Source: Clostridia bacterium | Lineage (GTDB): Bacteria > Bacillota > Clostridia > UMGS1883 | DNA length: 64,000 nt | NCBI GenBank assembly: GCA_045546275.1 | Contig: JAZQCM010000042.1 | Location: forward strand, 3,864 to 67,863 | Reading direction: 5' to 3' | Shown: one piece after another, positions 1 through 64,000 of the stretch | Layout: every line of letters begins with the position of its first letter | How positions within the stretch are numbered: position 1 is the first letter of the stretch | Made by a program: the position numbers and the translations under genes | Notes under the pieces: model-generated | The model's input: the letters and a program-made list of their open reading frames with translations, nothing else | Databases searched by the model: none | What the model was told of the DNA's origin: nothing

Positions 1-2
1 TA

Positions 3-2276
3 AGAGCAGAAATCCTTGAGGGCATTAAGGATGCTATGGCAACTTTGGATGCTTCTCATGGTATTGAACTTGTTCATTTTGACGCATATGTTGGTAGAAC
101 AGTTCTTCAGCCCGAAATGAACAGCGTTATCGAAGTTGAAGCAGGTAAAGAAAGCGTAATTAATCTTTCTTATGATCACCCCAGATACAAGTTTGTTGGT
201 GAAACACTTGCTACATTGCCTCCTGTAACTCAGTTTGATATTGAAGTTGTTGGCGATGGTATCACAGCTTCTCTTGCAGAAGAAATCGGTGTTATCAACG
301 TTGATGCTACAGCAGATGGCATTGAAGACGGTGACGAAGTTGTACTTAACCTTTATCGTGGTTATGATGACGATCTTAATGCAAACGATAAGGATGTTTA
401 CAGATATGTAACAACATACACACTTAAGGCTGTTGGTTCTACTCAGCCTCCTGTTGTTGATGATCCTTATGTAGAACTTGACGATGTTAAAAACACAACA
501 GTTGATGGTACAATTACAGTTAAGGGTACAACAAACCTTGATTATGTAACAGTAGCAATTGTTAAGCCTGTTGAAGGCGGCGTGAAGACAATCTACGCAG
601 TTGTTTACACAAAGGACGAATTCGAAGCAGGTATTACACTTAATGCTCCCGATGCAGCAGTTGAAGGTGAAGAATACACAGTAGTAGTTGGTACAGAAAA
701 GGCTTCCGATTCTGACGAGTTTGAAATCGAAGGTGCTACAGAAGACTACTTTGTAGAGCTTAACGATGTTGAAAACACAACAGTTGATGGTATCATCACA
801 GTTAAGGGTACAACAAACCTTGACTATGTAACAGTAGCAATTGTTAAGCCCACAGAAGACGGCGTAAAGACAATCTACGCAGTTGTTTATACAAAGGCTG
901 AATTTGAAGCAGGTATTGCACTTCAGGCTCCCGACAATGCAGTAGTTGGCGAAGTATACACAGTAGTAGTTGGTACAGAAAAGGCTTCCGATTCTGATGA
1001 ATTCGAAATCGAAGGTGTAACTGAAGACTACTTTGTAGACCTTGAAGACGTTGCAAACACAACAGTTGAAGGCACAATCACAGTTAAGGGTACAACAAAC
1101 CTTGACTATGTAACAGTAGTAATTGTTAAGCCTACAGAAGATGGCGACAAGACAATCTACACAGTTGTTTATACAAAGGACGAATTTGAAGCAGGTATCA
1201 CACTTAATGCTCCCGCTGATGCAGTAGTTGGCGAAGTATACACAGTAGTTGTTGGTACAGAAAAGGCTTCCGATTCTGATGAATTCGAAATCGAAAGTAC
1301 TGTAACTCCCGGTCCTGCGCCCACACTCAGCCTTGCAGGTGACAAGGATGGCGACGGCGTTATGGACAGAACTGTAAAGAAGGGCTCTAAGGTTGAAATT
1401 ACAACAACACCTCAGAACATTCCCGAAGGTTCTACAGCTGAAGTTATCTGGACAATCACAAATGGTGACGGTGAAGTTGAACAGGTTAAGGTAGCAGGCG
1501 ACTTCAACAATATCCTTCAGATTAAGGGTACTAAGATTGGTGAAGGCGTTGTAATCACAGGTACACTTTATGTTGACGGTGTAGCTACAGATGCAACAGT
1601 AACAGTTAACGTTAAGGTTAAGAAGTCCGGCGGCGGTGGCGGCGGCTACGAAAAGCCCACAGAAGAACCCACTGAAGATGACGACAATAAGCCTCATAGC
1701 TGTGAATGGCCTGATATCGCAGCAGGTTGGGAAGGCAAGGCAAATGCTCACTGGGCTCACCTTACAATTGACCAGATGACAATCAATGGTTACATTAAGG
1801 GTTATCCCGATGGCTTGTTCAGACCTGACCAGAACATTACAAGAGCAGAATTCTCTGCAATCGTATACAGAATCCTCGGTCTCAACGAAGCTGAAGATGG
1901 CGTGAAGTATGACGATACAGTTGGACATTGGGCAGAAGATCTTATTGCAACAATGTCTCTTCCCGAAGGCTATGGCATGCTCCGTGGTTACGGTGACGGC
2001 AACTTCGGACCTAACGACAACATCACTCGTGAACAGGCAGTTGCAATTATCGCAAGAGCTAAGAGTGCTGTTTGGGTAGCAGCTAATGAAGGCGCTAAGG
2101 ACGTATTTACAGATGCTGAAGATATCTCCTGGTGGTTCGACGGCGAAATGGATGCTGCTGTAACTAATGGTCTTATCACAGGTTACGAAGACGGCTCCTA
2201 CAAGCCTCTTAACTTCACAACAAGAGCAGAAGCATGTACACTTCTTGCAAGAGCTTGGCCCGAAGTTTTAGAATAA
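3..2276 (+). CDS. Cell-surface protein, 5'-partial (reading frame open to the window start). It has three tandem ~110-aa repeats, an Ig-like region, a Gly/PT linker and three C-terminal SLH domains.
   Basis: The listed ORF 36..2276 has no stop upstream in frame and no signal peptide, so it is truncated. Three near-identical segments (VELxDVxNTTVDGxITVKGTTNLDYVTV.IVKP...EKASDSDEFEIE) repeat. C-terminal motifs (FRPDQNITRAEFSAIVYRIL, NITREQAVAIIARA, NFTTRAEACTLLARA) are typical of S-layer homology domains. Confidence 0.85.
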   Translation, partial: RAEILEGIKDAMATLDASHGIELVHFDAYVGRTVLQPEMNSVIEVEAGKESVINLSYDHPRYKFVGETLATLPPVTQFDIEVVGDGITASLAEEIGVINVDATADGIEDGDEVVLNLYRGYDDDLNANDKDVYRYVTTYTLKAVGSTQPPVVDDPYVELDDVKNTTVDGTITVKGTTNLDYVTVAIVKPVEGGVKTIYAVVYTKDEFEAGITLNAPDAAVEGEEYTVVVGTEKASDSDEFEIEGATEDYFVELNDVENTTVDGIITVKGTTNLDYVTVAIVKPTEDGVKTIYAVVYTKAEFEAGIALQAPDNAVVGEVYTVVVGTEKASDSDEFEIEGVTEDYFVDLEDVANTTVEGTITVKGTTNLDYVTVVIVKPTEDGDKTIYTVVYTKDEFEAGITLNAPADAVVGEVYTVVVGTEKASDSDEFEIESTVTPGPAPTLSLAGDKDGDGVMDRTVKKGSKVEITTTPQNIPEGSTAEVIWTITNGDGEVEQVKVAGDFNNILQIKGTKIGEGVVITGTLYVDGVATDATVTVNVKVKKSGGGGGGYEKPTEEPTEDDDNKPHSCEWPDIAAGWEGKANAHWAHLTIDQMTINGYIKGYPDGLFRPDQNITRAEFSAIVYRILGLNEAEDGVKYDDTVGHWAEDLIATMSLPEGYGMLRGYGDGNFGPNDNITREQAVAIIARAKSAVWVAANEGAKDVFTDAEDISWWFDGEMDAAVTNGLITGYEDGSYKPLNFTTRAEACTLLARAWPEVLE
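477..1466 (+). repeat. Three tandem, near-identical ~330-bp coding repeats inside the SLH protein gene.
   Basis: The protein repeats begin at about aa 148, 258 and 368 with more than 85% identity. The DNA blocks start near 477, 807 and 1137. Confidence 0.8.
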
Positions 2277-2290
2277 TTCAGTAATAAATC

Positions 2291-2327
2291 AAGGGTTGCA
2301 GTAATGCAACCCTTGCATTTTCAATAA
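2291..2327 (+). terminator. Rho-independent terminator after the first SLH gene.
   Basis: Hairpin aagggttgcagtaatgcaacccttg followed by cattttc. Confidence 0.6.
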
Positions 2328-2388
2328 AACCAAACTTACAGTTTTGTTTATGTGTGTGGAGAAATAACTGAAAGGATGGATATTAATT

Positions 2389-3624
2389 ATGAAAACAATT
2401 TTTAAAAAGCTTACAGCCTTGATAGTGGCAATGATGATGGTGCTTAGTTTTGCGCCAACGGCATTTGCAGGTATTGAGTATTCTATGGAGGACGCTTTTA
2501 ACCAGTGTGCAGAAATTTACCCCTACTTTGTTGAAACAGTTACTTCACAGGGTGTTAGCAATGCTCAGATTATTACATTCCTTGAATCTGTTCAGACATA
2601 CCTGTTAGGTCTTGATGTGGAGATAACCGAAGAAAACTTTGAAGGTTATCTTATAGAAGGCGTAAACAATGCAATGACTTACAGAAAGAATATTGCGGTA
2701 AGAGATGCTTTGCTTATGGCTTTCCCCGAGGCAGCTGTTGACGGAATGGATGGTATTATTCATGAGGACTTTGTTCCGATTGTTGAAACTGTAAAGCTTA
2801 TTCTTTTCGGTGGCGAAGAGGTTGAAAAGCCTACCGAAGAACCTACCGAAAAACCTACAGAAGAACCTACAGAAAAGCCAACAGAACCTACAGAAGAACC
2901 TACTGAAGAAAAAACAGAGGCTGACAAGCCTTCCGGCGGAGACGGCGGCAGCACAGGTGGCAATGGTGGTGGCTCCACAGGCGGTTCAGGTGGTGGCACA
3001 GCGACAGGTGGAAATGAAGATGCCGACGACACTCCCGTTGAAGAACCTACCCAGCCGAAAGTTCAGTTCAGCGACATGAATCAGGCTGAATGGGCGAGAG
3101 AAGCTGTGTATGCACTTGTTGAAAGAGGAATTATAAATGGTTATGAGGATGGCACCTTCCGTCCTAACCGAAACATCACAAGAGCAGAATTTGCTAAGAT
3201 TATTGTAATTGCAGCGGGCAAGTATGATAAGAACGCTACTTGCACGTTTACTGATGTTCCCAAGGACCAGTGGTATTATTCTTACGTTGCATCTGCTTAC
3301 AAAGAAGGCTTTATCAACGGCAGAAGCGCTGAGATTTTTGACCCTAATTCCAATATTACAAGAGCAGATGTTTGTACAATTGTGTACAGATTTGTAAAGA
3401 GCATTAATCCTCTTGTGAAGGCTAACGGCAACGTTACCTTTACAGATGCGGCAGATATTCCCGTGTGGGCAGTTGAAGCGGTTACTGTTCTTAACACAAA
3501 CAAGGTTGCAGATGTTCTTAATAATAACAAGTTTGAACCTGTAACAAATGCAACAAGAGCACAGTGTGCTCAGATTTTGTACAGAGCAATTAACCTTGGA
3601 TTGGGTATTAATATAGGAAAGTAA
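2389..3624 (+). CDS. SLH-domain surface protein with a signal peptide, a (K)PTEEPTE repeat linker, a Gly-rich spacer and three SLH domains.
   Basis: N-terminal signal MKTIFKKLTALIVAMMMVLSFAPTAFA. KPTEEPTE is repeated five times and is followed by a GGSTGGNGGG spacer. C-terminal SLH motifs (FRPNRNITRAEFAKII, NITRADVCTIVYRF, ATRAQCAQILYRA). RBS aaaggatgg lies upstream. Confidence 0.9.
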   Translation: MKTIFKKLTALIVAMMMVLSFAPTAFAGIEYSMEDAFNQCAEIYPYFVETVTSQGVSNAQIITFLESVQTYLLGLDVEITEENFEGYLIEGVNNAMTYRKNIAVRDALLMAFPEAAVDGMDGIIHEDFVPIVETVKLILFGGEEVEKPTEEPTEKPTEEPTEKPTEPTEEPTEEKTEADKPSGGDGGSTGGNGGGSTGGSGGGTATGGNEDADDTPVEEPTQPKVQFSDMNQAEWAREAVYALVERGIINGYEDGTFRPNRNITRAEFAKIIVIAAGKYDKNATCTFTDVPKDQWYYSYVASAYKEGFINGRSAEIFDPNSNITRADVCTIVYRFVKSINPLVKANGNVTFTDAADIPVWAVEAVTVLNTNKVADVLNNNKFEPVTNATRAQCAQILYRAINLGLGINIGK

Positions 3625-3625
3625 T

Positions 3626-3700
3626 AAAAAAGGAGTTTCGGTTTCCCAAACTCCTTTTAACATGAAAAGAGCTGAGTGACCTCAGCTCTTTTTTTACTAT
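3626..3700. terminator. Two adjacent hairpin terminators serving the convergent genes.
   Basis: aaaggagtttcggtttcccaaactcctttt and aaaagagctgagtgacctcagctcttttttt. Confidence 0.6.
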
Positions 3701-3708
3701 ATTAAATT

Positions 3709-3963
3709 TTATTCCTGTTCAGATTTGCCGTAAAGGTTATATCTGAAAAGTCTGGATTCGTCTTCAATGTTTTCACATTCAATTGTAGCTTCACTAAGCT
3801 TACCGCCTTCAAGTACGCTCATTACGCCTACAATACGACAAAAAGCAGACTGAAGGTTGATCTTATCGCCTTCTTCTGTGGTCATCCACACATTACCTGT
3901 GCAGCTACCAAGCTCATTAACAAAGCCCTGTAAATCCAAATCATGTACAACAAACTTGCGCAT
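3709..3963 (-). CDS. HPr/Crh-like small protein that lacks the canonical phospho-His motif.
   Basis: MRKFVVHDLDLQGFVNELGS...NLQSAFCRIVGVMSVLEGGKLSEATIECEN aligns with HPr (GIHARPA...KSIMGVMSLGIAKGAEITISASG). The His15 position is occupied by Gln/Gly, as in Crh. The start was chosen at the internal Met (MRKF), which is preceded by RBS aaggagg. A sigma-A-like promoter (TTGACA ... TACTAT) lies in 4021-4050. Confidence 0.55.
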   Translation of the reverse strand: MRKFVVHDLDLQGFVNELGSCTGNVWMTTEEGDKINLQSAFCRIVGVMSVLEGGKLSEATIECENIEDESRLFRYNLYGKSEQE

Positions 3964-4082
3964 ACTTAAAACCTCCTTGAATAGGGAAATGATAATTAAA
4001 GGATTATTCCTTACACGCACATAGTATACCGAAAAACTTTTTTTGTCAATACACTTTATGAAAAACTGTGATTTTGACTAAA

Positions 4083-6476
4083 TTATGAGAAGGATTGCTC
4101 TGTTCTATTGATAATTTCGTCCTGTAAAGCCTTCGACAAATTCCTGAAGTGGTCGCTGTAGCCTGCAACACGAACAATCAAATCCTTATATTCTTCCGGA
4201 TGCTTCTGTGCATCAATCAATGTTGCACGGTCAATTACGTTGAACTGAATATGGTGACCATCCATACCAAAGTAGGAACGGATTAAAGCAGCCATATTGT
4301 TAAGTCCGTCTTCACCTGCAACAACTGCAGGAGTGAACTTTTGGTTCAAAAGAGTACCTCCTGTTTTTAAGTGATCCATCTTTGCACAGCTCTTGATAAC
4401 AGCTGTAGGTCCGTTCACGTCGGCGCCCTTTTCGGGAGAAATGCCTTCGCTCATGGGCTTACCTGCACGTCTTCCGTTGGGAAGAGCACCACAAACTTCA
4501 CCAAAGTAAACATGACATGTTGTGGGAAGCATATCAATGCGGTACTGACCGCCCTTGATTGTGGGTCTGCCTGTAATATATCCTTGATATTCGTTAAACA
4601 CGGTTTTCATAATGTCATCAGCGTAATCGTCATCGTTGCCGTACTTGGGAGTTTTGTTTGCAACAAGGTTATAAATACGGTCAAAGCCTTCAAAGTCAGA
4701 ATTTACAGCATTTAAAAGCTCTGCCATTGTAAAGTTCTTTTTGTCAAACACATTATACTTGATTGCAGAAAGTGAGTCAGTAATAGAGCCAATGCCAACG
4801 CCCTGAATGTAGTAAGTGTTGTATCTTGCACCACCTGCATTGTAGTCAACTGCCTTTTCAATACAGTCTTCCATAATTATGGAAAGGAAAGGCACAGGCA
4901 TGTATTTTGCATAAATTTTTTCAATAATGTTGTTACCTGCAATCTTAATGTCGAGGAAGTGGTGCATCTGCTTTACAAATGCATCATAAAGCTCTTCGTA
5001 GCTTGTAAAGTCTTCAGCGTTGCCGGTTTTAAGACCAATCTGCTTGCCGGTGTACTTGTCAAAACCGTTGTTAAGTGTAATTTCAAGAACCTTAGGAATG
5101 TTGAAATAACCTGTTAAAGCGTAGTTTTCCTTACCTAAGCAGCCTGTTTCAACACAGCCTGTGGAGCAACCGTGTCTTGCATCTTCAATGGACTTACCTG
5201 CATTAAGAAGCTCCTGAATAATAGCTTCTGTGTTATAAAAAGCTGGCTGCCCCCAACCCTTACGGGAAATTTCACAAGCACGAAGCAGAAATTCCGGAGG
5301 AGTTTTTCTTGAAATCTGAACATTACTGGAGGGCTGAAGAAGCTTCATTTCATCCATTGTGTCGAGAATAATGTAACTTACGGGGTTTACACCGTCTCTG
5401 CCGTCCTCTGTAATACCGCCTGTGTTAAGGTTGCAAAAGTCTGTATATGTGCCGCTTTCCTTCAAGGTAATACCAACCTTGGGAGGAGCAGGCTGATTGT
5501 TGAACTTAATCCAGAAGCATTCCATCAATTCTCTTGCTCTGTCGTAATCAAGAGTACCTTCTTTAACTTCCTTCTGATAGAAGGGGTTAAGATGCTGGTC
5601 AAGTCTTCCGGGGGTGAAAGCATCCCAGGGGTTAACTTCGCTTGTAACACCAATGTGTACAAACCAGTACATCTGCAATGCCTGGTGGAATGTCTTAGGT
5701 GCAAATTCGGGCACCTGCTTACAGTTTTCGCTAATTAAAAGAAGGTCTGCCTTTTTCTTTTCATCAGTTTCCTTTTCAGCAAGAGAAAGAGCGTATTCGC
5801 TGTAGCGCTTGCCGTAAGTGATGATAGCATCACAGCAAATCATCATAGCTTCAAGCTCAGCCTTTTTGTCGTATGCGTTTTCATCGTTTACAAAATCAAG
5901 GCGTGTAATTCTTTTTTCAATGTCCTTTTTAAAATCGGAAAAGCCTTTTTTGTAAATAATGTTACCAGCGCCTGTGTGACCCGGACCACGCTGCTCCATA
6001 AATTCGGTAAACATACCTGCAGCATAGCAGTCCTTCCACTGTTGTGAAGTGGACGCCATAATCTTGTGGCGGATGGAGCGTTTTTCCCAGTAGGGGATAA
6101 CCTTTTCACGCTGAATCTTTTTGTCTTCTTCTGTAACGGAGAAGCTTATGAGCTCTCTCGCATCCATTATTTCCATGTCTTCAATTGTGTGACAGCAAAG
6201 CTCAGGGAAGGAGGGTGCACACTGAAGGTCGTGACCCTTTTCGCCCACGATTAATTCGCCGTCGTTAATAACAAGAGTTTTTCTTTCCATATATTCGCGG
6301 AAAGCAAGCGCACGAAGCACAGGAATGTCAACACTGCCTTCGTATTTCTGATATGCATCGGTAAAAATCGCCGCACGTTCAATAGACAGCGCAGGATTAG
6401 TGGACACGCTCTGCTCACGAAGCTTTTTTGTTCTTTCTGTATATCCTCTCATAAAATCATTCCTTTCTTTAACCAC
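4083..6476 (-). CDS. Glycyl radical enzyme of the PFL2/glycerol-dehydratase clade. Its substrate is unknown.
   Basis: 797 aa. The C-terminal glycyl-radical motif is LIVRVAGYSDHF...DEIINRTE. The active-site GCVE (Cys-x-Glu) lies at HGCSTGCVETG. The fold is similar to B12-independent glycerol dehydratase, HypD and CutC. Confidence 0.85.
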   Translation of the reverse strand: MVKERNDFMRGYTERTKKLREQSVSTNPALSIERAAIFTDAYQKYEGSVDIPVLRALAFREYMERKTLVINDGELIVGEKGHDLQCAPSFPELCCHTIEDMEIMDARELISFSVTEEDKKIQREKVIPYWEKRSIRHKIMASTSQQWKDCYAAGMFTEFMEQRGPGHTGAGNIIYKKGFSDFKKDIEKRITRLDFVNDENAYDKKAELEAMMICCDAIITYGKRYSEYALSLAEKETDEKKKADLLLISENCKQVPEFAPKTFHQALQMYWFVHIGVTSEVNPWDAFTPGRLDQHLNPFYQKEVKEGTLDYDRARELMECFWIKFNNQPAPPKVGITLKESGTYTDFCNLNTGGITEDGRDGVNPVSYIILDTMDEMKLLQPSSNVQISRKTPPEFLLRACEISRKGWGQPAFYNTEAIIQELLNAGKSIEDARHGCSTGCVETGCLGKENYALTGYFNIPKVLEITLNNGFDKYTGKQIGLKTGNAEDFTSYEELYDAFVKQMHHFLDIKIAGNNIIEKIYAKYMPVPFLSIIMEDCIEKAVDYNAGGARYNTYYIQGVGIGSITDSLSAIKYNVFDKKNFTMAELLNAVNSDFEGFDRIYNLVANKTPKYGNDDDYADDIMKTVFNEYQGYITGRPTIKGGQYRIDMLPTTCHVYFGEVCGALPNGRRAGKPMSEGISPEKGADVNGPTAVIKSCAKMDHLKTGGTLLNQKFTPAVVAGEDGLNNMAALIRSYFGMDGHHIQFNVIDRATLIDAQKHPEEYKDLIVRVAGYSDHFRNLSKALQDEIINRTEQSFS

Positions 6477-7374
6477 CTATTTTAACATCTTTAAAACCCT
6501 TTTCAAAAAAGATTGTTTTTATCTGTTCCATTTTTTCCTTTGACGGAGTGCTCATGCTGTTGGCATCGTATTCTTTGCCCAGTTTTGTGTACTTGTATTT
6601 GCCCATATCGTGATAGGGGAGTAAGTTCACCTTTGTAATGCCCATTGCATAAGTTTTTTCGGCAATTTTCTCCAGGTCATCCAAGTTGCAGTTGCAATTT
6701 TCAATAAGGGGTAACCTCAGGTTTATATTTGCACCCATGTTGCAAAGCTTTTCAAGGTTTTCCCAAATAATGTGGTTGTCAACTCCTGTAAGAGCTTTGT
6801 GCAAAGCCCGATCATAGGCTTTTATATCGTACAAAAACACATCAGTGTAGGGGTGTATTTTTTCAAACACTTCAAAGGGGGCGTAGCCTGAGGTGTCAAC
6901 TGCAGTATGTATACGCTGTGCCTTACATTTTTTTAAAAGGAGCAGCAAAAACTCGGGAAAAATGGTGCATTCGCCACCTGAGAATGTAACGCCACCGCCT
7001 GATTCGTTGTAAAAGGAGGTGTCCTTTAAAATAATGTCAAACACTTCATCGTTTGTCATTTCCTTGCCGGAAATTTCCCTTGCGTTATAATAACAAACGT
7101 CGGTGCAGCTTCCGCACAAATTACACTTTTTTGTATCTGTGGTAAGAGTGCCGTTTTCAATTGTGATGGCACCGTTAGGGCAGTTCTTTTCGCACCTGCC
7201 GCAAAGGGTGCAGTTTTCAGCGTTGTACATAACCTCATAATGACTATTGAAGGTTTCAGGGTTGTGACACCATTTACAACGCAAGGGACACCCCTTGAAA
7301 AACACCGTTGTTCTGATGCCGTCACCATCCTTTGTGGAAAAACGCTGTATGTTTGAAATAAGTACTTTTTCCAT
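6469..7374 (-). CDS. Glycyl-radical enzyme activating enzyme (radical SAM) with two extra ferredoxin-like clusters.
   Basis: GCPLRCKWCHNPE (Cx3Cx2C). Additional cluster motifs CTLCGRCEKNCP and CNLCGSCTDVC. The gene overlaps the GRE gene by 8 nt. Confidence 0.9.
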   Translation of the reverse strand: MEKVLISNIQRFSTKDGDGIRTTVFFKGCPLRCKWCHNPETFNSHYEVMYNAENCTLCGRCEKNCPNGAITIENGTLTTDTKKCNLCGSCTDVCYYNAREISGKEMTNDEVFDIILKDTSFYNESGGGVTFSGGECTIFPEFLLLLLKKCKAQRIHTAVDTSGYAPFEVFEKIHPYTDVFLYDIKAYDRALHKALTGVDNHIIWENLEKLCNMGANINLRLPLIENCNCNLDDLEKIAEKTYAMGITKVNLLPYHDMGKYKYTKLGKEYDANSMSTPSKEKMEQIKTIFFEKGFKDVKIGG

Positions 7375-7494
7375 TCCATTTTCCTCACAATCAAATATAC
7401 CTTATCAGAATAATTTTATATCTTTTTTATGCTACTGTCAATAAAAAAAGTAGGTTTCTTAACACAGTACGACAATATTTTAATCTTCATTTTT

Positions 7495-7500
7495 GTATAA
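7495..7500 (+). promoter_or_regulatory. Extended -10 (tTGtATAAT) for the spoIIGA-sigE operon, with possible Spo0A-box-like elements upstream.
   Basis: tttTGtATAATgg sits immediately before the ORF. 0A-box-like sequences (TGTCGAA consensus) occur at about 7431 (TGTCAAT) and about 7466 (TaCGACA on the complementary strand). Confidence 0.35.
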
Positions 7501-8375
7501 TGGTATGGGAGGTGGAAACGATTAGCATTTATATAGATATTTTGTTCATGATTAACTTTGTTATAAACATTCTTATTGTGGAAGGGTGCGGACTTTTAAT
7601 AAACCGTGAAACAAAATGGTACAAAACTCTTCTGGCAGCGTTTGTGGGTGCATTGTATGCAGTGGCGGTATTTTTTCCCAATTTGACCATGCTCAAATCT
7701 GCAGTTATGAAAATAATAGTGTCGGGGATTATGGTTGGGCTGGCTTTTAAAATAAATAAAAAAAGTGCATTTTTAAAGGTTTGGTGCAGCTTTTACCTTG
7801 TGAGCTTTATTTTTGGCGGTGCTATTATTGCAATAATGAGCCTTACAGGAATTGGTGCAAAAACAGGTGCAATTATTTCAAACGGAAGCATTTATTTTTC
7901 TTTGCCCTGGAAAATGGTGCTTTTGTCAAGCGGTGTGGTTTATCTGGTGTTAACCATTTTTTCACGCATACGGAAAAGAAGAATTTCCAACAAAGCGGTA
8001 GAACGAGTTTTAAAAATATACATAAACGGAAAAAAGATAGAAATGAATGCAATTATCGACACGGGAAATTCTTTATCCGACCCTATCACAGGGTGCCCGG
8101 TAATAGTTTGCGAATACGACGAATTAAAATGCATTTTGCCAAAGGATGACGACAAATCAATAATTGAAAAAATGCTTTCGGCAAATCTTAAGGTAAGGCT
8201 CATACCCTTTTCCAGCATAGGCGAGGAACAGGGAGTGATGCCCGGGTTTATGCCTGATTTGGTAGAGATTGATCATTATAAAGCCAAGAGGTGTGTTATA
8301 TGCATAAGCGAAACAAAGCTTTCAAAAGAAGAGGAGTATCATGCATTGTTAAATCCAATGCTGATTGTGGGTTGA
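7500..8375 (+). CDS. spoIIGA: Sigma-E processing peptidase SpoIIGA (a membrane aspartic protease).
   Basis: The N-terminus is multi-TM and the C-terminus carries IDTGNS (a DTG aspartic protease motif). It sits immediately upstream of sigE. The exact start is uncertain because the -10 overlaps the annotated ATG. Confidence 0.85.
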
Positions 8376-8380
8376 ATTTT

Positions 8381-9097
8381 ATGGAACTTAAAAATTTTAT
8401 ACGTATGATAGCAGAAAAAAGCTACAGAGAGCTTATGGACCATTTTTCTCCTGAAAAGGTTCACTACTTAGGCTCAGGGGAGGTGTTGCCTCCTGCTTTG
8501 AAAAAGGACGAGGAGGAAATGCTTTTAAAAGCAATTGACACAAAAAAATCACGCGATAAGCTGGTGGAGCACAATTTAAGGCTTGTTGTGTACATTGCAA
8601 AAAAATTTGAAAACACAAACATTTCCCTTGAGGACTTAATAAGTATAGGCACAATAGGGCTTATAAAAGCGGTGAACACCTTTAAAACCGACAAAAAAAT
8701 AAAGCTTGCAACCTATGCTTCAAGGTGCATTGAAAACGAAATACTTATGTACTTAAGAAAACACAACGCCCGAAAAGGCGAAATTTCTTTTGACGAGCCG
8801 CTTAATGTTGACTGGGACGGAAACGAGCTTTTGCTCAGCGATGTTTTAGGCACCGAAAACGACCTGGTTGAAATCAAACTGCAGGAAGCGGCAGAGCTGC
8901 AACTTTTAAAAAGTGCCATGAAAAGGCTTTCGGACAGGGAAAGAGAAATTATTAACCTTCGTTACGGCCTTGGAGGAGTGCGGGAAAAAACGCAAAAAGA
9001 GGTTGCCGACATGCTGGGCATAAGCCAAAGCTATATTTCGCGCTTAGAAAAAAAGATAATGGGGCAGTTAAAAAAAGACATTGTAAAAAATATCTGA
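8381..9097 (+). CDS. sigE: Sporulation sigma factor sigma-E (the pro-sigma-E form).
   Basis: [21 protein letters not shown]...[15 protein letters not shown]...[20 protein letters not shown]...[20 protein letters not shown] is nearly collinear with B. subtilis SigE. The start was chosen at MELKNF (8381), just after the spoIIGA stop. The listed start at 8291 is an N-terminal over-extension. Confidence 0.9.
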
Positions 9098-9175
9098 CAA
9101 TTAATAATGAAAAACACCATTGTTCATGAATTGTTAAAAAACTTGTGCTACAATAGCCTAAAGAGGTGAAACATA

Positions 9176-10068
9176 TGAAGAAAATGACGTTTATATATAA
9201 CCCCAAATCAGGCAAGGCTCTTATCCGTGAAAACCTCTCGGACATTGTAAGCATTTTTTCGGAGGGTGACTACGAAATTACCATTGTGCCAACAAAGCAC
9301 AGAAATCACTGCTGTGAGTACATTGCCGAGAAAGGTAAAAACTTTGACGTTGTGGCAGTTTCGGGTGGTGACGGAACAGTTAACGAGGCATTTAACGCAC
9401 TTATGACCATTGATGATGAAAACCGCCCTGTTTTAGGCTACATACCCACAGGAACAACCAATGACTTTGCATCTTCTGTTGGCATTCCCAAAAATGTAAT
9501 GGAAGCAGCACATGTTATAAACGAAGGTGTTGTTAAAAAAATTGATGCAGGAAAATTCAACAACAAGTATTTTGCCTATGTTGCCGCATTCGGTGCCTTT
9601 ACAAATGTGGCATACGACACCCCTCAGCAAAACAAAAACCTTTTGGGGTATGTGGCCTACCTTTTGGAGGGCATTAAAAAGCTGGGCGAAATAAAGCCCT
9701 ACAAAATGGTTGTGGAAACAGATTCCAGCATAATTGAAGACGAATTTGTTGTTGGTATGGTTGCAAACACACTTTCAATCGGTGGTGTTAAGGTTAAGCA
9801 CTTTGATGTTAGCTTAAATGACGGACTTTTTGAGGTTATTCTGATTAAAAGCATTAAAAAGCCTGCGGATTTAAGTGCAATGATAGCTGATTTGAAAAAT
9901 AATAATACCGACAGCGAGCATTTTGTTTTTGTAAAAACAAACAAGCTGAAAATGCAAAGCTATGAAACTATTGCCTGGACCTTGGACGGCGAGTTCGGCG
10001 GTGAGCATACCAATGTTCAGATTGAAAGCGTTCCTGAGGCAATAAAAATTAAAGTTGCCCAAGGGTGA
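9176..10068 (+). CDS. dagK: Diacylglycerol/lipid kinase of the DagK/YegS/BmrU family.
   Basis: VAVSGGDGTVNEAFNAL (GGDGT motif). RBS aagaggtga sits 6 nt before ATG 9176. The listed ORF begins at an upstream GTG. Confidence 0.85.
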
Positions 10069-10116
10069 AAACTGTGGTATTATATATTGGTGCAAAAGAG
10101 AAAGGAATGAACATAA

Positions 10117-11991
10117 ATGGCGAAAAAACAGTTTAAAACCGAGTCAAAAAGAATACTTGACTTGATGATTAATTCTATCTATACTCACAAGGAAATTTTC
10201 CTTCGTGAAATTATTTCAAATGCCAGCGATGCTATTGATAAGCTTGTGTTTGTATCACTTACCGAGGGCGCAGAGGGCTTTGACAGAAGCAATTACAAAA
10301 TAAGAATTGATATTGATAAGGAGCACAGAACAATTACCGTATCTGATAACGGTATTGGTATGAGCCGTGAAGAGCTTGAAGAAAACTTGGGCACAATTGC
10401 AAAAAGTGGCTCCTTGAACTTTAAAGAAAACATAACTGCCGAAGAAAAAACCGATAAGGAAATTGACATTATCGGTCAGTTTGGTGTTGGCTTTTACTCC
10501 GCTTTCATGGTTGCCGACAAGGTTACGGTTACAAGTAAAAAGTATAATAGTGATTCTTCCTTCACCTGGGAAAGTGAAGGCGTTGACGGCTACAGCATTA
10601 AAGAAAGCGTTAAGTACGACACAGGTACAACAATTGTTATGCACATTAAGGAAAACACCTCCGACGAAGTGTATGACGAATTCCTCCGTCCCTACAGGAT
10701 TAAGGGCATTGTTAAAAAATATTCCGACTATGTGCGCTACCCCATTGTTATGAACGAAGAAAAAACAGGGGACAACGGTGCAAAGTATGTGGAGGAAGAA
10801 ACTCTTAACAGCATGGTTCCTATCTGGCACAGAAGCCGTGGCGATGTAACCGACGAGGAATGCTTTAATTTCTACAAAGAAAATTTCTACGACATGGAAG
10901 ACCCCTTTAAGGTTATAAGAGTAAATGCCGAAGGCAACCTTAACTACAAAGCAATGCTTTTTGTTCCTTCAAAGGCGCCCATGAATTACTACACCAAGGA
11001 CTATAAAAAGGGTCTCAGCCTTTACACAAGCTCCGTTATGATTATGGAAAACTGCGAGGAGCTTTTGCCTGAGCATTTCAGGTTTGTAAAGGGTGTTGTG
11101 GACAGCGACAACCTTTCACTTAACATTTCCCGCGAAATTCTCCAGCACGACCGACAGCTTACACAAATTGCAACAAACCTTGAAAAGAAAATCAAGAGTG
11201 AGCTTAAAAAAATGCTCACGAACGAAAGGGAAAACTACGAAAAGTTCTTCCGTGAATTTGGGCTTCAGTTAAAATATGGTGTGGTTTCCGATTACGGTAT
11301 TCATAAGGAAATGCTTACAGACCTTCTTTTGTTCCATTCCTCCCTTACAAATTCTCTTGTAACACTTGAAGAATATGTGTCTTCCATGAGCGAGGAGCAA
11401 AAGTACATATACTATGCCCGTGGCGAAAACGTTACCAAAATTGACCTTCTTCCTCAGATTGAAACAATTAAGGATAAAAACTATGGCATACTTTACCTTA
11501 CCGATGATGTGGACGAATTTGTTGTAAACATTTTAGGCTCTTTTAAGGATAAGGAATTCAAGAACATCAACGACAAGGACCTTGGACTTGAAAGCGAAGA
11601 AGAAATTAAAGAAGCCGAAAAGAAGGAAGAGGAAAACAAGCTTCTTTTGGATTTTGTAAAGGAAAGCTTAGAGGGGCAGGTTGAATTTGTGCGTATTTCA
11701 CACAAGTTAAAGAGCCACCCTGTGTGCCTTACAAGCGAGGGCGAAATCACCCTTGAAATGGAAAAGTACTTCAAGAGCCTTCCCGGCGAAGAAGACAAAA
11801 TCAAGGCAAGACGAGTGTTGGAATTAAACGGTGAGCACAACGCCTTCCGTGCTCTTTCAAAGGCATTTGAAGAAGATAAGGAAAAAGCTAAAAAGCTCAG
11901 TAAAATCCTTTACACTCAGGCAGTTTTAATTGCCGATATGCCCATTGACAATGCTGTGGAATTTGCACAGTTAGTAAGTGAATTAATGTAA
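10117..11991 (+). CDS. htpG: Molecular chaperone HtpG (Hsp90).
   Basis: ILDLMINSIYTHKEIFLREIISNASDAIDKL...IGQFGVGFYSAFMVADKVTV (GHKL ATPase motifs). Confidence 0.95.
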   Translation: MAKKQFKTESKRILDLMINSIYTHKEIFLREIISNASDAIDKLVFVSLTEGAEGFDRSNYKIRIDIDKEHRTITVSDNGIGMSREELEENLGTIAKSGSLNFKENITAEEKTDKEIDIIGQFGVGFYSAFMVADKVTVTSKKYNSDSSFTWESEGVDGYSIKESVKYDTGTTIVMHIKENTSDEVYDEFLRPYRIKGIVKKYSDYVRYPIVMNEEKTGDNGAKYVEEETLNSMVPIWHRSRGDVTDEECFNFYKENFYDMEDPFKVIRVNAEGNLNYKAMLFVPSKAPMNYYTKDYKKGLSLYTSSVMIMENCEELLPEHFRFVKGVVDSDNLSLNISREILQHDRQLTQIATNLEKKIKSELKKMLTNERENYEKFFREFGLQLKYGVVSDYGIHKEMLTDLLLFHSSLTNSLVTLEEYVSSMSEEQKYIYYARGENVTKIDLLPQIETIKDKNYGILYLTDDVDEFVVNILGSFKDKEFKNINDKDLGLESEEEIKEAEKKEEENKLLLDFVKESLEGQVEFVRISHKLKSHPVCLTSEGEITLEMEKYFKSLPGEEDKIKARRVLELNGEHNAFRALSKAFEEDKEKAKKLSKILYTQAVLIADMPIDNAVEFAQLVSELM

Positions 11992-11992
11992 C

Positions 11993-12033
11993 AAAAAAAC
12001 TCAATTGCAATTTTTGCAATTGAGTTTTTTTGT
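11993..12033. terminator. Bidirectional terminator shared by htpG and malQ.
   Basis: aaaaaactcaattgcaatttttgcaattgagttttttt. Confidence 0.7.
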
Positions 12034-13541
12034 TATACTAAATTGTGATTTCGGTTGTAAATATTTACAAGACGCTTAAAGTAGTTAATATTGATTTTAT
12101 CCAGACTGTCCTGTGTAATGCGGAATGCCCAGTTGTTGTCGGCTTTTCCGGGGGTGTTCATTCTGGTGTCGGCACCAAAGCCGCACAAGTCCTGAATGGG
12201 AACAATTGCAATGGAAGCACTTGACTCAAAAAGTGTTCTGATAATTGCCTTAATGCAGGGCGCATCAAAACCGCCAATGCCCCAGTCGCCTTCAAAGCCG
12301 CAGTATGTACAAACTCTTTCACGTGTAGCGTTGTCCGCCTCCCAAAGGTAGCCTAAAATTGTATTGTTGTCGTGAGTGCCTGTGTAAGCCACGGTGGAGT
12401 GTGAATAATTGTAGGGCATGTGTGTGTTGTCGCCGTCGGAAAGGAATGCAAACTGCATTACGCCCATGCCGGGGAAGCCGGTTTCTTTAACAAGGTTTCT
12501 AACATCGTCATCAATGTCGCCCAAATCCTCCGCAATAATGGGGGAAGAGGGGTATTTTTCGTTAAGTGCATTGAAAAAGTCCATTCCCGGTCCTTTAATC
12601 CACTTGCCCTTTGTAGCCTTTTCCCCTGCAGGCACGGACCAATATGCACTGAATGCTCTGAAATGGTCAATTCTTACTGCATCGTAAAGGCTGAAGGAAT
12701 AGCCTGCACGCTTTATCCACCATTTGTAGCCGTCCTTTTTCATTTCGTCCCAATCATAAAGTGGGTTGCCCCATAATTGACCCTCCTGAGAAAAATAATC
12801 CGGAGGCACACCTGCACAGCTACGAAGTGCACAGGTTTTTGTATCCAAAGAGAAAAGAGTGGGGTTTGCCCAAACATCGGCAGAGTCGTGAGCAAGGTAA
12901 ATGGGCATATCACCAATAATTGAAACACCTAAAGCATTAACAGCTTTTTTAAGTGCTTTGTACTGCTTCTGAAATTCATACTGAAGGAAAAGGGCAAAGT
13001 AATAATCATCAAAAAGCTCTTCCTTTGCTTTTTTAACTGCCTTTTCATCTCTTCTTTTAATATCCTCGTCCCATTCCCACCAGGGCTTCAAATCGTAAGA
13101 ATCTTTAAGTGCTGTGAAAAGTGCATAGTCGTCAAGGTCGGGATTTTCCTTTAAAAAGCTGTCAAGAACAGCTGAATTATCCTTTTTAAAGCGGTCGAAA
13201 GCCTTTTTAAAAAGGGGAAGACGAGTTTGTTTTAAAAACTTGAAATCGCTGCTGTAAGGCTGAGATGCAACTGCGCTTTCAAGCTCCTCTTTGGTCAAAA
13301 GCTTTTCCTCAAAAAGAATTTCGGGGTCAATAAAGTAGGGGTTGCCTGCAAAAGCGCTGCAGCCTGCATAGGGTGAGTTATAGTCATCGGTAGGGCAAAG
13401 GGGAAGCATCTGCCATGCGTGAATATCCATGCTCTTTAAAAGCTCGGCAAACTTCACAGCCTCCTTACCAAAGGTGCCAATACCGTATTTTCCGGGTATT
13501 GAAGAAATGTGGCAAAGAACGCCACTTGTGCGGTTAAACAT
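12033..13541 (-). CDS. malQ: 4-alpha-glucanotransferase (amylomaltase, GH77).
   Basis: RTSGVLCHISSIPGKYGIGTFGKEA...WQMLPLCPT...SPYAGCSAFAGNPYFID. Confidence 0.9.
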   Translation of the reverse strand: MFNRTSGVLCHISSIPGKYGIGTFGKEAVKFAELLKSMDIHAWQMLPLCPTDDYNSPYAGCSAFAGNPYFIDPEILFEEKLLTKEELESAVASQPYSSDFKFLKQTRLPLFKKAFDRFKKDNSAVLDSFLKENPDLDDYALFTALKDSYDLKPWWEWDEDIKRRDEKAVKKAKEELFDDYYFALFLQYEFQKQYKALKKAVNALGVSIIGDMPIYLAHDSADVWANPTLFSLDTKTCALRSCAGVPPDYFSQEGQLWGNPLYDWDEMKKDGYKWWIKRAGYSFSLYDAVRIDHFRAFSAYWSVPAGEKATKGKWIKGPGMDFFNALNEKYPSSPIIAEDLGDIDDDVRNLVKETGFPGMGVMQFAFLSDGDNTHMPYNYSHSTVAYTGTHDNNTILGYLWEADNATRERVCTYCGFEGDWGIGGFDAPCIKAIIRTLFESSASIAIVPIQDLCGFGADTRMNTPGKADNNWAFRITQDSLDKININYFKRLVNIYNRNHNLV

Positions 13542-13555
13542 TTTTCATTTTCCTC

Positions 13556-14296
13556 CTAAAAACCAAATACTGTTCTTATTATGTAATAAACAAATGGAAT
13601 AAATATTGCAGGAAGCATGTTGCCAACCTTGAACTTTGGCTTGTAAACAAAGTTAAGACCAATTGCCATAATAAGAAGATTGCCTATAAATGACATCTGG
13701 CAAACAACTGTGTTTGTAAGGAAAGGTGCAACAATTGCCGCAAGAAGGGTGATTGAGCCCTGGTAAACAAAAAGTGAAAGGGCGCTTAACATTGTGCCGA
13801 TACCTAAGGTTGATGCAAAGACCATTGCCATAATACCGTCCAAGATGCTTTTTGCATAAAGAATGTTGGGGTCGTGGCTGATGCCGTCGTTAAGTGAGCC
13901 TACAACCGCCATGCTGCCAACGCAAAAGAGTAGTGATGCGGAAACAAAGCCCTGTGCAAAGGTTGAGTCGGAAGAGTTTTTTGCGAACTTTTCCTGAAAG
14001 AAAATTCCTAAATCGTCAAGGCGCTTTTCAATGTTTATGAGTGTGCCCAAAAGTGTGCCTATAGCCATTGACAAAATCATCATAAGAGTAAATTCCGAAG
14101 AAAGGGTGTTGCCGGATACAAAAATGCTGTTTGTAACAACGCCCGAAATGCCGATTGAAAAAACAGCCAGCCCTAAAGCAGACATAATGCCCTCACGAAG
14201 GTTATCGTTAATGAGCTTTTTAAAGAAAATGCCCAAAAGTGAACCCACAACAACTGTTAAAATGTTCACTATTGTGCCAATGCCTGTTATGTACAT
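13556..14296 (-). CDS. DUF554-family membrane protein.
   Basis: Polytopic membrane protein. The start was chosen at the second Met (MYITGIGTIV), which is preceded by RBS gaaggtg. The first Met of the listed ORF has no RBS. Confidence 0.6.
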   Translation of the reverse strand: MYITGIGTIVNILTVVVGSLLGIFFKKLINDNLREGIMSALGLAVFSIGISGVVTNSIFVSGNTLSSEFTLMMILSMAIGTLLGTLINIEKRLDDLGIFFQEKFAKNSSDSTFAQGFVSASLLFCVGSMAVVGSLNDGISHDPNILYAKSILDGIMAMVFASTLGIGTMLSALSLFVYQGSITLLAAIVAPFLTNTVVCQMSFIGNLLIMAIGLNFVYKPKFKVGNMLPAIFIPFVYYIIRTVFGF

Positions 14297-14374
14297 GTTT
14301 TCACCTTCTAAAATAATATGCATTTATTTTATCACAAAATGTTGAATTTTCAAGTTGTTTTTACAGTTTTACAA

Positions 14375-14403
14375 AAAACTTGAAAATATAATACCATAGT
14401 GCT
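14375..14403 (+). promoter_or_regulatory. Sigma-A-like promoter for the aroB-aroA-aroC-pheA operon.
   Basis: TTGAAA-17 nt-TGcTATAAT (acttgaaaatataataccatagtgctataat). Confidence 0.5.
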
Positions 14404-14445
14404 ATAATACTTCTAATATACATTTATACAGAAAAGAGTGGGAGC

Positions 14446-15489
14446 ATGTTGCACTTAGAAGTTAAAATACCTAAAAGAGAATATAAAATTCATATTGGAA
14501 AATCCCTTTTAAACGAGGCAAAGGATTTGTTTGCGCCCTTTGTAACAGGCAAAAAGGTGTGTGTTGTTTCCGACAGTAATGTTTTCCCTCTTTATGGCGA
14601 AAAAACCGTTGATATGATTAAAAATGCAGGCGGCGATGTGTTCAGCCTGGTTGTTGAAGCAGGGGAAGAAGCTAAAAGCTTTAAAAACCTTGAATATTTG
14701 TGCCGTGAAATAATTAAAAGAGATTTTACCCGTAGTGATGTTATTGTTGCATTGGGTGGCGGTGTTGTTGGTGATTTAACTGCCTTTTGTGCATCTGTTG
14801 TGCTCCGTGGCGTTAAGCTTATCCAAATCCCCACAACCCTTTTGTCACAGGTTGATTCCTCCGTTGGCGGAAAAACTGCGGTGAACATTCCCGAGGGTAA
14901 AAACTTAGTGGGCACATTTTACCAGCCCAGCATGGTAATTATTGATACCGACACATTAAAAACACTTCCCGAAAGAGAAATAAGCTGTGGTATGGCTGAA
15001 ATTATAAAATACGGTGCAATCCGTGACGAAAGCCTTGCTGAAAAGCTTTCTTCAGGCAATTTTGAAATTGAAGAGGTTATACATACCTGTTGTGCAATCA
15101 AAGCACAAATTGTTGAAAATGATGAACTTGACAAGGGCGAACGAATGCTGCTTAATTTCGGCCACACATTAGGTCATGCAGTTGAAAATTACATGGGCTA
15201 TGGTGTATTGTCCCATGGTGCTGCAGTTGCAATAGGCATGTGTGTTATAACAAAGTGGAGCGAAGAAAAAGGCATTACAAAAAAGGGCACCTATGAAAAA
15301 ATAAAGGCACTTTGTGAAAAGTACAATTTGCCCACACACATTGACAACATGGACAAAATGACTCATGCTGCAATGCACGACAAAAAGCGAAGCGGCAGTA
15401 AAATAAATTTAGTGCTTGTAAAAAGCATGGGCGAAAGCTACACCGAAAAGGTGGAGGTTTCCATTCTTGATGAAATTGTAAAGGGATGA
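14446..15489 (+). CDS. aroB: 3-dehydroquinate synthase.
   Basis: GGGVVGDLTAFCASVVLRGVKLIQIPTTLLSQVDSSVGGKTAVN; NFGHTLGHAVE. Confidence 0.92.
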   Translation: MLHLEVKIPKREYKIHIGKSLLNEAKDLFAPFVTGKKVCVVSDSNVFPLYGEKTVDMIKNAGGDVFSLVVEAGEEAKSFKNLEYLCREIIKRDFTRSDVIVALGGGVVGDLTAFCASVVLRGVKLIQIPTTLLSQVDSSVGGKTAVNIPEGKNLVGTFYQPSMVIIDTDTLKTLPEREISCGMAEIIKYGAIRDESLAEKLSSGNFEIEEVIHTCCAIKAQIVENDELDKGERMLLNFGHTLGHAVENYMGYGVLSHGAAVAIGMCVITKWSEEKGITKKGTYEKIKALCEKYNLPTHIDNMDKMTHAAMHDKKRSGSKINLVLVKSMGESYTEKVEVSILDEIVKG

Positions 15490-15494
15490 TTTGA

Positions 15495-16682
15495 GTGGAC
15501 ATTAAAATAACACCGAATAAGCTTTGTGGCTTAATGGAAATACCTCCGTCAAAAAGCTACAGTCACCGTGGACTTATATGTGCATTTTTAGGTGGCGGCA
15601 AAGCCTATGGTGTAGGTGAAAACGAAGACACTAAGGCAACTGTGAGCTGTTTAAATTCAATAAAAGAAAAAAAGCCTCTTTTTGCAAATGAGTCAGGGTC
15701 AACACTACGCTTTATGATTCCCCTTGCTCTTGCAATAAACTCCTTTGTTGAAATATCGGGAAGTACAAGGCTTATGGAAAGACCTCTCGATGACTATTTT
15801 AAAATATTTGAAAAAATGGGCATTGAGTATTCCCTTCAAGGCACAACCCTTAAAGCAAAAGGGCAGTTAAAGGGCGGAACATATTCTCTCCGTGGGGACG
15901 TTTCCAGCCAGTTTATAACAGGTCTTTTGCTTGCGCTTCCTCTTTTGAAGGAGGACAGCGAAATTGTGATTACAACACGCCTTGAAAGCAAAGCCTATGT
16001 TGACATGACAATTGACGTTCAGCGAAAATTCGGTATTGAAATTGAAGAAACCGAAAAAGGCTACAAAATTAAAGGCAATCAGGCGTATAAAAAGAGCGAT
16101 TACGTAGTTGAGGGTGATTTTTCACAGGCGGCGTTTTTCCTTGCTATGGGAAATGTTACACTTTCAGGTCTTAATGAAGACTCTCTCCAGGGCGATAGGG
16201 AAATTGTAAACGTGTATAAAAATATGGGCATGGAAATTTCCTTTTCTGACGGTGTGTACAAAACGAACGGCAAGACAAGAAAAAACATTGAAGTGGATGT
16301 TTCGCAAATTCCCGACTGTGTGCCTGTTTTAGCATGCGTTATGGCAGTAACCGAGGGTGAAGGCAAAATTACAAACGCCTCAAGGCTCAGGATAAAGGAA
16401 AGCGACAGGTTAAAAGCAATAACCGATGTGCTTACCATTTTAGGGGCCGATATTACCGAGGGCGAGGATTATCTGGTGATAAAAGGCAAAAAAAATCTCA
16501 CAGGTGGTGTGTGCCCATCCTACAACGACCACAGAATTGCCATGGCACTTGCAACAGTTTCGCCCTATTGCACAGGCGAGGTTGTTATTAAAGGTGCGGA
16601 ATGTGTGAAAAAGAGCATGCCCGATTTCTGGGAAAGATTTAATAGATTGGGAGGAATTACAAATGAGCTCAATTTGGGGTAA
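15495..16682 (+). CDS. aroA: 3-phosphoshikimate 1-carboxyvinyltransferase (EPSP synthase).
   Basis: GTG start. Motifs GSTLRFMIPLA, ESKAYVDMTIDV and YNDHRIAMALATVS. It lies between aroB and aroC. Confidence 0.85.
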   Translation: MDIKITPNKLCGLMEIPPSKSYSHRGLICAFLGGGKAYGVGENEDTKATVSCLNSIKEKKPLFANESGSTLRFMIPLALAINSFVEISGSTRLMERPLDDYFKIFEKMGIEYSLQGTTLKAKGQLKGGTYSLRGDVSSQFITGLLLALPLLKEDSEIVITTRLESKAYVDMTIDVQRKFGIEIEETEKGYKIKGNQAYKKSDYVVEGDFSQAAFFLAMGNVTLSGLNEDSLQGDREIVNVYKNMGMEISFSDGVYKTNGKTRKNIEVDVSQIPDCVPVLACVMAVTEGEGKITNASRLRIKESDRLKAITDVLTILGADITEGEDYLVIKGKKNLTGGVCPSYNDHRIAMALATVSPYCTGEVVIKGAECVKKSMPDFWERFNRLGGITNELNLG

Positions 16683-17751
16683 CAGCATAAAGCTTTCGGT
16701 TTTCGGCGAAAGTCACTCAAGGGCAATCGGCGGTGTTATTGACAATTTGCCAAGCGGTATTGAAATTGACATGGAGGAAATTGCCTTTGAATTAAAAAGG
16801 CGTATGACAGGCTCCTCGGCACTTGCAACTGCAAGAAAAGAGCCCGACATTCCCGAAATTTTGTCAGGTGTTGTAAACGGAAAAACAACAGGAACACCTC
16901 TTGCGTTTGTAATTTACAACTCCGACCAGCATTCTAATGACTACGACAACTTAAAAACAACAGCACGTCCCTCTCATGCGGACTACACAGGCTTTTTACG
17001 CTATAATGGCTTTAACGACCACCGTGGAGGCGGTCACTTTTCGGGAAGATTAACAGCACCCATTGTTTTTGCAGGTGCTGTGGCAAAGTGTGCATTAAAG
17101 CAAAAGGGTATTTACACCGTTTCAAGAATAAAGAGTATTATGGATATTGAAGATGCTCCCATGGATTTGAATTTAATGACCATGGAGAAGGCAGACGAAA
17201 TGAAAAACCTTATCATCCCCACCATTGACAAAAATGCGGCAAAAAAAATGGAGGAGAGGGTTTTAAGCTTAAAGGCAGAGCTTGACAGCGCAGGCGGTGT
17301 GATTGAATGTGCAATCATGAACATGGGAAAAGGCATAGGCAATCCCATATTCGATGCCTTTGAATCCAGATTGGCTTCCCTTATTTTTTCAGTGCCTGCA
17401 GTTAAAGGACTGGAGTTTGGCGAAGGCTTCAATGTTACAAAATTAACCGGCAGTCAGGCAAACGATTCCCTCTACACTGACGGCGAAAATATTTACACAA
17501 AAACAAACCACGACGGCGGTATTAACGGCGGTATTACAAACGGCATGCCAATTGTTTTCCGCACAGCAATAAAGCCCACAGCGTCCATATCCCGTGAGCA
17601 GGACAGCGTTAATTTTGTGGAAAAAACAAACGAAAAGCTTGTTATTAAAGGCAGACACGATGCCTGCATATGCGTGAGAGCCGTAAGCGTGATTGACGCT
17701 TGTGCCGCACTTTGCGCATTTGACTACCTTGTTGAAGCTAAAAAATTTTAA
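16663..17751 (+). CDS. aroC: Chorismate synthase.
   Basis: FGESHSRAIGGVIDNLPSGIEI; ...RHDACICVRAV. Confidence 0.92.
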   Translation: MSSIWGNSIKLSVFGESHSRAIGGVIDNLPSGIEIDMEEIAFELKRRMTGSSALATARKEPDIPEILSGVVNGKTTGTPLAFVIYNSDQHSNDYDNLKTTARPSHADYTGFLRYNGFNDHRGGGHFSGRLTAPIVFAGAVAKCALKQKGIYTVSRIKSIMDIEDAPMDLNLMTMEKADEMKNLIIPTIDKNAAKKMEERVLSLKAELDSAGGVIECAIMNMGKGIGNPIFDAFESRLASLIFSVPAVKGLEFGEGFNVTKLTGSQANDSLYTDGENIYTKTNHDGGINGGITNGMPIVFRTAIKPTASISREQDSVNFVEKTNEKLVIKGRHDACICVRAVSVIDACAALCAFDYLVEAKKF

Positions 17752-17763
17752 AGGTGATAAAAA

Positions 17764-18861
17764 ATGGAAAATCTTGAATATTACAGAGCACAAATAGACA
17801 AAATAGATACACAGCTTATTTCTTTGATGGAGCAAAGAATGGAGGTTGCAAAAAACATTGGTCAGGTAAAGCTTAAAAACGGCTTGCAGGTGCTGGACGA
17901 AAAAAGAGAAAAGCAGGTGCTTTTAAGCCGAATGGAAAAGGTTACCGTGCCTGAATACGAGCAGGTTATTGAGCAGTTTTTTGTTAAGGTAATGGAGCTT
18001 TCACGCTCTGTTCAGCAAAAGCTTATCGATTCTCACGAAATGAAAAAAACTCTCACCGGAAAAGCCGCATTTCAAGGGGTTGACGGTGGTTATGGCTCAA
18101 TTGCCGCATCAAAGGTTTTCGGAGAAAATATTTACAACGTAAAAACCTTTGAAAACGTGTTTGAAGAGGTTGAAAACGGCAATGCCGATTACGGTGTACT
18201 TCCTTTGGAAAACTCTACCACAGGCAGTATAACCGACGTTGTGGACCTTCTCACAAAGTACGATGTGTTCATAGTTGGTGAAACCTCAATAAAGGTTGAA
18301 CACAGCCTCCTTGCAAAAAAGGGAGCCGTACTTTCCGACATACAAGAGGTTTATTCTCATGAGCAGGGCTTTTTCCAGTGCAAGGAATACTTAAAGGATA
18401 AGGATTGGACCCTTACAAGTGTGGTTAATACTGCAGTTGGTGCAAAAGCTGTTTCCGAAAGTGATGACATACATAAAGCGGCAATTGCATCAAAAAGAGC
18501 TGCAAAGCTCTACAACCTTGACATTTTACAGGAAGCAATAAATTCCGGCAAGGAAAATTCCACAAGGTTTATGATTATTGCAAAAAATCCTGTGGTTGGT
18601 GAAGGGTGTACAAAGGCGGCTGTGGCGTTCATGGTACCTCACGTGTCGGGCTCTCTTGTTTCAGCTCTTCAGATTTTTGCAGAAAGTAATGTTAATCTGG
18701 TAAAACTTGAATCACGACCTGTTATTGACCGCATTGGTGAATACTTGTTTTTTGCCGAAATTGAAGGAAATATTAACGATGACAATATGAAAAACGCCTT
18801 AAATAAGTTGAAAAAGTATGCTACAGGTTATAAATATTTAGGAAGTTTCAAAAAAATATAA
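17764..18861 (+). CDS. pheA: Bifunctional chorismate mutase / prephenate dehydratase.
   Basis: The N-terminal chorismate mutase helix is YRAQIDKIDTQLISLMEQRMEVAKNIGQVK. The prephenate dehydratase domain is AFQGVDGGYGSIAA...VLPLENSTTGS...TRFMII. A C-terminal ACT-like region follows. Confidence 0.9.
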   Translation: MENLEYYRAQIDKIDTQLISLMEQRMEVAKNIGQVKLKNGLQVLDEKREKQVLLSRMEKVTVPEYEQVIEQFFVKVMELSRSVQQKLIDSHEMKKTLTGKAAFQGVDGGYGSIAASKVFGENIYNVKTFENVFEEVENGNADYGVLPLENSTTGSITDVVDLLTKYDVFIVGETSIKVEHSLLAKKGAVLSDIQEVYSHEQGFFQCKEYLKDKDWTLTSVVNTAVGAKAVSESDDIHKAAIASKRAAKLYNLDILQEAINSGKENSTRFMIIAKNPVVGEGCTKAAVAFMVPHVSGSLVSALQIFAESNVNLVKLESRPVIDRIGEYLFFAEIEGNINDDNMKNALNKLKKYATGYKYLGSFKKI

Positions 18862-18939
18862 ATTGTCGCAAAAAAACCTTGCTTTTTAATATATAATATG
18901 CTATGATTATAAATTTAAAATTTGTATTTGACAAAATTT

Positions 18940-18968
18940 TAAAAAAGTGGTACAATTATAGTGTTCAA
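18940..18968 (+). promoter_or_regulatory. Sigma-A promoter for the CarD-like gene.
   Basis: TTGACA-17 nt-TGgTACAAT (tttgacaaaattttaaaaaagtggtacaat). Confidence 0.5.
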
Positions 18969-18995
18969 TAATGCGGTAGGAGGGTGTGAATTTTT

Positions 18996-19499
18996 ATGTA
19001 CAGCGTAGGCGACAGTATCGTTTATCCCTTGCATGGTGCAGGTGTAATTGAGGCTATTGAAGAGCGCGAATTCGACGGAATCGTGCACTGTTACTACGCC
19101 ATGAGAATTCCCCTTGGTGACATGAAGGTTCTTATCCCTGTTGAAGGCATTGAAAAAATCGGTGTGAGAGATATTATCAGCCCTGAGGATGCCGACAAGG
19201 TTATTGAGGATTTTAAAACAGCCGAAAGCGACATGAACCGCAACTGGAACAAGCGTTTCCGTGAAAACATGGTTAAAATTAAAAGCGGTAACATCCGCGA
19301 GGTTTCCTTGGTTGTAAAAAGTCTCATGCTTCGCGATAAAGAAAAAGGTCTTTCCACACAGGAAAGAAAAATGCTTGCAAATGCAAAGCAAATATTGATA
19401 AGTGAAATTGTTATATCCAAAAACGTAACATATGAGGAAGTTGAAAAAGAACTTTCTGATATTGTTAAAGCCGAAATGCAGAAAACGCAGGAAGAATGA
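18996..19499 (+). CDS. CarD/CdnL-family transcription regulator, an RNA polymerase-binding CarD_TRCF domain protein.
   Basis: FSVGDSIVYPLHGAGVIEAIEEREFDG...YYAMRIP...MKVLIPVEGIEKIGVRDIISPEDADKV. Confidence 0.85.
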   Translation: MYSVGDSIVYPLHGAGVIEAIEEREFDGIVHCYYAMRIPLGDMKVLIPVEGIEKIGVRDIISPEDADKVIEDFKTAESDMNRNWNKRFRENMVKIKSGNIREVSLVVKSLMLRDKEKGLSTQERKMLANAKQILISEIVISKNVTYEEVEKELSDIVKAEMQKTQEE

Positions 19500-19537
19500 A
19501 TAATCTCTGACGGCTTTCGTGAAAGATGATGTTTGGT

Positions 19538-19568
19538 GCGACCGTCTTGTACGGTCGCATTTTTATTA
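19538..19568 (+). terminator. Rho-independent terminator after the CarD-like gene.
   Basis: gcgaccgtcttgtacggtcgcatttttatt. Confidence 0.7.
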
Positions 19569-19587
19569 TAAAGAAAGGTGTGGTAAT

Positions 19588-20286
19588 ATGCTTAACAATA
19601 AAATGTTTACTGTAATTATTTTGTCTGCCGGCAAATCAACCCGAATGGGCTACAATAAAATGCTCATTAAAATCGGCAACAAAACCGTTTTTGAAAGAAC
19701 GGTTGAAGCCTTTGAAAATTGTGATGTAATTGATGAAATTGTAATTGTTGCCCCCTCTGACAGTGTGCAGGACTATCTTAATCTTATTAAAGAAAATAAA
19801 TACAGCAAGGTTATGCGCGTTGTTGAAGGCGGCAAAACAAGGCAGGAAAGCGTTAAAAACGGTCTTGGCTGTGTGTCGGAGGAATGCGACTACATAGCAG
19901 TGCATGACGGCGCAAGACCACTTATTGAAAACGAGTCCATAGTAAGTGTGTGTAGTTCTGCAATTGAGTGTGGTGGCGCAGTTGTTGGGGTAAAGAGTGT
20001 TGACACATTAAAGGGTGTGGACGAAAACGGAATGATTGTTTCCACAATTGACCGCGAAACAACTGTGCAGGTAAGAACACCTCAGGTTTTTAAAAAGGAC
20101 ATTTTGCTCTCAGCTCACAAAAAAGCTTTGGAAGATAATTTTGAAGGCACGGACGAATGTATGCTTGTTGAAAGATTGGGTTACCCAATCAAAACCGTTA
20201 TTACAGGAAAAAACAACATAAAGCTTACCCATCCTGAGGATGTGCTTTATATGACAGGCGTTTTAAGAGAGAAGGGATTATTATGA
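19588..20286 (+). CDS. ispD: 2-C-methyl-D-erythritol 4-phosphate cytidylyltransferase.
   Basis: [15 protein letters not shown]...KMLIKIG. The start was chosen at MLNNKMF, with RBS aaaggtg 7 nt upstream. The N-terminal extension of the listed ORF runs through the terminator hairpin. Confidence 0.9.
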
Positions 20287-20756
20287 TGCGAGTTGGTATA
20301 GGCTGTGACACTCACAGGCTGGTTGAAGGGCGAAAGCTTATTTTAGGCGGTGTTGAAATTGAGCACGACAAGGGCTTACTTGGTCATTCCGATGCGGATG
20401 CACTTATTCATGCGGTAATTGATGCTCTTTTGGGGGCTGCAGGCGAGGGCGATATAGGAACACTTTTTCCCGATACCGACATGAAATACAAGGATATTTC
20501 CTCAATGGTACTTTTAGAGGAAGCGGGAAGGCGTGTTTCCCAAAAAGGCTTTACCATTGAAAATATTGACACAATAATAATTGCCCAAAAGCCTAAAATG
20601 GCACCCTATAAGGAAAAAATGGCACAAACCATGGCAAGTGCTCTTAACATTGACAGCGACAGAATTAATGTGAAAGCAAAAACCAACGAAAAAATGGGAT
20701 TTACTGGCAGAGAAGAAGGTATTGAAACAAGAGCCGTGGCACTTCTGACAAAATAA
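20283..20756 (+). CDS. ispF: 2-C-methyl-D-erythritol 2,4-cyclodiphosphate synthase.
   Basis: [12 protein letters not shown]...[20 protein letters not shown]. The start overlaps the ispD stop (ATGA). Confidence 0.95.
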
Positions 20757-20816
20757 GGCTTAACAAAATGTTCATTTTTGCTTGGCAAAATTAATACATT
20801 AAATTGATATTCTTAA

Positions 20817-20843
20817 GGCGAGGGGAGTTGAACCCCTCGCCTT
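20817..20843 (+). terminator. Stem-loop after ispF.
   Basis: gcgaggggagttgaacccctcgcc, directly followed by RBS aaaggaggg of the next gene. Confidence 0.45.
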
Positions 20844-20863
20844 ATAAAAAGGAGGGAACCGGT

Positions 20864-23014
20864 ATGAACATTAAAAAAGCAATTGGCATAGCTTTAGGTG
20901 TGGCGGTATTGAGTTCGGGAATAGTAATCCCCAACGTAAGTGCGCAGGATGTTACTGTGCGCCTTGACGGAAACGAAATTAAAAGCGACAAAGCGGAAAT
21001 AAATAACGGAAGCACAATGGTGCCCATGCGTGCAATTTTTGAAGCATTTGGCATGAATGTGGATTGGAATAACGACGAAAAGAAAATTACTGCAACTAAG
21101 GGCGAAGAAACTGTTTTACTCACTGTTGGCGAAAAAATAATTACCGTTAACGATAAAGAGGTGGAGCTGTCCGTTGCGCCTTACATTAAAGATGGCACAA
21201 CCCTTGTGCCTGTAAGAGCTGTGGCAGAGGGTCTCAACGCAAAAGTCAGCTGGAACAACTACACAAAAAGTGTTGACATTGTAACCGATTTGTACGATAC
21301 TTCCTCTGACAAATGGAAAGAAAACGAAGGTAAAATTGACCTTTCCACCATGACGCATGAGGCTGATGGTGTGCAGATTTTTGACAATGTGGTGGTTGTT
21401 ACAAAGGGCGGTGACTTTACCGTTACAGGCGAAAACACCAATGCAATGATATACGTAAACTCCATTGAAAAAGTGAAGCTTCGCCTTGAAAACGTAAAGC
21501 TTACCAATAATTCAGGCCCTGCAATCTTCTTTGACAATTGCGAGGAAGCTCTTATTACAATTTCAAAGGGCAGCGAAAACTTTTTGGCAGATGGTGAAGA
21601 ATATTCGGTTGATGCAAAGGCAACTATTTTTGCCAACGATGATATTGAAATTAAAGGTGCAGGCGTTTTAAATGTTACAAGTAAAGGCCACCATGCAATA
21701 GCAAGTGACGACGATATTAAAATAGAAGAGGGCACACTTGTTTTAACAGCTGACAAAAAGGACGGTATACACGCTAATAACACCATTAAAATAAAAGGCG
21801 GCAACATTAATGTTACAGCCTACGGTGATGGCATTCAGTCCGAAGAGGACATAGTTATTGAAGATGGCACGATTAACGTGAAAACTACAGGTGAGGTTGC
21901 AAATTCAAACAATGGCTGGGGTGGTGAACCCTTTGGCGGAAGAGGCAATAAAGGTAACCGAAATTGGGAAAACATGCAGAACAAAACTTTTCCTCAAGGC
22001 ACAGAACGCCCTGAAGGAGAAATGATGCCTCCTGAAGGCGGTTTTGCTCCGCCCGAGGGGATGGAACGTCCCGAAGGCATGATGCCTCCTGAAGGTTTTA
22101 CTCCTCCTGAAGGTATTATGCCACCTGATGGTCTAACCCCCATGGAAGAAACTGAAATTGAGGATGAAACTGTAGCAACAAAGGGCATTAAAGCTGAGAC
22201 CGATATTACAATAGAAGGCGGAGAAATTGAGGTTAATGCTGCTGACCATGCAATACATTCTGCAGGCACAATTAATATAAAAGGTGGTAAAATGAACCTT
22301 ACCTCACAAAAGGGCAAGGGCATTTCCGCTCATGGTGATGTTGTAATTGATGACGGAGTTATTAATGTTTTAAAAGCTTCTGAGGGCCTTGAAAGTAAAG
22401 CTAATTTCACAATTAACGGCGGTGAAATTGACATTACAGCTTCCGACGACGGCATTAACGCAGGCGGTACAAGCGGACGTGACGTTGCAAGCAGACAAAA
22501 TGTTAACCTGGAAACGGGTCACGACCTTGTTATTAACGGCGGTAAAATTGTGGTGAATGCTCAAGGTGACGGGCTTGACGCCAACGGCAGAATGATAATA
22601 AAGGGTGGCGAAATTGTTGTGGAAGGCCCCACTAACAACGGCAATGGCGCACTTGACTCCGGTGGTGTTATTTTAACTGAGGGTGGCACACTTATTGCAC
22701 TTGGCGCATCAGGCATGGCGGAAACTCCGTCAAACGAGTCAAGTCAGCCTTCCTTCAGATTGGTAACCGAAAGTAGCATCCCTTCAAATTCACTTATCGA
22801 AATAAGTGATGCATCAGGCAAGGTTATTTATTCTTATAAAACAGTCAAAACAGGTAACAGCGTGGTGTTCTCATCAAAGGAATTGAAAAAGGACGAAACC
22901 TACACTGTTACAATTGGCGAAGCAAAGCACGAAATAACCTTAACAGGCACTGTTACAAACGTTGGTAACGGTGGTGGATTTGGCGGTTTTGGTGGCGGGA
23001 ACCGCAGATGGTAA
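20864..23014 (+). CDS. Secreted protein with an N-terminal copper-amine-oxidase-like stalk domain, parallel beta-helix carbohydrate-binding repeats (Cthe_2159-like), a P-E-G repeat linker and a Gly-rich C-terminus.
   Basis: Start at MNIKKAIGIALGVAVLSSG (signal peptide; RBS aaaggaggg). VRLDGNEIKSDKAEINNGSTMVPMRAIFEAFGM resembles the Cu-amine-oxidase N-terminal domain. Repeated beta-helix rungs DDDIKIEEGTLVLTAD / DGIHANNTIKIKGGNINVTA / DGIQSEEDIVIEDGTINVKT. PEG repeat PPEGGFAPPEGMERPEGMMPPEGFTPPEGIMPPDG. Confidence 0.7.
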   Translation: MNIKKAIGIALGVAVLSSGIVIPNVSAQDVTVRLDGNEIKSDKAEINNGSTMVPMRAIFEAFGMNVDWNNDEKKITATKGEETVLLTVGEKIITVNDKEVELSVAPYIKDGTTLVPVRAVAEGLNAKVSWNNYTKSVDIVTDLYDTSSDKWKENEGKIDLSTMTHEADGVQIFDNVVVVTKGGDFTVTGENTNAMIYVNSIEKVKLRLENVKLTNNSGPAIFFDNCEEALITISKGSENFLADGEEYSVDAKATIFANDDIEIKGAGVLNVTSKGHHAIASDDDIKIEEGTLVLTADKKDGIHANNTIKIKGGNINVTAYGDGIQSEEDIVIEDGTINVKTTGEVANSNNGWGGEPFGGRGNKGNRNWENMQNKTFPQGTERPEGEMMPPEGGFAPPEGMERPEGMMPPEGFTPPEGIMPPDGLTPMEETEIEDETVATKGIKAETDITIEGGEIEVNAADHAIHSAGTINIKGGKMNLTSQKGKGISAHGDVVIDDGVINVLKASEGLESKANFTINGGEIDITASDDGINAGGTSGRDVASRQNVNLETGHDLVINGGKIVVNAQGDGLDANGRMIIKGGEIVVEGPTNNGNGALDSGGVILTEGGTLIALGASGMAETPSNESSQPSFRLVTESSIPSNSLIEISDASGKVIYSYKTVKTGNSVVFSSKELKKDETYTVTIGEAKHEITLTGTVTNVGNGGGFGGFGGGNRRW

Positions 23015-23039
23015 ACAAAAACAGATAAAAATGATAAAA

Positions 23040-23072
23040 AAACCACACAAACCCCTGTTTGTGTGGTTTTTC
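23040..23072 (+). terminator. Rho-independent terminator.
   Basis: aaaaccacacaaacccctgtttgtgtggttttt. Confidence 0.75.
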
Positions 23073-23140
23073 GTTCACAGAGGTTGAAAAAAGCTTAGTT
23101 GTGTGATAAAATGAATTTATTAACAGAGAGGTGATTATGA

Positions 23141-24025
23141 ATGAGTAAGTTTCAGTTATCCTGCGAATCTACAGTTGATATGCCCTATTCCTACGTTACA
23201 GGAAGAGATATATCTGTAGTTTTTTACACCTACATGGTAGATGGTGAGGTTTATGTTGATGACATGGGTCGTGACCCTGAGGCTCTTCCCAATTTCTACA
23301 AAATGCTTGATGCAGGCAAAATGCCCACAACAAGCCAGATTAACCAGTACAATTACGAGGAATATTTTGAAGAGCTTATCGAAAAGGGTGACGTTTTGCA
23401 CCTTGCATTCGGCAGAGGTATGTCCGCTTCTGTTGAAAATGCAATAAGAGCTGCAAAGATTGTTGGCGAAAATCATCCTGACAAAAAAATTATTGTTGTT
23501 GACACTCTTGCCTCCGCATCAGGTTACGGTATGCTTGTTGACTATGCTGCCGACATGCGTGACGAAGGCAAAACAATGGAAGAAATTGAAGCGTGGGTTC
23601 TTGAAAACCGCATGAATGTACATCACCAGATTTTTGCAACAGACCTTTTCCACTTAAAGCGTGGCGGTCGTGTTTCGGGTCCTGCAGCTATGATTGGTAC
23701 AGTTTTGGGTATTTGCCCCATTATGCGACTTAACGAAAAGGGTAGTATTTTAGCTTACGGCAAGGTGAGAAGTAAGAAAAAAGCAATTGCAGAAACTGTT
23801 AAGGCAATGGAAGAACACGTACAGGATGGTTACGACTATTCCGGAAAGTGCTTTATATGTCATGCCGACTGCATTGACGATGCAAACACAGTTAAAGCAT
23901 TAATTGAGGAAAAGTTCAAGAATGTAAATGTTAAGATTTTTGATATAGGTACTATTATTGCGTCCCACACAGGCAGAGGCACACTTGCACTCTTCTTCTT
24001 GGGTGACGACAGAAGTAAGCTTTAA
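23141..24025 (+). CDS. DegV-family (EDD fold) fatty-acid-binding protein.
   Basis: MSKFQLSCESTVDMPYSY...TTSQINQYNYEEYF...IASHTGRGTLALFF. An upstream promoter reads TTGAAA-17-TGaTAAAAT. Confidence 0.85.
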   Translation: MSKFQLSCESTVDMPYSYVTGRDISVVFYTYMVDGEVYVDDMGRDPEALPNFYKMLDAGKMPTTSQINQYNYEEYFEELIEKGDVLHLAFGRGMSASVENAIRAAKIVGENHPDKKIIVVDTLASASGYGMLVDYAADMRDEGKTMEEIEAWVLENRMNVHHQIFATDLFHLKRGGRVSGPAAMIGTVLGICPIMRLNEKGSILAYGKVRSKKKAIAETVKAMEEHVQDGYDYSGKCFICHADCIDDANTVKALIEEKFKNVNVKIFDIGTIIASHTGRGTLALFFLGDDRSKL

Positions 24026-24035
24026 TTAATAATAA

Positions 24036-24078
24036 AAGAGTCGGTAAAAAAGAAGTGTCCTTAAGGACACTTCTTTTT
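24036..24078. terminator. Bidirectional terminator shared by degV and the MFS gene.
   Basis: aaaaagaagtgtccttaaggacacttctttttt. Confidence 0.75.
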
Positions 24079-25236
24079 TACCGATAACGCTGACAATATT
24101 AAAATTAACGGGAAGACTGTTGCGGCTAAAAGTCCTGCATGAATATTTGAATTAAAAAGTGCACTGACAAAGCCTGTAAGAGTGGGACCCGATGAACAGC
24201 CCGCATCTCCTGCAAGTGCCAGAAATGCAAAGAGTGCCGTGCCGCCCTTTGGAAAATATTCTGCCGCCATTGAAAACACCCCCGGCCACAAAATGCCCGA
24301 TGAAAAACCGCAAAGGGCGCAGAATAAAAGTGTTAAGGGAGCATAGGGCGAAAAAGCTATTACAACATAAGACAAAAGGTTTAAAAGTCCGCTTAAAACC
24401 AGGGCTTTTTTTATTTTGAGCTTATGGGAAAACACCGAGTACAAAACCCTTGCAATACCCATCATAAGTGCAAACATACAAATGCCTAAAATATCGCCCA
24501 ACGCCTTTGAAATACCTAATGTGCTTTCGGTAAAGTAGGACGCCCACTGGCTCATTGCCTGTTCACTTGCACCTGCCGAAACCATTAAAAGTACAAATAC
24601 AAAAAAGGTTTTGCTTGAAAAAAGTGATTTAAGGCTCATTTTGCCCTTTTCATCGGTAAGCTGATTTACGGGCACAAACATAAAGAACAAGCCGTTTAAA
24701 ATGGGAATAAGAGCCCAAAAACAGCTTAATACAGGCCAAAAGGCTTTGCCTGCAAAATGCAAAAACAAGGTTGACACAATCACCACTGCCATTGTGCCCC
24801 AGCAGTAAAAGGAATGTAGCAGGCTCATAACCGAAGCCTTGTTTTCGGTTGGACAGCTTTCGGCAATGGGGCTTATTAAAACCTCAATAATGCCACCGCC
24901 AATGGCATAAAGCACAACGGAAAACACAATTACAGCATAGGAATTTGTTGAAAAATTTGGAAGTATGCCTAAGGACAAAAGTCCCAGTGCCGCAAAAGCG
25001 TGTGCAATCACAATTGATTTTTTGTAGCCGATGCGGTCAATAAACATGGGCGAAACAGCGTCCACAAAAAGCTGAACAAGAAAGTTTATTGTTACCAAAA
25101 GGGTAATGTGGGAGAGTGAAATGCCTAAATTTTCGTGAAAAATAAGAAAAAGAAGGGGTGCAAAGTTATTAACCACAGCTTGTGTTATGTAGCCGAAAAA
25201 ACAGGCAATAAGAGTGTGTTTATAGTTAAATTTCAT
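24061..25236 (-). CDS. MFS transporter.
   Basis: About 12 predicted TM helices (391 aa). It is the last gene of the zur-znu operon and overlaps the acetyltransferase stop. Confidence 0.8.
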   Translation of the reverse strand: MKFNYKHTLIACFFGYITQAVVNNFAPLLFLIFHENLGISLSHITLLVTINFLVQLFVDAVSPMFIDRIGYKKSIVIAHAFAALGLLSLGILPNFSTNSYAVIVFSVVLYAIGGGIIEVLISPIAESCPTENKASVMSLLHSFYCWGTMAVVIVSTLFLHFAGKAFWPVLSCFWALIPILNGLFFMFVPVNQLTDEKGKMSLKSLFSSKTFFVFVLLMVSAGASEQAMSQWASYFTESTLGISKALGDILGICMFALMMGIARVLYSVFSHKLKIKKALVLSGLLNLLSYVVIAFSPYAPLTLLFCALCGFSSGILWPGVFSMAAEYFPKGGTALFAFLALAGDAGCSSGPTLTGFVSALFNSNIHAGLLAATVFPLILILSALSVKKKCP

Positions 25237-25852
25237 TTTTTATACTCTCCGGAATTTTCAAATCTTTAAAGTAGTATGTTTTGTCATGTTCGTTTATTTC
25301 ACGAAGTACACGACAAGGATTGCCCACAGCAACAACATTTGAGGGAATGTCCTTTGTTACAACGCTTCCTGCGCCGATAACCGTGCCGTCGCCGATTGTA
25401 ACCCCGGGAAGAATAATGCTTCCTGCACCAATCCAGCAGCATTTGCCGATAGTAACCTTTGCTGCAAACTGACAGCCTGTTGCACGGATGGCAGGGTCAA
25501 TGGGGTGCCCTGCAGTGGCAACTGTAACGTTGGGGCCAAAAAGGGTGCCGTCACCTACGTATATGTGAGTGTCGTCAACCATGGTAAGGTTAAAGTTGGC
25601 ATATACATACTTTCCGAAATGAACAAATTTGCCGCCCCAGTTAGCACGGAAGGGTGGCTCAATGTAACAGCCATCGCCTGCCTCGGCAAGCATTTTCTTT
25701 AACAATTCCTGTCTTTTTTTGATTTCGGTGGGTCTTGTATTGTTAAAATCGTAAAGAGTTTCAAGGCACATTTTCTGCTCTGCCAAAAACTCTCCGCTTT
25801 CAAAATAAAGCTGTGAGGAGTGAACTTTTTCTTTAATAGTGTTAATGTCCAT
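25226..25852 (-). CDS. Sugar O-acetyltransferase with hexapeptide repeats (maltose/galactoside acetyltransferase-like).
   Basis: Left-handed beta-helix hexapeptide repeats (IGDGTVIGAGSVV, IGKCCWIGAGSIILPGVTIG). Confidence 0.85.
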   Translation of the reverse strand: MDINTIKEKVHSSQLYFESGEFLAEQKMCLETLYDFNNTRPTEIKKRQELLKKMLAEAGDGCYIEPPFRANWGGKFVHFGKYVYANFNLTMVDDTHIYVGDGTLFGPNVTVATAGHPIDPAIRATGCQFAAKVTIGKCCWIGAGSIILPGVTIGDGTVIGAGSVVTKDIPSNVVAVGNPCRVLREINEHDKTYYFKDLKIPESIKNEI

Positions 25853-25855
25853 TTT

Positions 25856-26692
25856 TTATCCTTCTTTCTTTAGTGTGAAAAGGTATGTTAAAACAAAAAT
25901 TGTTAAATTTGCAATTACAATGGATGCACCTGTGGGAAGGTCGAGATAGTAGGAAATAATAAGTCCTGCCAGAAAACAACCCACAGAAATCACCGAGGAT
26001 ACACAAATCAGCGATTTAAAGCTTTTCACAATACGCCTGCCTGTAACTGCAGGGAATATGATAAGGCTTGAAATAAGCAGTGTGCCCATAATTCTCATGC
26101 CTATAACAATGGTAAGAGCAGTTAAAAAGGAAATCAAAAACTGATAAAAGCTCACCTTTATACCGCTTGCTTCTGCAAAGCTTTCGTCATAGGTAATAAG
26201 AAAAAGTCGGTTGTAGAACAAAACAAAAATTAAAACCACAACCACAACCAAAACAAGGCTTAAGTACATGTCGTAATTTGTGGTTGCAAGAATACTTCCG
26301 AACATATATTCCGTAGGGTCAATGTTAAAACCATCGGAAAGCCTTGTAATTATAATACCAATTGCCAGCGAACCTGTTGAAACCATGCCTATTGCAGTGT
26401 CGCCGCCTGTGTTTTTCTTTGTAATGCTCATAATAATAAATGATGCAACAATCACAATGGGAATTGTAACTAAAATATGCATGGAAGGGCTAAGCCCCAA
26501 ACAAACTGCAAAACTTACCGCCGCAAAGGAAACGTCCGCCAAGCCGTGCCCAATCATGGAGTAGCGCTTTAAAACAAGAATAACGCCCAAAAGTGCCGAG
26601 CAAAAGGAAATTGAAAGACCTGTTACAAGGGCACGTGACATAAAGGGGAGAGAAAAAAGGTTAATCAGTTCTGCCATATTTTGTCCCTCCAT
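25856..26692 (-). CDS. znuB: Metal (Zn) ABC transporter permease.
   Basis: Eight-TM ABC-3 permease family. It overlaps the ATPase gene. Confidence 0.85.
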   Translation of the reverse strand: MEGQNMAELINLFSLPFMSRALVTGLSISFCSALLGVILVLKRYSMIGHGLADVSFAAVSFAVCLGLSPSMHILVTIPIVIVASFIIMSITKKNTGGDTAIGMVSTGSLAIGIIITRLSDGFNIDPTEYMFGSILATTNYDMYLSLVLVVVVVLIFVLFYNRLFLITYDESFAEASGIKVSFYQFLISFLTALTIVIGMRIMGTLLISSLIIFPAVTGRRIVKSFKSLICVSSVISVGCFLAGLIISYYLDLPTGASIVIANLTIFVLTYLFTLKKEG

Positions 26693-27342
26693 TCGCCCAC
26701 ATCGCCCACAAAGCTTACGTGGGAATTATTCATCATCATAACACGGGTTGCAAATTTTCCGATTGCCTGATAATCGTGCGACGCCATCACTATTGTAACG
26801 CCCTGCTTATTCAAATCGTGATAAAGCGAATAAAGCTGGTCGGAAATTGAACTGTCAAGTCCTGCAAAAGGCTCGTCAAGAAGCATAAGACGAGGGGACT
26901 TACAAAGAGCACGTGCCAATAGTGCACGCTGCTGTTGTCCGCCCGACAAATTTCCGATACGCGTGGAGGCGAATTTCTCCATCCCAAGTCTCACCATGGA
27001 TTCCTCCGCCTTTAATTTATCCTCCTTTGAATAAAAGGGGAGCTTTTTGCCCGGCTTTTGTGTGCCCGAAAGAATAATTTCCCATACTGTTGCAGGAAAA
27101 TCACGGTCAGCTTTATTTATCTGTGAAAGATAGGAAATCTGCTCTTTGGGGAAATGAATGTGCAAGTGCCCCTTTTTCAAAGGTGCAAGACCAATAATCC
27201 CCTTTAAAAGAGTGGATTTACCGCTTCCGTTACTACCTGCAATGCAAAAATAATCGCCCTCGTTCACATTAAAGGTGGCATCATCAACGGCAATCACATT
27301 GCCGTAGTTTATTGTTACGTTTTTTGCTGTTAAAATTTCCAT
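26665..27342 (-). CDS. znuC: Metal (Zn) ABC transporter ATP-binding protein.
   Basis: Walker A GSNGSGKST, signature LSGGQQQRA, Walker B LLLDEP. Confidence 0.9.
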   Translation of the reverse strand: MEILTAKNVTINYGNVIAVDDATFNVNEGDYFCIAGSNGSGKSTLLKGIIGLAPLKKGHLHIHFPKEQISYLSQINKADRDFPATVWEIILSGTQKPGKKLPFYSKEDKLKAEESMVRLGMEKFASTRIGNLSGGQQQRALLARALCKSPRLMLLDEPFAGLDSSISDQLYSLYHDLNKQGVTIVMASHDYQAIGKFATRVMMMNNSHVSFVGDVGEWRDKIWQN

Positions 27343-27344
27343 CG

Positions 27345-28238
27345 TTAAAGCCCCTTTCGGAGGTTTTCAAGGTTTTCCGTCATAATTGATAAAAAGGTTT
27401 TCCCTGCTTCACGGTCCTCTTTATTAAGGTTGTGGCAGGAATGAATGGGTAAAACCAAAGCAGAATTGTTGGAGGCAATTTCCTTTGCAACCTTGGGGTC
27501 GGAGTATTCCTCGCAATACACCACCTTAGTGTTGTTATCTTTTACAAACATGGAAAGGTTTTTAATGTCTTCAATGCTTGGCTCGCTGTTGGCACTGCAG
27601 GAATCGTATGCCGATTTGTAGCTTACGTTATACTTTCTCACAAGGTAACCAAGGGCAAATTTGCCACCAAAAACAATTGTTTTGTCGCTTGAAGAAAATG
27701 CCTCATGGTATGCTTGGTCAAGTGCAGTTAATTCATTTTTGTAGCTTTCGCAGTTTAAGGTGAAATACTCTTTGTTTTCGGGTGAAATAAAGCAAAGTGC
27801 ATTCAAAATGTTGTCGCACATTGTTTTTGCATTGTCAAAATCAAGCCAGATGTGAGGGTCAAGAGCGTGCTCGTGCTCCCGGTGACTATTTTCGTCTATA
27901 ACTGCATTTTCCGACGCATTTACAATATTAACGCTGTCGCCAACAGAGGATGCAATTGCACCCGCCCAGGGCTCCATTGTATCGCCTGTGTAAATAAAAA
28001 GGTCGCTTTTTGAAATGGCTACCATGTCCGAAGGAGAGGGGTCGTAGTGATGGCTTTCCTGCCCGGGAGGAAGAAGTAAGGTAACTTCCACCTTGTCGCC
28101 GCCAATCTGACGGACAAAATCATACTGCGGAAAAAGGGTTGCCACAACAGTAATTTTGTCGGAAGTTGTGTTTTCTTGTGTGCAGCCTGCAAAGGGCAAA
28201 AGGGCAAAAATAAGAAAAATTGCCAAAAGCTTTTTCAT
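27345..28238 (-). CDS. znuA: Zinc ABC transporter substrate-binding lipoprotein (ZnuA/TroA-like).
   Basis: Start chosen at MKKLLAIFLIFALLPFAGC (lipobox). His-rich loop DENSHREHEHALDPH is typical of ZnuA. The listed ORF begins at an upstream TTG. Confidence 0.85.
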   Translation of the reverse strand: MKKLLAIFLIFALLPFAGCTQENTTSDKITVVATLFPQYDFVRQIGGDKVEVTLLLPPGQESHHYDPSPSDMVAISKSDLFIYTGDTMEPWAGAIASSVGDSVNIVNASENAVIDENSHREHEHALDPHIWLDFDNAKTMCDNILNALCFISPENKEYFTLNCESYKNELTALDQAYHEAFSSSDKTIVFGGKFALGYLVRKYNVSYKSAYDSCSANSEPSIEDIKNLSMFVKDNNTKVVYCEEYSDPKVAKEIASNNSALVLPIHSCHNLNKEDREAGKTFLSIMTENLENLRKGL

Positions 28239-28239
28239 A

Positions 28240-28650
28240 TTACACACCTGCCTTTTTACAATCACGGCACTTGCCGTAAAAAACAGTTTTGGAGCAGTCA
28301 ATTTCAAAACCGTGGCTGTCAAGGGCACTTTGTGCAAAGGAGTCGGTAATTTCCTTTGCAATATGCTCCAGCTTTCCGCAAGTATCGCACATTAAGTGGT
28401 AGTGGCCCATGCAATGGCTGTTTTCGCCAATATACTGGTAATAGGCGGTGTTTTTTTCGCCCATTGTGTATTTTTTAACCTTGCCCGACTCTTCCATTTC
28501 TCTTAAAAAGCGGTAAACGGTTGCTCTGCCGACTTTTTCGCCACCCTCGTGCAAAAGAGAAATAACGTCCTCGGCAGTAATATGGTGAGGGTTATTTTCC
28601 AAAACCTCTAATATTTTATTTTTTTGCTTTGTATTGTGATGAACAGGCAT
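28240..28650 (-). CDS. zur: Fur-family metalloregulator (Zur-like by context).
   Basis: HHITAEDVISLLHEGGEKVGRATVYRFL (winged HTH), HCMGHYHLMCDTCGK...CRDCKK (CxxC x2). It is the first gene of the znu operon. Start chosen at MPVHHN. Confidence 0.75.
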   Translation of the reverse strand: MPVHHNTKQKNKILEVLENNPHHITAEDVISLLHEGGEKVGRATVYRFLREMEESGKVKKYTMGEKNTAYYQYIGENSHCMGHYHLMCDTCGKLEHIAKEITDSFAQSALDSHGFEIDCSKTVFYGKCRDCKKAGV

Positions 28651-28659
28651 TTTAAATAC

Positions 28660-28720
28660 CCCTTTCAAATTGAAATTGAAAATGAGACCATGTATCAGTA
28701 TATAATAAAGAAAAAGAAAA
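28660..28720 (-). promoter_or_regulatory. Promoter and leader of the zur-znuACB operon, with an 11-bp palindrome that is a candidate operator.
   Basis: Read on the minus strand: TTGACT-17 nt-TATACT. The -35 lies in the 3' arm of the era terminator. The perfect palindrome TTCAAATTGAA (top-strand about 28664-28674) sits between the -10 and the RBS. Confidence 0.4.
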
Positions 28721-28749
28721 GTCAACAAAAAGCCGACTTTTCTTCTTAT
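28721..28749 (-). terminator. Terminator of era.
   Basis: gaaaagtcggctttttgttgacttttc followed by a T-run (minus-strand reading). Confidence 0.6.
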
Positions 28750-28754
28750 ACTTA

Positions 28755-29657
28755 TTATTCTTCGTTTTCCTTGTAGCCGAATTCCTTCAAAAGGAAGTTG
28801 GAATTACGCCAGTCTTCCTTAACCTTTACCCAAAGCTCCAAGAACACCTTTTTGTCAAGAAGCTTTTCAATGTCACTACGTGCAAAGGAGCCGATTTTCT
28901 TAAGCATTTCGCCGCCTTTGCCAATAACAATGCCCTTGTGGCTTGCCTTTTCACAAAAGATAACAGCGCCGATTTTTGTAAGGGTGTCGCCCTCTTTCAT
29001 ATACTCAATTTCAACTGCTGTACCATGGGGCACTTCTTTGTCAAGGAGTCGGAGCATTTTTTCGCGGATAATTTCCGCAACAATTTCTCTTTCGGTCTGG
29101 TCGGTAATCATGTCTTCGGGGTAGTACATGGGGCCAACGGGAAGAATGCTTTTAATTTCGGAAAGCACATGCTTTATGCCGTCCTTTTTAAGGGCGGAAA
29201 TCGGAATAACAGCCTTAAATTCACCAAATTCCGATGCATCGGCAATCTGCTTTAACATATCCTCCTTGTTTTTAAGGGTGTCGGCTTTGTTAATAATTAA
29301 AATAACAGGGAGCTTTTTATTAAAAAGGTCAGAAAGGATTTCCTTTTCGTTATTAAGAAGGCTGTTTCCTGCTTCGGTAACAAAAAGCACCAAATCTACC
29401 TCCGCCACAGCGTCGGTAACAACCTTGTTCATGTATTCGCCCAGCTTTGTTCTGGGGGCGTGTACACCGGGAGTGTCCACAAATATAATCTGCGAATCAT
29501 CATCTGTAAGAATTGTTAAAACCTTGTTTCGTGTGGTTTGGGGTTTGTTTGAAACAATTGCAATTTTTTCTCCTGTAAGGGCGTTTAACAAAGTGGATTT
29601 ACCCACATTGGGTCTGCCTACTATTGTGACAAAGCCTGATTTAAAATTGTTTTCCAT
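28755..29657 (-). CDS. era: GTPase Era.
   Basis: GFVTIVGRPNVGKSTLLNAL (G1), DTPG (G3), NKAD (G4). C-terminal KH domain. Confidence 0.95.
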   Translation of the reverse strand: MENNFKSGFVTIVGRPNVGKSTLLNALTGEKIAIVSNKPQTTRNKVLTILTDDDSQIIFVDTPGVHAPRTKLGEYMNKVVTDAVAEVDLVLFVTEAGNSLLNNEKEILSDLFNKKLPVILIINKADTLKNKEDMLKQIADASEFGEFKAVIPISALKKDGIKHVLSEIKSILPVGPMYYPEDMITDQTEREIVAEIIREKMLRLLDKEVPHGTAVEIEYMKEGDTLTKIGAVIFCEKASHKGIVIGKGGEMLKKIGSFARSDIEKLLDKKVFLELWVKVKEDWRNSNFLLKEFGYKENEE

Positions 29658-29667
29658 GTTACTACTC

Positions 29668-29988
29668 CTATATGTTCATTTGTTTTTTGATAAGTGAAAG
29701 TGAATTTGTCATGCTGTCGCGCTGTGCCTCGCTTATGTAGCCAAGTGAAAAAAGCGCCGATAAATCAAGTGAAAATGCATCTGCTTTTAAAGAAGCGGTT
29801 TTTCTCAGCGTAGCAACCTCGGCCTTTGAAAGAATGGGGTTTGAAAAGGAAAAAATCGCCACTGAAAGCTCATGAGCGGTGCCAAAAAGTTTTTTTGAAA
29901 TAAGCTCCTCGTTTTTTTCATTGCCTAAAAATTCGCACAGGTTAGTGCATTTAACCAAAAAATCCGTTACAAGTGTTTTTTCGTCCAT
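29668..29988 (-). CDS. Hypothetical 106-aa protein.
   Basis: ORF in the era-dgkA interval with tight spacing to its neighbours. No recognisable motifs. Confidence 0.45.
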   Translation of the reverse strand: MDEKTLVTDFLVKCTNLCEFLGNEKNEELISKKLFGTAHELSVAIFSFSNPILSKAEVATLRKTASLKADAFSLDLSALFSLGYISEAQRDSMTNSLSLIKKQMNI

Positions 29989-29989
29989 A

Positions 29990-30388
29990 TTAACCTCCTA
30001 TAATTTTCAAAAGGTCAAGTCCGTAGGGCACAAATATGTAAAGCCCTACCACAGCGCACATAATTGCAATAATTAAAACCGCAGTTGAGGCAATGTCCTT
30101 TGCTTGTCCTGCAAGAGGGTGATACTCATCTGTTACAAGGTCAACAATACGCTCTAAGCTGCTGTTTACAGCCTCAGCAAAAATGCAAAGTGCAGTTAAA
30201 ATAAAAACCACACACCTTTCCCATTTTAAAAGGGGAAAAACAAGTGAGCAAATAATAACCAGTATTGCCATTACAATGTCGAACTTAAAATTGCGCTCAG
30301 TTGTAACAAGGTGCTTAAAGCCTTTAATTGCACAGGATAAGCTTGCAATAAAATTCCTGTTTTTCACACTGTCACCTCTATCTGACAA
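29990..30388 (-). CDS. dgkA: Diacylglycerol/undecaprenol kinase (prokaryotic DAGK family, integral membrane).
   Basis: Three-TM protein of 132 aa with ...SSLERIVDLVTDEYHPLAGQAKDIASTAVL. Confidence 0.85.
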   Translation of the reverse strand: MSDRGDSVKNRNFIASLSCAIKGFKHLVTTERNFKFDIVMAILVIICSLVFPLLKWERCVVFILTALCIFAEAVNSSLERIVDLVTDEYHPLAGQAKDIASTAVLIIAIMCAVVGLYIFVPYGLDLLKIIGG

Positions 30389-30866
30389 GATTCATCTTTT
30401 CAGCAATTTCTTTTTCTAAATTGCGCATAATTTTGCCGTCTTCCTCCTCAATATGGTCAAAGCCCATAAGATGGAGTGCTGAGTGGAGCGACAAAAATCC
30501 AACTTCACGGATAAGCGAATGTTCATATTCAATTCTCTGTGCCTCAGCTTTTTCCAAGCTGAGCATAATATCACCCAGTAAAAGTGTGTCGCCCTCGTAG
30601 TCGCCTTCTGTTATCAAGGCTTCGCCATCGGGTGAAAACTCAATTATGGGGAAGGAAAGCACATCGGTTTCCCTGTCAATTTTACGGTACAAGGAATTAA
30701 TTTCCTTAATTTTTTCATTGTCGGTAATGGTAACGCTTACCTGACATTTTACATCTCCCCACTCTAAAATGTCAAGGGTTGTGTTTACCGCAAGGCGGAT
30801 AATATCTTCAAGCTCTTTGGTAAAGGGGAGCTTGTCCTGCTCGTTTTCAAATATAAAATCTACCAT
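30378..30866 (-). CDS. ybeY: rRNA maturation endoribonuclease YbeY.
   Basis: HSALHLMGFDH (H3xH5xH zinc motif). Confidence 0.92.
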   Translation of the reverse strand: MVDFIFENEQDKLPFTKELEDIIRLAVNTTLDILEWGDVKCQVSVTITDNEKIKEINSLYRKIDRETDVLSFPIIEFSPDGEALITEGDYEGDTLLLGDIMLSLEKAEAQRIEYEHSLIREVGFLSLHSALHLMGFDHIEEEDGKIMRNLEKEIAEKMNLVR

Positions 30867-32899
30867 TATTTCTGCTCCTTATTTTCAGGGTAAAGAATTC
30901 TCTTGTGGAAATACTGCTCTAAGGTTGTCACAAAGGATTCCTTTACGCATTTTAAATCACTAAAGGTAAGGGAAGAGTTGGAAAGCTGACCTTCGGATAT
31001 TCTTGAAGAAATTATTTTGTCAATAACCTCACCTGCGTCTCCCTTGCCGCTTTCGCGCACTGCTCTCACAGCCGCTTCGCAAGCGTCCGCAAGCATTATG
31101 ATTGTGGCTTCCTTTGTTTTAGGTTTAGGTCCGGGGTAAGTAAAGAGCGATGTGTCAACATCGGCATTTTTTTCTTTAGCCTTGTACAAAAAGTAGGAGG
31201 TTGTGGTTGTGCCATGATGCTGAGCAATAATGTCCTTAACTGCACTGGGCAGTCGGTACTGCTCTGCTAAATGAACGCCGTCGGATACGTGCTTTAAAAG
31301 AATATCGGCACTTTCTTCCGGGGGGAGTAAGTCATGAGGGTTATTGTCGCCTAACTGATTTTCCTTAAAATAATGAGCCTGCTCGGTTTTTCCAATGTCG
31401 TGGTAATATGCACCAACTCTTGCTAAAAGGGGGTTTGCGCCAATTGCATTAGCTGCCGCTTCTGCCATGTTGGCAACGGTTAATGAGTGGTGATATGTGC
31501 CGGGAGCCTTCAAAAGCATTGTTTTTAAAAGCTTGTGCTCAGGGTTTGAAAGCTCGCCTAATTTCATGGGGGTAATAACGTCAAAAATTGCTTCCCAGAA
31601 GGGGATTGTGCCTATGGCAAGAATTCCGCCGAAAAAGCATCCTAAAAAGGAAATTCCGAAATTTTTGAAAACGTCAATTAAATCCTTTGCACCGTTAAGT
31701 GAAAGGGTTGTGTAAATAAGTGCGTATGTAAATGCCGAAACAACCGTTGCAGGAAGAAGGTGTGCACGGCGACGTACCTTTGAAAAGTAAAAGCCTGTTG
31801 CAATACCCGAAATAATAACTGCAAAGGAAAGAATGTAATCTTCGGTGTGAATTGCTACAAGAGAAGCAATTATAATGTTTACAACACCTGCAAGGCTTCC
31901 CGAAAGAAGAAGTGAAATAAGTGCAGGAATAATTGAAAGCGCCATAATAAAGAACAGATTGTTTTCTTTATCAAAGGTGAAAAACATTACAACTGCACCA
32001 ATGCATACTAAAAGTGAGCATATAAAGGTGGTTGCAACCATTGTTGCACTTATTTTTCCGCGTTCAATTTTAAGATAGTACAATACAGAAAGTAAAAGAG
32101 TTATTAAAAGTATTAAAATAGTGCTTACAATACGGGAATAATCAACAGAGCTTTCACCGCTTATAAAGCCAAGCTGTGTAAGCATTGTGTACTGCGCCTG
32201 TGTGATAATATCGCCCTTACGTGCAATTACCTGGTTTTTAAGATAAACCACATCTTTTACAGACTCTCTCTTTATACGGCGCTGATTTTCAGTTTCCTCA
32301 ACATCAACACTTTTGTTAAGAGTAATTACCTCTGATGCAATTTCAAAGGCAATATTTTCGGAAGATGAGGGCAGGTGATGTGTTGAAAGAAGCATATCAA
32401 ACTCATTTAATGCATCAACGGTGTTTGAAACGCCCTCGGTCATAAGATGCTCTAAAAGCTCGGGTGTTACCTTTGACAGTGTGTTAAACTGCTCATCTGT
32501 CAAAGAAAGCGCTGTTTCAAAAATTTCATTGGGCAGACCTGTTGTGTTTTCAATGTCGGGCACAACATCGGGAAAAACTGTCAATGAAATCAAAACCGCT
32601 TTTTCACGGCTGTTGAAAAGCTCGCTTAAAATGTTTTTTGCTCTTGCCACGGTGTTGTTGGTGGTCTCCAAATCCACAACATAAACATCCTTCACACTCT
32701 CAGAGGCAGCATTGCGCCTTGCCTCGGTGGTGGTTGTGTCAACTATGTCACGAGTGGCATAAATATCCTGGGGGCAAACACTGCCAACATTAATGTCAAA
32801 CTGGGTTGAATGTGACATGTCAAAGGTTGTGCCGACCAGCACCCCAAAGGAGATAACTATTAATATAATACAAAGAAGCTTTGAGCGGAACGATATCAT
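30866..32899 (-). CDS. pgpH: 7TM-receptor HD-domain (HDIG) phosphohydrolase, PgpH/YqfF-like (c-di-AMP phosphodiesterase family).
   Basis: N-terminal extracellular 7TMR-HDED region, a seven-TM core, and C-terminal HD motifs (HHSLTVANMAEAAA, YYHDIGK). It sits in the conserved phoH-yqfF-ybeY context. Confidence 0.8.
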   Translation of the reverse strand: MISFRSKLLCIILIVISFGVLVGTTFDMSHSTQFDINVGSVCPQDIYATRDIVDTTTTEARRNAASESVKDVYVVDLETTNNTVARAKNILSELFNSREKAVLISLTVFPDVVPDIENTTGLPNEIFETALSLTDEQFNTLSKVTPELLEHLMTEGVSNTVDALNEFDMLLSTHHLPSSSENIAFEIASEVITLNKSVDVEETENQRRIKRESVKDVVYLKNQVIARKGDIITQAQYTMLTQLGFISGESSVDYSRIVSTILILLITLLLSVLYYLKIERGKISATMVATTFICSLLVCIGAVVMFFTFDKENNLFFIMALSIIPALISLLLSGSLAGVVNIIIASLVAIHTEDYILSFAVIISGIATGFYFSKVRRRAHLLPATVVSAFTYALIYTTLSLNGAKDLIDVFKNFGISFLGCFFGGILAIGTIPFWEAIFDVITPMKLGELSNPEHKLLKTMLLKAPGTYHHSLTVANMAEAAANAIGANPLLARVGAYYHDIGKTEQAHYFKENQLGDNNPHDLLPPEESADILLKHVSDGVHLAEQYRLPSAVKDIIAQHHGTTTTSYFLYKAKEKNADVDTSLFTYPGPKPKTKEATIIMLADACEAAVRAVRESGKGDAGEVIDKIISSRISEGQLSNSSLTFSDLKCVKESFVTTLEQYFHKRILYPENKEQK

Positions 32900-32910
32900 A
32901 TTACAACTCC

Positions 32911-33888
32911 TTATCTTTGGTTTTTCTTGTTTTCATACCTTTCGTAGGCGGCAATAATTTTCTGCACAAGAGGATGACGGACAATATCAGATGCGGAAAG
33001 TCGGCAGATTTCCAAACCTTCTATGCCGTTTAAAATTTTAACTGCTTCCTTAAGACCGCTTCTTTTTCCGTCGGGCAGGTCAATCTGGGTAACGTCGCCT
33101 GTTATTACGCATTTTGAGCCAAACCCAATTCTTGTTAAGAACATTTTCATCTGTTCTGGGGTGGTGTTTTGTGCTTCGTCAAGTATGATAAATGCATCGT
33201 CCAGGGTTCTTCCTCGCATGTAAGCCAAGGGTGCAACCTCAATGGAGCCACGTTCAACATACTTCTGGTAGTTTTCAAAGCCCAACATATCAGCCAAAGC
33301 ATCGTACAAGGGCCTTAAATAGGGGTCAACCTTCATTTGCAAATCCCCCGGCAAAAAGCCAAGCTTTTCACCTGCTTCAACGGCAGGTCTCGTAAGAATA
33401 ATTTTCGAAACCTCTTTACGGCGGAAAGCATCCACAGCCATTGCAACTGCAAGGTAGGTTTTGCCTGTGCCTGCAGGACCTATTGCAATTACAACTGTGT
33501 TGTCCTTAATTTTGTCAACATAAGCCTTCTGACCCTTTGTTTTGCACTTTACGGGTCTGCCCTTGGCGCTTATGCAAATTGTGTCGGCGCTTTTGGAATA
33601 GTCACAGCTGAGCCCTGCCTGAGCCATGTCAATAGCGTAGCGGACCGACTGCTCGTTTATTTCCTCGCCTGTGTTATGAAGTGCAAAAAGGTTGTCAAGA
33701 ACATTTGCCGCCTTTTCGCAGGAAGTATCATCGCCTGTTATTTTTATTGTTTCGCCACGGTTTGTAACCGAAACTGAAAACGCCTTTTCAATAAGCTTTA
33801 CGTTAAAGTCAAAGCTGCCGAAAACGGCGCTGATTTCATCAATTGTCTGTGCCTGAATAATTCTCTCCAAAGTTAATCCTCCGTTCAA
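32911..33888 (-). CDS. phoH: PhoH-family ATPase.
   Basis: VIAIGPAGTGKTYLAVAMAV (Walker A), IILDEAQN. The listed N-terminus overlaps the yqfD stop by 50 nt, so the true start may be a downstream non-ATG codon. Confidence 0.88.
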   Translation of the reverse strand: MNGGLTLERIIQAQTIDEISAVFGSFDFNVKLIEKAFSVSVTNRGETIKITGDDTSCEKAANVLDNLFALHNTGEEINEQSVRYAIDMAQAGLSCDYSKSADTICISAKGRPVKCKTKGQKAYVDKIKDNTVVIAIGPAGTGKTYLAVAMAVDAFRRKEVSKIILTRPAVEAGEKLGFLPGDLQMKVDPYLRPLYDALADMLGFENYQKYVERGSIEVAPLAYMRGRTLDDAFIILDEAQNTTPEQMKMFLTRIGFGSKCVITGDVTQIDLPDGKRSGLKEAVKILNGIEGLEICRLSASDIVRHPLVQKIIAAYERYENKKNQR

Positions 33889-35026
33889 TTCCTATGGGCT
33901 GCTCACAAAGTGACTTTAAGGTTATTGATAAATAATCGCCCATGTCAGCGGAATATATGTCTATCGTATCTACACTAAGACCCTTTTGTATAAGCTCGTT
34001 GTAAAAAACCGCTTTGTGGTTTTCAATAAGCTTTTCAATGTCTGTGTCCTTGTAGGTTACTGTTACTTCTCTGTATTCTTTTTTGTTGAAGGAAACAGGA
34101 AAAAACAGAAAATCCCTACTATAATCTATAATATCATATTCCGGGTATAAAATGCTACTGTTTATGAAAAGTTTTATGGGAAAATTTAAAAAATTTATGG
34201 TTAAATGTTCACATTTTTCTCCTGTTGGGGTGCGTATTTCTTCTTTTTTGTAAATATTCACTTCTTTTGTTTGCCACACAAGCCCGTAAACCTCACCTGT
34301 GGCATGAGTTGGGGCGGTTTCAGTTTCGGAAATTGTTTTTACCCCCTCGATTAAAAGTCCCCCTTTCAAAACCACATCTCCCTCTCTTACCCTTGCAGTG
34401 CCGCCTGTTGCAAGCACACGGGTAACAATTGCATCCTCAGATGAATACACATTGCAAAAATCCTTTTCGTCAAAAACCTTTGGGGGGAGAGTGCGGGGAG
34501 CGTATTTCACAATGGCGCTTGCGCCCTTAAGGTCAACCCACACCCACAAAAGGTCGTTGTTCCGGATTAAAAGCTGGTTTTTAACAAAGGACTGGTCAAT
34601 TGAAAATTTAAAAGCACCACGCTTTACGCCTAAAGCCGAAAGCTCTTCAAGGAGCCTTTTTTCCATCTGAACATCGCAGTCAACTATGTTAACATTCCAG
34701 ATTATACAGGTTGAAAAAAACAGCACCAAAGAAAGGAAAATGGGCAAAAAAAGTGCAATTTTCCTGTTTTTCAAGCTTTTCACAAGGGCAACAAAGCCTT
34801 TTTCCTCAATAACCTTCAGGCTTAGCCCCTCGGGAAGAGGGGAGGCTAAAAGATGCCTTGCCCCTTTACTGCTTACGGAAAAGTGAAGGATTGTTTCCTT
34901 TGGCTTTTCAATGTCGGAAATAAAAATGCCCTCTTCTTTTGCAATGTTTAAAATGCGCTCGGTGTACAAGCCTTCAGCCTGAAGAATTGTGTAGCCGAAA
35001 AGAAAGTTTAAAAGTTTAAGGTTCAT
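33839..35026 (-). CDS. yqfD: Sporulation protein YqfD (stage IV).
   Basis: It occupies the conserved yqfC-yqfD-phoH position. One TM segment and a YqfD-like N-terminus (LLNFLFGYTILQAEGLYTERILNI). Confidence 0.75.
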   Translation of the reverse strand: MNLKLLNFLFGYTILQAEGLYTERILNIAKEEGIFISDIEKPKETILHFSVSSKGARHLLASPLPEGLSLKVIEEKGFVALVKSLKNRKIALFLPIFLSLVLFFSTCIIWNVNIVDCDVQMEKRLLEELSALGVKRGAFKFSIDQSFVKNQLLIRNNDLLWVWVDLKGASAIVKYAPRTLPPKVFDEKDFCNVYSSEDAIVTRVLATGGTARVREGDVVLKGGLLIEGVKTISETETAPTHATGEVYGLVWQTKEVNIYKKEEIRTPTGEKCEHLTINFLNFPIKLFINSSILYPEYDIIDYSRDFLFFPVSFNKKEYREVTVTYKDTDIEKLIENHKAVFYNELIQKGLSVDTIDIYSADMGDYLSITLKSLCEQPIGIERRINFGENYSGTDN

Positions 35027-35034
35027 AAATCCTC

Positions 35035-35301
35035 CTACTCAAAGCTGATTATATGTATTTGTCCTGTTATACGAACGCTTTCGTCGGTCATTACCGGGAT
35101 TTTAAGATTATGTCCGTCAAGCTTTAAAATACCGTCGGTTGTGTTTATTCTGGCAGAAGTGGGCGAAAAGTCCAAAAGAGATTTAAAATTGTCAATCTCG
35201 GCACAGCTTGTGCCGTAAATAATAATATTGGGAAGGTCAGTAAAAGCCCCTGTTTTCATGTCAAGAAGGTTTTCCGCACCTGTCAAAAGCTTTTTTTTCA
35301 T
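35035..35301 (-). CDS. yqfC: Sporulation protein YqfC.
   Basis: An 88-aa protein immediately upstream of yqfD. Confidence 0.7.
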   Translation of the reverse strand: MKKKLLTGAENLLDMKTGAFTDLPNIIIYGTSCAEIDNFKSLLDFSPTSARINTTDGILKLDGHNLKIPVMTDESVRITGQIHIISFE

Positions 35302-35361
35302 AAAATTATCCTTTCTGTATTAATATATTTAACATATATTTATTACAAAGGCAGGGATATT

Positions 35362-36324
35362 ATGTTTTTATTAATCTTACTCATACTTGTTCTTTTTCCG
35401 AAAGACGCTTCAATGGGGGCACAGGAAGGCATTAAAATGGCTTTTGAGGTTGTGATTGTTTCCATTTTGCCCTTTGCAATATGTGCCTCCGGTGTGGTAT
35501 ATTCAGGCTTGGCAAGGGTAATAGGTGCAGTTTTTTCGCCTGTATTCACAAAGGTTTTCGGACTAAGCCCCTATGGTGCAGTAGCCCTTATGTCGGGTAT
35601 GTTAGGTGGTTACCCTACAGGGAGTAAGGTTATCTGCGATATGATTGAAGAGGGTGTTATAACTAAAAGTGAGGGTGAAAAAATGCTTTCCTACTCCAAT
35701 GTGGGAGGCTTGGTTTTTTCTTTGAATGTGGTGGGGAAAACTGCCTTCGGTTCTTACAAAACCGGAATTACAATATACATAATACATATTCTTGCAACCC
35801 TTATTACAGCCTCTCTTTTAAACAAAAGAGAAAAGCATTATCTTAACATAAAGGATGAAATCTATTTTTATAAAAAACAAAAAAAGCCCCTTATGGCAAT
35901 TGTTGGGAAAAGCATTGCCTCGGGGGGAAGTGTTATGATAAGCATTGTTTCGTCATTTGTTGTTTTTTATGCGGTGATTTTTGCCCTGCAGGTTGAAAAA
36001 GCACCTCTTTTGTGCGGCTTTTTGGAAATGACAAAAGGGGTTATTTATTCGGGGAAAATTAAAAGCATACCACTTGCGGCACTTCTTTTTTCTTTTGGTG
36101 GATTGTCGGTTTTTGCGCAAACAGAAAGCATTTGCGAAAAATGGAATTTAAGCCTTAAGCAGTTTTACAAGGGTAAAATAATAAGCAGTGTAATTTCATA
36201 TTTTTTAGCATGGGGATATGTAAATATAGCATCCTGGGGAAAGGAAGGTTTGGTGCTGACTTTTTGTGCTGTTATGGTTATAGGAACTTCAATTATACTT
36301 ATAAACAAAAAAATTCTCTGTTGA
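35362..36324 (+). CDS. Nucleoside-recognition (Gate) domain membrane protein, YlbJ/SpmAB-like.
   Basis: Polytopic membrane protein of 320 aa with two Gate-like halves (GAVALMSGMLGGYPTG; GGLSVFAQTES). Confidence 0.5.
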   Translation: MFLLILLILVLFPKDASMGAQEGIKMAFEVVIVSILPFAICASGVVYSGLARVIGAVFSPVFTKVFGLSPYGAVALMSGMLGGYPTGSKVICDMIEEGVITKSEGEKMLSYSNVGGLVFSLNVVGKTAFGSYKTGITIYIIHILATLITASLLNKREKHYLNIKDEIYFYKKQKKPLMAIVGKSIASGGSVMISIVSSFVVFYAVIFALQVEKAPLLCGFLEMTKGVIYSGKIKSIPLAALLFSFGGLSVFAQTESICEKWNLSLKQFYKGKIISSVISYFLAWGYVNIASWGKEGLVLTFCAVMVIGTSIILINKKILC

Positions 36325-36343
36325 ATATCAACAGAGAATTTCT

Positions 36344-36547
36344 TTATTTGCTTTCAAGAAAATCGTTAATCTTCTGAACAAGTTCATCAACGTCAACGCC
36401 GTGTACCAATGCTGCCTGTTCCAGACTTTCGCCTGATGCAGAAGGGCAACCTAAGCAGTGCATACCGATTTCGAAAAAGATAGGAGCTGTTTCGGGGTCG
36501 ATACGTAAAACGTCCATAATAATTGTGTCCTTTGTTACCTGAGCCAT
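36344..36547 (-). CDS. DUF1858 redox-disulfide domain protein (associated with hybrid-cluster proteins).
   Basis: MAQVTKDTIIMDVLRIDPETAPIFFEIGMHCLGCPSASGESLEQAALVHGVDVDELVQKINDF (CxxC). Confidence 0.8.
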   Translation of the reverse strand: MAQVTKDTIIMDVLRIDPETAPIFFEIGMHCLGCPSASGESLEQAALVHGVDVDELVQKINDFLESK

Positions 36548-36732
36548 TTCATTTACCTCCGTTCATTTTTAATAATTATATAAAGTATTGGCTAAAGAGT
36601 CAAGACCAATTCGTAAAAAAACCATAAAAAAGGAGCTTGTAAAATTATGCAAGCAAACGTCGAAAACGAAAAAATAAATTAATTATGTAAACTAATGTTT
36701 AAAGGGTTTTGTACATTTTGGAAAACTTAAAA

Positions 36733-36837
36733 CTTTCCACCAAAAACAATTGCAAACCCTGTGGAAAATGTGGAAAAGTTTATGGAAAACCGCAAAATGA
36801 GGCTCTAAAACATGTGGAAAACTCAAATATTCCACAG
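36733..36837 (+). promoter_or_regulatory. Cluster of TGTGGAAAA motifs in a gene-free region.
   Basis: Perfect copies at 36760-36768 and 36769-36777 (direct tandem) and at 36813-36821. A partial copy aTGGAAAAc at 36783. Inverted half-sites ttccacc (36734) and ttccacag (36830). Confidence 0.4.
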
Positions 36838-36884
36838 AGCTGAATTTTTAAACAAGCTAAATAGGTTTACATAATCAATGCGAA

Positions 36885-36925
36885 TTTGCGAACCCTCGCA
36901 AACCCTTGTTTTATCGGCTTTTTTG
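36885..36925 (+). terminator. Terminator-like hairpin closing a putative + strand sRNA in the 36.6-36.9 kb gap.
   Basis: tttgcga-accc-tcgcaaa followed by cccttgttttatcggctttttt. Confidence 0.35.
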
Positions 36926-36942
36926 TCGAAACGAAAATATAT

Positions 36943-36971
36943 TGACCTTTATATGAATTTAGTATAAAATA
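36943..36971 (+). promoter_or_regulatory. Sigma-A promoter of rnc.
   Basis: TTGACC-17 nt-TAAAAT. Confidence 0.5.
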
Positions 36972-36992
36972 ATGCAGGAGAGGATGAAAAAT

Positions 36993-37661
36993 ATGAATCT
37001 TGAAATTTTGGAAAAAAATTTAGGTTATAAATTTAATAATATTGAGCTTTTAAAACGAGCAATTACCCATACATCCTATGCAAACGAAAGAAAAATAGAA
37101 AGCTACGAAAGGCTGGAGTTTTTGGGCGATGCAGTGCTCCAGATGCTCACAAGCAGGTACATATATTTAAACTTTCCCACCTTCCCCGAGGGGAAAATGA
37201 GCAGAATGCGTGCAAATATTGTTTGCGAAGGAACATTGTTCCAGATTGCAAAAAAGCTCGAAATTGATAAATTCGCATACCTTGGAAAGGGTGAGGAATT
37301 AACAGGCGGAAGAGAGCGTCCTTCAATCCTTGCCGACATGGTAGAAGCAATCCTTGCCGCAATTTACCTTGATGGAGGCATTGAAAAGGCACGTGAAATT
37401 ATTTTTGATGCATATGGTGATATTATAAATTCCGCAGCCGAAGGCAAGCTTAACCGTGATTACAAAACGGCACTTCAGGAAAAGCTTCAGGAAAATGGCA
37501 GTGTGAAAATAGAGTACCACCTTGTAAAAGAGGAGGGACCTTCTCACAATAAGCTTTTCACAATGGCTGTATGTGTGGACAATAAAATTTTAGGCGCAGG
37601 AAGCGGAAAAACCAAGCAGGAAGCACAGCAAATGGCTGCAAAGGAAGCTTTAGGTGAGTAA
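36993..37661 (+). CDS. rnc: Ribonuclease III.
   Basis: ERLEFLGDAVL signature with a C-terminal dsRBD. Start chosen at MNLEIL, with RBS ggagagga upstream. The ATG at 36972 would lie at the predicted TSS. Confidence 0.92.
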   Translation: MNLEILEKNLGYKFNNIELLKRAITHTSYANERKIESYERLEFLGDAVLQMLTSRYIYLNFPTFPEGKMSRMRANIVCEGTLFQIAKKLEIDKFAYLGKGEELTGGRERPSILADMVEAILAAIYLDGGIEKAREIIFDAYGDIINSAAEGKLNRDYKTALQEKLQENGSVKIEYHLVKEEGPSHNKLFTMAVCVDNKILGAGSGKTKQEAQQMAAKEALGE

Positions 37662-38640
37662 AATGGCAAACATTCCGATTTTTATCCCTCATGTGGGTTG
37701 TAAAAACGAGTGCATTTTTTGCAATCAAAGGTCAATAACCGGTGAAAACAGTATACCTTCCTTTACCGAAACCGATAATATTATAAAAGAGCATCTCAAA
37801 ACTCTTGCCGAAAAACCCCAGATTGCATTTTTCGGAGGCAGTTTTACAGGTATAGGGGAAGAATTGATGGAGGGGTATTTAAAAATTGCCCATAAGTATG
37901 TAAAGGCAGGGAAAGTGTGGGGCATACGCCTTTCGACCCGCCCTGATTATATTAACGAAAAAATCCTTGAAATATTAAAACAATACTCCGTTACAAACAT
38001 TGAACTTGGTGCTCAGAGTCTTGACGATACCATTTTAAGGCTTGCAAACCGTGGACACGACAGCGAGTGTGTTAAAAAAGCAAGTGAAATGATAGTAGAA
38101 GCAGGCTTTAACTTAGGACTGCAAATGATGGTTGGTCTTCCCGGTGACAGCTACGAAAAAAGCATAGGAACCGCAAAAAAAATTGTTTCCTTTGGTGCGA
38201 AGGAAACAAGGATTTACCCCACGGTTATAATAAAAAACACAGCACTTAACGAAATGTATGAAAAAAGGGAGTTTACACCATTAAGCTTTGATGAGGCAAT
38301 TAACATTTCTGCTGATTGCTACAGTATTTTTCATGAAAACAACGTAAAAGTGTTACGAATAGGACTTCCTGCTTCAGAGCACCTTAAAGAAAGCGTGACG
38401 GGCGGTTTTTACCACGAAGCAATAGGCGAAATGGTGTATTCAAGAGTTATCCGCAACAACATAGAAAAGTGCGAGGGAAATGCTCTTATAGAATACAACC
38501 ATAGGTTTTTGAGTAAAGTTTTGGGTCAAAAACGTGAAAACATAAAATACTTTGAAAAAAAGGGCATACACGTCACTTTAAAAGAGGAAAATTCCCTTCC
38601 CGGAGTGCGTATAAACGGAAAAATTGTGTTGACATTTTGA
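37654..38640 (+). CDS. Radical SAM protein of unknown function (ELP3/TIGR01212-like core without an acetyltransferase domain).
   Basis: IPHVGCKNECIFCNQ (Cx3Cx2C). It overlaps the rnc stop. Confidence 0.75.
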   Translation: MSKMANIPIFIPHVGCKNECIFCNQRSITGENSIPSFTETDNIIKEHLKTLAEKPQIAFFGGSFTGIGEELMEGYLKIAHKYVKAGKVWGIRLSTRPDYINEKILEILKQYSVTNIELGAQSLDDTILRLANRGHDSECVKKASEMIVEAGFNLGLQMMVGLPGDSYEKSIGTAKKIVSFGAKETRIYPTVIIKNTALNEMYEKREFTPLSFDEAINISADCYSIFHENNVKVLRIGLPASEHLKESVTGGFYHEAIGEMVYSRVIRNNIEKCEGNALIEYNHRFLSKVLGQKRENIKYFEKKGIHVTLKEENSLPGVRINGKIVLTF

Positions 38641-38690
38641 CATAAAAAATATAAAATAATATGAGTATATATACAAAAGGAGTGACCAAT

Positions 38691-40628
38691 ATGGTAATTA
38701 AAGTAACTTTAAGAGACGATGTAAGAGAATTTGAAGCTCCTATAACCTACATGGATATTGCTAAGAGCATCAGTGACGGCTTAGCACGAACTTGTCTTTG
38801 TGCTACAAAAAACGGCGAAACCGTAGGCCTTTTTGATACCCTCACCGAGGATGCCGTAGTTGAATTTAAAAATTTTGATACAGAAGAAGGAAGAAACACT
38901 CTCCGCCACAGCGCAAGCCATGTTCTTGCACAGGCTGTTAAAAGGCTTTTCCCCGAGGTAAAGCTTGCAATCGGTCCTGCAATTGAAAACGGTTTTTATT
39001 ACGATTTTGACCTTGACAAGGGCTTTTCACCGGAAGATCTTGCTAAGATTGAAGCTGAAATGAAAAAGATTGTAAAGGAAAACCTCAGAATTGAACGCTT
39101 TGAATTGGAAAGAAAAGAAGCTGTAAAGCTTATGGAAGAAATGGGCGAGCCCTACAAGGTTGAATTAATTAACGATTTGCCTGAGGATGCTGTTATTTCC
39201 TTCTACAAGCAGGGCGATTTTACTGACCTTTGCGCAGGTCCTCATGTGCCCAACACAGGCTATGTTAAGGCGTTTAAAATAACCAGCACTGCAGGTGCAT
39301 ATTGGAGAGGCAACGAAAAGAACAAAATGCTTACCCGTATTTACGCAACTGCATTTACAAAAAAGGCAGACATGGAAGAATATCTTCTCCAGGTTGAAGA
39401 AGCTAAAAAGCGTGACCACAACAAGTTAGGTCGTGAGCTTGAACTTTTCACAACAAGTGAATATATCGGTCAGGGTCTTCCCATTCTTCTTCCCAAGGGT
39501 GTTGCCATTGTTCAGACATTGCAGCGCTTTGTTGAAGACGAAGAAGCAAGACGTGGTTGGCTTCGAACAAAAACTCCTCTTATGGCAAAGAGTGATTTGT
39601 ATAAAATTTCAGGTCACTGGGACCACTACAAGGACGGCATGTTCGTTTTAGGCGACGAAGAAAAGGACGACGAGGTTTTTGCACTTCGTCCCATGACTTG
39701 TCCCTTCCAGTATCAGGCTTATCTTAACCGTGCACGCTCTTACCGTGATTTGCCCCTTCGTTACGGCGAAACAAGTACTCTTTTCCGTAATGAAGCAAGT
39801 GGCGAAATGCACGGCTTAATCAGAGTAAGACAGTTCACAATTTCCGAGGGTCACTTAATGTGTACTCCCGAACAGCTTGCTGATGAATTCAAGAGCTGTT
39901 TGGAATTGGCAATTTACATGTTGAAAACATTAGGTCTTTATGAAGACGTTTCCTACCGTTTCAGCCAGTGGGATCCCGATGACCGTGAAAAGTACATCGG
40001 CACAGACGAACAGTGGAACGAAGCTCAGGGCATGATGAAAGAAATTCTTGACAACCTTGAAATCCCCTATGTTATAGGTGTTGGCGAAGCAGCGTTCTAT
40101 GGTCCCAAGCTTGACATTCAGATTAAGAATGTTCACGGCAAGGAAGATACTCTTATTACTCTTCAGATTGACCAGATGCTTGCAGAAAAGTTCGGCATGG
40201 TTTACACCGATACTGACGGCACAAAGAAGCATCCCTACATTATCCACCGTACAAGTATCGGCTGCTACGAAAGAACACTTGCTCTTCTTATTGAAAAGTA
40301 TGCAGGTGCATTCCCCACATGGATGGCTCCCGTTCAGGTTAAGCTTCTTCCCATTGGTGAAGGTCATCGTGAATACTGCCGTGAACTTAACACACGCCTT
40401 ATCAATATGGGCATCCGCAGCGAGGTTGACGACAGAAGCGAAAAGATTGGTTACAAAATCCGTGAAGCACAGCTCGAAAAGGTTCCTTACATGCTTGTTG
40501 TAGGCGACAAGGAAATGGAAGACGGTGCAGTTGCGGTTCGTAGCCGTAAGGATGGCGATAAGGGCTCAGTTAAGGTTGATGACTTTATCATGGCTCTCTT
40601 AAATGAAATCGCTGAAAAAACAAGATAA
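38691..40628 (+). CDS. thrS: Threonyl-tRNA synthetase.
   Basis: TGS domain followed by a class II core (FRNEASGEMHGLIRVRQFT, motif 2/3) and an anticodon-binding domain. Start at MVIKVTL, with RBS aaaaggagtg upstream. There is no room for a T-box leader. Confidence 0.93.
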   Translation: MVIKVTLRDDVREFEAPITYMDIAKSISDGLARTCLCATKNGETVGLFDTLTEDAVVEFKNFDTEEGRNTLRHSASHVLAQAVKRLFPEVKLAIGPAIENGFYYDFDLDKGFSPEDLAKIEAEMKKIVKENLRIERFELERKEAVKLMEEMGEPYKVELINDLPEDAVISFYKQGDFTDLCAGPHVPNTGYVKAFKITSTAGAYWRGNEKNKMLTRIYATAFTKKADMEEYLLQVEEAKKRDHNKLGRELELFTTSEYIGQGLPILLPKGVAIVQTLQRFVEDEEARRGWLRTKTPLMAKSDLYKISGHWDHYKDGMFVLGDEEKDDEVFALRPMTCPFQYQAYLNRARSYRDLPLRYGETSTLFRNEASGEMHGLIRVRQFTISEGHLMCTPEQLADEFKSCLELAIYMLKTLGLYEDVSYRFSQWDPDDREKYIGTDEQWNEAQGMMKEILDNLEIPYVIGVGEAAFYGPKLDIQIKNVHGKEDTLITLQIDQMLAEKFGMVYTDTDGTKKHPYIIHRTSIGCYERTLALLIEKYAGAFPTWMAPVQVKLLPIGEGHREYCRELNTRLINMGIRSEVDDRSEKIGYKIREAQLEKVPYMLVVGDKEMEDGAVAVRSRKDGDKGSVKVDDFIMALLNEIAEKTR

Positions 40629-40640
40629 ATTAATGAATAA

Positions 40641-40684
40641 AAGCCTCCTTGGCAGTAAACAATACTGCCAAAGGAGGTTTTTTT
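40641..40684 (+). terminator. Strong terminator of thrS whose 3' arm contains the RBS of the downstream sleB-like gene.
   Basis: aagcctccttggcagtaaacaatactgccaaaggaggtttttttt. Confidence 0.75.
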
Positions 40685-41338
40685 GTGAAAAAAACAATAT
40701 CATTTGTATTGGTGTGTACATTTATATTGAGCTTTGCCTTTTTTTATAACTATAAAAGTATTAAAGCATTGTCAAGGCCCGGTTCAAGTGGAAGCGAGGT
40801 TACAAAAATCCAGACAAGGCTTAAAAACTGGGGGTATTATAAAGGCAAGGTTGACGGCGTGTACGGAAGCGAAACCGAAAAAGCGGTAAAAAGCTTTCAA
40901 AGAAAGAACAACCTTGCAGTTGACGGTATTGCAGGCAGTGCAACCCTTGCTGCCATGGGCATATCATCCTCGTCAAATTCCGCACAGAATAACGACGTGT
41001 ACCTTCTGGCAAGGGCAATAAACGGTGAGGCGAGAGGAGAACCTTATTCGGGTCAGGTTGCAGTTGGTGCGGTTATTTTAAACCGTGTCAAGCATCCGTC
41101 CTTCCCCAGCACGGTTGCAGGGGTGATTTATCAGCCGGGCGCCTTTACAGCAGTTGACGACGGGCAAATCGATGCTGCCATGACCTCCTCCTGTGAAAGA
41201 GCCGCACGAGATGCATTAAACGGCTGGGACCCCACAGGCGGTGCAATTTATTACTACAACCCTGTTACCGCAACAAACAAGTGGATACGCTCACGACCTA
41301 TCATATTAACCATAGGTAAACATGTGTTCTGCCGTTAA
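40685..41338 (+). CDS. sleB: Cell-wall hydrolase with a PG-binding domain and a SleB-type (Hydrolase_2) catalytic domain.
   Basis: GTG start 6 nt after AGGAGG. A TM/signal segment, PG_binding_1 (SEVTKIQTRLKNWGYYKGKVDGVYGSETEKAVKSFQRKNNLAVDGIAG), and SleB-like LLARAINGEARGEPYSGQVAVGAVILNRV. Confidence 0.8.
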   Translation: MKKTISFVLVCTFILSFAFFYNYKSIKALSRPGSSGSEVTKIQTRLKNWGYYKGKVDGVYGSETEKAVKSFQRKNNLAVDGIAGSATLAAMGISSSSNSAQNNDVYLLARAINGEARGEPYSGQVAVGAVILNRVKHPSFPSTVAGVIYQPGAFTAVDDGQIDAAMTSSCERAARDALNGWDPTGGAIYYYNPVTATNKWIRSRPIILTIGKHVFCR

Positions 41339-41406
41339 ATTCCTTGACTTTTGATGTGCCTTTATATATAATTGTTGTATCATAATTATATAAAGGAGTT
41401 TTACAA

Positions 41407-41703
41407 ATGGCTGATATCAATAACAACGATATGAACATGGAAGAATACGAGCCCGAAATGGTGTCCCTTTTTGACGAAGATGGTAACGAGGTTGAATTTG
41501 AACTTTTGGACGTTATCGACTACGAAGGCGACAGCTATGCAGTTATGCTTCCTCCCGAAGATAACGAAGTAGTTATCATGCTTTTGGAAGAATTGAACGA
41601 CGAAGAAGATGTTTATGCACCTGTTGAAGACGACGAAACTCTCACAGCAGTGTTCGAAGCGTTCAAGGAAAAGTATAAGGACGAATTTAATTTTGAAGAC
41701 TAA
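41407..41703 (+). CDS. DUF1292-family acidic small protein.
   Basis: DEDGNEVEFELLDVIDYEGDSYAVMLPPED...EVVIM is the Firmicutes DUF1292 pattern. Promoter TTGACT-17-TATAAT upstream and a terminator downstream. The overlapping antisense ORF 41401..41754 is rejected. Confidence 0.75.
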   Translation: MADINNNDMNMEEYEPEMVSLFDEDGNEVEFELLDVIDYEGDSYAVMLPPEDNEVVIMLLEELNDEEDVYAPVEDDETLTAVFEAFKEKYKDEFNFED

Positions 41704-41705
41704 AA

Positions 41706-41730
41706 AAAGAGCCTCGGCTCTTTTTTTGTT
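41706..41730 (+). terminator. Rho-independent terminator.
   Basis: aaaaagagcctcggctcttttttt. Confidence 0.7.
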
Positions 41731-41794
41731 TGTTAAAATAATTGCAATGGTCATGAAAGTGTGGTAAAATTGTTTTATTGAAAGGAGAGGTTTT

Positions 41795-44700
41795 ATGAAA
41801 AAAGTTTTTAGTTTAATTATTGCGGTAATTATGGCACTTTCTATAGTTCCTGCAATGGCAGAGGAAGCTTCTTCAAGTGTTTTGTTAAATGGTGAAAAAG
41901 CTCCCTTTGAAATTTTAAACGGCTATGTGCCCGTACGAGCTTTTGCCGACAGCTTAGGCTTAACTGTAAAGTGGGACAACGACAACCGCTGTGTAGTGGC
42001 GAATGACGGCGGAACTGAGGTTATTGTACCCATAGGCAAAAAGTGGGTGCAGAGAGCAGGCTTAAAGCAGTCAATTGACAAGGAAAGCATTATTATTAAT
42101 GATTTGTCCTACCTGCCTCTTGACGCTTTAAAGGGCTTTAATGCAACCTATGGTGGCGATGAAAGCCTGGTTACAATTGAAAAGTCCGTTTTTGAAGGCA
42201 AGTATGTAAAGCTTATTCAAAACGGCAAGGCGCTTATGCCCAATGAAAGCGGCAGTATTGTTATGGAAATTGTTTCTGAAAACGACGCACAGGAATGGAA
42301 GTTTACTTCCCGCGGCAGTGGTGTGTACCGTTTTGAAAACAAGAGCACAAAAAAGGCAATTGACGTACCCAGCGACAGTAAAGATGCAGGCAAGGCGCTT
42401 ATTCAGTATTCCTTCACAGGTGGCGGAAACCAGAACTATGTGCCCGTACGAAACAGTGATGGTACATATTTAATCCAGTGCTACAACTCAAAGCTTTTTA
42501 TGACAGTTGGCGAGGATAACACAGTCACCCAGGAAGAATTAACAGGTAACGATAACCAGAAGTTTATTTTAGAGGTTGCAGGCGTAGGCGAAGTAACGAG
42601 TGATACTATTGCTCCCGATACCGAAAAAGACCCCTATGACGGTAAGTTTGTAACGGTTGACGGCGAAATTTACCGTGTTATCTTAGTGGGCGATGAATAT
42701 GAAATAACAAACAAAAAAACAGGCGAAAAAGCCGAAATTGATTTAGAAAATGCATCTGTTGCAACACTTAACGATGTAGATTACGGCGAAAGCAAGTTTG
42801 TAGGCGGTAAGTTTATCACTCTTACAATGAACGGCAAAAACTTGATTGTTGACGAAGATACAAACGAAATTGCTCTTTCCGATAAAACAGATGAAGTTGC
42901 ACAGTGGGAAGCTGTTGCAGTAGGCAGTACAGCATTCACGCTTGTCAACAAAAAAACAGGTAAGGCAATTGACGTGCCCAACGAAAGCAAGGAAGCGGGA
43001 ATTAAGCTTTCCCAGTACACATCAAACAAAAAGAACCACCAGATTTACTCCTTTGAAAAAGCAGATGGTGGATATAAGCTTAAAAACAAAAACTCCGAAA
43101 TGTTCCTTACAATTAAGGATGGTATTGCATACCAGGAAGAGGCTGGTGACAAAAACCAGGTATTCACCTATGAAATCGTAGGCGAAAGCAATGCGAAAAT
43201 GGTTGCAATCACAGCAACACCCTTTGTATTAAAGGGCGATGAAAAAGTAACTAACGTAAAACTCCAGTGGAACGAGGTTATCGGTGCAACAAAATACGAC
43301 ATTTATAAATCCGTTGATGATGGTGAATATGTTCTTTTCGACGCATTAACAGGCTTTACTGTTGACGATTACGATCTGGAAATGGGCAAGAGCTACACAT
43401 ACCGTGTGTATGCATCGGATAATAATGGGCTTATAGGCTATGCGGAAACAGAGCAATTCACACCCTACGAAATGCCTCTTGACATGAAGAGCACAACAAA
43501 CCTTGAACCTTCCGGTATGAGCACACCCGGTGGCGGAATGAAAGATGCCAGCGGCACATACTACCGCTTCAGCCAGACTGGAAGAAAAGACGGCGGTAAA
43601 GGCTTTGGTCAGGTAACCATGAGCACTTCAACTGATGGCGTTACATACACAGACCCTGTTATCATCATGACAGTTGACGACATTTTAGCCCATGAAACCT
43701 GTAAGGACATAAAGGACATCCGCTTTGAAAGCGTAAACTTCAAGTACAACCCCAAGGCTAATAACTTTGGCTTTATAGCTCATGCAGAGCCCGGTAGCGG
43801 TGGCTATGACTTTGCAAGAATTTCTATTGCAACCTACACTCCCGGGGACGAAAAAATGGTGTTCCACGGCTGTGTTCGCCCCGGTGGCGATGATATTCGT
43901 GACCTTAACACCTTTATTGACGATGACGGCACAGGCTACATTATGGGCGCAACTCATGGCAATGCAGACCTTGGAATTTATCGCTTGAAGGAAGACTGGT
44001 CAGGTGTTGAAAAACGAATTGCTCTTTTAAATCCCGGAAAATGGAGAGAGCTTCCCAACATTTTAAAGGTTGACAATTACTATTACCTCTTCACATCAGG
44101 CTGTGCAGGCTGGTATCCCACACCCGGTATGTACAACTCCGCTACTAACATGGAAGGCCCCTGGAGCGATTTGAGAAACGTTGGTAACCTTACAACCTTC
44201 TCCTCTCAGTCAGGCTACGGCTTCTACCTTAAAAAGGACAGCGAAAACTACATGATGAACTCCTACCGCTGGATGGGCAACTGGAAGGATGCAACACTCA
44301 AAACAACACAGTCGCTCCGTTTCCCCATTAAGGTGAGCGAAGGTTATGCATTCTACGACTATTTTGAAGAACTGCTTTACAACTGGGAGGAAGATGTTGT
44401 AGTGCCCGTACAGCGTGGCAGAATACTTTCCCAGAACCGTCCCACAAGCTACGGAAAGAATGCAAACGACGGTAATTACAAGTCCCAGTGGAGTGTTGAC
44501 ACAACCTGGCCCTACACTTGGGAGGTTGACTTAGGACAAACATACAACGTAAACCAGGTGCAGATTTCATGGCTTATCCGCATAGGCAGTGAGCCTTACT
44601 ACAACTACATTATTGAAGGCAGTGAAGACGGCGTTAACTACACAAAGCTGGTGGATAAGAGTAGTGGCTACACTGATTACGGCTTTACTGTAGACAACTG

Positions 44701-44809
44701 CATGGGCAAGGCAAGATATGTACGAGTAACTGTAAATAACGCAAAGCCCAGAAGCGGTGAAAATAATTATCCCTCAACCTTCTACGAAATTAAGGTGATG
44801 GGCAGATAA
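41795..44809 (+). CDS. Secreted multi-domain carbohydrate-active protein. Domain order: signal peptide, Cu-amine-oxidase-like stalk, two ricin-B (CBM13-like) lectin domains, FN3, a GH43-like 5-bladed beta-propeller, and an F5/8 type C (CBM32-like) domain.
   Basis: VLLNGEKAPFEILNGYVPVRAFADSLGLTV (stalk domain). QxW beta-trefoil motifs (AQEWKF, NQKFILE, AQWEAVA, NQVFTYEI). FN3 (VKLQWNEVIGATKYDIYKS...YTYRVYA). GH43-like FIDDDGTGYIM and EGPW. C-terminal discoidin (NYKSQWSVDTTWPYTWEVDLGQTYNVNQVQISW...ARYVRVTV). Confidence 0.7.
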   Translation: MKKVFSLIIAVIMALSIVPAMAEEASSSVLLNGEKAPFEILNGYVPVRAFADSLGLTVKWDNDNRCVVANDGGTEVIVPIGKKWVQRAGLKQSIDKESIIINDLSYLPLDALKGFNATYGGDESLVTIEKSVFEGKYVKLIQNGKALMPNESGSIVMEIVSENDAQEWKFTSRGSGVYRFENKSTKKAIDVPSDSKDAGKALIQYSFTGGGNQNYVPVRNSDGTYLIQCYNSKLFMTVGEDNTVTQEELTGNDNQKFILEVAGVGEVTSDTIAPDTEKDPYDGKFVTVDGEIYRVILVGDEYEITNKKTGEKAEIDLENASVATLNDVDYGESKFVGGKFITLTMNGKNLIVDEDTNEIALSDKTDEVAQWEAVAVGSTAFTLVNKKTGKAIDVPNESKEAGIKLSQYTSNKKNHQIYSFEKADGGYKLKNKNSEMFLTIKDGIAYQEEAGDKNQVFTYEIVGESNAKMVAITATPFVLKGDEKVTNVKLQWNEVIGATKYDIYKSVDDGEYVLFDALTGFTVDDYDLEMGKSYTYRVYASDNNGLIGYAETEQFTPYEMPLDMKSTTNLEPSGMSTPGGGMKDASGTYYRFSQTGRKDGGKGFGQVTMSTSTDGVTYTDPVIIMTVDDILAHETCKDIKDIRFESVNFKYNPKANNFGFIAHAEPGSGGYDFARISIATYTPGDEKMVFHGCVRPGGDDIRDLNTFIDDDGTGYIMGATHGNADLGIYRLKEDWSGVEKRIALLNPGKWRELPNILKVDNYYYLFTSGCAGWYPTPGMYNSATNMEGPWSDLRNVGNLTTFSSQSGYGFYLKKDSENYMMNSYRWMGNWKDATLKTTQSLRFPIKVSEGYAFYDYFEELLYNWEEDVVVPVQRGRILSQNRPTSYGKNANDGNYKSQWSVDTTWPYTWEVDLGQTYNVNQVQISWLIRIGSEPYYNYIIEGSEDGVNYTKLVDKSSGYTDYGFTVDNCMGKARYVRVTVNNAKPRSGENNYPSTFYEIKVMGR

Positions 44810-44814
44810 AGCAA

Positions 44815-44848
44815 ACAAAAATGAGCGACTGTTGTCGCTCATTTTTTT
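44815..44848. terminator. Bidirectional terminator.
   Basis: aaaatgagcgactgttgtcgctcattttttt. Confidence 0.75.
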
Positions 44849-45632
44849 ATCTTGGAATTTCAATTATAAGTGGTGCATCAATATATTCGTTAAATTCTTC
44901 TTCCGGGAAGAAAAGATGAACTGTGCCGTTTTGAATATAATATTCAAAATCCAATGCATCGTAATTATCTAACGAACGCTTGAACGCATAAAGGGTGTTG
45001 TATTCATCCTTTTTGTTTTCATCGGCATATTTTTCGTCAACGTATTCAATAATCTTATCCTTTATGTATTTACTTGTTTTTGCATATGTCATTGAAAAAA
45101 CATCAGTAAGAAGAAGCTGTTTGCCTGTGGAAAGGCTGAAATTAAAGACGGAAAAGCCTTCTTCGCCCAACGATGAGGTTTCAACCATTTTAATGCTTAA
45201 AATACTGCCCTCGTTTGTAAGAACTTCAGCTTTGCAATTGTATTTAATCTCATCTGTGTCATCGGAAGATACAAGCTTTGTTTTTGCAATGCAGTTTTTA
45301 AAATACTCTTCACAGCTTTTTTCAATGGCAGAGTTGATTATGTTAATATTTTCGGTAACAGTGTCAATAACGGGTAAATCATAGCTCATTAAAGATTCAA
45401 TTTCCCCAACCTGCTCTGTACGCTTTTCGGTTTTTGTTTTAATTTTTGCGCTTTCTACGTACTCAAAATTCATGTTGGTAAAAGAATGCACATTAATAAA
45501 GTTTTTATTTTCGGTTGCATCCTCTAAGCTTTGCTGATACTCGGTAATGTGGTTGCTTAAAAAAGAGGAGGTTGCAAAAAATGTGCCTGCAAAAATTATT
45601 AAAATGATAACAGGAAAAATAAATTTCTTCAT
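44847..45632 (-). CDS. DUF4163/DUF3298-domain protein (RsiV-like extracytoplasmic domains) with an N-terminal membrane anchor.
   Basis: MKKFIFPVIILIIFAGTFFA TM anchor. Domain-like pattern ...NFSLSTGKQLLLTDVF...VHLFFPEEEFNEYIDAPLIIEIP. Confidence 0.55.
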   Translation of the reverse strand: MKKFIFPVIILIIFAGTFFATSSFLSNHITEYQQSLEDATENKNFINVHSFTNMNFEYVESAKIKTKTEKRTEQVGEIESLMSYDLPVIDTVTENINIINSAIEKSCEEYFKNCIAKTKLVSSDDTDEIKYNCKAEVLTNEGSILSIKMVETSSLGEEGFSVFNFSLSTGKQLLLTDVFSMTYAKTSKYIKDKIIEYVDEKYADENKKDEYNTLYAFKRSLDNYDALDFEYYIQNGTVHLFFPEEEFNEYIDAPLIIEIPR

Positions 45633-45737
45633 TTACAAAACCTCGCAAATTTGGATTGGTAACATTTATGTTAGCATAGTTGACGGTTTTTGTCAATTTG
45701 TTTGTGCCTAACTTATAATAACAATGCAACAAAAAAA

Positions 45738-45776
45738 CCTCGAAGAATTCTTCGAGGTTTTTGTATAGATAAAATA
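45738..45776. terminator. Terminator after rpsI.
   Basis: aaaacctcgaagaattcttcgaggttttt. Confidence 0.75.
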
Positions 45777-45781
45777 TGAAG

Positions 45782-46177
45782 TTATCTCTTTGAGAACTGA
45801 GGAGCGCGTCTTGCTGCCTTCAAACCGTACTTCTTTCTTTCCTTCATTCTGGGGTCTCTTGTTAAGAAACCAGCCTTCTTGAGGTCAGAACGGTATGCTT
45901 CTTCATCAACCTTCAAAAGTGCACGAGCTACACCGTGACGGATAGCACCTGCCTGGCCTGTAAAGCCACCACCCTGTACGTTACAAATTACGTCGAACTT
46001 TTCGAGTGTGTTTGTAAGAACGAGAGGCTGACGGATAATAACCTTAAGTGTTTCAAGACCAAAGTAATCGTCAATAGTTCTCTTGTTGATTACGATGTTA
46101 CCTGTGCCGGGTACAAGACGTACTCTTGCAACGGACTTCTTTCTTCTACCTGTACCGAAATACTGTGTTACTGCCAT
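45782..46177 (-). CDS. rpsI: 30S ribosomal protein S9.
   Basis: ...[19 protein letters not shown]...[16 protein letters not shown]. Confidence 0.97.
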
Positions 46178-46192
46178 TATTAGTTACCTCCC

Positions 46193-46630
46193 TTACTTAA
46201 TTTCGCCATTCCATGCTTCAGGCATCTGAGCTGCGTTCTTGTGTTCTGCGCCCTTGTATACTCTAAGACGAGTAAGTGCCTTTGCACCGAGGCTTGTCTT
46301 GGGGAGCATACCCTTAACTGCAAGGTACATTGCTCTGTCGGAACGATTAGCCATCATATCCTTAGCGGATACTTCCTTAAGGCCGCCTACCCAACCTGTG
46401 TGGTGACGGTACATTTTCTGGTTAAGCTTGTTACCTGTGAGTACTGCTTCATCACAGTTTACGATGATTACGTGATCGCCGCAATCTGCATGAGGTGTAA
46501 ATGTGGGCTTATTCTTACCGCGAAGGAGGCTTGCAGCTTCTGCAGCAACTCTACCTACGCTCTTGCCGGATGCATCAATGATGTACCAGTTTCTCTTAAC
46601 TGTACCGGCATTTTCCATATAGCTTTTCAT
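46193..46630 (-). CDS. rplM: 50S ribosomal protein L13.
   Basis: VKRNWYIIDASGKSVGRVAAEAASLLRGKNKPTFTPH. Confidence 0.97.
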   Translation of the reverse strand: MKSYMENAGTVKRNWYIIDASGKSVGRVAAEAASLLRGKNKPTFTPHADCGDHVIIVNCDEAVLTGNKLNQKMYRHHTGWVGGLKEVSAKDMMANRSDRAMYLAVKGMLPKTSLGAKALTRLRVYKGAEHKNAAQMPEAWNGEIK

Positions 46631-46698
46631 AGTGAAATCCTCCGTTTATATATTTGAAATTGAACCTTTTTTGTCGGTTTTTTCTTTCAGCATGTTGT

Positions 46699-46727
46699 AT
46701 TTTAACTTATGGAGTAAAAAATGTCAA
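46699..46727 (-). promoter_or_regulatory. Sigma-A promoter of rplM-rpsI.
   Basis: Minus-strand TTGACA-17 nt-TAAAAT. Confidence 0.5.
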
Positions 46728-46770
46728 CACCTTTTTAATAAAAAAATAAAAAGTTTTATGTTTGCTCTCG

Positions 46771-46808
46771 TTTTCTCTTGTTTTCTCTTGTTTTCTCTTG
46801 TTTTCTCG
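46771..46808. repeat. 10-bp tandem repeat (ttttctcttg) of about 3.8 copies between the divergent rplM and ttcA-like promoters.
   Basis: ttttctcttgttttctcttgttttctcttgttttctcg. Confidence 0.8.
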
Positions 46809-46830
46809 AATGGCAATTTTGAAAATTAAT

Positions 46831-46859
46831 GTTGCATGGAGGCTCTATTGTGTGTATAA
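46831..46859 (+). promoter_or_regulatory. Sigma-A promoter of the TtcA-like gene.
   Basis: TTGCAT-17 nt-TATAAT (ttgcatggaggctctattgtgtgtataat). Confidence 0.5.
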
Positions 46860-46881
46860 TTGAAGAAAAGCAGGTGATAGG

Positions 46882-47616
46882 ATGAGAAAAGCGTTAAGCT
46901 ATATGCGAAAAGCGGTTGACGATTATAACATGATAAATGAAAATGACCACATAACCGTGGGGGTTTCGGGCGGCAAGGACAGCCTTTGTTTGTTAGTAAC
47001 CCTTGCTGCATTAAAAAGGTTTTACCCTAAAAAGTTTACCTTATCGGCAATAAGCATTGACATGGGCTTTGAAGGTATGGATTTTTCGCCCATTAAAGAG
47101 CTTTGCGAAAAGCTCGGGGTGCCTTACTACGTGAAAAAAACCGATATAAGGGAAATTATATTTGATGTAAGGAAAGAAAAAAATCCGTGCTCTCTTTGCG
47201 CAAATATGCGTCGTGGTGCATTGAATGAAGCCGCAAAGGAAATCGGCAGTAACAAGGTTGCCTTGGGGCATCATTATGACGATGTTATTGAAACCTTCAT
47301 GATGAACCAGATTTTTGAAGGCAGAATAGGGTGCTTTTCCCCAGTGACATACCTTGATAGAAAAGAAGTGTGGGTTATAAGACCCATCATTTATATGCCC
47401 GAATGGTTTGTTAAAAGCTTTGCTGAAAAGGAAGAATTGCCCATTGTTAAGAACAAATGCACGGCTGACGGAAATACCATGCGAGAAGAGGTTAAAAAGC
47501 TTTTGGTTGAAATGGAGCAAAACTACCCCGGACTCAGACAAAGGCTCTTTACGGCTCTTTGTACGGCTGAAATTTCGGGCTGGAAGCCATCTACAGGACA
47601 TGGAAGAAAATTATAG
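46882..47616 (+). CDS. ttcA: PP-loop ATPase of the TtcA family (tRNA 2-thiocytidine synthetase-like).
   Basis: SGGKDS PP-loop. ...CSLCANMRRGAL; HHYDDVIETFMMN. Confidence 0.75.
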   Translation: MRKALSYMRKAVDDYNMINENDHITVGVSGGKDSLCLLVTLAALKRFYPKKFTLSAISIDMGFEGMDFSPIKELCEKLGVPYYVKKTDIREIIFDVRKEKNPCSLCANMRRGALNEAAKEIGSNKVALGHHYDDVIETFMMNQIFEGRIGCFSPVTYLDRKEVWVIRPIIYMPEWFVKSFAEKEELPIVKNKCTADGNTMREEVKKLLVEMEQNYPGLRQRLFTALCTAEISGWKPSTGHGRKL

Positions 47617-47625
47617 TAAAAAGAG

Positions 47626-47660
47626 TAGTTTTTAACTGCTCTTTTTTTGTGTGAGAGGCA
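47626..47660 (+). terminator. Rho-independent terminator.
   Basis: aaaagagtagtttttaactgctcttttttt. Confidence 0.7.
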
Positions 47661-47691
47661 TCAAAAATAGTAGAAAAACGTTGAAAATACT

Positions 47692-47720
47692 ATGTATGTA
47701 TGATAAAATAACTATATATT
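47692..47720 (+). promoter_or_regulatory. Sigma-A promoter heading the kinase-ferredoxin-hydS-PP2C-hydrogenase operon.
   Basis: TTGAAA-17 nt-TGaTAAAAT. No further promoter-sized gaps occur until the terminator at 53303. Confidence 0.5.
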
Positions 47721-47742
47721 GATTTTTAAAGGAGAGTCGTCA

Positions 47743-48489
47743 ATGAAACTGGAAAAAGTGATTGCGGTAAGAAATAATAAAACAATTTACCAAGACGGAA
47801 ATTTGAAGATAAAAGTGTTTGACAGCAGCTACAACAAGACGGTGGTTCTGAACGAAGCTCTTAACCAGGCAAGAATTGAAGAAACAGGTCTTAACATTCC
47901 CAAAATTTTTTCTGTTGAACAGATTGAGGGTAAGTGGGCTATTGTTTCGGAATATATTGCAGGTAAGACTCTTGCACAATTGATTGATGAAAACCCTGAA
48001 AAAGAAGACGAATACCTTGAGCTTATGGTGAATTTGCATATTGAAGTTATTTCCAAGCCCTGCAGTATCATGAACCGACTTCATGACAAGCTGACAGAAA
48101 AAATTATGGAAAGTGACCTTGATGCAATTACACGCTACAATTTTTGCAGAAAAATTATTGAAATGCCTACTCGTACAAAAATATGTCACGGAGACTTTAC
48201 GCCTTCCAACATTACTGTGGCCGACGATGGAAAGGTGTATATTATCGACTGGTCCAATGCAGCCCAGGGCAACGCTTCGGCAGACGTTGTGAGAACCTGC
48301 TTGCTGTTAAGACTTTCCGGCAAAGAGGAAATGGCAAATAAATATTTTAATATGTACTGTGAAAAGAATGGTGCAGACAAAAATTATGCTAAGCAGTGGT
48401 TCCCGATTATTGCGGCGGCATTAAGCACCGATGCAAAGCAGGAAGATAAAGAAAAACTTTTGAACTGGATTAAAAATACCGATTTTTAA
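47743..48489 (+). CDS. APH/choline-kinase-fold phosphotransferase (PF01636-like).
   Basis: Brenner motif ICHGDFTPSNITV, followed by IIDWSNA. Start at MKLEKVIAV, with RBS aaaggagag upstream. Confidence 0.75.
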   Translation: MKLEKVIAVRNNKTIYQDGNLKIKVFDSSYNKTVVLNEALNQARIEETGLNIPKIFSVEQIEGKWAIVSEYIAGKTLAQLIDENPEKEDEYLELMVNLHIEVISKPCSIMNRLHDKLTEKIMESDLDAITRYNFCRKIIEMPTRTKICHGDFTPSNITVADDGKVYIIDWSNAAQGNASADVVRTCLLLRLSGKEEMANKYFNMYCEKNGADKNYAKQWFPIIAAALSTDAKQEDKEKLLNWIKNTDF

Positions 48490-48505
48490 TGAGAGGAGAT
48501 TTAAA

Positions 48506-48745
48506 ATGAAAATAACTGTGTGCATAGGAAGCTCGTGCCATGTTAAAGGCTCAAAGAGTGTGGTGGAAGAGCTGCAGAGACTCATTGGTGAAAATAATGT
48601 GGGCAATAAGGTTGAGCTTGGCGGAACATTTTGTTTGGGAAAGTGCCAGGACGGAGTTTGTGTTGAGGTTGAAAAAGAAATTTTTTCAGTTACTAAAGAA
48701 ACCGTAGAGGAATTTTTCCGAAAAGAGGTTTTGAATAAATTATGA
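48506..48745 (+). CDS. Thioredoxin-like [2Fe-2S] ferredoxin (paralog 1).
   Basis: VCIGSSCHVKGS...GGTFCLGKCQDG carries the four Cys pattern of Trx-like 2Fe ferredoxins (NuoE/HndA family). Confidence 0.7.
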   Translation: MKITVCIGSSCHVKGSKSVVEELQRLIGENNVGNKVELGGTFCLGKCQDGVCVEVEKEIFSVTKETVEEFFRKEVLNKL

Positions 48746-48987
48746 TTATTCAGATTTGCGTAGGAAGCTCTTGTCACCTCAAAGGGTCGTATGAGCTTGT
48801 TGAAAAGTTTAAAAACGCCATTGAAGCACATGACTTAGAAGCAGAAATCACCCTTGCAGGCAGTTTTTGCACAGGAAAATGCAACCGTGAAGGCGTGACG
48901 GTTTTGATTGATGATGAAATTTTTACAGGATTAACCCCTGATGGATTTAAGGAGTTTTTTAAAGAAAATGTATTAGACAAAATCTGA
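48742..48987 (+). CDS. Thioredoxin-like [2Fe-2S] ferredoxin (paralog 2).
   Basis: ICVGSSCHLKGS...AGSFCTGKCNREG. The start overlaps the stop of paralog 1 (ATGA). Confidence 0.7.
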   Translation: MIIQICVGSSCHLKGSYELVEKFKNAIEAHDLEAEITLAGSFCTGKCNREGVTVLIDDEIFTGLTPDGFKEFFKENVLDKI

Positions 48988-49004
48988 AGAAGGGAAGACA
49001 GTAT

Positions 49005-50681
49005 ATGCCAAAGTGCATGATATCCAAAAAAAGTGATTGTAAAAATTGCTATAAATGTATACGTAATTGCCCGATTAAAGCAATTCGTTTTTCGGGCAAC
49101 CAGGCACAGATAATCGGAAACGAGTGCATTCTTTGCGGTCGTTGCTACACAGTTTGCCCCCAGAATGCAAAAGAGGTTGTAAGTGAGGTTGAAAAGGCAA
49201 AGGTGCTTATTGCATCCGGCGATGAGGTTTATGTAAGCCTGGCGCCCTCTTTTATTACAAAGTTTGACAATGCGGGCATTGAGTCAATGGAAGAAGCCCT
49301 TAAAAAGCTTGGCTTTACAGGCTGTGAGGAAACTGCAATAGGTGCCACAATTGTAAAAAATGAATACGAAAAAATGCTTTCGACAGGCGATAGAAATATT
49401 GTTATATCCTCCTGTTGTCACAGCATAAATCTTCTTATACAGAAGTATTTTCCTAAGGCGCTTACATATCTTGCAGACGTGTTAAGCCCCATGCTGGCAC
49501 ACGGTGCCGATATTAAAAAACGCCACGAAAACGCAAAGGTTGTATTTGTTGGTCCTTGTATTGCAAAAAAGGATGAAGCTGAACATTACGAAGGCTTTGT
49601 AGATGCAGTGCTTACCTTTGAAGAATTGGAAAACTGGTTTAAAGAAGAAGGTATTGTGCCCGACAAGAATGTTATATCCTGTGAAAAATCAAGAGCAAGG
49701 TTTTTCCCTGTTACAGGCGGTATTCTTAAAACAATGGCGTGCAATGAAGAAAAGTACGAATACATTGCCCTTGACGGCATTGAAAACTGCATGGAAGTAC
49801 TCCGCGAAATTGAAGAAGGCAGAATAAATAACTGCTTTATTGAAATGTCGGCTTGTGTAGGTGGCTGTGTGAACGGTCCTGCTATGGGTAAAAAGGAGTA
49901 TTCGCCTGTTATCGATTTTATAGCGGTGAAAAATTTTGCAGGCGCAGAAGACTATGATGTTAATCAGCCTGACAGCTTCGATTTAAGAAAAATTTTCGAT
50001 TTTATAGAAAGAAGGTCACAAGAGCCTAATGATACTGAGGTTGAGGCTGTCCTTCGTCAAATGGGCAAGTTCAAGTTGGGCGATGAATTGAACTGCGGAC
50101 TTTGCGGCTACAACACCTGCCGTGACAAGGCAAAGGCTATTTGTCAGGGCAAGGCGGAAATAAGCATGTGCCTTCCGTTTTTGAAGGATAAAGCCGAAAG
50201 CTTTTCAGACACAATTGTTAAAAACACACCCAATGGTCTTATTGCACTTAATGAAAGCTTAGAGGTACAGCAAATAAACGAAGCTGCACAAAAAATGATG
50301 AATTTAAGATATGCATCGGATATTTTGGGTGAGCCTGTGGTGAGAATTCTTGACCCTAAGGACTTTGTTGATGTTTTAAATTCAGGCAGAGATATACGAA
50401 ACAAGAGAGTTTATCTTGCCGAGTACAAACGCTATGCTGACGAAACTATTGTGTATGACAGAGATTCAAGAATGTTAGTTGCAATACTTCGTGACGTTAC
50501 CGATGAAGAAACCGAAAGGGAAAAGAAAGAGTCTATCAGCCGACAGACCGTAGAGGTTGCAGATAAGGTTGTTGAAAAGCAGATGAGAATTGTTCAGGAA
50601 ATCGCATCGCTCCTTGGTGAAACAGCCGCCGAAACAAAAATTGCACTGTCAAAGTTAAAGGAGTCGATTGCTGATGAATGA
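49005..50681 (+). CDS. hydS: Putative sensory [FeFe]-hydrogenase (group C, HydS/HfsB-like). Domain order: a 2x[4Fe-4S] ferredoxin domain, the H-cluster domain, a Cys4 cluster and a PAS domain.
   Basis: CKNCYKCIRNCP and CILCGRCYTVCP. H-cluster motifs L1 SSCCHS (canonical TSCCP), L2 GPCIAKKDE, L3 EMSACVGGCVNGP. C-terminal CGLCGYNTCRDKAKAICQGK...C. PAS-like C-terminus (NTPNGLIALNESLEVQQINEAAQKMMN). Confidence 0.85.
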   Translation: MPKCMISKKSDCKNCYKCIRNCPIKAIRFSGNQAQIIGNECILCGRCYTVCPQNAKEVVSEVEKAKVLIASGDEVYVSLAPSFITKFDNAGIESMEEALKKLGFTGCEETAIGATIVKNEYEKMLSTGDRNIVISSCCHSINLLIQKYFPKALTYLADVLSPMLAHGADIKKRHENAKVVFVGPCIAKKDEAEHYEGFVDAVLTFEELENWFKEEGIVPDKNVISCEKSRARFFPVTGGILKTMACNEEKYEYIALDGIENCMEVLREIEEGRINNCFIEMSACVGGCVNGPAMGKKEYSPVIDFIAVKNFAGAEDYDVNQPDSFDLRKIFDFIERRSQEPNDTEVEAVLRQMGKFKLGDELNCGLCGYNTCRDKAKAICQGKAEISMCLPFLKDKAESFSDTIVKNTPNGLIALNESLEVQQINEAAQKMMNLRYASDILGEPVVRILDPKDFVDVLNSGRDIRNKRVYLAEYKRYADETIVYDRDSRMLVAILRDVTDEETEREKKESISRQTVEVADKVVEKQMRIVQEIASLLGETAAETKIALSKLKESIADE

Positions 50682-51846
50682 TCTTAGTGCTGAAATCGGT
50701 TACAAAAGCATAAACCATTACGGTGAAGAGCTGTGCGGAGACCATGTGGACATAATTGAGCAGGACGAAAACTCCACAGTTATAGTTTTGGCTGACGGCT
50801 TGGGTAGTGGCGTTAAAGCCAGCATCCTTTCCACATTGACATCAAAAATAATCTCAACAATGATGGCTGCAGGATTGGGAATAGAAGAATGTGTTAAAAC
50901 CATTGCTGCAACCTTACCGGTGTGCTCAGTCCGCGGTGTGGCTTACTCAACCTTTACCATCATACATCTTATTGACAGGGAAACTGCCGACATTATACAG
51001 TACGACAATCCCCAGGTTATCATTCTTCGAAACGGCAAAAATTACGACTATCCCAAAACCGAAATGAATATTGACGGCAAAAAAATATTCCGTTCAAGCA
51101 TTAAGTTGTGTGAGGATGATTTGATTATTGCAATGAGCGACGGATGTCCTCATGCGGGCATAGGAATGGCGTACAATTTTGGTTGGAAAAGAGAAGAAAT
51201 CATCGATTTCATGGAAATGATGAGCACCTGCGGATATACTGCAAAAAATTTATCCACCATTCTGGTGGATGAGTGCAACAAGCTCTACAACAATAAGCCC
51301 GGTGATGATACCACTGCGTGTGTTGTGAGAATAAGACGCCGTGAGCCTATGAATTTGTTGTTTGGTCCGCCATATAACCGTGACGACTGCAACCGTATGA
51401 TGGCTTTGTTTTTTTCAAAGGAAGGCAAGCACATTGTATGCGGCGGTACAACCAGTTCAATTGTTGGCAAGTACCTGGGCAAGCCTGTTAGGGCAAGCTT
51501 GAATTTTGAAAATTCCGATGTTCCTCCGATTGCAGAAATTGAAGGTGTGGACCTTGTAACTGAAGGCGTTATAACCATTAACAAGGTTGTTGAATATGCG
51601 AAGGACTATATCGGAGAAAACCGATTGTATGAAAAATGGAACTTCAAGCGTGATGGTGCGGCGCTTATATCCAGGCTTCTTTTTGAAGAGGCAACGGATA
51701 TAAATTTCTACGTGGGCAGAGCAATCAATCCTGCACACCAGAACCCCGATTTGCCAATAAACTTCAACATTAAAATGAATCTGGTTGAAGAATTGAGCAG
51801 TTGCCTTAAACAAATGGGCAAAAGGATAAAAGTGAGTTATTTCTAA
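50668..51846 (+). CDS. SpoIIE/PP2C-family serine phosphatase with a C-terminal ~190-aa domain of unknown function.
   Basis: GEELCGDHVDIIEQDENSTVIVLADGLGSGVKASI...MSDGCPHAG (PPM metal-binding Asp/Gly motifs). It overlaps the hydS stop. The C-terminal half (aa ~210-392) was not assigned to any domain. Confidence 0.8.
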   Translation: MLMNDLSAEIGYKSINHYGEELCGDHVDIIEQDENSTVIVLADGLGSGVKASILSTLTSKIISTMMAAGLGIEECVKTIAATLPVCSVRGVAYSTFTIIHLIDRETADIIQYDNPQVIILRNGKNYDYPKTEMNIDGKKIFRSSIKLCEDDLIIAMSDGCPHAGIGMAYNFGWKREEIIDFMEMMSTCGYTAKNLSTILVDECNKLYNNKPGDDTTACVVRIRRREPMNLLFGPPYNRDDCNRMMALFFSKEGKHIVCGGTTSSIVGKYLGKPVRASLNFENSDVPPIAEIEGVDLVTEGVITINKVVEYAKDYIGENRLYEKWNFKRDGAALISRLLFEEATDINFYVGRAINPAHQNPDLPINFNIKMNLVEELSSCLKQMGKRIKVSYF

Positions 51847-51858
51847 GGAGTATAATAT

Positions 51859-53301
51859 ATGAGAAAATTTGATACAAAGGTACAGCATCTTAAATATGAG
51901 GTGTTAAGGGAGGTTGCCCGTCAGGCGTGGGACGACACGCTTTTGGAAAACTACCTTGAAATACCCAAAATTATTGTGCCCGGCGAAGAACCCACAATGC
52001 GTTGCTGTATTAATAAAGAAAGAGCAATATTGGCAGAAAGAGTTAAGATGGCAATGGGCGGAACACGTGAAAACCCCAACAATATTGAGGTTTTGCCAAT
52101 GGCGTGCGACAAATGCCCTGCATCAGGCTATGAGGTTATAGCAGACAGCTGTCGTAACTGTCTTGCTCATAGCTGCGAAGAATCCTGTAAATTCGGTGCA
52201 ATATATTTTGACCACGACCACCGTGCGCACATTGACAAGGAAAAGTGCAAAAACTGCGGTCAGTGCGCACAAAACTGCTCTTTCTCCGCTATTGTGAAAA
52301 GGGAACGCCCCTGCATGAAGGCGTGCAAGGTTAAGGCTATCAGTGCTGAGGGCGGTAAGAGTGCATCAATTGATAACAGTAAATGTATTCAGTGCGGTGC
52401 ATGTGTTTACAAGTGCCCCTTCGGTGCTATTACCGACAAGAGCTATATTTTGAATGTTATTGATATACTGAGAAAAGGCAAGGAGAAAAACTACAGGGTT
52501 TATGCTGTTGTTGCGCCTGCAATCTACAGCCAGTTTAAGTATGCAAAGCTTGGTCAGGTGGTGTCGGGGCTAAAGGAATTAGGCTTCCACACTGTGGTAG
52601 AAGCGGCATTGGGCGGTGATATGGTAGCTTTGAAGGAAAGTAAGGAGCTTAGTGAAAAAGGCTTTTTAACAACCTCCTGTTGCCCTGCATTTGTGGCGTA
52701 TATAAAAAGTCAGGTGCCCGACATGGTGGAATATGTTTCACATAACTATTCTCCCATGGTGGAAATGGCGAAGTTTATTAAAGAAACAGACAAGGATGCA
52801 AAGGTTGTGTTTATTGGTCCTTGTACTGCGAAAAAGGGCGAAGCAAAGCTCGAAAAAAGCCAGCCTCATATAGATGAGGTGCTCACCTTTGAAGAATTGC
52901 AGGCACTTTTCGATAGCCGTGACATTGAACTTGAAAAGCTTTCTGAGGATGTTTTGAACAACGCATCCTATTACGGCAGAATTTTTGCCCGTAGTGGTGG
53001 CGTGGCAGAAGCTGCTGCACAGGCTTTAAAAGAACAGGGCATTGAATTTGATGCAAAGCCTCTTGTTTGTAACGGTATTGAAGAATGTATGAAAGCACTA
53101 TTGGTTGCCTCCAAAAAGTTAAAGGCAGGACAAATGCCCGAATATAACTTTATCGAAGGTATGGCTTGCGTGGGTGGATGCATTAACGGTGCAGGCTGTC
53201 TTACACATAGCGAGATGAAAAACAAAATGGATGTTGATAAGTACGGCAAAGAAGCTATGGAAAAAACCATTAAGGATGCAGTTGACGCTGTAACAATGTA
53301 A
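51859..53301 (+). CDS. [FeFe]-hydrogenase catalytic subunit (group B/HfsD-like) with an N-terminal accessory domain and multiple [4Fe-4S] clusters.
   Basis: Four Cys clusters (CDKCPASGY...CRNCLAHSCEESC, CKNCGQCAQNC, CIQCGACVYKCP). H-cluster motifs TSCCPAF, GPCTAKKGE and EGMACVGGCINGAG. Confidence 0.85.
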   Translation: MRKFDTKVQHLKYEVLREVARQAWDDTLLENYLEIPKIIVPGEEPTMRCCINKERAILAERVKMAMGGTRENPNNIEVLPMACDKCPASGYEVIADSCRNCLAHSCEESCKFGAIYFDHDHRAHIDKEKCKNCGQCAQNCSFSAIVKRERPCMKACKVKAISAEGGKSASIDNSKCIQCGACVYKCPFGAITDKSYILNVIDILRKGKEKNYRVYAVVAPAIYSQFKYAKLGQVVSGLKELGFHTVVEAALGGDMVALKESKELSEKGFLTTSCCPAFVAYIKSQVPDMVEYVSHNYSPMVEMAKFIKETDKDAKVVFIGPCTAKKGEAKLEKSQPHIDEVLTFEELQALFDSRDIELEKLSEDVLNNASYYGRIFARSGGVAEAAAQALKEQGIEFDAKPLVCNGIEECMKALLVASKKLKAGQMPEYNFIEGMACVGGCINGAGCLTHSEMKNKMDVDKYGKEAMEKTIKDAVDAVTM

Positions 53302-53302
53302 A

Positions 53303-53338
53303 AAAGTGGTGTTGCTATTGCAACACCACTTTTTGTTT
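53303..53338. terminator. Bidirectional terminator ending the hydrogenase operon.
   Basis: aaaaagtggtgttgctattgcaacaccactttttg. Confidence 0.75.
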
Positions 53339-53957
53339 ATCTTATAAAGTTTGTTCTTGCACCGGAATCGGGGGTGGGGTGGGGAATATTGTTCGCCTTG
53401 CCCAATTCAATGCACTTTAAAAGCCATGCCATGTTTTTGCCCAAATTACGCATGGTCTGCATGCCTTCCTCGTCCTTTAAAACATCCTCGGGGGTGGAGC
53501 CGTGAACCATGTTCCAGTAAGAGGATGAAACAACGGGCATGTTTGAAATGGTAAGGTGCTTACTAAGCTGGTCAAGGGTAGCCGAAGTACCGCCACGACG
53601 AGCCGATGCAATGCAGGCACCTAACTTATACCTCAAATCCTTTCCGCCTGCATAGAAAAGGCGGTCCATAAAGCTTGTTATTGCACCTGATGCGGAAGCG
53701 TAGTGTACAGGTGAGCCGAAAACAAAGCCGTCAAATTCACAAAGACGGGGAATGATTTTGTTCACAGCGTCGTTGTCGGTAACGCATTTGCCCATTTTCG
53801 AGCAATAGCCGCAACCCATACAACCCTTTGTGGTGTCGCCAACGTAAAGAACTTCTGTTTCAATACCTTCGTTGTTCAAAACATCGCCAACTGCTTTAAG
53901 GGCGGTGTATGTACAGCCTGTTTTGTGGGGACTGCCGTTAATAAGTAATACTTTCAT
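53337..53957 (-). CDS. Flavodoxin-like / iron-sulfur flavoprotein (NADPH-dependent FMN reductase fold with a Cys cluster).
   Basis: MKVLLINGSPHKTGCTYT...CMGCGYCSKMGKCV. Confidence 0.8.
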   Translation of the reverse strand: MKVLLINGSPHKTGCTYTALKAVGDVLNNEGIETEVLYVGDTTKGCMGCGYCSKMGKCVTDNDAVNKIIPRLCEFDGFVFGSPVHYASASGAITSFMDRLFYAGGKDLRYKLGACIASARRGGTSATLDQLSKHLTISNMPVVSSSYWNMVHGSTPEDVLKDEEGMQTMRNLGKNMAWLLKCIELGKANNIPHPTPDSGARTNFIR

Positions 53958-54022
53958 TTTTAATTCCTCCTGAAAAAAGCCTTTGAGAATATTATATTCC
54001 CAAAGGCTTTCAAAATCAATTA

Positions 54023-55402
54023 TTATTTAGTTTTTTTGTATTCTTTAAGTAACTTCAAGGGCTCTTTTGCCATGGGGAAGAGAACAATCATATTGAAGAT
54101 TGTCATCAAGGCAATACCAACGTCTGCCAGATCCCATACAAAGGTGTATGCAGCAAGACCGCCGATAAAGAGCATTGCAAGAGCGAAAACCTTATAAATT
54201 GTCTGGCTTGTCCAGTTGTCGCCGAAAAGGTAAGCCACATTACCTCTTGCGTAGAAGAGAATACCGATAAATGTGGATACACAGAAAAGAGCCAGAATGA
54301 TTGCAGTGAAGATAACGCCTGCCTGACCTAAATGGTGCCCCATTGCATAGGAAAGAAGGTCCATGCCCTCCAAACCTTCGCCACCGGGAGCAAGAAGGAG
54401 TAAAAGAGCTGTACAGGTACAGATAACGATTGTGTCGATAAACACGCCCAAGGACTGTAAAAGACCGCCCTTTACGGGGTTATCTGTATCAGCAGCTGCT
54501 GCTGCACAGGGAGCAGAGCCACTGCCTGCTTCGTTTGAAAACAAGCCACGCTTTGCACCCATCATGATAACTGTACCGATGCCACCGCCTGCAATTTCCT
54601 TTATACCAAAGGCTTCCTGAATAATGCGGAGTAAAACAGCGGGAACCTCTGTAATGTTAATTGCAATTACAACGAGTGTTATAACAAAGTAAATAGCAGC
54701 CATTATGGGAACGATAACATCCAATACCTTAACTGTTGCATCCTTTCTTAAAACGATAATAGCACAGATTACAACAAGAAGTATTGTTGTGTATAAGGGG
54801 TCAAAGCTGAATGCAGCCTTGAAACCGCTTGTAACGCTGTTACCGATAACCTGGCTTACGCCACCCCAGCAGATAAGACCGGAGATTGCAAAAAGGATTG
54901 CGATAATGCTCTTTCCGTCCTTACCCTTTTTAAAGAAATCGTGGATATAGTAGGCAGGACCACCACGGAAACCACCGTAAAGAGGGTCCTTTTCCTTGTG
55001 AAGCTGAGCAAGAGTTGCTTCGATAAAGGCTGTGGAGGAGCCTAAAATTGCTGTTATCCACATCCAGAAAACTGCACCTGCACCGCCCACGCTTACTGCG
55101 GCAACAACACCTGCAAGGTTACCCATACCAACTCGTGTTGCTGTTGAAACAACAAGTGCCTGGAACCCTGAAAGGCTGTTTTTGTCGTCAGATGCCTTCT
55201 TTTCGGTTGTTATGCGAATCATTTCACCGAAATAGCGGAAAAGAACAAAGCCTGTTTTAATTGTGAAATAGATACCCGAGGGGATTAAGATAAGCACTAA
55301 AAGAGAAATGCCTAAGCTTGAACCGCCGGGAAGGGGAATCTGAAACAAATCGCCCCAGAAAAGGTTGTAAATGAAGCTGATTATGCTTTGAATAGTAGTC
55401 AT
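54023..55402 (-). CDS. Alanine/glycine:cation symporter (AGCS family).
   Basis: A 459-aa polytopic membrane protein with AGCS N-terminal signature (...GGSSLGISLLVLILIPSGIYFTIKTGFVLFRYFGEM). Promoter TTGACT-17-TATACT upstream on the minus strand. There is no room for a riboswitch. Confidence 0.85.
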   Translation of the reverse strand: MTTIQSIISFIYNLFWGDLFQIPLPGGSSLGISLLVLILIPSGIYFTIKTGFVLFRYFGEMIRITTEKKASDDKNSLSGFQALVVSTATRVGMGNLAGVVAAVSVGGAGAVFWMWITAILGSSTAFIEATLAQLHKEKDPLYGGFRGGPAYYIHDFFKKGKDGKSIIAILFAISGLICWGGVSQVIGNSVTSGFKAAFSFDPLYTTILLVVICAIIVLRKDATVKVLDVIVPIMAAIYFVITLVVIAINITEVPAVLLRIIQEAFGIKEIAGGGIGTVIMMGAKRGLFSNEAGSGSAPCAAAAADTDNPVKGGLLQSLGVFIDTIVICTCTALLLLLAPGGEGLEGMDLLSYAMGHHLGQAGVIFTAIILALFCVSTFIGILFYARGNVAYLFGDNWTSQTIYKVFALAMLFIGGLAAYTFVWDLADVGIALMTIFNMIVLFPMAKEPLKLLKEYKKTK

Positions 55403-55520
55403 AAAATTTTCCTTTCTTATGTATTGAATTTTTTACGTATATAGTATATACTATGGCGTAGAACAAGTCAAATTGATAATATTTGTAAAAACTATCGAAG
55501 GATTCGATTGGAGGAAGGAT

Positions 55521-56399
55521 ATGGACATTAAAAATCTTACCACATTTATATATGTTGCGGAAATGAACAGCTTTACAAAGGCGGCAGAGGTTTTGGGCTA
55601 CACGCAGTCTACTGTGTCCTTTCAGGTAAAACAGCTGGAAAACCAGCTTGGCTGTCAGCTTTTTGAAAGAATAAACCACTCGGTAAGCTTAACCTCAAAG
55701 GGTAAAGAGCTTCTTGATTACGCCCATAAGGTAAAAAAAATGACTGATGAATTAAAAGACAGCATGAGTGACAGTGTACTCCCCTCAGGTCATGTTACTC
55801 TTGCAACAGCGTCGAGCCTTTGCGGCAGTATGCTTGAAAATTATGCAGATTTTTACAATGCCCACAAGGGCATAACCCTTAAGGTTGCAGAAGCAGGCAC
55901 AGGGGAAATGTTCAGAATGCTTGACCATAACGAGGCCGACATGATTTTAACCCTTGACAGCCACATTTATAATACAGATTACATAATTGCAAAGGAAGAA
56001 AGGGTGGGAGTGCATTTTGTGGCTAGTCCCAAAATGGATGTGCCAAGAAAGCTTACCCTTAAGGAAATTGTGCAATACCCCTTTGTGCTGGCGGAAAAAG
56101 GCATGAGCTACACCAGAATTTTCGAAGAAAAGCTCAGCGAAAAATCCCTTGCAGTCAAGCCTGTTTTAGAAACTGGCAACACCGATATTATGTGCGGAAT
56201 AATAGAGGGAGGCGTTGGGATTGGACTTTTGCCCGACTACGTAACCGAAAAACGGGTTAAAAAGGGCAGTCTGATATACCTTGAGGTTGAGGACATTGAA
56301 ATTGAGGTATGGAAACAGCTTTTGTATCACAAAAACAAGTGGGTTTCAAAGGAAATGGAAGCCGTTTTAAATTATTGCATCAAAAAAGAGTTTGCGTAA
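55521..56399 (+). CDS. LysR-family transcriptional regulator.
   Basis: MDIKNLTTFIYVAEMNSFTKAAEVLGYTQSTVSFQVKQLE (HTH). It is divergent from the AGCS gene. RBS ggaggaagg upstream. Confidence 0.9.
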   Translation: MDIKNLTTFIYVAEMNSFTKAAEVLGYTQSTVSFQVKQLENQLGCQLFERINHSVSLTSKGKELLDYAHKVKKMTDELKDSMSDSVLPSGHVTLATASSLCGSMLENYADFYNAHKGITLKVAEAGTGEMFRMLDHNEADMILTLDSHIYNTDYIIAKEERVGVHFVASPKMDVPRKLTLKEIVQYPFVLAEKGMSYTRIFEEKLSEKSLAVKPVLETGNTDIMCGIIEGGVGIGLLPDYVTEKRVKKGSLIYLEVEDIEIEVWKQLLYHKNKWVSKEMEAVLNYCIKKEFA

Positions 56400-56416
56400 T
56401 GCAAACTCTTTTTTTG
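56383..56416. terminator. Bidirectional terminator.
   Basis: aaagagtttgcgtaatgcaaactcttttttt. Confidence 0.7.
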
Positions 56417-56419
56417 TTA

Positions 56420-58825
56420 TTATTCTGCAGCAGTTAAAGTAAATACCTGGTTACCTGTGCCTTTTTCTTCCTGTGTAACTGTATCGTCTTCATTCACTGT
56501 AAGGTAAAGGTTACTGTGCACTGCCTTGAACATTACACCATTTTCAACCTCTTCCTTGACAAACATCTGGTTTTCAGCACCTGTAGCACTCCAAAGAATT
56601 GCTGCCTTGCCTGCCTCTGTGGAAAGGTCCAGAATGTCAATAAGTGTACCTTCCTTAGTATAAACAAGTGTGCAAATGCCTTCGCCCATGTCCTTAACCT
56701 TCCATGCGGCTTCTTCATCAACAGCTTGTACAAACAAGTAGTTTGCACTCTTATCAACTGCGCCAAGGTATTTTTCAGTGCCGTTCACCTTAATTGTGTA
56801 GTCAAGGTTACTTGTGTTCTTTTCAATAGGTTCAAGAGTAAATACTGTGCCTTCGCCTTCAATACCCGAAACAAGGTTATCGCCCTTAACTTCAATGGAA
56901 AGTGAATATCTTTCGCTTTCGAATACGTAGCCGCCGTCTTTCTCGTAAACTGCAAACTGTTCATTTATTGCCCATGTGCCACCATACTGGTTAATTGTCT
57001 TTGTGGGAAGACCTGAGTCATCAAGCTGAAGTGAAGAGCCCGAATGCTTGGGAAAGAAACGAATAGTGTCGGCTGTTTTTTCAATAGCGAAAAGCTGAGA
57101 AGCATTGCCTTCTTCGTAATCGGAAAGGATTACCGGAACTTCGTTGTCTAACGATGCATCTGTAACTGTCCAAACCTTGCCTGTTGCCTTGTCCTTCACT
57201 ACATAGTAGTTGGAGTCGTCAATTTCGCTTGCAACGCTGCCTTCAGTTTTCTTGGAAAGGATTTCTTCAATATCTGTAATGCACTTTTCGTACTTTTCAT
57301 AATCCTTGAAGTATTCCTTGTCTGCACGGTAAAGCATACCGCGGAGCACGTTTGTACGGTTGGGATAAATTTCTTCAAGGTGCTCAAAAGCATCTGTGTC
57401 ACGGCTCATGAAGAAGAGCTTGTTAAATTCAGCCAAGTCTTCAGCCTGGTTGGATGCGCCATAGCCGGAAATCGGAATAGCGTCAAGAGATTCAGCGTAG
57501 CTCCACACGTTGTTATCGGGGAGAACATTGCTGTCTAAAATGTGGCCAAGCTCGTGACAAAGTGTGCTTGTAATCTGCTGAGAAGTGGAGGGTTCGTAGT
57601 TAAGACGAATCCAGATTGCATTACCGCCACCATTAAAGCTGTTTGCACCGTCGCCTGCCTTCCAGTAGAGCCAATGCACATACTGACGGATTGCATAAGG
57701 TGTTCTTGCAATAGCTTCAATTGAACGTTCAACCATGGGAACGTCTTCTTCGTTACTTACAAAGGTGAACTTGTGTACCTGACCTTCGCTGTCGCCTTCC
57801 ATTTCTACTTCGTAAAGCCAGCAGGGGCATTTGTGACCACGCCAGATATCAAAAGCCTCGTCGTAGGTTTTACTAACAATTTTATACTTTGCAACATGGT
57901 CGGAGGCAAGTGTGCCGCCTACCTGATAGGAAGCTGTGTATGTAAGGCAATCACGGATAAGGCTTGCCTGTTCTTCGGGGGGAAGATTCATGTAATCTGC
58001 TGCTGCAAACTTGTTTTCGGCATTTGCCATAGCCTGCTGTGTAATCCAGATTTTGTCTGTAAAATATTCGTCAGCAGCTCTCTGGTATCTTTCGTCCAAA
58101 AGCTTGTAGCCGGGTGTGGAAGAAAGGGAAGAAACAATAGAGTCGGAAACATATTCCAATTTCCACATCGAATAGTCGCTTTCCTTGTCGGCAGACTGAA
58201 TAACAGCACCGTCTTTTTCAGCTAAAACAAGGTCACAATGCTGGGGAGTGATTGTATAGTAGCCGTTACCAACTGCTGTAAGCTTCATTTTCTGCTGAAT
58301 GTTTGAGTAGTAGGTGTATTGAATAAGTTGAACACCTTCCTCTGTTTTTGCATCGGGAACATCAAGAGAACGGCCCGAAAGCATGTTCACAAAATAACCG
58401 TATTCGTCGTCAATTTTTGCATAGCGGAAAACCTGGTCGGAATTGTAGTAATCGTAAGGTTCTGTTACGATTAATGCAAGGTTTTCCTTGTTGTAATCTT
58501 CAGCTACGATTACATTGCCTGTAGCCTTGTTAACAAGGCGGTAGTACTTATTAAAGGGGTTAGAGGCAACCAGAACAGTCTGTGTTTCCTGGTTCCAGCC
58601 TACAACTTTGCCGTTTTCCTCGTAATACTTACGAACGGCGATTTCGCCTTCTAAAGAGGAGTCAATGTCTGCCGCATCGGCAAAGGTTGTCCAGTCTTTA
58701 AGATAAGCCTGGTCTGTGACGGTTGCACCGTCCAGAGTTACTGTTATCATTACACTTTCTGCAAGTGCGGAAACACTTGTAAGAAGAAGCATAAGACACA
58801 GTGCGAGTGAAATAATTTTTTTCAT
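56420..58825 (-). CDS. Secreted zinc metallopeptidase (HEXXH) flanked by ricin-B lectin domains.
   Basis: Signal peptide MKKIISLALCLMLLLTSVSALA. HExxH motif CHELGHILD. Ricin-B QxW repeats near the N-terminus (SDQVFRY...YSMWKLEY) and at the C-terminus (AAWKV...NQMFVK...NQVFTL). Confidence 0.75.
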   Translation of the reverse strand: MKKIISLALCLMLLLTSVSALAESVMITVTLDGATVTDQAYLKDWTTFADAADIDSSLEGEIAVRKYYEENGKVVGWNQETQTVLVASNPFNKYYRLVNKATGNVIVAEDYNKENLALIVTEPYDYYNSDQVFRYAKIDDEYGYFVNMLSGRSLDVPDAKTEEGVQLIQYTYYSNIQQKMKLTAVGNGYYTITPQHCDLVLAEKDGAVIQSADKESDYSMWKLEYVSDSIVSSLSSTPGYKLLDERYQRAADEYFTDKIWITQQAMANAENKFAAADYMNLPPEEQASLIRDCLTYTASYQVGGTLASDHVAKYKIVSKTYDEAFDIWRGHKCPCWLYEVEMEGDSEGQVHKFTFVSNEEDVPMVERSIEAIARTPYAIRQYVHWLYWKAGDGANSFNGGGNAIWIRLNYEPSTSQQITSTLCHELGHILDSNVLPDNNVWSYAESLDAIPISGYGASNQAEDLAEFNKLFFMSRDTDAFEHLEEIYPNRTNVLRGMLYRADKEYFKDYEKYEKCITDIEEILSKKTEGSVASEIDDSNYYVVKDKATGKVWTVTDASLDNEVPVILSDYEEGNASQLFAIEKTADTIRFFPKHSGSSLQLDDSGLPTKTINQYGGTWAINEQFAVYEKDGGYVFESERYSLSIEVKGDNLVSGIEGEGTVFTLEPIEKNTSNLDYTIKVNGTEKYLGAVDKSANYLFVQAVDEEAAWKVKDMGEGICTLVYTKEGTLIDILDLSTEAGKAAILWSATGAENQMFVKEEVENGVMFKAVHSNLYLTVNEDDTVTQEEKGTGNQVFTLTAAE

Positions 58826-58863
58826 TTCATTCTTCCTTCCTTTACTTATTTATTCTAAAAAAT

Positions 58864-61713
58864 TTAGAAACATTTTAAGGTGCGGTACAGAACCGCTGCC
58901 GCCTCGGCACGTGTTGCGTGGTCCAAGGGCTTGAAAAGGTTCATTTCCTTACCTTCAAAAAGGTTAAGGTTTGTGCCCGTTTTCACCGCATCGTAGCTCC
59001 ATGAGCTTATCATGTGAGTGTCGTCGTAGCGAAGGGGCAAATCGTAAGGCATTGGGCCTTCCGCCAATTTATAGGCACGGGCAATTATTGTTGCCATTTG
59101 TTCACGGGTAATGTAGCCATTGGGGTCAAACTCTGTTTCGGATGTTCCTGTTATAATGCCTCGGCGGTAGGCAGCTTCAATGTAACCTGCCGCCCAGTAG
59201 CTTTCATCAACATCTTTGAAATTGCCGGAATAGGGCAACGAAACAAGTGAAAACGCACGTACAATCATTGTTGTAAATTCCGCTCTTGTAACCAAATGCT
59301 CAGGGTAAAACATTGTTTTTGTTTTGCCCGATATTACACCCTTTTCCGAAAGAGCTGCAACCATGTTTTCTGCCCAGTGGTCGGTAATGTCGTAGAAGGG
59401 GTGTTCTTTCACATTGTCAAGCTCAACAGGAGTCATTTCAGAAAGGGGAAGCTCGTCCTTTTCGTTCTGGTCAATATCCGATGCAATAAGCATTGGCAAC
59501 GAGGACAGGCTTTCACTAACAAGACCTGTGTAAGCGCAAATGGGGGTAACCTCAAAAATCACATACTGACCTGCCATATCGGGGGTGAACTCGAGATAAT
59601 TCTGGTTGGGAACACCAATCGGCTCGTAATGACCATCGTAGGTTGAAGAAATATACCAACGGGTTGAGCTTATGTCGGAATCAGGCTCATTTGTCATGTT
59701 GTTGATGTAGGTATAAGTGCCACGAAGGTATTCGCCATAGTCACCGCCTGAAATTGTAATTTCGGAAGCGGAAAGCTCTGCAGGGAAAATTTCAATATTA
59801 TCAATTATAAGACCAACCTCAGTTTCGCTTTCAATGTAGAGAGCAAGGCGGCCTGTTACGGTTTGGTCAACCATAAAGGGAATAAGTGTGTCTTCTGTGG
59901 GGTCGTATTGTGCAAAGGGCACATATTCGCCTGTGTAGGCGTCGGCAATAAGTGCAGTTACAATGCCCTCGCCAACCCCGGGCGATGCGGAATAAACATA
60001 GTATTCTCCGCCCAAAAGCTCCATGTAGGAGTTATTCATAACCATACATGATGGGTCAGGTGAATAAACATGTCCTGCTTTTTCACCGTTGTAATCAATT
60101 ATTGAGAAAACAGAACCATCGGAAGCGGTCCACCACTCATTTGCCTGCTTGATTTCAAAGCTTCCGTCACCAACAAGGTTGTCGCTGATTGAAATTTCAA
60201 GCTTTGAGGTTATGTTTTCGTAGGTTGCGGTGATAATGTAATTGCCAAGGTGGGCGTTGCTTTCAACAATTATTTCGCCATCTTCAAGGTACACTCCCTG
60301 GTTTGTGGGTGAAATTGAAAGATTAGGTTTATAGTTATCCATTGCATTACCCATCTGGTCAAGAACATAGGCAAAGCAAGGAAGAACGGTTGCCTCTGAG
60401 GGAACTGCAATGTTGCCGGGAGCATGAATTGAAACCGTTGTAGGTGCTTCATCCTCTATGGCTAAGTAAACGTTGTCAATGTAAATAGGTCTTTCTGACG
60501 GAGCGTACAAATTAAGGGTAAGGTCGTAAAGACCTGTGTCTTCAATGCAAAAGGCACTTGTAACCTGGTTCCAGTCTCCGCCAATGCCTGTAATGTTAAT
60601 TTCGGCGTAGCCTGACTGAGCAAATGAAAGGTTTGAAATGTATACTGAAGAAGAGGGAAACTCCTCGTCGCTTCTTACATCTGCTTTAAAAACGTACATT
60701 TCATCTTCCATCAAAAACAACTGGTCAGTGTAGCTTATGGTGGTGTATTTGCCATACATTCCGTCTGTGGAGGCGTAAAGCGAAAGAGAGCCGTCAGCAT
60801 AGGTAATTTCGTCCTCGCTTACCCATTTTTCCATGCCTTCTTCAAAGGATGCATCCGCCAGAAGATTTTTTGTGAGAAGTGCTGTAAATTCCGGATTTTT
60901 CACAGGAAGAGCCTCGGAAGAGGTAACCGAAATTGTAACCGTGGTATCGGGATTTGCAGTGGAATGAACTCTGACCATTCCCGATGCACCGTCAAACTCC
61001 ACACCTTCGGGAACATTGGTCATGGCAAAGTTATAGTCTTCCAAAAGAATATTAACAGGATTATCGTCGGTGTCGTAGGTAACAATGCTGTAACGGTAAT
61101 CTGTAAATCCACGGTCGGGAATGTACATGCTTTTAGGCCCTTCAATAACCGTATATTCGGGAACACGTGTTTCTGTTGTGATTGAAATATCGTCAATAAA
61201 GAAGCCCATGTCAATGTCACCGCCCGAAAGAGAAATGATGGGCTTACATTCAGCATCCTCCGTTGCCATAAATGAGGCTGTAACAAATGTAAAGCTGTCA
61301 CCGACAGAGTCAATATCAATAAAAAGTGCCTCGCCGTTACGACCAAGATATGCGCTGGCAGCTCCTTCTCTGGTGTCGGAAGCAAGAGGGTTTAACACAT
61401 ATGCCGAAAATGTGTAAACAACCCCCTCTTTAAGAGTTATTGTGTCGTTATATTCAAGAATGTGCCCAAAAACTGCAGTATCCTCTTCGCCAAAGGGGTT
61501 TGATATCTGCATGCCGTACTTGCCTTCGTAGGCACAGCCTTCGTCAAAAGTGCCGCCTGTCCACAAATCGTTTTCTGTTTCAAAGTTTTCAAAAAGAATC
61601 GCTTCCGATTCTTCCGCAAGGGAAACAACGGGCAAAAGTGACAAAACATATATTATAAACAATGTAATTGAAATAAGTTTATTTTTGTAAATCATTATAA
61701 TCTTCCTAAGCAT
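58864..61713 (-). CDS. Large SLH-anchored surface protein with CBM-like beta-sandwich and Ig-like domains.
   Basis: Signal/TM N-terminus. C-terminal SLH triad (FYDITDHWAENMVAAL, FKDVDESYWAAGYIEAAY, ITREQMATIIARAY, ATRAEAAAVLYRTL). Confidence 0.85.
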   Translation of the reverse strand: MLRKIIMIYKNKLISITLFIIYVLSLLPVVSLAEESEAILFENFETENDLWTGGTFDEGCAYEGKYGMQISNPFGEEDTAVFGHILEYNDTITLKEGVVYTFSAYVLNPLASDTREGAASAYLGRNGEALFIDIDSVGDSFTFVTASFMATEDAECKPIISLSGGDIDMGFFIDDISITTETRVPEYTVIEGPKSMYIPDRGFTDYRYSIVTYDTDDNPVNILLEDYNFAMTNVPEGVEFDGASGMVRVHSTANPDTTVTISVTSSEALPVKNPEFTALLTKNLLADASFEEGMEKWVSEDEITYADGSLSLYASTDGMYGKYTTISYTDQLFLMEDEMYVFKADVRSDEEFPSSSVYISNLSFAQSGYAEINITGIGGDWNQVTSAFCIEDTGLYDLTLNLYAPSERPIYIDNVYLAIEDEAPTTVSIHAPGNIAVPSEATVLPCFAYVLDQMGNAMDNYKPNLSISPTNQGVYLEDGEIIVESNAHLGNYIITATYENITSKLEISISDNLVGDGSFEIKQANEWWTASDGSVFSIIDYNGEKAGHVYSPDPSCMVMNNSYMELLGGEYYVYSASPGVGEGIVTALIADAYTGEYVPFAQYDPTEDTLIPFMVDQTVTGRLALYIESETEVGLIIDNIEIFPAELSASEITISGGDYGEYLRGTYTYINNMTNEPDSDISSTRWYISSTYDGHYEPIGVPNQNYLEFTPDMAGQYVIFEVTPICAYTGLVSESLSSLPMLIASDIDQNEKDELPLSEMTPVELDNVKEHPFYDITDHWAENMVAALSEKGVISGKTKTMFYPEHLVTRAEFTTMIVRAFSLVSLPYSGNFKDVDESYWAAGYIEAAYRRGIITGTSETEFDPNGYITREQMATIIARAYKLAEGPMPYDLPLRYDDTHMISSWSYDAVKTGTNLNLFEGKEMNLFKPLDHATRAEAAAVLYRTLKCF

Positions 61714-61813
61714 AATATTATAGAATAATTATATCATCAAATTGTACAAATGTCTACAAAAATAAGCCACAAAATTTGTTAAAATTTTGTGGCTTATGCT
61801 TATTTTAGTTCAA

Positions 61814-62890
61814 TTATTCAACTATTCTTGTCCAGTTGAAACTATCTTCAATTACACCGGACTGTATGCCTGTGATTGTGTCGTAAAGCATCTGGGAAAT
61901 TTCGCCGATTTCGCCGTTGTTGATAACCATTTTCTTGCCCTTGTGGCACAATTCACCAACAGGAGAAATAACAGCAGCAGTGCCTGTACCGAAAACCTCT
62001 TCCAAAGTACCGTTATCGTAAGCTTCCAAAACTTCGTCAATGGAAATTCTCTTTTCACTAACGGGAATATTCTTGCTCTTAAGAACATTAATAACGCTGT
62101 CACGTGTGATACCGGGAAGGATTGAACCGTTCAAGGCAGGTGTTACAACCTCGCCATTAATCTTAAAGAAGATGTTCATTGCACCAACTTCTTCAATGTA
62201 CTTTCTTTCAACACCGTCAAGCCAGAGCACCTGAGAATAACCCTTTTCGCCTGCTACAACCTGACCTTTAAGAGAAACTGCATAGTTACCTGCAGCCTTT
62301 GCAAAGCCCATACCGCCACGAACGGCACGAACGTATTCATCTTCAACATAAATCTTAACAGGGTTGAGGCCCTCTGCATAGTAGGGTCCTACAGGTGAAA
62401 GGATAACCATGAACTTGTATGTATGAGAGGGGTGAACGCCTAAAAATACATCAGTTGCAAAAATAAAGGGACGGATGTAAAGGGATGTGTTGGGAGCAGA
62501 AGGTACCCAATCACGTTCAACATTTACAAGCTCCATAACTGCCTTTGTAAATTCTTCTTCATCAATCTGAGGAATGCAAAGGCGGTCGTTGGAAACGTTA
62601 AGTCTTGCCATGTTTCTGTCGGGGCGGAACATACGGATTTTGCCGTCGGGGCAACGATATGCCTTCAAGCCTTCAAAAACAGCCTGACCATAGTGAAGTG
62701 TTGTTGTTGCAGGGTCCATTTCAATAGGACCGTAGGGAACAATTCTGCCGTCGTGCCAGCCAATACCTTCTGTATAGTCAATAATTAACATATGGTCGGT
62801 GAAAGTTCTGCCAAAAGGAAGATTTGATTCATCAACGGGTTTTGCCTTGGGGGCAGTTGTTTTTGTAATTTTAAGTTCCATTAAAAACAT
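61814..62890 (-). CDS. ilvE: Branched-chain amino acid aminotransferase (fold type IV).
   Basis: ...[17 protein letters not shown]. Typical size of 358 aa. RBS acaggag upstream. Confidence 0.92.
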
Positions 62891-62975
62891 CTCCTGTGTT
62901 TAAAATATATTGTAATCTATTATGCACCTTTTTTTTGAAAAAATCCAGTACTTTTTCAAAAAAACTTAAATTTTC

Positions 62976-63015
62976 TTAAGATGCATTGTATAGGTTACAA
63001 AATCTCCATGAGGAA
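62976..63015. repeat. Copy A (intergenic) of a perfect 40-bp direct repeat.
   Basis: ttaagatgcattgtataggttacaaaatctccatgaggaa is identical to 63152-63191. Confidence 0.85.
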
Positions 63016-63151
63016 CCGAGCCCGAACGCGTCCTGCGGACGATTAAGTGAGGGCGCAGGGTTGTGCCGCGGTCAACAAGCAACGACCAAGAGGGAGTTGC
63101 TGTTGGGAACCGCAAACGGAGTTCCTTGTTTATAGATTTTCCGAAAGCTTT
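63016..63151. other. 136-bp GC-rich (~60% GC), highly self-complementary element bracketed by the 40-bp direct repeats. Candidate structured ncRNA or small inserted element.
   Basis: Nested inverted repeats cgtcctgcggacg, caacaagcaac...gttgctgttg and ggaacc...ggagttcc. The GC content contrasts with AT-rich flanks. It contains the agaA stop codon. Confidence 0.4.
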
Positions 63152-64000
63152 TTAAGATGCATTGTATAGGTTACAAAATCTCCATGAGGAAAATCTATAA
63201 ACGCGCCTCTGTGCATCAGCTCATCGGCAGAATAAACATTGCCTGTGTGTTCATCCTTGTAAAGTGCCCCTTCCTCCAGGCCGTTGAGCTTTACAATGGG
63301 GAAGTACACGTTTGACTTGAACATAATCCTTACTGCACAGAAAAGGCTTTCGGTTTTATCCTCGTTTACTATCTGCCATGCCCCAAGATTGCCTGTGAAT
63401 GGGTTTGCCAGGCGGTAAAAATCGCCGTATTGAACAAGAGAGCGTATTTTTTTGCACTCCTCAACCTGGAGCTTTATTGCATCCAAATCTTCCTGTGGAA
63501 GAGTTGTAATGTCCAGCTCATAGCCAAAATTGCCTGAAAGAGCAATGTCACCACGGGTTTTCATGCTTGGTTTTCGTGCAGTGTAGTGATTGGGCGATGC
63601 TGTTACGTGACTGCCCATGGTGGAAGTTGGGTAGCCGAAAGAAGTTCCATACTGAATGTACACTCTTTCAATGGGGTCGGTGTTGTCGCTTGTCCAGATT
63701 TGTGGCATGTAGCAAAGAATACCTGCGTCAAACCTTCCGCCACCGCCGCTACAGCCTTCAAAGAGCACCTCGGGTGCCGCCTTTGTAATTTCATCTGTTA
63801 CACGATACATGCCTAAAGTATATTCATGGTTGTAGCCTAAGCGAGGCATGTCGGTAATGTAGCGGTTGTAGTCCCACTTAACGTAGCTTATTTTAGCCTT
63901 TTTAAGAATGGAAACAACTGAATTTATAACATAGTCCTGTACTTCTTTTTTAGTTAAGTCTAAAACTAACTGATTGCGGCTCTCGGCAGGCTTAAGTCCA
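63130..64000 (-). CDS. agaA: Alpha-galactosidase (GH36), 5'-partial. The gene continues beyond the window end.
   Basis: CSGGGGRFD...MPQIWTSDNTDPIERVYIQYGTSFGYP matches the GH36 catalytic region. The frame is open from 63849 to the window edge. Confidence 0.85.
   Translation of the reverse strand, partial: GLKPAESRNQLVLDLTKKEVQDYVINSVVSILKKAKISYVKWDYNRYITDMPRLGYNHEYTLGMYRVTDEITKAAPEVLFEGCSGGGGRFDAGILCYMPQIWTSDNTDPIERVYIQYGTSFGYPTSTMGSHVTASPNHYTARKPSMKTRGDIALSGNFGYELDITTLPQEDLDAIKLQVEECKKIRSLVQYGDFYRLANPFTGNLGAWQIVNEDKTESLFCAVRIMFKSNVYFPIVKLNGLEEGALYKDEHTGNVYSADELMHRGAFIDFPHGDFVTYTMHLKKLSENL
63152..63191. repeat. Copy B of the 40-bp direct repeat, lying inside the 3' end of agaA (codons PHGDFVTYTMHL).
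   Basis: Identical to 62976-63015. Confidence 0.85.

Follow-up and report, generated by a model that had tools for sequence, protein, structure and literature searches.

The interval from 36548 to 36971 of the window, by which we mean the whole 64-kb stretch of DNA that was analyzed, is flanked by a minus-strand gene for a 67-amino-acid (aa) DUF1858 protein (36344-36547) and by rnc on the plus strand, which heads a unit that continues with a radical-SAM gene and then thrS. The rnc open reading frame (ORF) extends from 36972, and its true start is likely at 36984 or 36993. A first-pass annotation of this DNA had described the interval as gene-free and without a convincing ORF. With respect to coding capacity this description stands, as the interval contains only ORFs of 44 to 47 aa that run through the repeats described below, none of them credible, and the 1- to 2-nt variation in the length of the repeat-bearing element among relatives (193 to 195 bp) makes a coding region a poor fit. 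The interval is not devoid of gene signals, however, and holds the promoters of both neighbors. Both are strong sigma-70-type promoters that face outwards (Table 1), and the repeat array is located between them, approximately 70 to 80 bp from each −35 sequence. The regulatory region is bounded on the left by the DUF1858 promoter, and the −35 and −10 sequences of the rnc promoter are near-invariant in an alignment of 10 sequences.

The box array and its bounding inverted repeat

The box array forms the core of a 194-bp element at positions 36682-36875. Three exact copies of TGTGGAAAA, two of them in tandem, had already been reported in the first-pass annotation, and this was confirmed: the copies start at 36760, 36769, and 36813, all on the plus strand and within 62 bp. 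The partial and inverted copies noted in their vicinity were likewise recovered, with one mismatch at 36717, at 36781, and, in inverted orientation, at 36828, and with two mismatches at 36733 (also inverted). All three exact and four degenerate or inverted copies fall within 120 bp, and only two further exact copies of TGTGGAAAA occur in the 64-kb window. When matches with up to one mismatch to TGTGGAAAA are counted, six lie within 130 bp; in 60 dinucleotide-preserving shuffles, by comparison, the largest cluster comprised 2 matches in 52 shuffles, 3 in 7 shuffles, and 4 in a single one. The clustering of the boxes is far beyond chance, and the excess over base composition, on which the earlier proposal of a motif array had been made to depend, is real.

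Table 1. Features of the rnc-DUF1858 interval in window coordinates, followed by the box layouts of three equivalent modules
Feature	Position	Strand	Sequence and remarks
Sigma-70-type promoter, DUF1858 gene	36575..36603	-	TTGACT-17-TATAAT; consensus scan, 11/12 matches; outside the element
Left arm	36682..36692	+	ATTATGTAAAC, with flanks TAATTATGTAAACT; exact in 13/15 clade-1 species
Weak box	36717..36725	+	TTTGGAAAA; one mismatch; mean identity 0.79
Inverted box	36733..36741	-	Plus strand reads CTTTCCACC; two mismatches; mean identity 0.87
Abutting tandem	36760..36777	+	TGTGGAAAA directly followed by TGTGGAAAA; 15/18 columns invariant in 15 species
Third box	36781..36789	+	TATGGAAAA; one mismatch; 3 bp past the tandem
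Conserved word	36786..36798	+	AAAACCGCAAAAT; mean identity 0.95
Box	36813..36821	+	TGTGGAAAA; 44 bp (4 x 11) 3′ of the 36769 box, same orientation; mean identity 0.96
Inverted box	36828..36836	-	Plus strand reads TATTCCACA; one mismatch; mean identity 0.75; no invariant column
Right arm	36865..36875	-	Plus strand reads GTTTACATAAT; exact reverse complement of the left arm
Terminator-like hairpin	36885..36902	+	TTTGCGA-ACCC-TCGCAAA, 7-bp stem, T-rich tail CCCTTGTTTT; weak
Spo0A-box-like heptamer	36924..36930	+	TGTCGAA; perfect; 11 nt upstream of the rnc −35
Sigma-70-type promoter, rnc-radical SAM-thrS unit	36942..36970	+	TTGACC-17-TAAAAT; consensus scan
Boxes of the L141 module			TTATACACA-AAG-TTATCCACA, abutting TTATCCACA
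Boxes of the L136 module			TTATTAACA-GAG-TTATCCACG, abutting TTATCCACA
Boxes of the L138 module			TGTGGATAA, abutting TGTTGATAA-AAT-TGTGGATAC

The abutting tandem at 36760-36777 is the invariant core of the element. In the window it forms a triple with the box that follows it: the boxes at 36760 and 36769 abut, and the box at 36781 comes after the bases GTT (box-0-box-3-box). In relatives, this third box reads TGTGAAAAA or TGTTTAAAA, and the inverted box at 36733-36741 reads TTTCCACA in most of them; the inverted box at 36828-36836 is degenerate in approximately half. Relative to the left arm, conserved same-strand boxes are located at +87, +131, and +164/165, in steps of 44 and 33 bp, and most relatives carry a further tandem 33 bp beyond the box of the 36813 type. 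Because these steps are multiples of 11 bp and the orientation is kept, the boxes are phased on one face of the helix.

The inverted repeat that bounds the array is invariant and had been missed in the first-pass annotation. Measured from start to start, its arms lie 183 bp apart in the window and enclose a segment of 172 bp. The distance is 182 to 184 bp in all 13 species of clade 1, the group of relatives described below, that bear arms, and both arms are intact in 12 of these 13 species. One uncompensated change in one arm was observed in L129; L145 and L146 have lost both arms and kept the boxes.

Two further features are found past the right arm, ahead of the rnc −35 sequence. The hairpin and T-tract that had been pointed out ahead of the rnc promoter are indeed present, but the hairpin is weak and absent from relatives. 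Folding of the stretch from the right arm to the rnc −35 sequence in 10 species revealed no conserved hairpin, and in L009 there was none at all; the hairpin of the window is therefore private to this genome, and it probably lies outside the element. The second feature is the heptamer at 36924-36930, a candidate Spo0A box. It is present in 5 of the 10 aligned sequences (the window, L001, L002, L004, and L006), and the corresponding position reads TGTCGG in L003 and L008 and CGTCGG in L005. The array boxes themselves were also considered as Spo0A sites, and this reading was rejected: their TGTGGAA never appears with the C of TGTCGAA, and the true TGTCGAA is separate from them, beside the rnc −35 sequence.

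Conservation in relatives and equivalent modules in other clades

When Rnc was used to scan species-representative genomes, nine MAGs of uncultured Clostridia/Oscillospiraceae from ruminant guts were recovered, in which Rnc is 69 to 79% identical to that of the window. The array is present upstream of rnc in all nine and was not found at more distant rnc loci. Look-ups of DUF1858 homologues added further species, giving a total of 15 distinct clade-1 elements. Conservation of the spacer in related genomes had been named as a check in the first-pass annotation, and 15 related species of uncultured Clostridia proved to have kept the element upstream of rnc. Most of the 15 carry a hisD-hisB-HAD insertion that separates the element from the DUF1858 gene; the order at these loci is rnc, element, his-DUF1858, Gate, and yabP-yqfD-phoH, with synteny as in the window. 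The element is kept whether its divergent neighbor is DUF1858 alone or hisD-hisB-HAD-DUF1858. Across the 15 species, the mean column identity is 0.96 in the tandem and 0.92 to 0.93 in the arms, compared with 0.57 to 0.70 in the spacers, so that the alignment consists of conserved blocks with diverged spacers between them. Selection acts on the sequence words of the element.

Equivalent modules, found by a metagenome scan with a two-arm pattern and by DUF1858-homologue look-ups, adjoin the DUF1858 units of four or more additional lineages. The two-arm scan returned a second clade (L088, L094, L096, and L122; here referred to as clade 2) and many phage contigs, which are of little relevance to the chromosomal element, and not the rnc element. 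Common to the modules is a triple layout of two abutting 9-mers with a third 2 to 3 bp away, and perfect TTATCCACA/TGTGGATAA boxes occur in the modules of L136, L138, and L141 (Table 1). Words similar to AAAACCGCAAAAT are found in L141, L088, L136, and L138. The boxes of these lineages lie near the universal DnaA consensus with the exception of clade 2, where most boxes read TGTTGATAA, which breaks the highly conserved CACA of that consensus. The orientation of the element relative to DUF1858 also differs, with clade 1 and L136 flipped with respect to clade 2 and L138. In clade 2, the right arm ends 8 to 12 nt short of the ribosome-binding site of a gene for a conserved membrane protein, with no visible sigma-70 promoter there; the arm may therefore carry a −10 sequence (CATAAT), or the element may be transcribed in that clade. 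The distance between boxes and promoter varies from approximately 40 to 235 bp between clades, which argues against a simple operator role.

Proteins predicted to bind the boxes and arms

The word TGTGGAAAA is the reverse complement of TTTTCCACA, which is a documented DnaA box of cyanobacteria (PMC4674748), and it fits the stringent DnaA-box consensus TTWTNCACA. This is the consensus used for Clostridial DnaA (PMC7561715), and it may not be the preference of the host clade itself. The density of TTWTNCACA matches is 11.1 per kb inside the elements versus 0.16 per kb in the flanking DNA of the same loci. Under a published definition, a cluster comprises at least three TTWTNCACA boxes (with up to one mismatch) at a mean spacing below 100 bp (PMC7561715); the window has its three exact boxes in 62 bp, and seven boxes with up to one or two mismatches in 120 bp. 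In vivo, E. coli DnaA prefers pairs of boxes 2 to 3 bp apart, the double DnaA box (PMC11317965), and such pairs are present at 36769/36781 (3 bp), in clade 2 (2 and 3 bp), and in L136, L138, and L141 (3 bp). Collectively, these comparisons suggest, with a probability of roughly 0.6, that the 194-bp element is a DnaA-box cluster outside oriC, and it is most likely a protein-docking DNA site rather than a small RNA gene. Of the regulator-binding array for an unknown direct-repeat-binding factor proposed in the first-pass annotation, the array is borne out, its boxes being the most conserved columns, whereas the factor is probably DnaA.

This assignment has several weak points. The invariant abutting pair has a 0-bp spacing and a 9-bp period, which places it outside the double-box rule, and such an arrangement is undescribed for DnaA, whose described pairs are 2 to 3 bp apart. 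In clade 1, the W position is A in every box and never T, and none of approximately 60 boxes reads TGTGGATAA. The broken CACA of clade 2 and the unconserved promoter distance count as weak points too, as does AAAACCGCAAAAT, which, like the arms, is unexplained by DnaA.

We infer occupancy by DnaA, and with it an effect on transcription or initiation, from these sequence features, and the following mechanism can be envisaged. ATP-DnaA would bind cooperatively and oligomerize on the box array. Midway between the divergent promoters, the oligomer would couple the rnc-radical SAM-thrS and (his-)DUF1858 units to replication status, and/or the array would serve DnaA as a chromosomal sink or a site of regulation and keep it away from oriC, in the manner of the B. 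subtilis DBCs and of E. coli datA/DARS. A second protein on the arms would delimit or loop the 183-bp segment.

It is unlikely, yet worth serious weighing, that a lineage-specific transcription factor other than DnaA binds the array and controls both divergent promoters, with the arms serving either as outward-facing promoter elements or as half-sites for this or another regulator. The box word is clade dependent (TGTGGAAAA in clade 1 versus TGTTGATAA in clade 2), as such a factor would have it, and cooperative repeat-binding repressors, unlike described DnaA pairs, typically show an abutting 9-bp period. In every case, the module occupies a promoter-bearing intergenic region beside a DUF1858-containing unit. 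The position of the clade-2 right arm just before the next ribosome-binding site, with no other promoter visible, is in line with this explanation, and so is the repeated use of the arm 11-mer in phages that have their own sigma factor, often 4 nt before TTGAC. However, three further clades carry perfect or near-perfect universal DnaA boxes, and boxes held on the DnaA consensus in separate clades are not expected of a lineage-specific factor. Moreover, no regulator gene travels with the module in the loci compared, and the box-to-promoter distance is unconserved.

We take the arms to be sites of a second sequence-specific protein, for which the XerD-binding arm of dif is the best sequence match. 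The B. subtilis dif site is ACTTCCTAGAATATATATTATGTAAACT (PMC4578258), and its XerD half is identical to the arm 11-mer and, over 12 of 12 bases, to the left arm of the window. The arms fit the 11-bp XerD-arm pattern TTATGTAAAC(T/C), and the arm 11-mer also matches dif sites of many other phyla (PMC2731167). Neither an XerC arm, which would end in ATAA, nor a 6-bp central region was found beside either arm; the outer flanks are A-rich and unconserved, and no ATAA is suitably placed apart from a chance match with a 5-bp spacing in the window. The arms are therefore half-sites at most and do not make up a complete recombination site. In phage contigs with genes for a terminase and a sigma factor of their own, the same 11-mer recurs 2 to 8 times per kb, and its copies there often lie 4 nt upstream of TTGAC. 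Since the word is also used in other ways, XerD is a lead for the arms and not a result. On the DnaA reading, the whole could be a composite chromosome-control site present in several clades of uncultured, spore-forming gut Clostridia, in which DnaA on phased boxes would sit between two outward-facing XerD-type half-sites approximately 183 bp apart, a proposal that we consider doubtful. That such a locus would be of the datA/DARS kind, with XerD or another protein recognizing dif arms as its accessory protein, is equally speculative.

A structured noncoding RNA of approximately 190 nt, which would be an sRNA or, for some clades, a 5′ leader, is improbable. Here the arms would pair the ends of the transcript, and a protein would be bound by the repeated UGUGGAAAA words. 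The arms could make a closing stem of 11 to 14 bp, and the outer flanking position is complementary (G..C, T..A, or A..T) in 11 of the 15 elements; because this complementarity is kept more often than expected, the RNA reading keeps a small probability. Three CCGCA changes still pair with UGUGG via G-U, the clade-2 element lies directly before a ribosome-binding site, and in the window the hairpin with its T-rich tail is found 3′ of the element. The single-sequence fold of the plus strand beats shuffles as well (z = −3.4), which is expected of any DNA rich in direct and inverted copies of a word. The RNAalifold consensus of 15 species, however, reaches only about −12 kcal/mol on either strand, with covariation terms near zero (−0.27 for one strand and +0.21 for the other). 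Half of the species have a decayed inverted partner box at 36828 without compensation while the plus-strand boxes are invariant, the arm change in one species is uncompensated, and the two species that lost both arms keep the boxes. In the relatives aligned or folded, there is neither a conserved promoter before the element nor a conserved terminator after it, and clades differ in the orientation of the element with respect to DUF1858. The Rfam scan that the first-pass annotation had put forward gave no relevant match, either in the whole window at gathering scores or in 36300-37100, which includes the element, at E values up to 10. Without covariation, a conserved promoter, a conserved hairpin, or an Rfam match, the independently terminated small RNA offered there as one of two explanations is not supported.

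An invertible or formerly mobile segment, such as an inverton or a domesticated MITE with the arms as Xer-type recombinase sites, is very unlikely. It is true that a perfect inverted repeat of 11 to 14 bp flanks a 172-bp segment directly 5′ of genes, that the arms equal a XerD half-site, that the interior has opposite orientations with respect to DUF1858 in different clades, and that the arm-flanking positions look coevolved. Nevertheless, none of the 15 distinct clade-1 assemblies has the segment inverted, and this single orientation in 15/15 makes an active switch unlikely. Neither arm carries a complete recombination site, Pfam scans revealed no recombinase gene among the larger ORFs of the window, and the element is present there in a single copy, at a position that is syntenic across species.

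A chromosomal or secondary replication origin, for which the DnaA-type box cluster with AT-rich flanks might speak, is hardly credible, as the cumulative GC skew rises monotonically through the site (36.7 kb), the skew of plus- and minus-strand gene blocks is equal on both sides, and Pfam scans found neither dnaA nor dnaN among the larger ORFs of the window. No GC-skew switch was seen within the 64 kb, so nothing marks a terminus within the window, and, given the lack of both a skew switch and dnaA/dnaN, the cluster was classed as outside oriC.

Several other candidates were also considered. The arms hold aTGTAAACC and GGTTTACAt, which match the two BirA half-sites at 8/9 positions each and are oriented to each other as in the operator. 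The BirA operator has the form TTGTAAACC-N14/15-GGTTTACAA. It was rejected, with the half-sites 172 bp apart instead of 14 to 15 bp and with rnc and DUF1858/hisD as neighbors; no biotin genes are adjacent to the element, and the BirA signal is without the invariant ATTA extension that the arms carry. Comparisons of the boxes with the Rex, CodY, WalR/PhoP, AbrB, MraZ, LytTR, and Fur motifs serve as leads only; none of these motifs agrees with the boxes in sequence as well as in spacing. A parS site was not found, and when the element was compared by blastn with PLSDB plasmids and INPHARED phages, the only matches were short and due to chance.

Significance and comparison with known systems

DnaA-box clusters outside oriC are known experimentally in few model bacteria, where they set the timing of initiation and tie expression to the cell cycle. 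If the assignment to DnaA is correct, the element extends this principle to uncultured Oscillospirales-like Clostridia. The class itself is already known; what is new is its occurrence in uncultured Clostridia, the rigid architecture, and the arms resembling dif half-sites. No described DnaA locus that combines a triple box, phasing, a fixed length, and XerD-half arms is known to us, including from the literature searched. Should the composite proposal hold, rnc, encoding a major double-strand RNase, and the gene for DUF1858, a small redox protein, would be under replication-coupled control. Arms that bind XerD would link the control of initiation to chromosome dimer resolution or to SMC handling. 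Even if the DnaA reading is wrong, the region remains a well-defined regulatory module common to many gut species.

The six non-oriC intergenic DBCs of B. subtilis regulate their neighbors and restrain initiation (PMC3245932; PMC4447404). Like the element described here, these DBCs are intergenic clusters of the DnaA consensus located off the origin, often between divergent genes, and show conservation among relatives; a role in regulating neighboring genes and in holding DnaA is attributed to them. The present element differs from them in its rnc/DUF1858 neighbors, in a compact and fixed architecture of about 190 bp, in its 0-bp tandem core, and in the bracketing inverted repeat, and it is predicted from sequence.

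With datA, DARS1, and DARS2, the element shares the layout of a noncoding locus in which a few oriented DnaA boxes are combined with sites for a second, architectural protein (IHF or Fis in those loci), as well as the location in a promoter-containing intergenic region (uvrB and mutH in E. coli). To our knowledge, Firmicutes lack IHF. There is no sequence relationship to these loci, the accessory sites here being two inverted 11-mers, and, unlike for datA and DARS, hydrolysis of DnaA-ATP or release of ADP is not inferable for the element. E. coli DnaA binds DARS1/2 and also upstream of the RNase gene rne, to which DnaA-type sites before rnc would be a parallel.

The invertible promoters of fimS and of the C. 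difficile flg/cwpV switches are similar in that short inverted repeats flank a segment of 150 to 300 bp just upstream of genes. The present segment differs from them, as it has one orientation in 15 assemblies, no adjacent recombinase, and a conserved promoter outside the segment. In dif, the two arms face each other across 6 bp, whereas here they face outwards across 172 bp. The arms are comparable in idea to the XerD-binding sites (XDS) of B. subtilis, which can lie far from dif. XDS are dif-like sites that XerD uses, without recombining them, to unload SMC (summarized in PMC11840125).

The rnc start and the thrS unit

The listed rnc open reading frame opens at an ATG (36972) within the −10 region of rnc's own promoter, and the Rnc proteins of relatives align only from residue 5 to 8 of this frame. 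The true start is probably the ATG at 36984 or 36993, past a GGAGAGG ribosome-binding site. Further along, thrS begins 20 nt after the radical-SAM gene (38641-38660) and is apparently transcribed together with rnc (36972-40628); the gene order rnc-rSAM-thrS was also found in L001 to L008, which are among the rnc loci aligned with the window. Across the 64-kb window, neither a T-box leader nor any other Rfam family was detected. A thrS gene without a T-box leader is unusual in a Firmicute.

Spo0A-like words and sporulation genes

The heptamer TGTCGAA upstream of rnc is Spo0A-box-like. Of the 10 sequences in the alignment, 5 (window included) keep it, and three more carry TGTCGG or CGTCGG. With spoIIGA, yqfD and yabP in the window, its organism is a spore-former. 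The spoIIGA gene is preceded by 0A-box-like words that adjoin an extended −10 (TGTATAAT) and, at a distance of approximately 160 nt, by an exact TGTGGAAAA, one of two copies outside the element (the DnaA-box-type cluster between the divergent DUF1858 and rnc promoters).

Features of the rnc region and of related loci (coordinates without a locus refer to the window)
Feature	Location	Remark
TGTGGAAAA, exact	7333-7341	within start of pyruvate formate-lyase activase gene
TGTCAAT; TACGACA	7440-7500	TACGACA, inverted TGTCGTA
spoIIGA	7500-8375	
Hairpin AAATTCTCTGTTGA-ATA-TCAACAGAGAATTT	36311-36341	14-bp perfect stem
Word AAAACCGCAAAAT	36786-36798	
Spo0A-box-like TGTCGAA, perfect	36924-36930	11 nt upstream of rnc −35
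Word AAAACCTCCAAAAT	L141:2200-2215	
Membrane protein gene, clade 2	L088:9089-10128	
11-mer arrays (examples), metagenome loci	L103:3460-3790; L117:1448-1780; L118:1200-1520	
Perfect palindrome cATTATGTAAGCATTTGT-ttt-ACAAATGCTTACATAATg	L142:4636-4673	

Surroundings of the element and its equivalents

Within the element, AAAACCGCAAAAT is conserved to the same degree as the boxes, its repeated 9-mers (n = 15 species). The similar word AAAACCTCCAAAAT occurs in the module of another lineage, and GCAAAAT in L088, L136 and L138. The hairpin separating the convergent Gate-domain and DUF1858 genes is likely a bidirectional terminator. In clade 2 (L088, L094, L096 and L122), a conserved gene for a membrane protein of ~337 aa (N terminus ...LSIALIYCG(A/T)VFGAGFASG(R/Q)EI...; no Pfam match) begins 20 to 30 nt past the right arm, with no recognizable sigma-70 promoter in between.

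The arm word in other loci

With up to one mismatch, the 11-mer of the element's inverted arms, GTTTACATAAT, occurs at 2 to 8 copies per kb on both strands of phage contigs L103, L112, L117, L118 and L120. These contigs encode the large subunit of terminase as well as a phage sigma factor, and their coding density is low under table 11. The 11-mer copies form intergenic arrays alongside GC-rich hairpins and CGAACA..TGTTCG-like palindromes, and TTGAC often follows 4 nt after the word, which has the appearance of a promoter or operator word specific to phages. L117, L118 and L089 also contain exact parS sites (TGTTTCACGTGAAACA or TGTTCCACGTGGAACA).

In locus L142, a perfect palindrome precedes a gene for a PBP5/D-Ala-D-Ala carboxypeptidase by ~45 nt. 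The half-sites of this palindrome, aTGTAAGCa-N14-tGCTTACAt, have the geometry of a BirA-type operator and carry an arm-like word.

Follow-up and report, generated by a model that had tools for sequence, protein, structure and literature searches.

The six-gene operon described here lies in a 64,000-nucleotide stretch of Clostridia bacterium DNA (contig JAZQCM010000042.1; hereafter the window) and is a new member of a described module, the phosphatase-linked type of sensory hydrogenase locus known as HydDB group C3 (PMC5037454), with earlier examples from Clostridia of the rumen and from thermophilic ones. Because this module has already been described (HydDB group C3, R. albus, hfsABCD), the operon is not a discovery. 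With a probability of roughly 65%, we read it as an orthologue of Ruminococcus hydS-hydA2, Thermoanaerobacterium hfs and HydDB group C3 loci, forming an H2-responsive (or H2/ferredoxin-redox-responsive) unit that is co-transcribed with the ferredoxin-dependent hydrogenase it governs. The features of the operon are as follows.

47681-47709, + strand: sigma-70-type promoter, with -35 TTGAAA (47681-47686), a 17-nt spacer and extended -10 TGaTAAAAT (47701-47709)
47743-48489, + strand: g1, kinase of predicted APH/choline-kinase fold, 248 aa; catalytic motifs HGDxxxxN and IDW
48506-48745, + strand: g2, minimal thioredoxin-like [2Fe-2S] ferredoxin 1, 79 aa, Cys6-x4-Cys11 ... Cys43-x3-Cys47
48742-48987, + strand: g3, minimal thioredoxin-like [2Fe-2S] ferredoxin 2, 81 aa, 4-nt ATGA overlap with g2
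49005-50681, + strand: g4, HydS, group C (M2f) putative sensory [FeFe]-hydrogenase (Pfam, motif alignment); by residue, 2x[4Fe-4S] 8-55, H-domain 74-292, Cys4 362-391, PAS ~400-500, tail helix 501-558
50674-51846, + strand: g5, SpoIIE-type PP2C phosphatase, 390 aa, start overlapping the hydS stop by 8 nt
50674-51345, + strand: SpoIIE/RsbU-type PP2C domain of g5, residues 1-224 of 390
51346-51846 (stop codon included), + strand: uncharacterised C-terminal domain (CTD) of the phosphatase, 166 aa
51859-53301, + strand: g6, group B (B1) monomeric ferredoxin-type [FeFe]-hydrogenase, 480 aa, equivalent to HydA2/HfsD
53301-53334, + strand: intrinsic terminator, with a 15-bp stem, 4-nt loop and T-run

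The six-gene operon is confirmed as real, with a conserved promoter in front and a strong terminator behind it: the + strand carries six open reading frames in the order kinase, ferredoxin, ferredoxin, HydS, PP2C and group B hydrogenase, with the functions that a sequence-only reading had assigned to them. That reading had also named the APH fold of the kinase, the thioredoxin-like nature of both ferredoxins, the ferredoxin/H-domain/Cys4/PAS architecture of HydS, the overlap of hydS with the start of a SpoIIE-type phosphatase gene and a terminator at the operon end, all of which were borne out. Its promoter motif, TTGAAA-17-TGaTAAAAT, is present as well, although it had been placed at 47692-47720, 11 nt downstream of its true position. 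The promoter is the operon's own, coming after a ttcA-like gene; it scores 10/12 plus TG in a consensus scan, and its letters were also read directly. A single match of this kind is not significant alone, because the scan gave 31 promoter-like sites against 22.6 ± 4.9 expected by chance. The -35 and extended -10 elements are kept in the three closest related loci (L001-L003), in which the spacer and flanks diverge. The terminator abuts the stop of a convergent gene at 53337 and therefore probably serves both strands. Apart from the g2/g3 and g4/g5 overlaps, the genes are separated by 12-17 nt, and this spacing, together with the promoter and terminator, supports a single transcription unit whose genes are probably coupled. 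The kinase gene starts at ATG 47743 behind the ribosome-binding site AAAGGAGAG (47728-47736), and AAAGGAG stands 10 nt upstream of the phosphatase start.

At least 160 loci from gut, rumen and bioreactors show the gene order of the module. All six genes follow one another in this order in 45 of 80 species-level genomes, most departures being loci cut off at contig ends, and this recurrence is far beyond chance. Across the 160 loci, the HydS and PP2C genes are neighbours wherever the contig holds both, and in nearly all cases the two matches touch or share a few nucleotides. The group B hydrogenase gene adjoins the phosphatase gene in 54 of 56 genome loci and 30 of 39 metagenome loci. Further genes belong to the cluster in relatives, including adhE at its head, directly upstream, in at least 53 of the 160 loci, rex in at least 31, and ldh inside or beside it in 11. 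None of the three was detected in the 64-kb window by tblastn, and the window's clade has lost these genes; in most relatives rex and adhE open the cluster, and in some ldh is inserted. A domain search of the operon and its flanking genes found no STAS, HATPase_c or sigma-factor domain and no Hanks kinase; within the whole window, sigE (8291-9097) is the one sigma factor. The earlier statement that no anti-sigma antagonist, transcription factor or Hanks kinase is present therefore stands for the operon and its flanks, but its transcription-factor part applies to this clade only, given the rex genes of relatives.

The N-terminus of HydS matches Fer4_10, Fer4_21 and Fer4_7 at residues 5-55 and has two CxxCxxCxxxC motifs, followed by an H-domain (Fe_hyd_lg_C, 3.1e-52) in which the four H-cluster ligands C138, C185, C284 and C288 all fall on ligand cysteines of solved hydrogenases in the alignment, within the motifs SSCC(137,138)HS, GPC185 and EMSAC284VGGC288. 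The Cys4 motif matches PF04060 (1.9e-9, residues 362-391). In the profile-HMM check that the sequence-only reading had proposed, the H-cluster domain was thus matched, and the PAS domain rose above its cut-off of 22.6 bits only when the C-terminus was scanned alone (25.3 bits, compared with 21.9 bits, just under it, for the whole protein). An atypical C-terminal Cys4 motif followed by PAS has been described as a group C feature (PMC13104023), and T. maritima HydS shares the layout of 2x[4Fe-4S], H-domain, C-terminal [4Fe-4S] and PAS (PMC10055695). In the second sphere, M353 and M497 of CpI are replaced by Gly and Ser, positions at which TmHydS has G177 and S267 (PMC10055695); judged by alignment, these changes would be typical of that slow, sensor-like enzyme. 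By contrast, the C299 equivalent remains Cys (C137), whereas TmHydS has Ala131, so that HydS could have more catalytic activity than a protein that only senses. In addition, His replaces Pro after the CC pair (SSCCHS) and is invariant in 12 homologues. Identity is 72% in the H-domain, 78% in PAS, 87% in Cys4 and 93% in the tail, and this strongly conserved C-terminal helix is a new lead.

The last gene had been read as a second hydrogenase, HydB. Its identity as a hydrogenase is upheld by NCBIfam TIGR04105 (542.4 bits against a cut-off of 450, residues 4-450), by Fe_hyd_lg_C (2.6e-58) and by the motifs TSCCP, GPC and EGMACVGGC, which align with CpI, but the name is misleading because HydB is the usual name of the NuoF-like subunit of HydABC; this gene corresponds to HydA2/HfsD. 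The TIGR04105 match and the H-cluster motifs link g6 to the group B [FeFe]-hydrogenases of gut bacteria, which are reported to be the leading ferredoxin-dependent producers of H2 there (PMC12578642). What sets g6 apart is its place beneath a sensory hydrogenase/phosphatase unit of its own; in the passages of that paper that were searched, sensory hydrogenases receive only brief mention. The two small ferredoxins match PF01257 over the C-terminal half of the model only (3.4e-8 for ferredoxin 1, which also has NuoE/HoxE-like NCBIfam matches, and 1.1e-8 for ferredoxin 2), and both have C6, C11, C43 and C47 (Cx4C...Cx3C). Two such genes are present in 60 of 65 genome loci, and one in 31 of 44 more distant metagenome loci.

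The ATG start of the phosphatase gene gives a protein of 390 aa, the length of every database homologue, and the PP2C fold and metal-binding Asp residues of the SpoIIE/RsbU type are conserved, from which we predict that it is catalytically intact. We place HydS in group C3, whose genes adjoin a Ser/Thr phosphatase gene, on the basis of the 8-nt overlap, that is, by adjacency and not by the HydDB classifier. The fold and Asp residues are common to SpoIIE, RsbU and RsbP, and by analogy the logic of a sensory domain governing a PP2C is likely shared too. However, RsbP has its PAS/coiled-coil fused to the PP2C, while here PAS and helix lie on a separate, translationally coupled HydS; the window also differs in having no STAS substrate, GHKL anti-sigma kinase or nearby sigma factor, in its APH-fold kinase, and in the unrelated 166-aa CTD of its phosphatase.

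In the hydS-hydA2 cluster of R. albus and R. flavefaciens (Zheng et al., 2014, as cited; PMC6776011), the proteins follow the same order as in the window: APH-type kinase, thioredoxin-like ferredoxin, 558-aa HydS, 390-aa SpoIIE-type PP2C with the same CTD, and a ferredoxin-type hydrogenase of ~475 aa. Between the window PP2C and its R. flavefaciens counterpart, identity reaches 83%. In Ruminococcus the cluster opens with adhE (with rex in many relatives) and has one ferredoxin gene, whereas the window has two and no adhE or rex in its 64 kb. When R. albus is grown together with an H2 consumer, its cluster of ferredoxin-only hydrogenase, AdhE, sensory hydrogenase and phosphatase drops 111-fold (PMC6776011). 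Thermoanaerobacterium hfsABCD has the same core of PAS-containing HfsB, Ser phosphatase HfsC and ferredoxin-linked hydrogenase HfsD (PMC5707799, PMC11837493), but no kinase is described there and HfsA is reported as poorly alignable, not as a thioredoxin-like ferredoxin; orthology to hfs rests on published descriptions and not on sequence comparison. Deletion of hfsB raises hydrogenase activity and adhE expression, an effect that requires hfsC and hfsD, and hfs genetics show a regulatory role acting on adhE and hydrogenase activity (PMC5707799, PMC11837493).

Early work took the hfs operon to be the main hydrogenase, and HfsABC was suggested to be still active without HfsD (PMC13277313). As a rival to the sensory reading, the operon might encode one multi-subunit catalytic "Hfs hydrogenase", in which both H-cluster proteins turn over H2, the ferredoxins wire them, and the PP2C and kinase are accessory or unrelated. 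The full set of H-cluster ligands and C299-equivalent Cys of HydS, as well as the two co-encoded ferredoxins, would fit this explanation, which we nevertheless regard as quite improbable: the Met353-to-Gly and Met497-to-Ser changes match low-activity TmHydS (PMC10055695), PAS and tail show higher conservation than the H-domain, the hfsB deletion increases rather than lowers hydrogenase activity (PMC5707799), and HfsD expressed alone suffices for the phenotype (PMC11837493).

Under the preferred reading of the operon as an H2-responsive unit, H2 binding would shift the redox or conformational state of HydS, and its PAS domain and tail helix would relay this shift to the PP2C, serving as a detached regulatory domain much as the RsbP PAS/coiled-coil or the RsbU N-domain controls its PP2C. 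The phosphatase and the putative protein kinase would then determine whether a Ser/Thr target is phosphorylated, and this target would tune ferredoxin-dependent H2 production and the choice of fermentation end product (ethanol via AdhE, lactate via LDH). The mini-ferredoxins would most likely give HydS and/or the group B enzyme access to the cell's pool of ferredoxin. The H2-responsive phospho-relay of the earlier reading is thus supported by domain calls, with a target outside the operon as a proposal; its remark that the signalling output of such modules has not been established experimentally agrees with the literature to 2026 (PMC13104023, PMC13277313). Counting against the sensor model is a group D sensor whose C-terminal cluster gave no response to H2 (PMC13104023). 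The same is true of the promoter, in which no Rex operator was found, and of the operon neighbourhood and window, in which no gene for a phospho-target was found.

The best Pfam matches of the kinase are APH (1.6e-11; 44.9 bits, above its own cut-off) and RIO1 (2.7e-9), and as a Hanks-type Ser/Thr kinase it falls below threshold (Pkinase, 18.7 bits against 31.7). The AF2 model (pLDDT 87.6) finds APH(3')-Ia/IIIa as its best Foldseek PDB match (E = 4e-9, TM 0.62-0.65), and HGDFxPSN and IDW are invariant across 37 sequences. The model thus predicts a bilobal APH/choline-kinase-like phosphotransferase fold in which HxDxxxxN is followed by a metal-binding Asp. As its closest relatives by structure and HMM are aminoglycoside, choline and thiamine kinases, the protein may be a small-molecule kinase, for a metabolite or antibiotic, that is simply co-transcribed and does not act opposite the PP2C. 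It is also the least conserved gene of the operon (median identity 54%) and is missing from about 30% of loci (25-34%); this absence, which is another new lead, and the small-molecule relatives are themselves points against the sensor model. Even so, we consider the small-molecule role doubtful. The gene lies directly upstream, before the ferredoxin and hydS genes, in 49 of 65 genome and 29 of 44 metagenome loci and, when present, always has the ferredoxin gene on one side and adhE or the promoter on the other, in phylogenetically wide-ranging loci; the protein also matches the protein-kinase-like families RIO1/Bud32, and Zheng et al. (2014), as cited in PMC5707799, name a Ser/Thr protein kinase.

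A further new lead is the CTD of the phosphatase, a 166-residue domain that is uncharacterised and strongly conserved, with the motifs GPP, VCGGTT, PP, DLVTEG, DG, NPAH and GK. Its median identity of 83.7% is the highest of seven operon segments compared (68% for both hydrogenases), and conservation peaks at the presumed signalling interface of HydS tail (93%), PP2C (84%) and CTD (88%). The Gly/Thr-rich loop VCGGTT follows a beta-strand, as is typical of sites that bind phosphate or act as phospho-acceptors. Free-standing copies of the CTD adjoin a mini-ferredoxin in two loci, in one of them also the kinase. Two further apparent stand-alone copies proved to be gene-calling artefacts.

These features, along with the lack of a target gene nearby, would suit a self-contained phospho-switch, in which kinase and PP2C act on the CTD, a mini-ferredoxin or the group B hydrogenase, giving post-translational control of H2 production with no external transcription factor; the rise in hydrogenase activity on hfsB deletion, seen without polar effects (PMC5707799), points the same way. 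More specifically, CTD, mini [2Fe-2S] ferredoxin(s) and APH-fold kinase could together form a previously unrecognised redox-and-phosphorylation switch fed by HydS, with its substrate inside the operon, a tentative idea to which we give a low weight. If true, such a switch would supply the "missing output" of the phosphatase-linked sensory hydrogenases, namely direct post-translational control of H2 production. We hold the self-contained arrangement in general to be unlikely, as just two stand-alone CTDs are found, one of which comes after an adhE remnant and may therefore be a deletion relic, and the metagenome scan gave fused forms only. Moreover, adhE transcript levels change in hfs mutants, and a transcriptional output is therefore implied as well (PMC5707799).

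The six-gene operon is almost certainly a member of a known cluster, and its module belongs to the HydDB class "group C3, phosphatase-linked (putative)" (PMC5037454); the signalling steps are much less certain. It corresponds to the R. albus hydS/hydA2 cluster and, by published descriptions, the Thermoanaerobacterium hfsBCD core, and differs from the Ruminococcus form in having no rex or adhE and in carrying a second ferredoxin gene. The locus does not represent a new kind of system. ORF listing and HMM scans bore out the six co-oriented genes proposed in the sequence-only reading:

47743-48489, + strand: g1, APH-fold kinase, 248 aa
48506-48745, + strand: g2, Trx-like [2Fe-2S] ferredoxin, 79 aa
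48742-48987, + strand: g3, Trx-like [2Fe-2S] ferredoxin, 81 aa
49005-50681, + strand: g4, HydS (sensory [FeFe]-hydrogenase), 558 aa
50674-51846, + strand: g5, SpoIIE-type PP2C phosphatase, 390 aa
51859-53301, + strand: g6, group B [FeFe]-hydrogenase, 480 aa

The kinase gene starts at ATG 47743, with AAAGGAGAG just 5' of it. The two ferredoxin genes overlap by 4 nt and g4 and g5 by 8 nt (ATGAATGA), and the other intergenic gaps are 12-17 nt. AAAGGAG lies 10 nt 5' of the g5 ATG, a start supported by the database homologues, all of which are 390 aa long. Upstream of the operon are a PP-loop (TtcA-like) gene and rplM-rpsI, and downstream are genes for an FMN reductase, a Na/alanine symporter and a LysR regulator. 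The proposed promoter motif is present but lies at 47681-47709, 11 nt upstream of where it had been placed. A lone match of this kind is weak proof, since the consensus scan found 31 sites against 22.6 +/- 4.9 expected by chance; yet the three closest related loci, divergent in spacer and flanks, retain both the -35 TTGAAA and the extended -10 TGnTAAAAT. The terminator was confirmed at 53301-53334, with a 15-bp stem; it is the strongest among the 11 kb scanned and adjoins the stop codon of the FMN-reductase gene, which is convergent with the operon. No Rex operator was found in 47617-47742 with either of two consensus patterns, allowing up to 3 mismatches (counts were at chance level), and Rfam at gathering thresholds returned no riboswitch or other RNA element anywhere in the window, the 5' leader included. 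Visual inspection shows an imperfect hairpin with a T-run behind it (AAAAGAGTAG-TTTTTAA-CTGCTCTTTTTTT; window 47619-47649) directly after the ttcA-like gene; it is absent from the terminator-scan output and may end transcription of that gene before the operon promoter.

The ferredoxin/H-domain/Cys4/PAS architecture claimed for HydS is supported by Pfam. The HMM scan identified two [4Fe-4S] motifs, Fe_hyd_lg_C (3e-52) and the PF04060 Cys4 motif (2e-9), while the PAS domain scored 21.9 bits against a cut-off of 22.6 in the whole protein and passed, at 25.3 bits, only when the C-terminus was scanned alone. The segments SSCC(137/138)HS, GPC185 and EMSAC284VGGC288 align on the three H-cluster motifs of solved hydrogenases, so none of the four cluster ligands is missing. 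At the positions of M353 and M497 in the reference hydrogenase CpI, the alignment places Gly and Ser, the same substitutions as in the characterised T. maritima sensor HydS (G177 and S267; PMC10055695). Unlike the T. maritima protein, which has A131, the window HydS keeps the proton-transfer Cys (CpI C299) within its L1 motif, SSCCHS (residues 136-141, window 49410-49427), which has His in place of the usual Pro and is invariant in 12 homologues. HydS relatives among the matches listed are 535-561 aa long, and an exact-sequence look-up of the window protein returned no record.

The assignments of the remaining genes also held, apart from one name. The model of the g1 kinase (pLDDT 87.6) has APH(3')-Ia and IIIa as its top structural matches (E = 4e-9, TM ~0.64), as expected of the APH fold that had been proposed, and the motifs HGDFxPSN and IDW do not vary among 37 homologues; its Pkinase match falls below the cut-off, so g1 is not a Hanks kinase. 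In g2 and g3 alike, the match to the thioredoxin-like ferredoxin model is confined to its C-terminal half, which binds the cluster, and both carry a Cx4C...Cx3C pattern, confirming two Trx-like ferredoxins. A second hydrogenase is indeed encoded by g6, which scores 542 bits against the curated NCBIfam cut-off of 450 for monomeric group B1 [FeFe]-hydrogenases and carries canonical H-cluster motifs, but the name "HydB" given to it is misleading, because HydB normally denotes the NuoF-like subunit of HydABC; g6 is the HydA2/HfsD counterpart. The active ferredoxin hydrogenase is HfsD alone (PMC11837493), and a reading of the operon, with its two hydrogenases and two ferredoxins, as one multi-subunit catalytic hydrogenase seems to us very improbable.

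In agreement with the earlier claim that no anti-sigma antagonist or Hanks kinase is present, STAS, GHKL kinase and Hanks kinase domains were all absent from the operon and its flanking genes. With neither a STAS protein nor a GHKL kinase, the module does not qualify as a classical partner-switching system. The only sigma factor found is sigE, beside spoIIGA (spoIIGA-sigE, window 7500-9097) and ~40 kb from the operon; together with yqfD (33839-35026), this pair indicates that the host is a spore-former, which should carry a genuine SpoIIE elsewhere.

To place the operon among its relatives, we compared 160 loci, 80 from species-level genomes and 80 from metagenomes. HydS and PP2C are adjacent in every locus with both genes on the contig, and in nearly all loci their matches either touch or share a few nt. 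The group B hydrogenase comes next in 54 of 56 genome loci and 30 of 39 metagenome loci with enough downstream sequence. Five metagenome loci (L090, L093, L135, L138 and L157) have instead, after HydS-PP2C, a NuoE-like gene together with a distant hydrogenase that shares 28-30% identity with g6; we interpret these as a HydABC-type set, so the partner hydrogenase of the sensor unit is not always the same. The window's clade typically has two ferredoxins, and more distant relatives have one. The kinase is directly upstream in 49/65 genome and 29/44 metagenome loci; that it is a small-molecule kinase merely sharing the transcript is a sub-claim we consider rather unlikely.

At the 5' end, rex and/or adhE head the cluster directly 5' of the kinase in most relatives (loci L006-L080 and L088-L167; e.g., L013 3008-5707 and L068 2444-3067); at least 53 of the 160 loci have adhE immediately before the kinase gene, and at least 31 have rex. 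The order in R. flavefaciens, for example, is adhE, kinase, ferredoxin, hydS, PP2C, hydrogenase; identity to the proteins of R. albus or R. flavefaciens reaches 83%. In 11 of the 160 loci ldh is inside or beside the cluster, and in four of these an L-lactate dehydrogenase gene lies between the PP2C and hydrogenase genes (L033 9861-10808, L045 7208-8155, L062 9861-10808, L079 9854-10801). None of rex, adhE and ldh occurs in the window or its four closest relatives (L001-L004), which have the ttcA-like gene where other relatives have rex/adhE; this group has acquired its own predicted promoter. Three loci with Clostridia-type operons (L023, L055 and L071) are labelled as Methanocorpusculum, Faecalibacterium prausnitzii and Sphaerochaetaceae bins, probably through binning or labelling errors in public MAGs.

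Overall, the constant core is HydS plus PP2C with its 166-aa C-terminal domain (CTD), usually with one or two mini-ferredoxins (small Trx-like [2Fe-2S] proteins) 5' of it; the kinase, rex, adhE and ldh are additions that vary from locus to locus. Conservation is strongest at the HydS tail helix and the CTD. Among the genome loci, median identity to the window proteins was 83.7% for the CTD, the highest of seven operon segments compared, 78.0% for the PP2C domain, 68.7% for HydS, 68.3% for the group B hydrogenase, 63-67% for the ferredoxins and 54% for the kinase. Within HydS, the last 58 residues, a predicted helix (residues 501-558, window 50505-50678), are 93% identical, compared with 87% for the Cys4 motif, 78% for PAS and only 72% for the catalytic H-domain, which suggests that the tail helix is a conserved interface with another protein.

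The CTD (g5 residues 225-390, window 51346-51843) had no match in Pfam at E < 10, and NCBIfam matches (E <= 0.01) were confined to the PP2C part of g5. A profile search against PDB sequences gave nothing significant; the best match, to a SIS-domain isomerase, had E = 0.46. The AF2 model has pLDDT < 50 for g5 residues 232-297, because the alignment is shallow (>=82% identity), and its first half of the CTD should be regarded as unreliable. An exhaustive search with 50% clustering recovered 1077 cluster representatives at E < 1e-3, the majority being ~390-aa proteins with the same PP2C fusion; the conserved motifs are GPP, VCGGTT, PP, DLVTEG, DG, NPAH and GK. Fused HydS-PP2C proteins were absent from the best 150 CTD relatives, the longest of which is 427 aa. 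Four stand-alone candidates were checked, and only two are real: in L084 (1525-2323) and L086 (316-2018), loci with neither HydS nor a PP2C domain, a free-standing CTD has a mini [2Fe-2S] ferredoxin as its neighbour, with an APH-fold kinase also adjacent in L086. The L086 copy follows an Fe-ADH (adhE) fragment and so may be a deletion remnant. The other two were rejected, P0384 as a full PP2C gene split by the gene caller and P0451 as a truncated contig, and scanning metagenomes with the stand-alone forms as seeds yielded fused forms only.

The hydS and PP2C genes are tightly coupled, constantly accompanied by a ferredoxin-type hydrogenase and, in relatives, also by adhE, rex and ldh. The R. 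albus cluster is repressed 111-fold with an H2 consumer holding H2 low (PMC6776011), and deletion of hfsB, the HydS homologue, raises hydrogenase activity and adhE expression, an effect that requires hfsC and hfsD (PMC5707799). We favor, with a probability of about 0.65, an H2-responsive regulatory system running from HydS through PP2C and the kinase to a target. HydS would sense H2, or the H2/ferredoxin redox balance, and its PAS domain and tail helix would serve as a detached regulatory domain for PP2C; the phosphatase and the APH-fold kinase would then control whether a target is phosphorylated, and this target would tune H2 production and which fermentation end-product is chosen. Candidate targets are Rex, for which many relatives carry the gene, and the operon's own proteins. 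A self-contained post-translational switch with its target in the operon is, in our estimation, an unlikely rival to this reading.

The sequence-only reading held that the signalling output of such modules is not established, and rightly so, because reviews and primary papers to 2026 still describe the partners and signalling mechanism of sensory hydrogenases as unknown (PMC13104023, PMC13277313). Our literature search for PP2C with sensory hydrogenases returned only unrelated PP2C papers. The open question that made the locus a candidate for study is therefore real, but this locus, coming from an uncultured MAG, offers no better way to test it than its cultivable relatives. The 160-locus comparison sharpens this question by separating constant core from variable additions and locating the conservation peaks; the CTD and the HydS tail helix, as concrete targets for interaction or phosphorylation work in tractable relatives, are its most useful by-products. 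H2 partial pressure sets whether gut and rumen fermenters make acetate and H2 or more reduced products, ethanol and lactate among them, a choice that in turn feeds methanogens, and it is sensory [FeFe]-hydrogenases that are presumed to gauge H2.

The host is an uncultured member of the Clostridia; the genomes closest to it are Oscillospiraceae/Clostridia MAGs from gut and rumen. Another fermentation-branch enzyme, a 797-aa PFL-like glycyl-radical enzyme, is encoded with a radical-SAM activase at window 4083-7374 (- strand). Several large secreted proteins (window 36-3624, 20804-23014, 41795-44809 and 56420-61713), with SLH, copper-amine-oxidase-N, ricin-lectin, GH43, CBM and F5/8-type-C domains among them, point to a plant-polysaccharide-degrading lifestyle.

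Follow-up and report, generated by a model that had tools for sequence, protein, structure and literature searches.

A conserved APH/choline-kinase-fold gene at the head of a HydS-PP2C-hydrogenase operon, with adhE as the main genomic partner of its family

The DNA analysed here, a stretch of 64,000 nucleotides referred to as the window, carries on its forward strand an open reading frame at positions 47743..48489 (referred to as KIN) that encodes a 248-aa phosphotransferase of the APH/choline-kinase fold, orthologous to Rumal_3402 of R. albus 7. An AGGAG ribosome-binding site (47730..47734, + strand) could be read from the sequence 8 nt 5′ of the ATG, and its GGAG is invariant in the alignment with relatives. 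Comparison with three relatives gave dN/dS values of 0.06-0.16, and KIN is a real gene under constraint. Further upstream lies a sigma-70-type promoter (47681..47709, +) composed of a -35 TTGAAA, a 17-nt spacer and an extended -10 TGaTAAAAT (10/12 match, with the TG). Its -35 and -10 are kept in four relatives, including one (L152) with a different upstream gene. Within KIN a weak 9/12 promoter match occurs at 48113-48141, and the gap that separates the gene from the first ferredoxin ATG at 48506 is exactly the 16 nt given in the initial annotation, again in agreement with it in holding no promoter-like site.

Five further genes follow on the same strand. Fd1 (48506..48745) encodes a thioredoxin-like [2Fe-2S] ferredoxin equivalent to hfsA (PF01257, 3.4e-8) that is 65% identical to the R. 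albus copy, and Fd2 (48742..48987; PF01257, 1.1e-8) is its tandem paralogue, 42% identical to Fd1 and overlapping it by 4 nt. The next gene (49005..50681) encodes a putative sensory [FeFe] hydrogenase of the HydS/HfsB type (Fe_hyd_lg_C 3.1e-52, FeS 1.9e-9, PAS 1.8e-4), with two [4Fe-4S] domains, an H-domain, a C-terminal FeS domain and a PAS domain. It is followed by a SpoIIE-family PP2C phosphatase (HfsC; 50674..51846; PF07228, 4.2e-13), which is 79% identical to Rumal_3406, and by a group B monomeric [FeFe] hydrogenase (HydA2/HfsD, HydB in the locus orders below; 51859..53301), which scored 542 bits against a cut-off of 450 for TIGR04105. HydS is 65% identical to Rumal_3405 and HydA2 66% identical to Rumal_3407, which the HydDB classes in the supplement of Greening et al. 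2019 (PMC6776011) place in FeFe group C3 and group B, respectively.

The intergenic gaps along KIN-Fd1-Fd2-HydS-PP2C-HydA2 amount to 16, -4, 17, -8, and 12 nt. An intrinsic terminator with a 15-bp stem and a T-run closes the row of genes at 53301..53334 (+; dG -23.3 kcal/mol, z -7.4). At its other end, a terminator-like hairpin with a U-run (47617..47650, +; dG -14.6 kcal/mol, z -6.4, with 0/200 shuffles as good) lies 3′ of a PP-loop (TtcA-like) gene and insulates the operon from it. The spacing of the junctions, the flanking hairpins, and the conserved promoter together establish that KIN opens an operon of six genes made up of KIN, two [2Fe-2S] ferredoxins, HydS, PP2C, and the group B hydrogenase, so that its initial placement at the head of a HydS-PP2C operon holds.

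Several features of these genes deserve description in their own right. Many related loci carry a single ferredoxin, the hfsA equivalent, where the window has the tandem pair at 48506-48987. The PP2C start was set by the ORF lister at a TTG at 50668, and its 390-aa homologues begin at the ATG at 50674; the overlap with the end of HydS is accordingly 14 or 8 nt, which suggests translational coupling of the two genes. The C-terminal domain of PP2C (about 165 aa, residues ~225-390, window 51340-51846) has no Pfam match, carries invariant CGGTTS and EEATDINF motifs and is 82-100% identical among the best 120 homologues. In the AF2 model of PP2C the pLDDT falls below 50 at residues 232-297, with an overall mean of 69.9; the domain could be a module for HydS docking or substrate recognition. 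Relative to the closest genome relative (L001), identities were 75% for KIN, 70% for Fd1, 83% for HydS, 85% for Fd2, 90% for HydB, and 93% for PP2C, which ranks KIN near the bottom of the operon in conservation, yet with a dN/dS no higher than the values given above. Elsewhere in the window, a 1004-aa secreted protein (41795-44809, +) combines a copper-amine-oxidase-N-like domain with three ricin-type lectin repeats, GH43, and F5/8 type C, and is probably a plant-polysaccharide-degrading enzyme. A protein of 261 aa (44847-45632, -), anchored in the membrane at its N terminus, has no Pfam match. A search of positions 1-64000 against Rfam gave no family at gathering score.

The active site of KIN is intact. 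The ATP-anchoring β3 lysine K24 (codon 47812..47814, +) is conserved in 99% of 108 homologues and its salt-bridge partner E38 (codon 47854-47856, +) in 100%. The catalytic loop, or Brenner motif, HGDFTPSN (residues 149-156; 48187..48210, +) contains H149 (100%), D151 (99%), and N156 (97%), and IIDWSNA (residues 167-173; 48241-48261, +) begins an APH-type (I-D-x...D) metal-binding segment, IID169W...GNASAD181 (48241..48285, +), in which D169 (99%), W170 (100%), G176 (100%), and D181 (99%) stand out and which aligns with the IDWEY segment of LicA. Thus each of K24, E38, H149, G150, D151, N156, D169, and D181 is at least 97% conserved among the 108 sequences, and from these residues KIN is predicted to be competent for catalysis as a stand-alone phosphotransferase with the APH/choline-kinase fold.

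Profile searches point the same way. KIN matched the Pfam APH family (PF01636) with 44.9 bits against a cut-off of 23.2 (E 1.6e-11), matched RIO1 in part and stayed below threshold for Pkinase (PF00069; 18.7 against 31.7). No NCBIfam model reached its cut-off, the top ones being the uncharacterised TIGR02172 paralogue family, Bud32, thiamine kinase, and APH(3′). Taken together, the APH match, the sub-threshold Pkinase score, and the lack of any NCBIfam model at cut-off show that the initial reading of HGDFTPSN and IIDWSNA as signs of an APH/choline-kinase fold, and not of a Hanks kinase, was correct. The fold of KIN is bilobal, its C-terminal substrate subdomain is helical, and an activation loop is lacking. 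The combination of an above-threshold Pkinase profile, a glycine-rich loop, and a DFG...APE activation segment that marks Hanks-type kinases is not found in it, nor are the full-length model match and closest structural match that would mark a RIO or Bud32 protein, and it reaches none of the curated models of aminoglycoside or macrolide resistance families. KIN is therefore a member of the APH/ChoK fold and neither a Hanks kinase, a RIO/Bud32 orthologue, nor a resistance enzyme.

The nearest relatives of KIN by structure and sequence are all small-molecule kinases. Its structural neighbours include LxmK, TvaE, YihE, and Bud32, and with these among them the APH fold stays compatible with peptide or protein substrates. 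Known enzymes of the PF01636 fold, such as the APH(3′) kinases, type II homoserine kinase, and LicA, share only 11-15% identity with KIN, which has no glycine-rich loop and lies far below every curated family cut-off for enzymes of this fold; its context consists of redox and signalling genes, whereas theirs is antibiotic, amino-acid, or lipid metabolism. The KIN family itself is large, with more than 8000 close homologues, and 466 clusters at 50% identity (E<=1e-30). The best 150 representatives are all either fragments or proteins of about 245-255 aa that stand alone, and no domain fusion joining KIN to a partner was found among them.

A tblastn search of PLSDB identified a full-length KIN homologue, 48.8% identical, on the plasmid pRUMAL01 of R. 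albus 7, where the order is rex-adhE-KIN-Fd-Fd-HydS-PP2C-HydA2 (Rumal_3400-3407) on one strand. These genes are annotated as Rex, AdhE, a phosphotransferase (WP_013483408.1), two (2Fe-2S) ferredoxins, an [Fe-Fe] hydrogenase domain protein, a SpoIIE phosphatase, and a 4Fe-4S/hydrogenase protein. Downstream of KIN the gene order is identical in the window and in R. albus, and the products are 65-79% identical. Rumal_3402 occupies the same slot as KIN, directly before Fd-Fd-HydS-SpoIIE-group B hydrogenase, with a gap of 17 nt as against 16 nt. In R. albus, however, rex and adhE precede it and the cluster is carried on a 420-kb plasmid, whereas KIN in the window stands behind the gene for a PP-loop ATPase under its own conserved promoter, and neither rex nor adhE is present anywhere in the 64 kb. 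The H2-responsive rex-adhE-KIN-hfs cluster of R. albus 7 (L063; NC_014824.1, 138999-147916) thus resides not on the chromosome but on a plasmid typed as mobilizable (MOBP). The Rex operator TTGTKAANNNNTTMACAA was sought in the whole window with up to 2 mismatches; 5 matches were found against 3.5 expected, none of them near the KIN promoter.

The expression of the R. albus cluster has been described. When R. albus shares its culture with a consumer of H2, expression of each of the eight genes drops 90-130-fold (Greening et al. 2019, Table S7, PMC6776011), and Rumal_3402, listed as an "aminoglycoside phosphotransferase", is down 113.8-fold (Greening et al. 2019, PMC6776011). In the passage of Eminoglu et al. 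2017 (PMC5707799) that relays Zheng et al. 2014, a neighbouring protein kinase of the Ser/Thr type is mentioned at the R. albus sensory-hydrogenase locus. We infer that this kinase is Rumal_3402, because it is the sole kinase-like gene in the eight-gene cluster. The initial annotation had seen in KIN a candidate opposing kinase and an unusual partner for the phosphatase. The first half of that idea is plausible, with KIN co-conserved with PP2C; the second half falls, since R. albus, whose locus is the prototype for sensory hydrogenases, has an orthologue in the same position for which such a role has already been proposed.

A comparable arrangement exists in Clostridium (Acetivibrio) thermocellum, for which a published table lists Cthe_0422 as Rex, Cthe_0424 as an aminoglycoside phosphotransferase, Cthe_0425 as hypothetical, Cthe_0426 as an Fe-S cluster protein, Cthe_0427 as SpoIIE, and Cthe_0428-0430 as hydrogenase subunits; adhE is Cthe_0423, and Cthe_0422-0430 are co-regulated. 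Cthe_0424 (Clo1313_1797) lies between adhE and the hfs-type genes Cthe_0425-0427 and is, judging by annotation and position, a probable homologue of KIN. The hydrogenase downstream is of the NuoE/F-type multimeric kind, in contrast to the group B monomer of the window. In Thermoanaerobacterium saccharolyticum and T. thermosaccharolyticum, hfsA-hfsB-hfsC-hfsD corresponds to Fd-HydS-PP2C-HydB of the window, but a kinase gene is missing from the published hfsABCD operon, and adhE there has as its neighbour Tsac_0415, an unrelated, divergent gene of unknown function. Deletion of hfsA or hfsB leads to higher adhE transcript, NADH-ADH activity, and ethanol yield (PMC5707799), and the rise in transcript accounts for only part of the change in ADH activity. 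The window is an additional case of the rex-adhE-kinase-hfs cluster of R. albus and C. thermocellum. Its arrangement is the known one of R. albus minus rex-adhE, a variant common in metagenomes, and is in itself ordinary.

Two sets of loci were compared to place KIN in its wider genomic context. The PP2C-centred sample comprised 80 metagenome loci with PP2C 74-82% identical, 52 of which had enough upstream sequence, and the KIN-centred sample comprised 62 GTDB species loci, 61 of them evaluable for adhE. Both are biased, one being seeded by exact 8-mers and the other consisting of the best 80 matches, and the proportions that follow are descriptive and not population estimates. KIN lies directly 5′ of Fd-HydS-PP2C in 48/52 evaluable PP2C-centred loci, and the six-gene operon of the window is kept in relatives with KIN identities of 77% and 68%, so the co-occurrence check proposed with the initial annotation came out in favour of an APH-fold gene beside hydS/PP2C. 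Among the 48 loci with KIN, at least 28 have adhE upstream, 7 have rex directly upstream and no adhE, 6 have neither and resemble the window, and the rest are cut by contig ends. One abundant human-gut species shows the order LysR-adhE-KIN-Fd-HydS-PP2C, and the adhE-less variant of the window recurs in L001, L150, L152, and 13 metagenome loci.

When the comparison is centred on KIN, its commonest neighbour and main partner is adhE, directly upstream. An adhE gene of ~870 aa (Aldedh plus Fe-ADH) lies immediately 5′ of KIN on the same strand in 54/61 KIN-centred loci, and adhE is upstream of KIN in about 84 of 103 evaluable loci (108 KIN sequences overall). The KIN start follows the adhE stop after a median of 14 nt, and at 15 junctions the two genes overlap. 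Besides adhE, no conserved transporter, small-molecule pathway gene, or any other conserved neighbour was found next to KIN in the KIN-centred loci. HydS or PP2C within 8 kb is missing at most adhE-KIN loci that have enough downstream sequence (41 loci), and few KIN-centred loci have hydrogenase genes at all. These are the window-like L001; L002, with KIN-HydS-PP2C; L037 and L040 (181-8744), with a permuted rex-Fd-HydS-PP2C-HydB-adhE-KIN on one strand, in which adhE, not HydS, remains next to KIN; and L050 (8001-11633), an Erysipelotrichaceae MAG in which KIN is followed by a group B [FeFe] hydrogenase and a 482-aa ORF without Pfam match, with no adhE, HydS, or PP2C nearby.

The KINs that are linked to HydS and lack adhE, that of the window among them, cluster in a neighbour-joining tree, as do, each on their own, the R. 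albus-type and the adhE-only KINs. The KIN of L002 is nested among the adhE-only KINs, and the modules have therefore been rearranged more than once. Pairs of adhE and KIN also occur outside Clostridia, in MAGs labelled Spirochaetota (L015, L017-L019) and in Collinsella aerofaciens (L064, Actinomycetota), where AdhE is 68-75% identical to that of R. albus; this looks like horizontal transfer of both genes as a unit. Collinsella gave no HydS or PP2C match in PLSDB, a collection in which its genome is possibly incomplete.

The expectation that sensory-hydrogenase loci usually carry Hanks kinases was not borne out, as none was seen at any of about 150 loci, nor was any kinase other than KIN. With L133 and L144 corrected by hand, four of the 52 evaluable PP2C-centred loci (L073, L102, L142, and L111) have no KIN, and Monoglobus has a HydS-PP2C operon without an adjacent KIN. 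No substitute kinase was found at these four loci or in Monoglobus, the upstream genes being unrelated metabolic genes or LysR/HTH regulators. The record of A. noterae contains HydS-like and PP2C-like genes and no KIN match.

KIN belongs to a conserved reductant-disposal module, in which it is joined by rex, adhE, one or more ferredoxins of the hfsA type, HydS, a PP2C of the SpoIIE type, and a hydrogenase that depends on ferredoxin, and on this basis a mechanism can be proposed. Through its C-terminal FeS/PAS region, HydS would signal H2 or redox state to PP2C, its translationally coupled neighbour; KIN would phosphorylate a Ser/Thr of the target, from which PP2C would take the phosphate off, and the phosphorylation state would divide electrons between H2, by way of the group B hydrogenase, and ethanol, by way of AdhE. 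The likeliest target would be AdhE, with Rex, the hydrogenase, or HydS itself as alternatives. Consistent with such a switch, the conserved partners of KIN are two alternative electron sinks, Rex as a redox repressor, and a putative sensor of H2 with a protein phosphatase coupled to it, and the permuted clusters (L037/L040, L002, and L050) keep the same gene set. We infer from this a protein substrate, an opposition of KIN to PP2C, and the identity of the target, and tentatively favour, at a little under an even chance, the reading of KIN as a Ser/Thr kinase with a regulatory task, set against the PP2C that HydS controls, which would determine the H2/ethanol balance through AdhE or some other protein of the cluster. 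The narrower version, in which KIN would be a dedicated kinase of AdhE, or of AdhE and the ferredoxin-dependent hydrogenase, and would form with the HydS-gated PP2C a post-translational switch that responds to H2 at the branch point of acetyl-CoA and reductant, is speculative and rather unlikely as it stands.

The lack of any domain fusion between KIN and a partner, the absence of adhE and rex from the window, and the A. noterae record speak against the switch. Further against it weigh the small-molecule kinases that are the nearest relatives of KIN, the many adhE-KIN pairs without a nearby PP2C, and the HydS-PP2C genes without an adjacent KIN in Monoglobus, in Thermoanaerobacterium hfsABCD, and at the four metagenome loci. 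These same observations make a serious rival of the view that KIN phosphorylates a small molecule, its substrate or product being connected with AdhE or redox metabolism (an alcohol, amino-alcohol, cofactor, or vitamin precursor, for example), and that the link of KIN to HydS-PP2C reflects shared regulation and not an opposing pair. To our knowledge, nearly all characterised APH/ChoK-fold enzymes are small-molecule kinases; on the other hand, we know of no AdhE substrate or cofactor that is a kinase substrate. Such a role also sits poorly with the lack of a conserved transporter or further pathway enzyme beside KIN, with scores far below the cut-offs of all named small-molecule kinase families, and with the protein phosphatase gene that neighbours KIN in 48/52 loci, and we regard it as less likely than the switch, though well worth keeping in view.

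Two further readings carry much less weight. KIN might be mainly an ATPase or an assembly or maintenance factor for AdhE, concerned with spirosome formation or upkeep of the metal site. Bud32 and RIO proteins are ATPases more than true kinases, KIN has partial sequence similarity to RIO1 and Bud32, and the adhE-KIN junction is tight and often overlapping, all of which would suit such a factor, but we consider it improbable. The database label "aminoglycoside phosphotransferase" is what speaks for an aminoglycoside or macrolide resistance enzyme placed here by chance. KIN, however, scores 31.7 bits against a cut-off of 205 for the APH(3′) NCBIfam model (APH_3p) and 17.7 against 525 for APH(3′)-VI, about 17 bits against 550-612 for MphC/MphL and about 17 against 550-680 for the Mph and APH(9) models. 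The synteny with redox genes is moreover conserved across phyla, and regulation by H2 in R. albus is about 100-fold, which leaves this explanation with next to no credibility.

The favoured reading, a regulatory kinase set against the HydS-controlled phosphatase, has parallels in known systems. The PknB/PstP, PrkC/PrpC, and GHKL-SpoIIE/RsbU modules follow the same proposed logic, in that a kinase and a PP2C set the phosphorylation of a target according to a sensed signal, but KIN belongs neither to the Hanks nor to the GHKL kinases and, unlike the partner-switching modules, its operon encodes no STAS-domain substrate. A functional analogy only is offered by AceK and isocitrate dehydrogenase, where a branch point is governed through phosphorylation by a kinase-like enzyme encoded beside an enzyme of central metabolism; AceK acts as both kinase and phosphatase and is of a family other than that of KIN, and phosphorylation of AdhE by KIN is hypothetical.

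The searchable literature gave no main-text mention of Clo1313_1797 or Rumal_3402, no discussion of the function of KIN or of an adhE-kinase pairing beyond the R. albus cluster, no discussion of a kinase in the biochemical work on HydS, and nothing relevant on AdhE in phosphoproteomes. The sensory role of HydS-type hydrogenases was still termed putative in 2022, and the mechanism by which hfsB affects adhE and ethanol was still described as unknown in 2026 (PMC13277313). The new element is thus the coupling of adhE to a kinase gene, the window itself being structurally nothing new. If the narrower version of the proposed switch, with KIN as a dedicated kinase of AdhE or of AdhE and the hydrogenase, is real, it would amount to AceK-like control of fermentation by an APH-fold kinase and would explain why hfsB/hfsC mutations redirect flux to ethanol. 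As the sole kinase candidate at HydS loci, and with adhE as its strongest genomic partner, KIN provides a testable candidate for the link between hydrogen sensing and ethanol production that bears on the ecology of H2 and methane in the rumen and on the engineering of ethanol-producing strains.

Follow-up and report, generated by a model that had tools for sequence, protein, structure and literature searches.

The agaA–ilvE Locus

The window analysed here is a DNA stretch of 64,000 nt whose genes show it to be part of the housekeeping chromosome of a clostridial spore former (SpoIIGA, a sigma factor, YqfD, SpoIIE, aromatic amino-acid synthesis, S9/L13, ThrRS, RNase III, and hydrogenases). Two neighboring genes, agaA and ilvE, both on the minus strand, flank an insertion of 176 nt (Table 1). 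The homologues of agaA carry the Pfam domains Melibiase and Glyco_hydro_36C, and the agaA of the window presently ends in ...TYTMHLKKLSENL, that is, ...HLKKLSENL. The ilvE reading frame was called as 61814-62890, but its true start is almost certainly at 62881, since the closest homologues are 355 aa long; for the ilvE product of the window, neither the 358-aa nor the 355-aa version has an exact protein record.

The ancestral stop codon of agaA lies 84 nt from ilvE and the present one 248 nt; with respect to the coding sequence, the insertion moved the ancestral stop 176 nt further downstream. An A/T-only palindrome, which has a counterpart in two of the related loci (L002 and L005), begins 2 nt past this ancestral stop and 11 nt past copy A of a direct repeat.

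Table 1. Coordinates of the genes, repeats, and inserted pieces at the agaA–ilvE junction.
Feature	Position	Strand	Remarks
SLH-domain protein, next after ilvE	58864-61713		
ilvE, branched-chain amino-acid aminotransferase	61814..62881	-	Homologues of 355 aa, Pfam Aminotran_4; start almost certainly as given
ilvE conserved upstream block, GGTGCATAATA	62917-62928		Unaltered by the insertion, as is the ribosome-binding site (alignment)
A/T-only palindrome	62930..62964		13-nt perfect arms, 9-nt loop; outside the insert
Ancestral agaA stop codon, TAA	62966-62968	-	End of ORF 62966..63115; aligns with the stops of relatives
Copy A of the direct repeat	62976-63015	-	Now non-coding; with 62966-62975 forms the displaced ancestral end ...TYTMHLKKI*
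GC-rich segment	63016..63127		60.7% GC; three hairpins; origin untraced
X', perfect reverse-complement copy of X	63128..63142		Holds the new agaA stop, 63130-63132
Linker, 9 nt, GAAAGCTTT on the + strand	63143..63151		Untraced; supplies codons K-L-S of the new C-terminus
Copy B of the direct repeat	63152-63191	-	Inside agaA; encodes (F)PHGDFVTYTMHLK
X, ancestral agaA codons (A)FIDFP, GTTTATAGATTTTCC in gene orientation	63188..63202	-	Perfect inverted repeat with X'
agaA, GH36 alpha-galactosidase gene, 3' part	63130..64000	-	Stop-free open frame; runs off the window edge

Composition of the Insertion

An earlier note on this DNA had described exact 40-bp direct repeats around 136 bp at the 3' end of agaA, upstream of ilvE, and this description was confirmed. 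Copies A and B are identical across 40 nt and bracket 136 nt (63016-63151), while the number of exact 40-mer pairs expected by chance in the window is about 6e-15. The match lengthens to 48 nt at 94% (62968-63015 and 63144-63191); the homology past the 40 nt amounts to 5/8 and is not significant. In addition, TTGTA-N5-TACAA forms a small inverted repeat within the 40 nt. Translated in frame with agaA, copy A yields ...TYTMHLKKI*, with the stop at 62966-62968. The inserted segment, as had also been claimed, now supplies the last codons and the stop of agaA (LSENL*), this stop lying at 63130-63132.

What the earlier note overlooked is that part of the supposedly foreign segment is a backwards copy of agaA. 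This copy, X', forms with X a perfect 15-nt inverted repeat (63128-63142 against 63188-63202), for which about 3e-7 occurrences are expected by chance, and in folding the two pair as a 15-bp stem with a 45-nt loop. X overlaps copy B by 4 nt, TTCC. In the alignment, the sequence of X is identical in the related locus L005, so we regard X as ancestral and X' as the copy.

In gene orientation, the order of the pieces is therefore X (15 nt), overlapping the 40-nt repeat unit Y; a 9-nt linker; X' (15 nt, inverted, with the new stop); the GC-rich stretch of 112 nt; a second Y (40 nt); the former gene end ...K-I-stop; the spacer; and finally ilvE. The 176 nt of the insertion are made up of 40 nt of direct copy, 15 nt of inverted copy, and 121 untraced nucleotides (112 + 9). 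A derivation of the linker from agaA at 63341-63353 was rejected, as the resemblance to this 13-mer is not significant.

Empty Loci in Relatives and Age of the Insertion

The aligned loci were the contigs of the closest alpha-galactosidases, which are 83-87% identical to that of the window, plus L005, which holds the closest relative of ilvE (96% aa). The homologues P0001, P0003, and P0022 (the last 69% identical) have the C-termini ...TFTMLLKKI, ...TYTLHLKKI, and ...TYTLHLKKI, respectively, and none ends in ...KKLSENL. Four loci (L001, L002, L003, and L005) lack exactly 176 nt in the alignment, which corresponds to one 40-nt copy plus the 136 nt. Both results uphold the proposal that the ancestral 3' end of agaA was displaced, since the homologues end in ...LKKI as copy A encodes. 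An empty site at the agaA–ilvE junction of relatives, which the earlier note had suggested seeking, was thus found in these four loci. The same note held that an inserted element would be refuted if there were no additional copies, no empty sites in relatives, and no discrete transcript; the search for additional copies was negative, whereas empty sites are present in relatives.

The order agaA–ilvE–SLH is kept in L002 and L005, both with a 76-nt agaA–ilvE spacer, and the run of genes in L005 is SMC, agaA, ilvE, SLH, RicinB, LysR, and the Na/Ala symporter. At the DNA level, the relatives are 74-80% identical to the window (20-26% diverged), and the empty loci at this distance therefore establish lineage specificity and not a strain-level empty site. 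The 55 duplicated nucleotides, 40 of which are now non-coding, carry no differences, which places the pairwise divergence below about 5% (P = 0.05) and so indicates that the insertion is recent. The insertion, its exact composition, its absence from the relatives, and its recency are read directly from the DNA.

Composition, Folding, and Search for Known Elements

The segment had been given as about 60% GC in a genome of about 38% GC. We measured 60.7% for the first 112 nt, 55% for the whole 136-nt insert, and 41.4% for the window. By GC, the 112-nt stretch belongs to the top 0.1% of 100-nt windows, and in a scan of the window all other GC islands at a cut-off of 0.57 sit inside ORFs. The 112 nt can be read through without a stop in only two frames out of six. 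MluI, SacII, and HindIII sites are present in the core, but 6-bp palindromes occur there in about the number expected by chance, so that these sites are no sign of engineering.

Folding recovered the three inverted-repeat hairpins that the earlier note had named. On the + strand, which is antisense to agaA and ilvE and is the better-folding strand of the 112 nt, these nucleotides form a four-way junction (-46.8 kcal/mol, z -2.9, MFE = centroid), while the fold of the - strand has a z of -1.7. The outer stem of the four-way junction spans nearly the whole 112 nt and gives the segment the look of a discrete unit, with the caveat that this stem is lost once the flanks are included. The whole region folds on the - strand at -72.8 kcal/mol (z -3.6). 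All of these folds are predictions from single-sequence thermodynamics.

The suggestion of a structured-RNA family was not sustained. Rfam gave no match at the gathering threshold over the whole window. When 701 nt and 161 nt were searched at E<=10, just noise came up, and the best sub-threshold score on the element was 13.9 bits for chrB-a, against a threshold of 43.9 (E=2.5). A tRNA/tmRNA scan found none. Similarly, a role as terminator or leader, which had been put forward for the element, finds no support in a consensus scan of 63016-63151, which called no intrinsic terminator on either strand. The nearest terminator-like feature is a bulged hairpin (63104-63124) followed by TTGTTTAT on the + strand, thus antisense, with a T-tract that is partly copied agaA sequence. 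The hexamer TACAAT had been thought to provide alternative promoters before and after the element; the consensus scan called no promoter-like site in either copy of the repeat, and the hexamer simply represents the Tyr-Thr-Met codons of agaA.

Several other known elements were considered and rejected. The sequence GGGTTGTGCCGCGG, which we take to resemble a T-box motif, is on the wrong strand for ilvE, lacks a UGGN bulge, and has no Rfam support. Comparison by eye gave no match to the motifs of group II intron domain V/VI, integron attC, FRT/lox scars, or sequencing adapters. A diversity-generating retroelement does not fit repeats that are identical, and there is no reverse transcriptase in the window.

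Search for a Source of the 112 Nucleotides

The 112 nt recurred neither elsewhere in the window (64 kb) nor in the relatives' loci (35 kb). With blastn, tblastx, and nhmmer, there was no match in the window or in L001-L006, for which the full-length agaA, SMC, and FtsY of L005 were covered as well, and the possibility that the core is a rearranged piece of nearby genes (agaA, SMC, FtsY, ilvE, SLH) was rejected on this basis. The insert had no blastn match in the phage, plasmid, and E. coli collections. In addition, exact words that together span most of the 112 nt were absent from both IMG/VR and the JGI metagenomes.

Among the species-representative genomes (one per GTDB species, 185,579 species), there was a single 21-mer match, in an Ilumatobacteraceae MAG. 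It was rejected as a donor, because its flanks are unrelated and about 0.3 chance matches are expected from the size of the collection. A captured coding fragment was also rejected, as no word from the translations of the two open frames occurs among 5.8 billion proteins.

Origin of the Insertion

Chance cannot give the 15-mer X', so that templated copying is needed under any model. We tentatively favor, at a little short of even chances, a single recent complex insertion, near-neutral in effect, produced by serial template switching in replication or in replication-coupled break repair. The best reading of the event type is a FoSTeS/MMBIR-like event, formally like synthesis-dependent microhomology-mediated end joining (MMEJ). 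Two parts of the insert perfectly match sequence located within about 50 nt of the junction, one directly and one as its reverse complement, with sources that overlap at TTCC, and serial template switching is the simplest account in that one kind of copying step would make all the pieces. Moreover, the absence of any deletion and the duplication of 40 nt are better accounted for by a replicative or one-ended process than by simple end joining. Template switching is also favored because no hallmark of transposition or of site-specific integration was found.

We infer the following order of switches, stalling trigger, and source of the filler. The nascent strand would have left its template after copying agaA as far as ...CATCTTAA, perhaps at a fork stalled by the A/T palindrome 11 nt ahead. 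It would next have gained 9 nt of untraced source and then turned back to copy 15 nt (X') of the adjacent upstream agaA codons, with either the opposite or the nascent strand as template. A further 112 nt would have been copied from an ectopic or exogenous GC-rich template before the original template was re-engaged at TTCC, 40 nt behind the exit point; the 40-nt duplication would result from this re-entry.

A single template-switching event is known to produce both a reverse-complement copy and a perfect stem (PMC8794818). Template-switch mutations, both quasipalindrome and FoSTeS/MMBIR, share with the present locus a perfect stem made in one step, a duplication behind the re-entry point, and a mosaic confined to a single site (PMC8794818, PMC7202029). 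With respect to break repair, published accounts describe snap-back and loop-out synthesis that leads to inverted and direct templated inserts (PMC2943611, PMC5728401, PMC4912351). According to these accounts, the inserts made by synthesis-dependent MMEJ and polymerase theta combine direct copies of the flanks (loop-out or in trans) with inverted ones (snap-back), as is the case here. In bacteria, the group II intron-like reverse transcriptase G2L4 performs MMEJ (10.1101/2022.03.14.484287).

However, the likeness to both kinds of event is incomplete. Classical bacterial template switches concern a few to tens of nucleotides and local templates only, whereas 121 nt here would stem from an untraced, non-local template. 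Inserts of synthesis-dependent MMEJ are usually shorter than 30 nt and come with deletions at a two-ended break, whereas in the present case nothing is deleted and 40 nt are duplicated; furthermore, we know of no such MMEJ enzyme for this organism. Template switching is weakened by the 121 of 176 nt that are untraced: a template was identified for 55 nt, and the 112-nt and 9-nt pieces have none in the window or in the relatives' loci. It is weakened too by the GC-rich, compact character of the 112 nt, which resemble a discrete unit more closely than a random fragment. The microhomology at the junctions is at most the 4-nt TTCC/GGAA overlap, and none could be verified at the other junctions. 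To our knowledge, multi-step events with a filler of this length are poorly documented in bacteria.

Alternative Explanations

Perfect direct repeats, a displaced gene end, and a substituted C-terminus are together the classic signature of an integrative element. All of these are found at agaA, where the repeats form an identical core at the 3' end of the gene as in att-type duplications, and the internal TTGTA-N5-TACAA is of a kind that is often present in recombinase cores. A phage or island could thus have entered the 3' end of agaA via a 40-bp att core and supplied the replacement 3' end; nearly all of its interior would later have been lost, leaving 136 bp between attL and attR. We consider this footprint unlikely on several grounds. 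Pfam searches of the 50 main ORFs, which cover the 63 kb to the left of the insert and 46 of which had matches, revealed no integrase, transposase, reverse transcriptase, or phage gene, nor any island gene, and the right-hand neighbors in L005 are SMC and FtsY. An attP-like sequence was not found either: in exact-match scans of the IMG/VR viral contigs, the core 24-mer and both junction 22-/23-mers were absent, as was the 40-mer. Unlike in known att duplications, just 136 bp separate the repeats, and host sequence from beyond the core is present in the insert as an inverted copy. An attP could not carry this sequence, and for 11 nt of X' the match would have to be due to chance. Past the 40 nt, the homology is just 5/8 and not significant, which also speaks against the footprint.

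The 112-136 nt could instead be a structured DNA or RNA unit, that is, a non-autonomous mobile element whose transposition leaves a long target duplication or relies on target priming or on a guide. Its discreteness, high GC, and compact fold would suit such a unit, and the direct repeats could be its target-site duplication. They are not of the fixed short type, the duplication being 40 nt, but IS1549 and IS1634 make target duplications of 8-514 bp (PMC2266710) and are the only group of transposons reported with such lengths. These insertion sequences resemble our locus in the direct repeat of tens of bp around inserted DNA (PMC2266710). However, they are 1.5-2 kb long, with a transposase and defined ends (PMC2266710), whereas the insert here is single-copy and has neither terminal repeats nor a coding gene. 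As the boundaries of the insert are ambiguous within the repeat, terminal inverted repeats were sought for all 41 boundary permutations, both with and without small shifts; the best score, 10/20, is at chance level. The small mobile element proposed in the earlier note was therefore not corroborated: the unit is present once in the 64 kb of the window, lacks terminal inverted repeats, and is accompanied there by no transposase or other mobile-element gene. Exact-word scans of the JGI metagenomes, IMG/VR, and the species-representative genomes gave no real match, blastn gave none among phage, plasmid, and E. coli records, and there is no Rfam family. We hold a mobile element of this kind to be very doubtful. 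After the fold on the + strand come 15 nt that are the same as sequence adjacent to the target, in the manner of a scaffold and then a guide. That the 112-nt four-way junction represents a new small RNA- or ssDNA-based mobile element, target-primed or guide-dependent, with a 40-bp target duplication and with the 15 nt as guide or primer-binding sequence, seems to us highly improbable.

Two further explanations concern the provenance of the DNA. With 61% GC in a window of 41% GC and nothing local that matches, the 112 nt may be foreign, from a higher-GC organism, and may have been joined to agaA by homology-facilitated illegitimate recombination or by ectopic single-strand annealing at microhomologies. 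A precedent exists in SPDIR, through which ectopic single strands are integrated at microhomologies in bacterial genomes (10.1101/2023.11.22.568220). However, the patches reported for SPDIR are about 100 bp or shorter, its microindels being about 3-100 bp (10.1101/2023.11.22.568220). No donor was present in any collection searched, and imported DNA leaves the local direct and inverted copies unexplained, so that template switching would still be required; we judge this explanation distinctly improbable.

Strand-displacement amplification in vitro makes inverted or duplicated chimeras, and the structure found here is exactly what polymerase jumping would give. The insertion could accordingly be an artefact of the laboratory or of assembly, for example through template switching of the polymerase in whole-genome amplification or a chimeric assembly path, all the more as this genome is unrepresented elsewhere and no independent copy confirms the insertion. 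Nevertheless, such an artefact is improbable in our view. The junctions lie within an otherwise colinear and syntenic stretch, and assembly of the insertion would require read support at three novel junctions. An artefact would be expected to land at random in a window that consists mostly of ORFs, whereas the insertion hit the last two codons of agaA, created an immediate in-frame stop, and spared all the signals of ilvE. Template switching in vivo, for its part, would be expected to survive at this position, which is non-disruptive in that it affects the last two agaA codons and leaves the ilvE signals intact.

Consequences and Significance

In terms of present-day effect, the C-terminus encoded by agaA would have changed from Ile-stop to Leu-Ser-Glu-Asn-Leu-stop, and its 3' UTR is predicted to have gained 176 nt of strongly structured RNA. 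In the modelled transcript, the last 15 sense codons of agaA would be enclosed by the 15-bp perfect stem, whose 3' arm includes the stop codon. Since it left the ancestral stop, the palindrome, and the conserved block ahead of ilvE unaltered, the insertion is probably near-neutral, with little or no phenotype expected. Judging from their sequence, the 40-nt repeats would also permit precise reversion by recombination or slippage.

More generally, we regard the feature as most probably a singleton structural mutation, of a kind that is known in general terms. It leaves the understanding of any system unchanged and would gain greater importance only if the 112-nt unit were repeated elsewhere. 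If serial template switching is indeed its origin, the agaA–ilvE junction would provide a clean natural bacterial example of one event with four outcomes, in which a C-terminus was rewritten, 40 bp were duplicated, a 15-bp RNA stem arose, and >100 nt of unrelated DNA were imported. It would thereby illustrate how new 3' UTR structure and C-terminal extensions originate.

The ilvE start and its upstream region

The longest open reading frame of ilvE, the minus-strand gene for a branched-chain amino-acid aminotransferase, begins at 62890 and would give the N-terminus MFLMELK. However, all close homologues are 355-356 amino acids long and begin with MELK, and the ribosome-binding site GGAG is correctly spaced solely for the ATG at 62881. 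Because of these homologue lengths and N-termini, together with the GGAG spacing, the true start is probably 62881 and not 62890.

Just upstream of ilvE lie an A/T-only palindrome and the block GGTGCATAATA. In alignments, the block is kept in four related loci from other contigs (L001, L002, L005, and L006), even though overall DNA divergence is 20-26%, and a counterpart of the palindrome is present in L002 and L005. Palindrome and block together probably constitute the promoter or operator region of ilvE. In L002 (GCA_965313135.1, contig CBDMTK010000110.1), the alpha-galactosidase gene (22-2148) appears as two called ORFs, 22-1431 and 1480-2148, a pattern that points to a frameshift, to a pseudogene, or to an error in sequencing.

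Other repeats and RNA families

T-box or ribosomal leaders are common in many Firmicutes upstream of the threonyl-tRNA synthetase gene (here 38661-40628) and the L13/S9 operon (45782-46630). At both positions, as in the whole 64-kb window (1-64000), no Rfam family reached its gathering score. The short tandem repeat listed below is intergenic, between the L13 gene and the ORF 46882-47616. Exact inverted 20-mers occupy two short gaps, each between convergent genes, and are probably bidirectional terminator hairpins.

Repeats and ilvE-associated features in the window
Feature	Positions	Strand	Basis or setting
ilvE start region	62879-62890	minus	ORF call, homologues, alignment of relatives
Block GGTGCATAATA	62917-62928		just upstream of ilvE
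A/T-only palindrome	62930-62964		13-nt perfect arms
Tandem repeat, 10-nt period	46770-46807		exact 28-nt match, offset 10 nt
Inverted 20-mers	11989-12016		between 10117-11991 (+) and 12033-13541 (-)
Inverted 20-mers	24041-24054		between 23141-24025 (+) and 24061-25236 (-)
Exact direct repeats, 21-45 nt	490-1251		within ORF 36-2276

The product of ORF 36-2276 is an SLH-domain protein. Its exact direct repeats are spaced at a constant 282 nt, which indicates that this S-layer-homology protein is built with tandem 94-amino-acid repeat modules.
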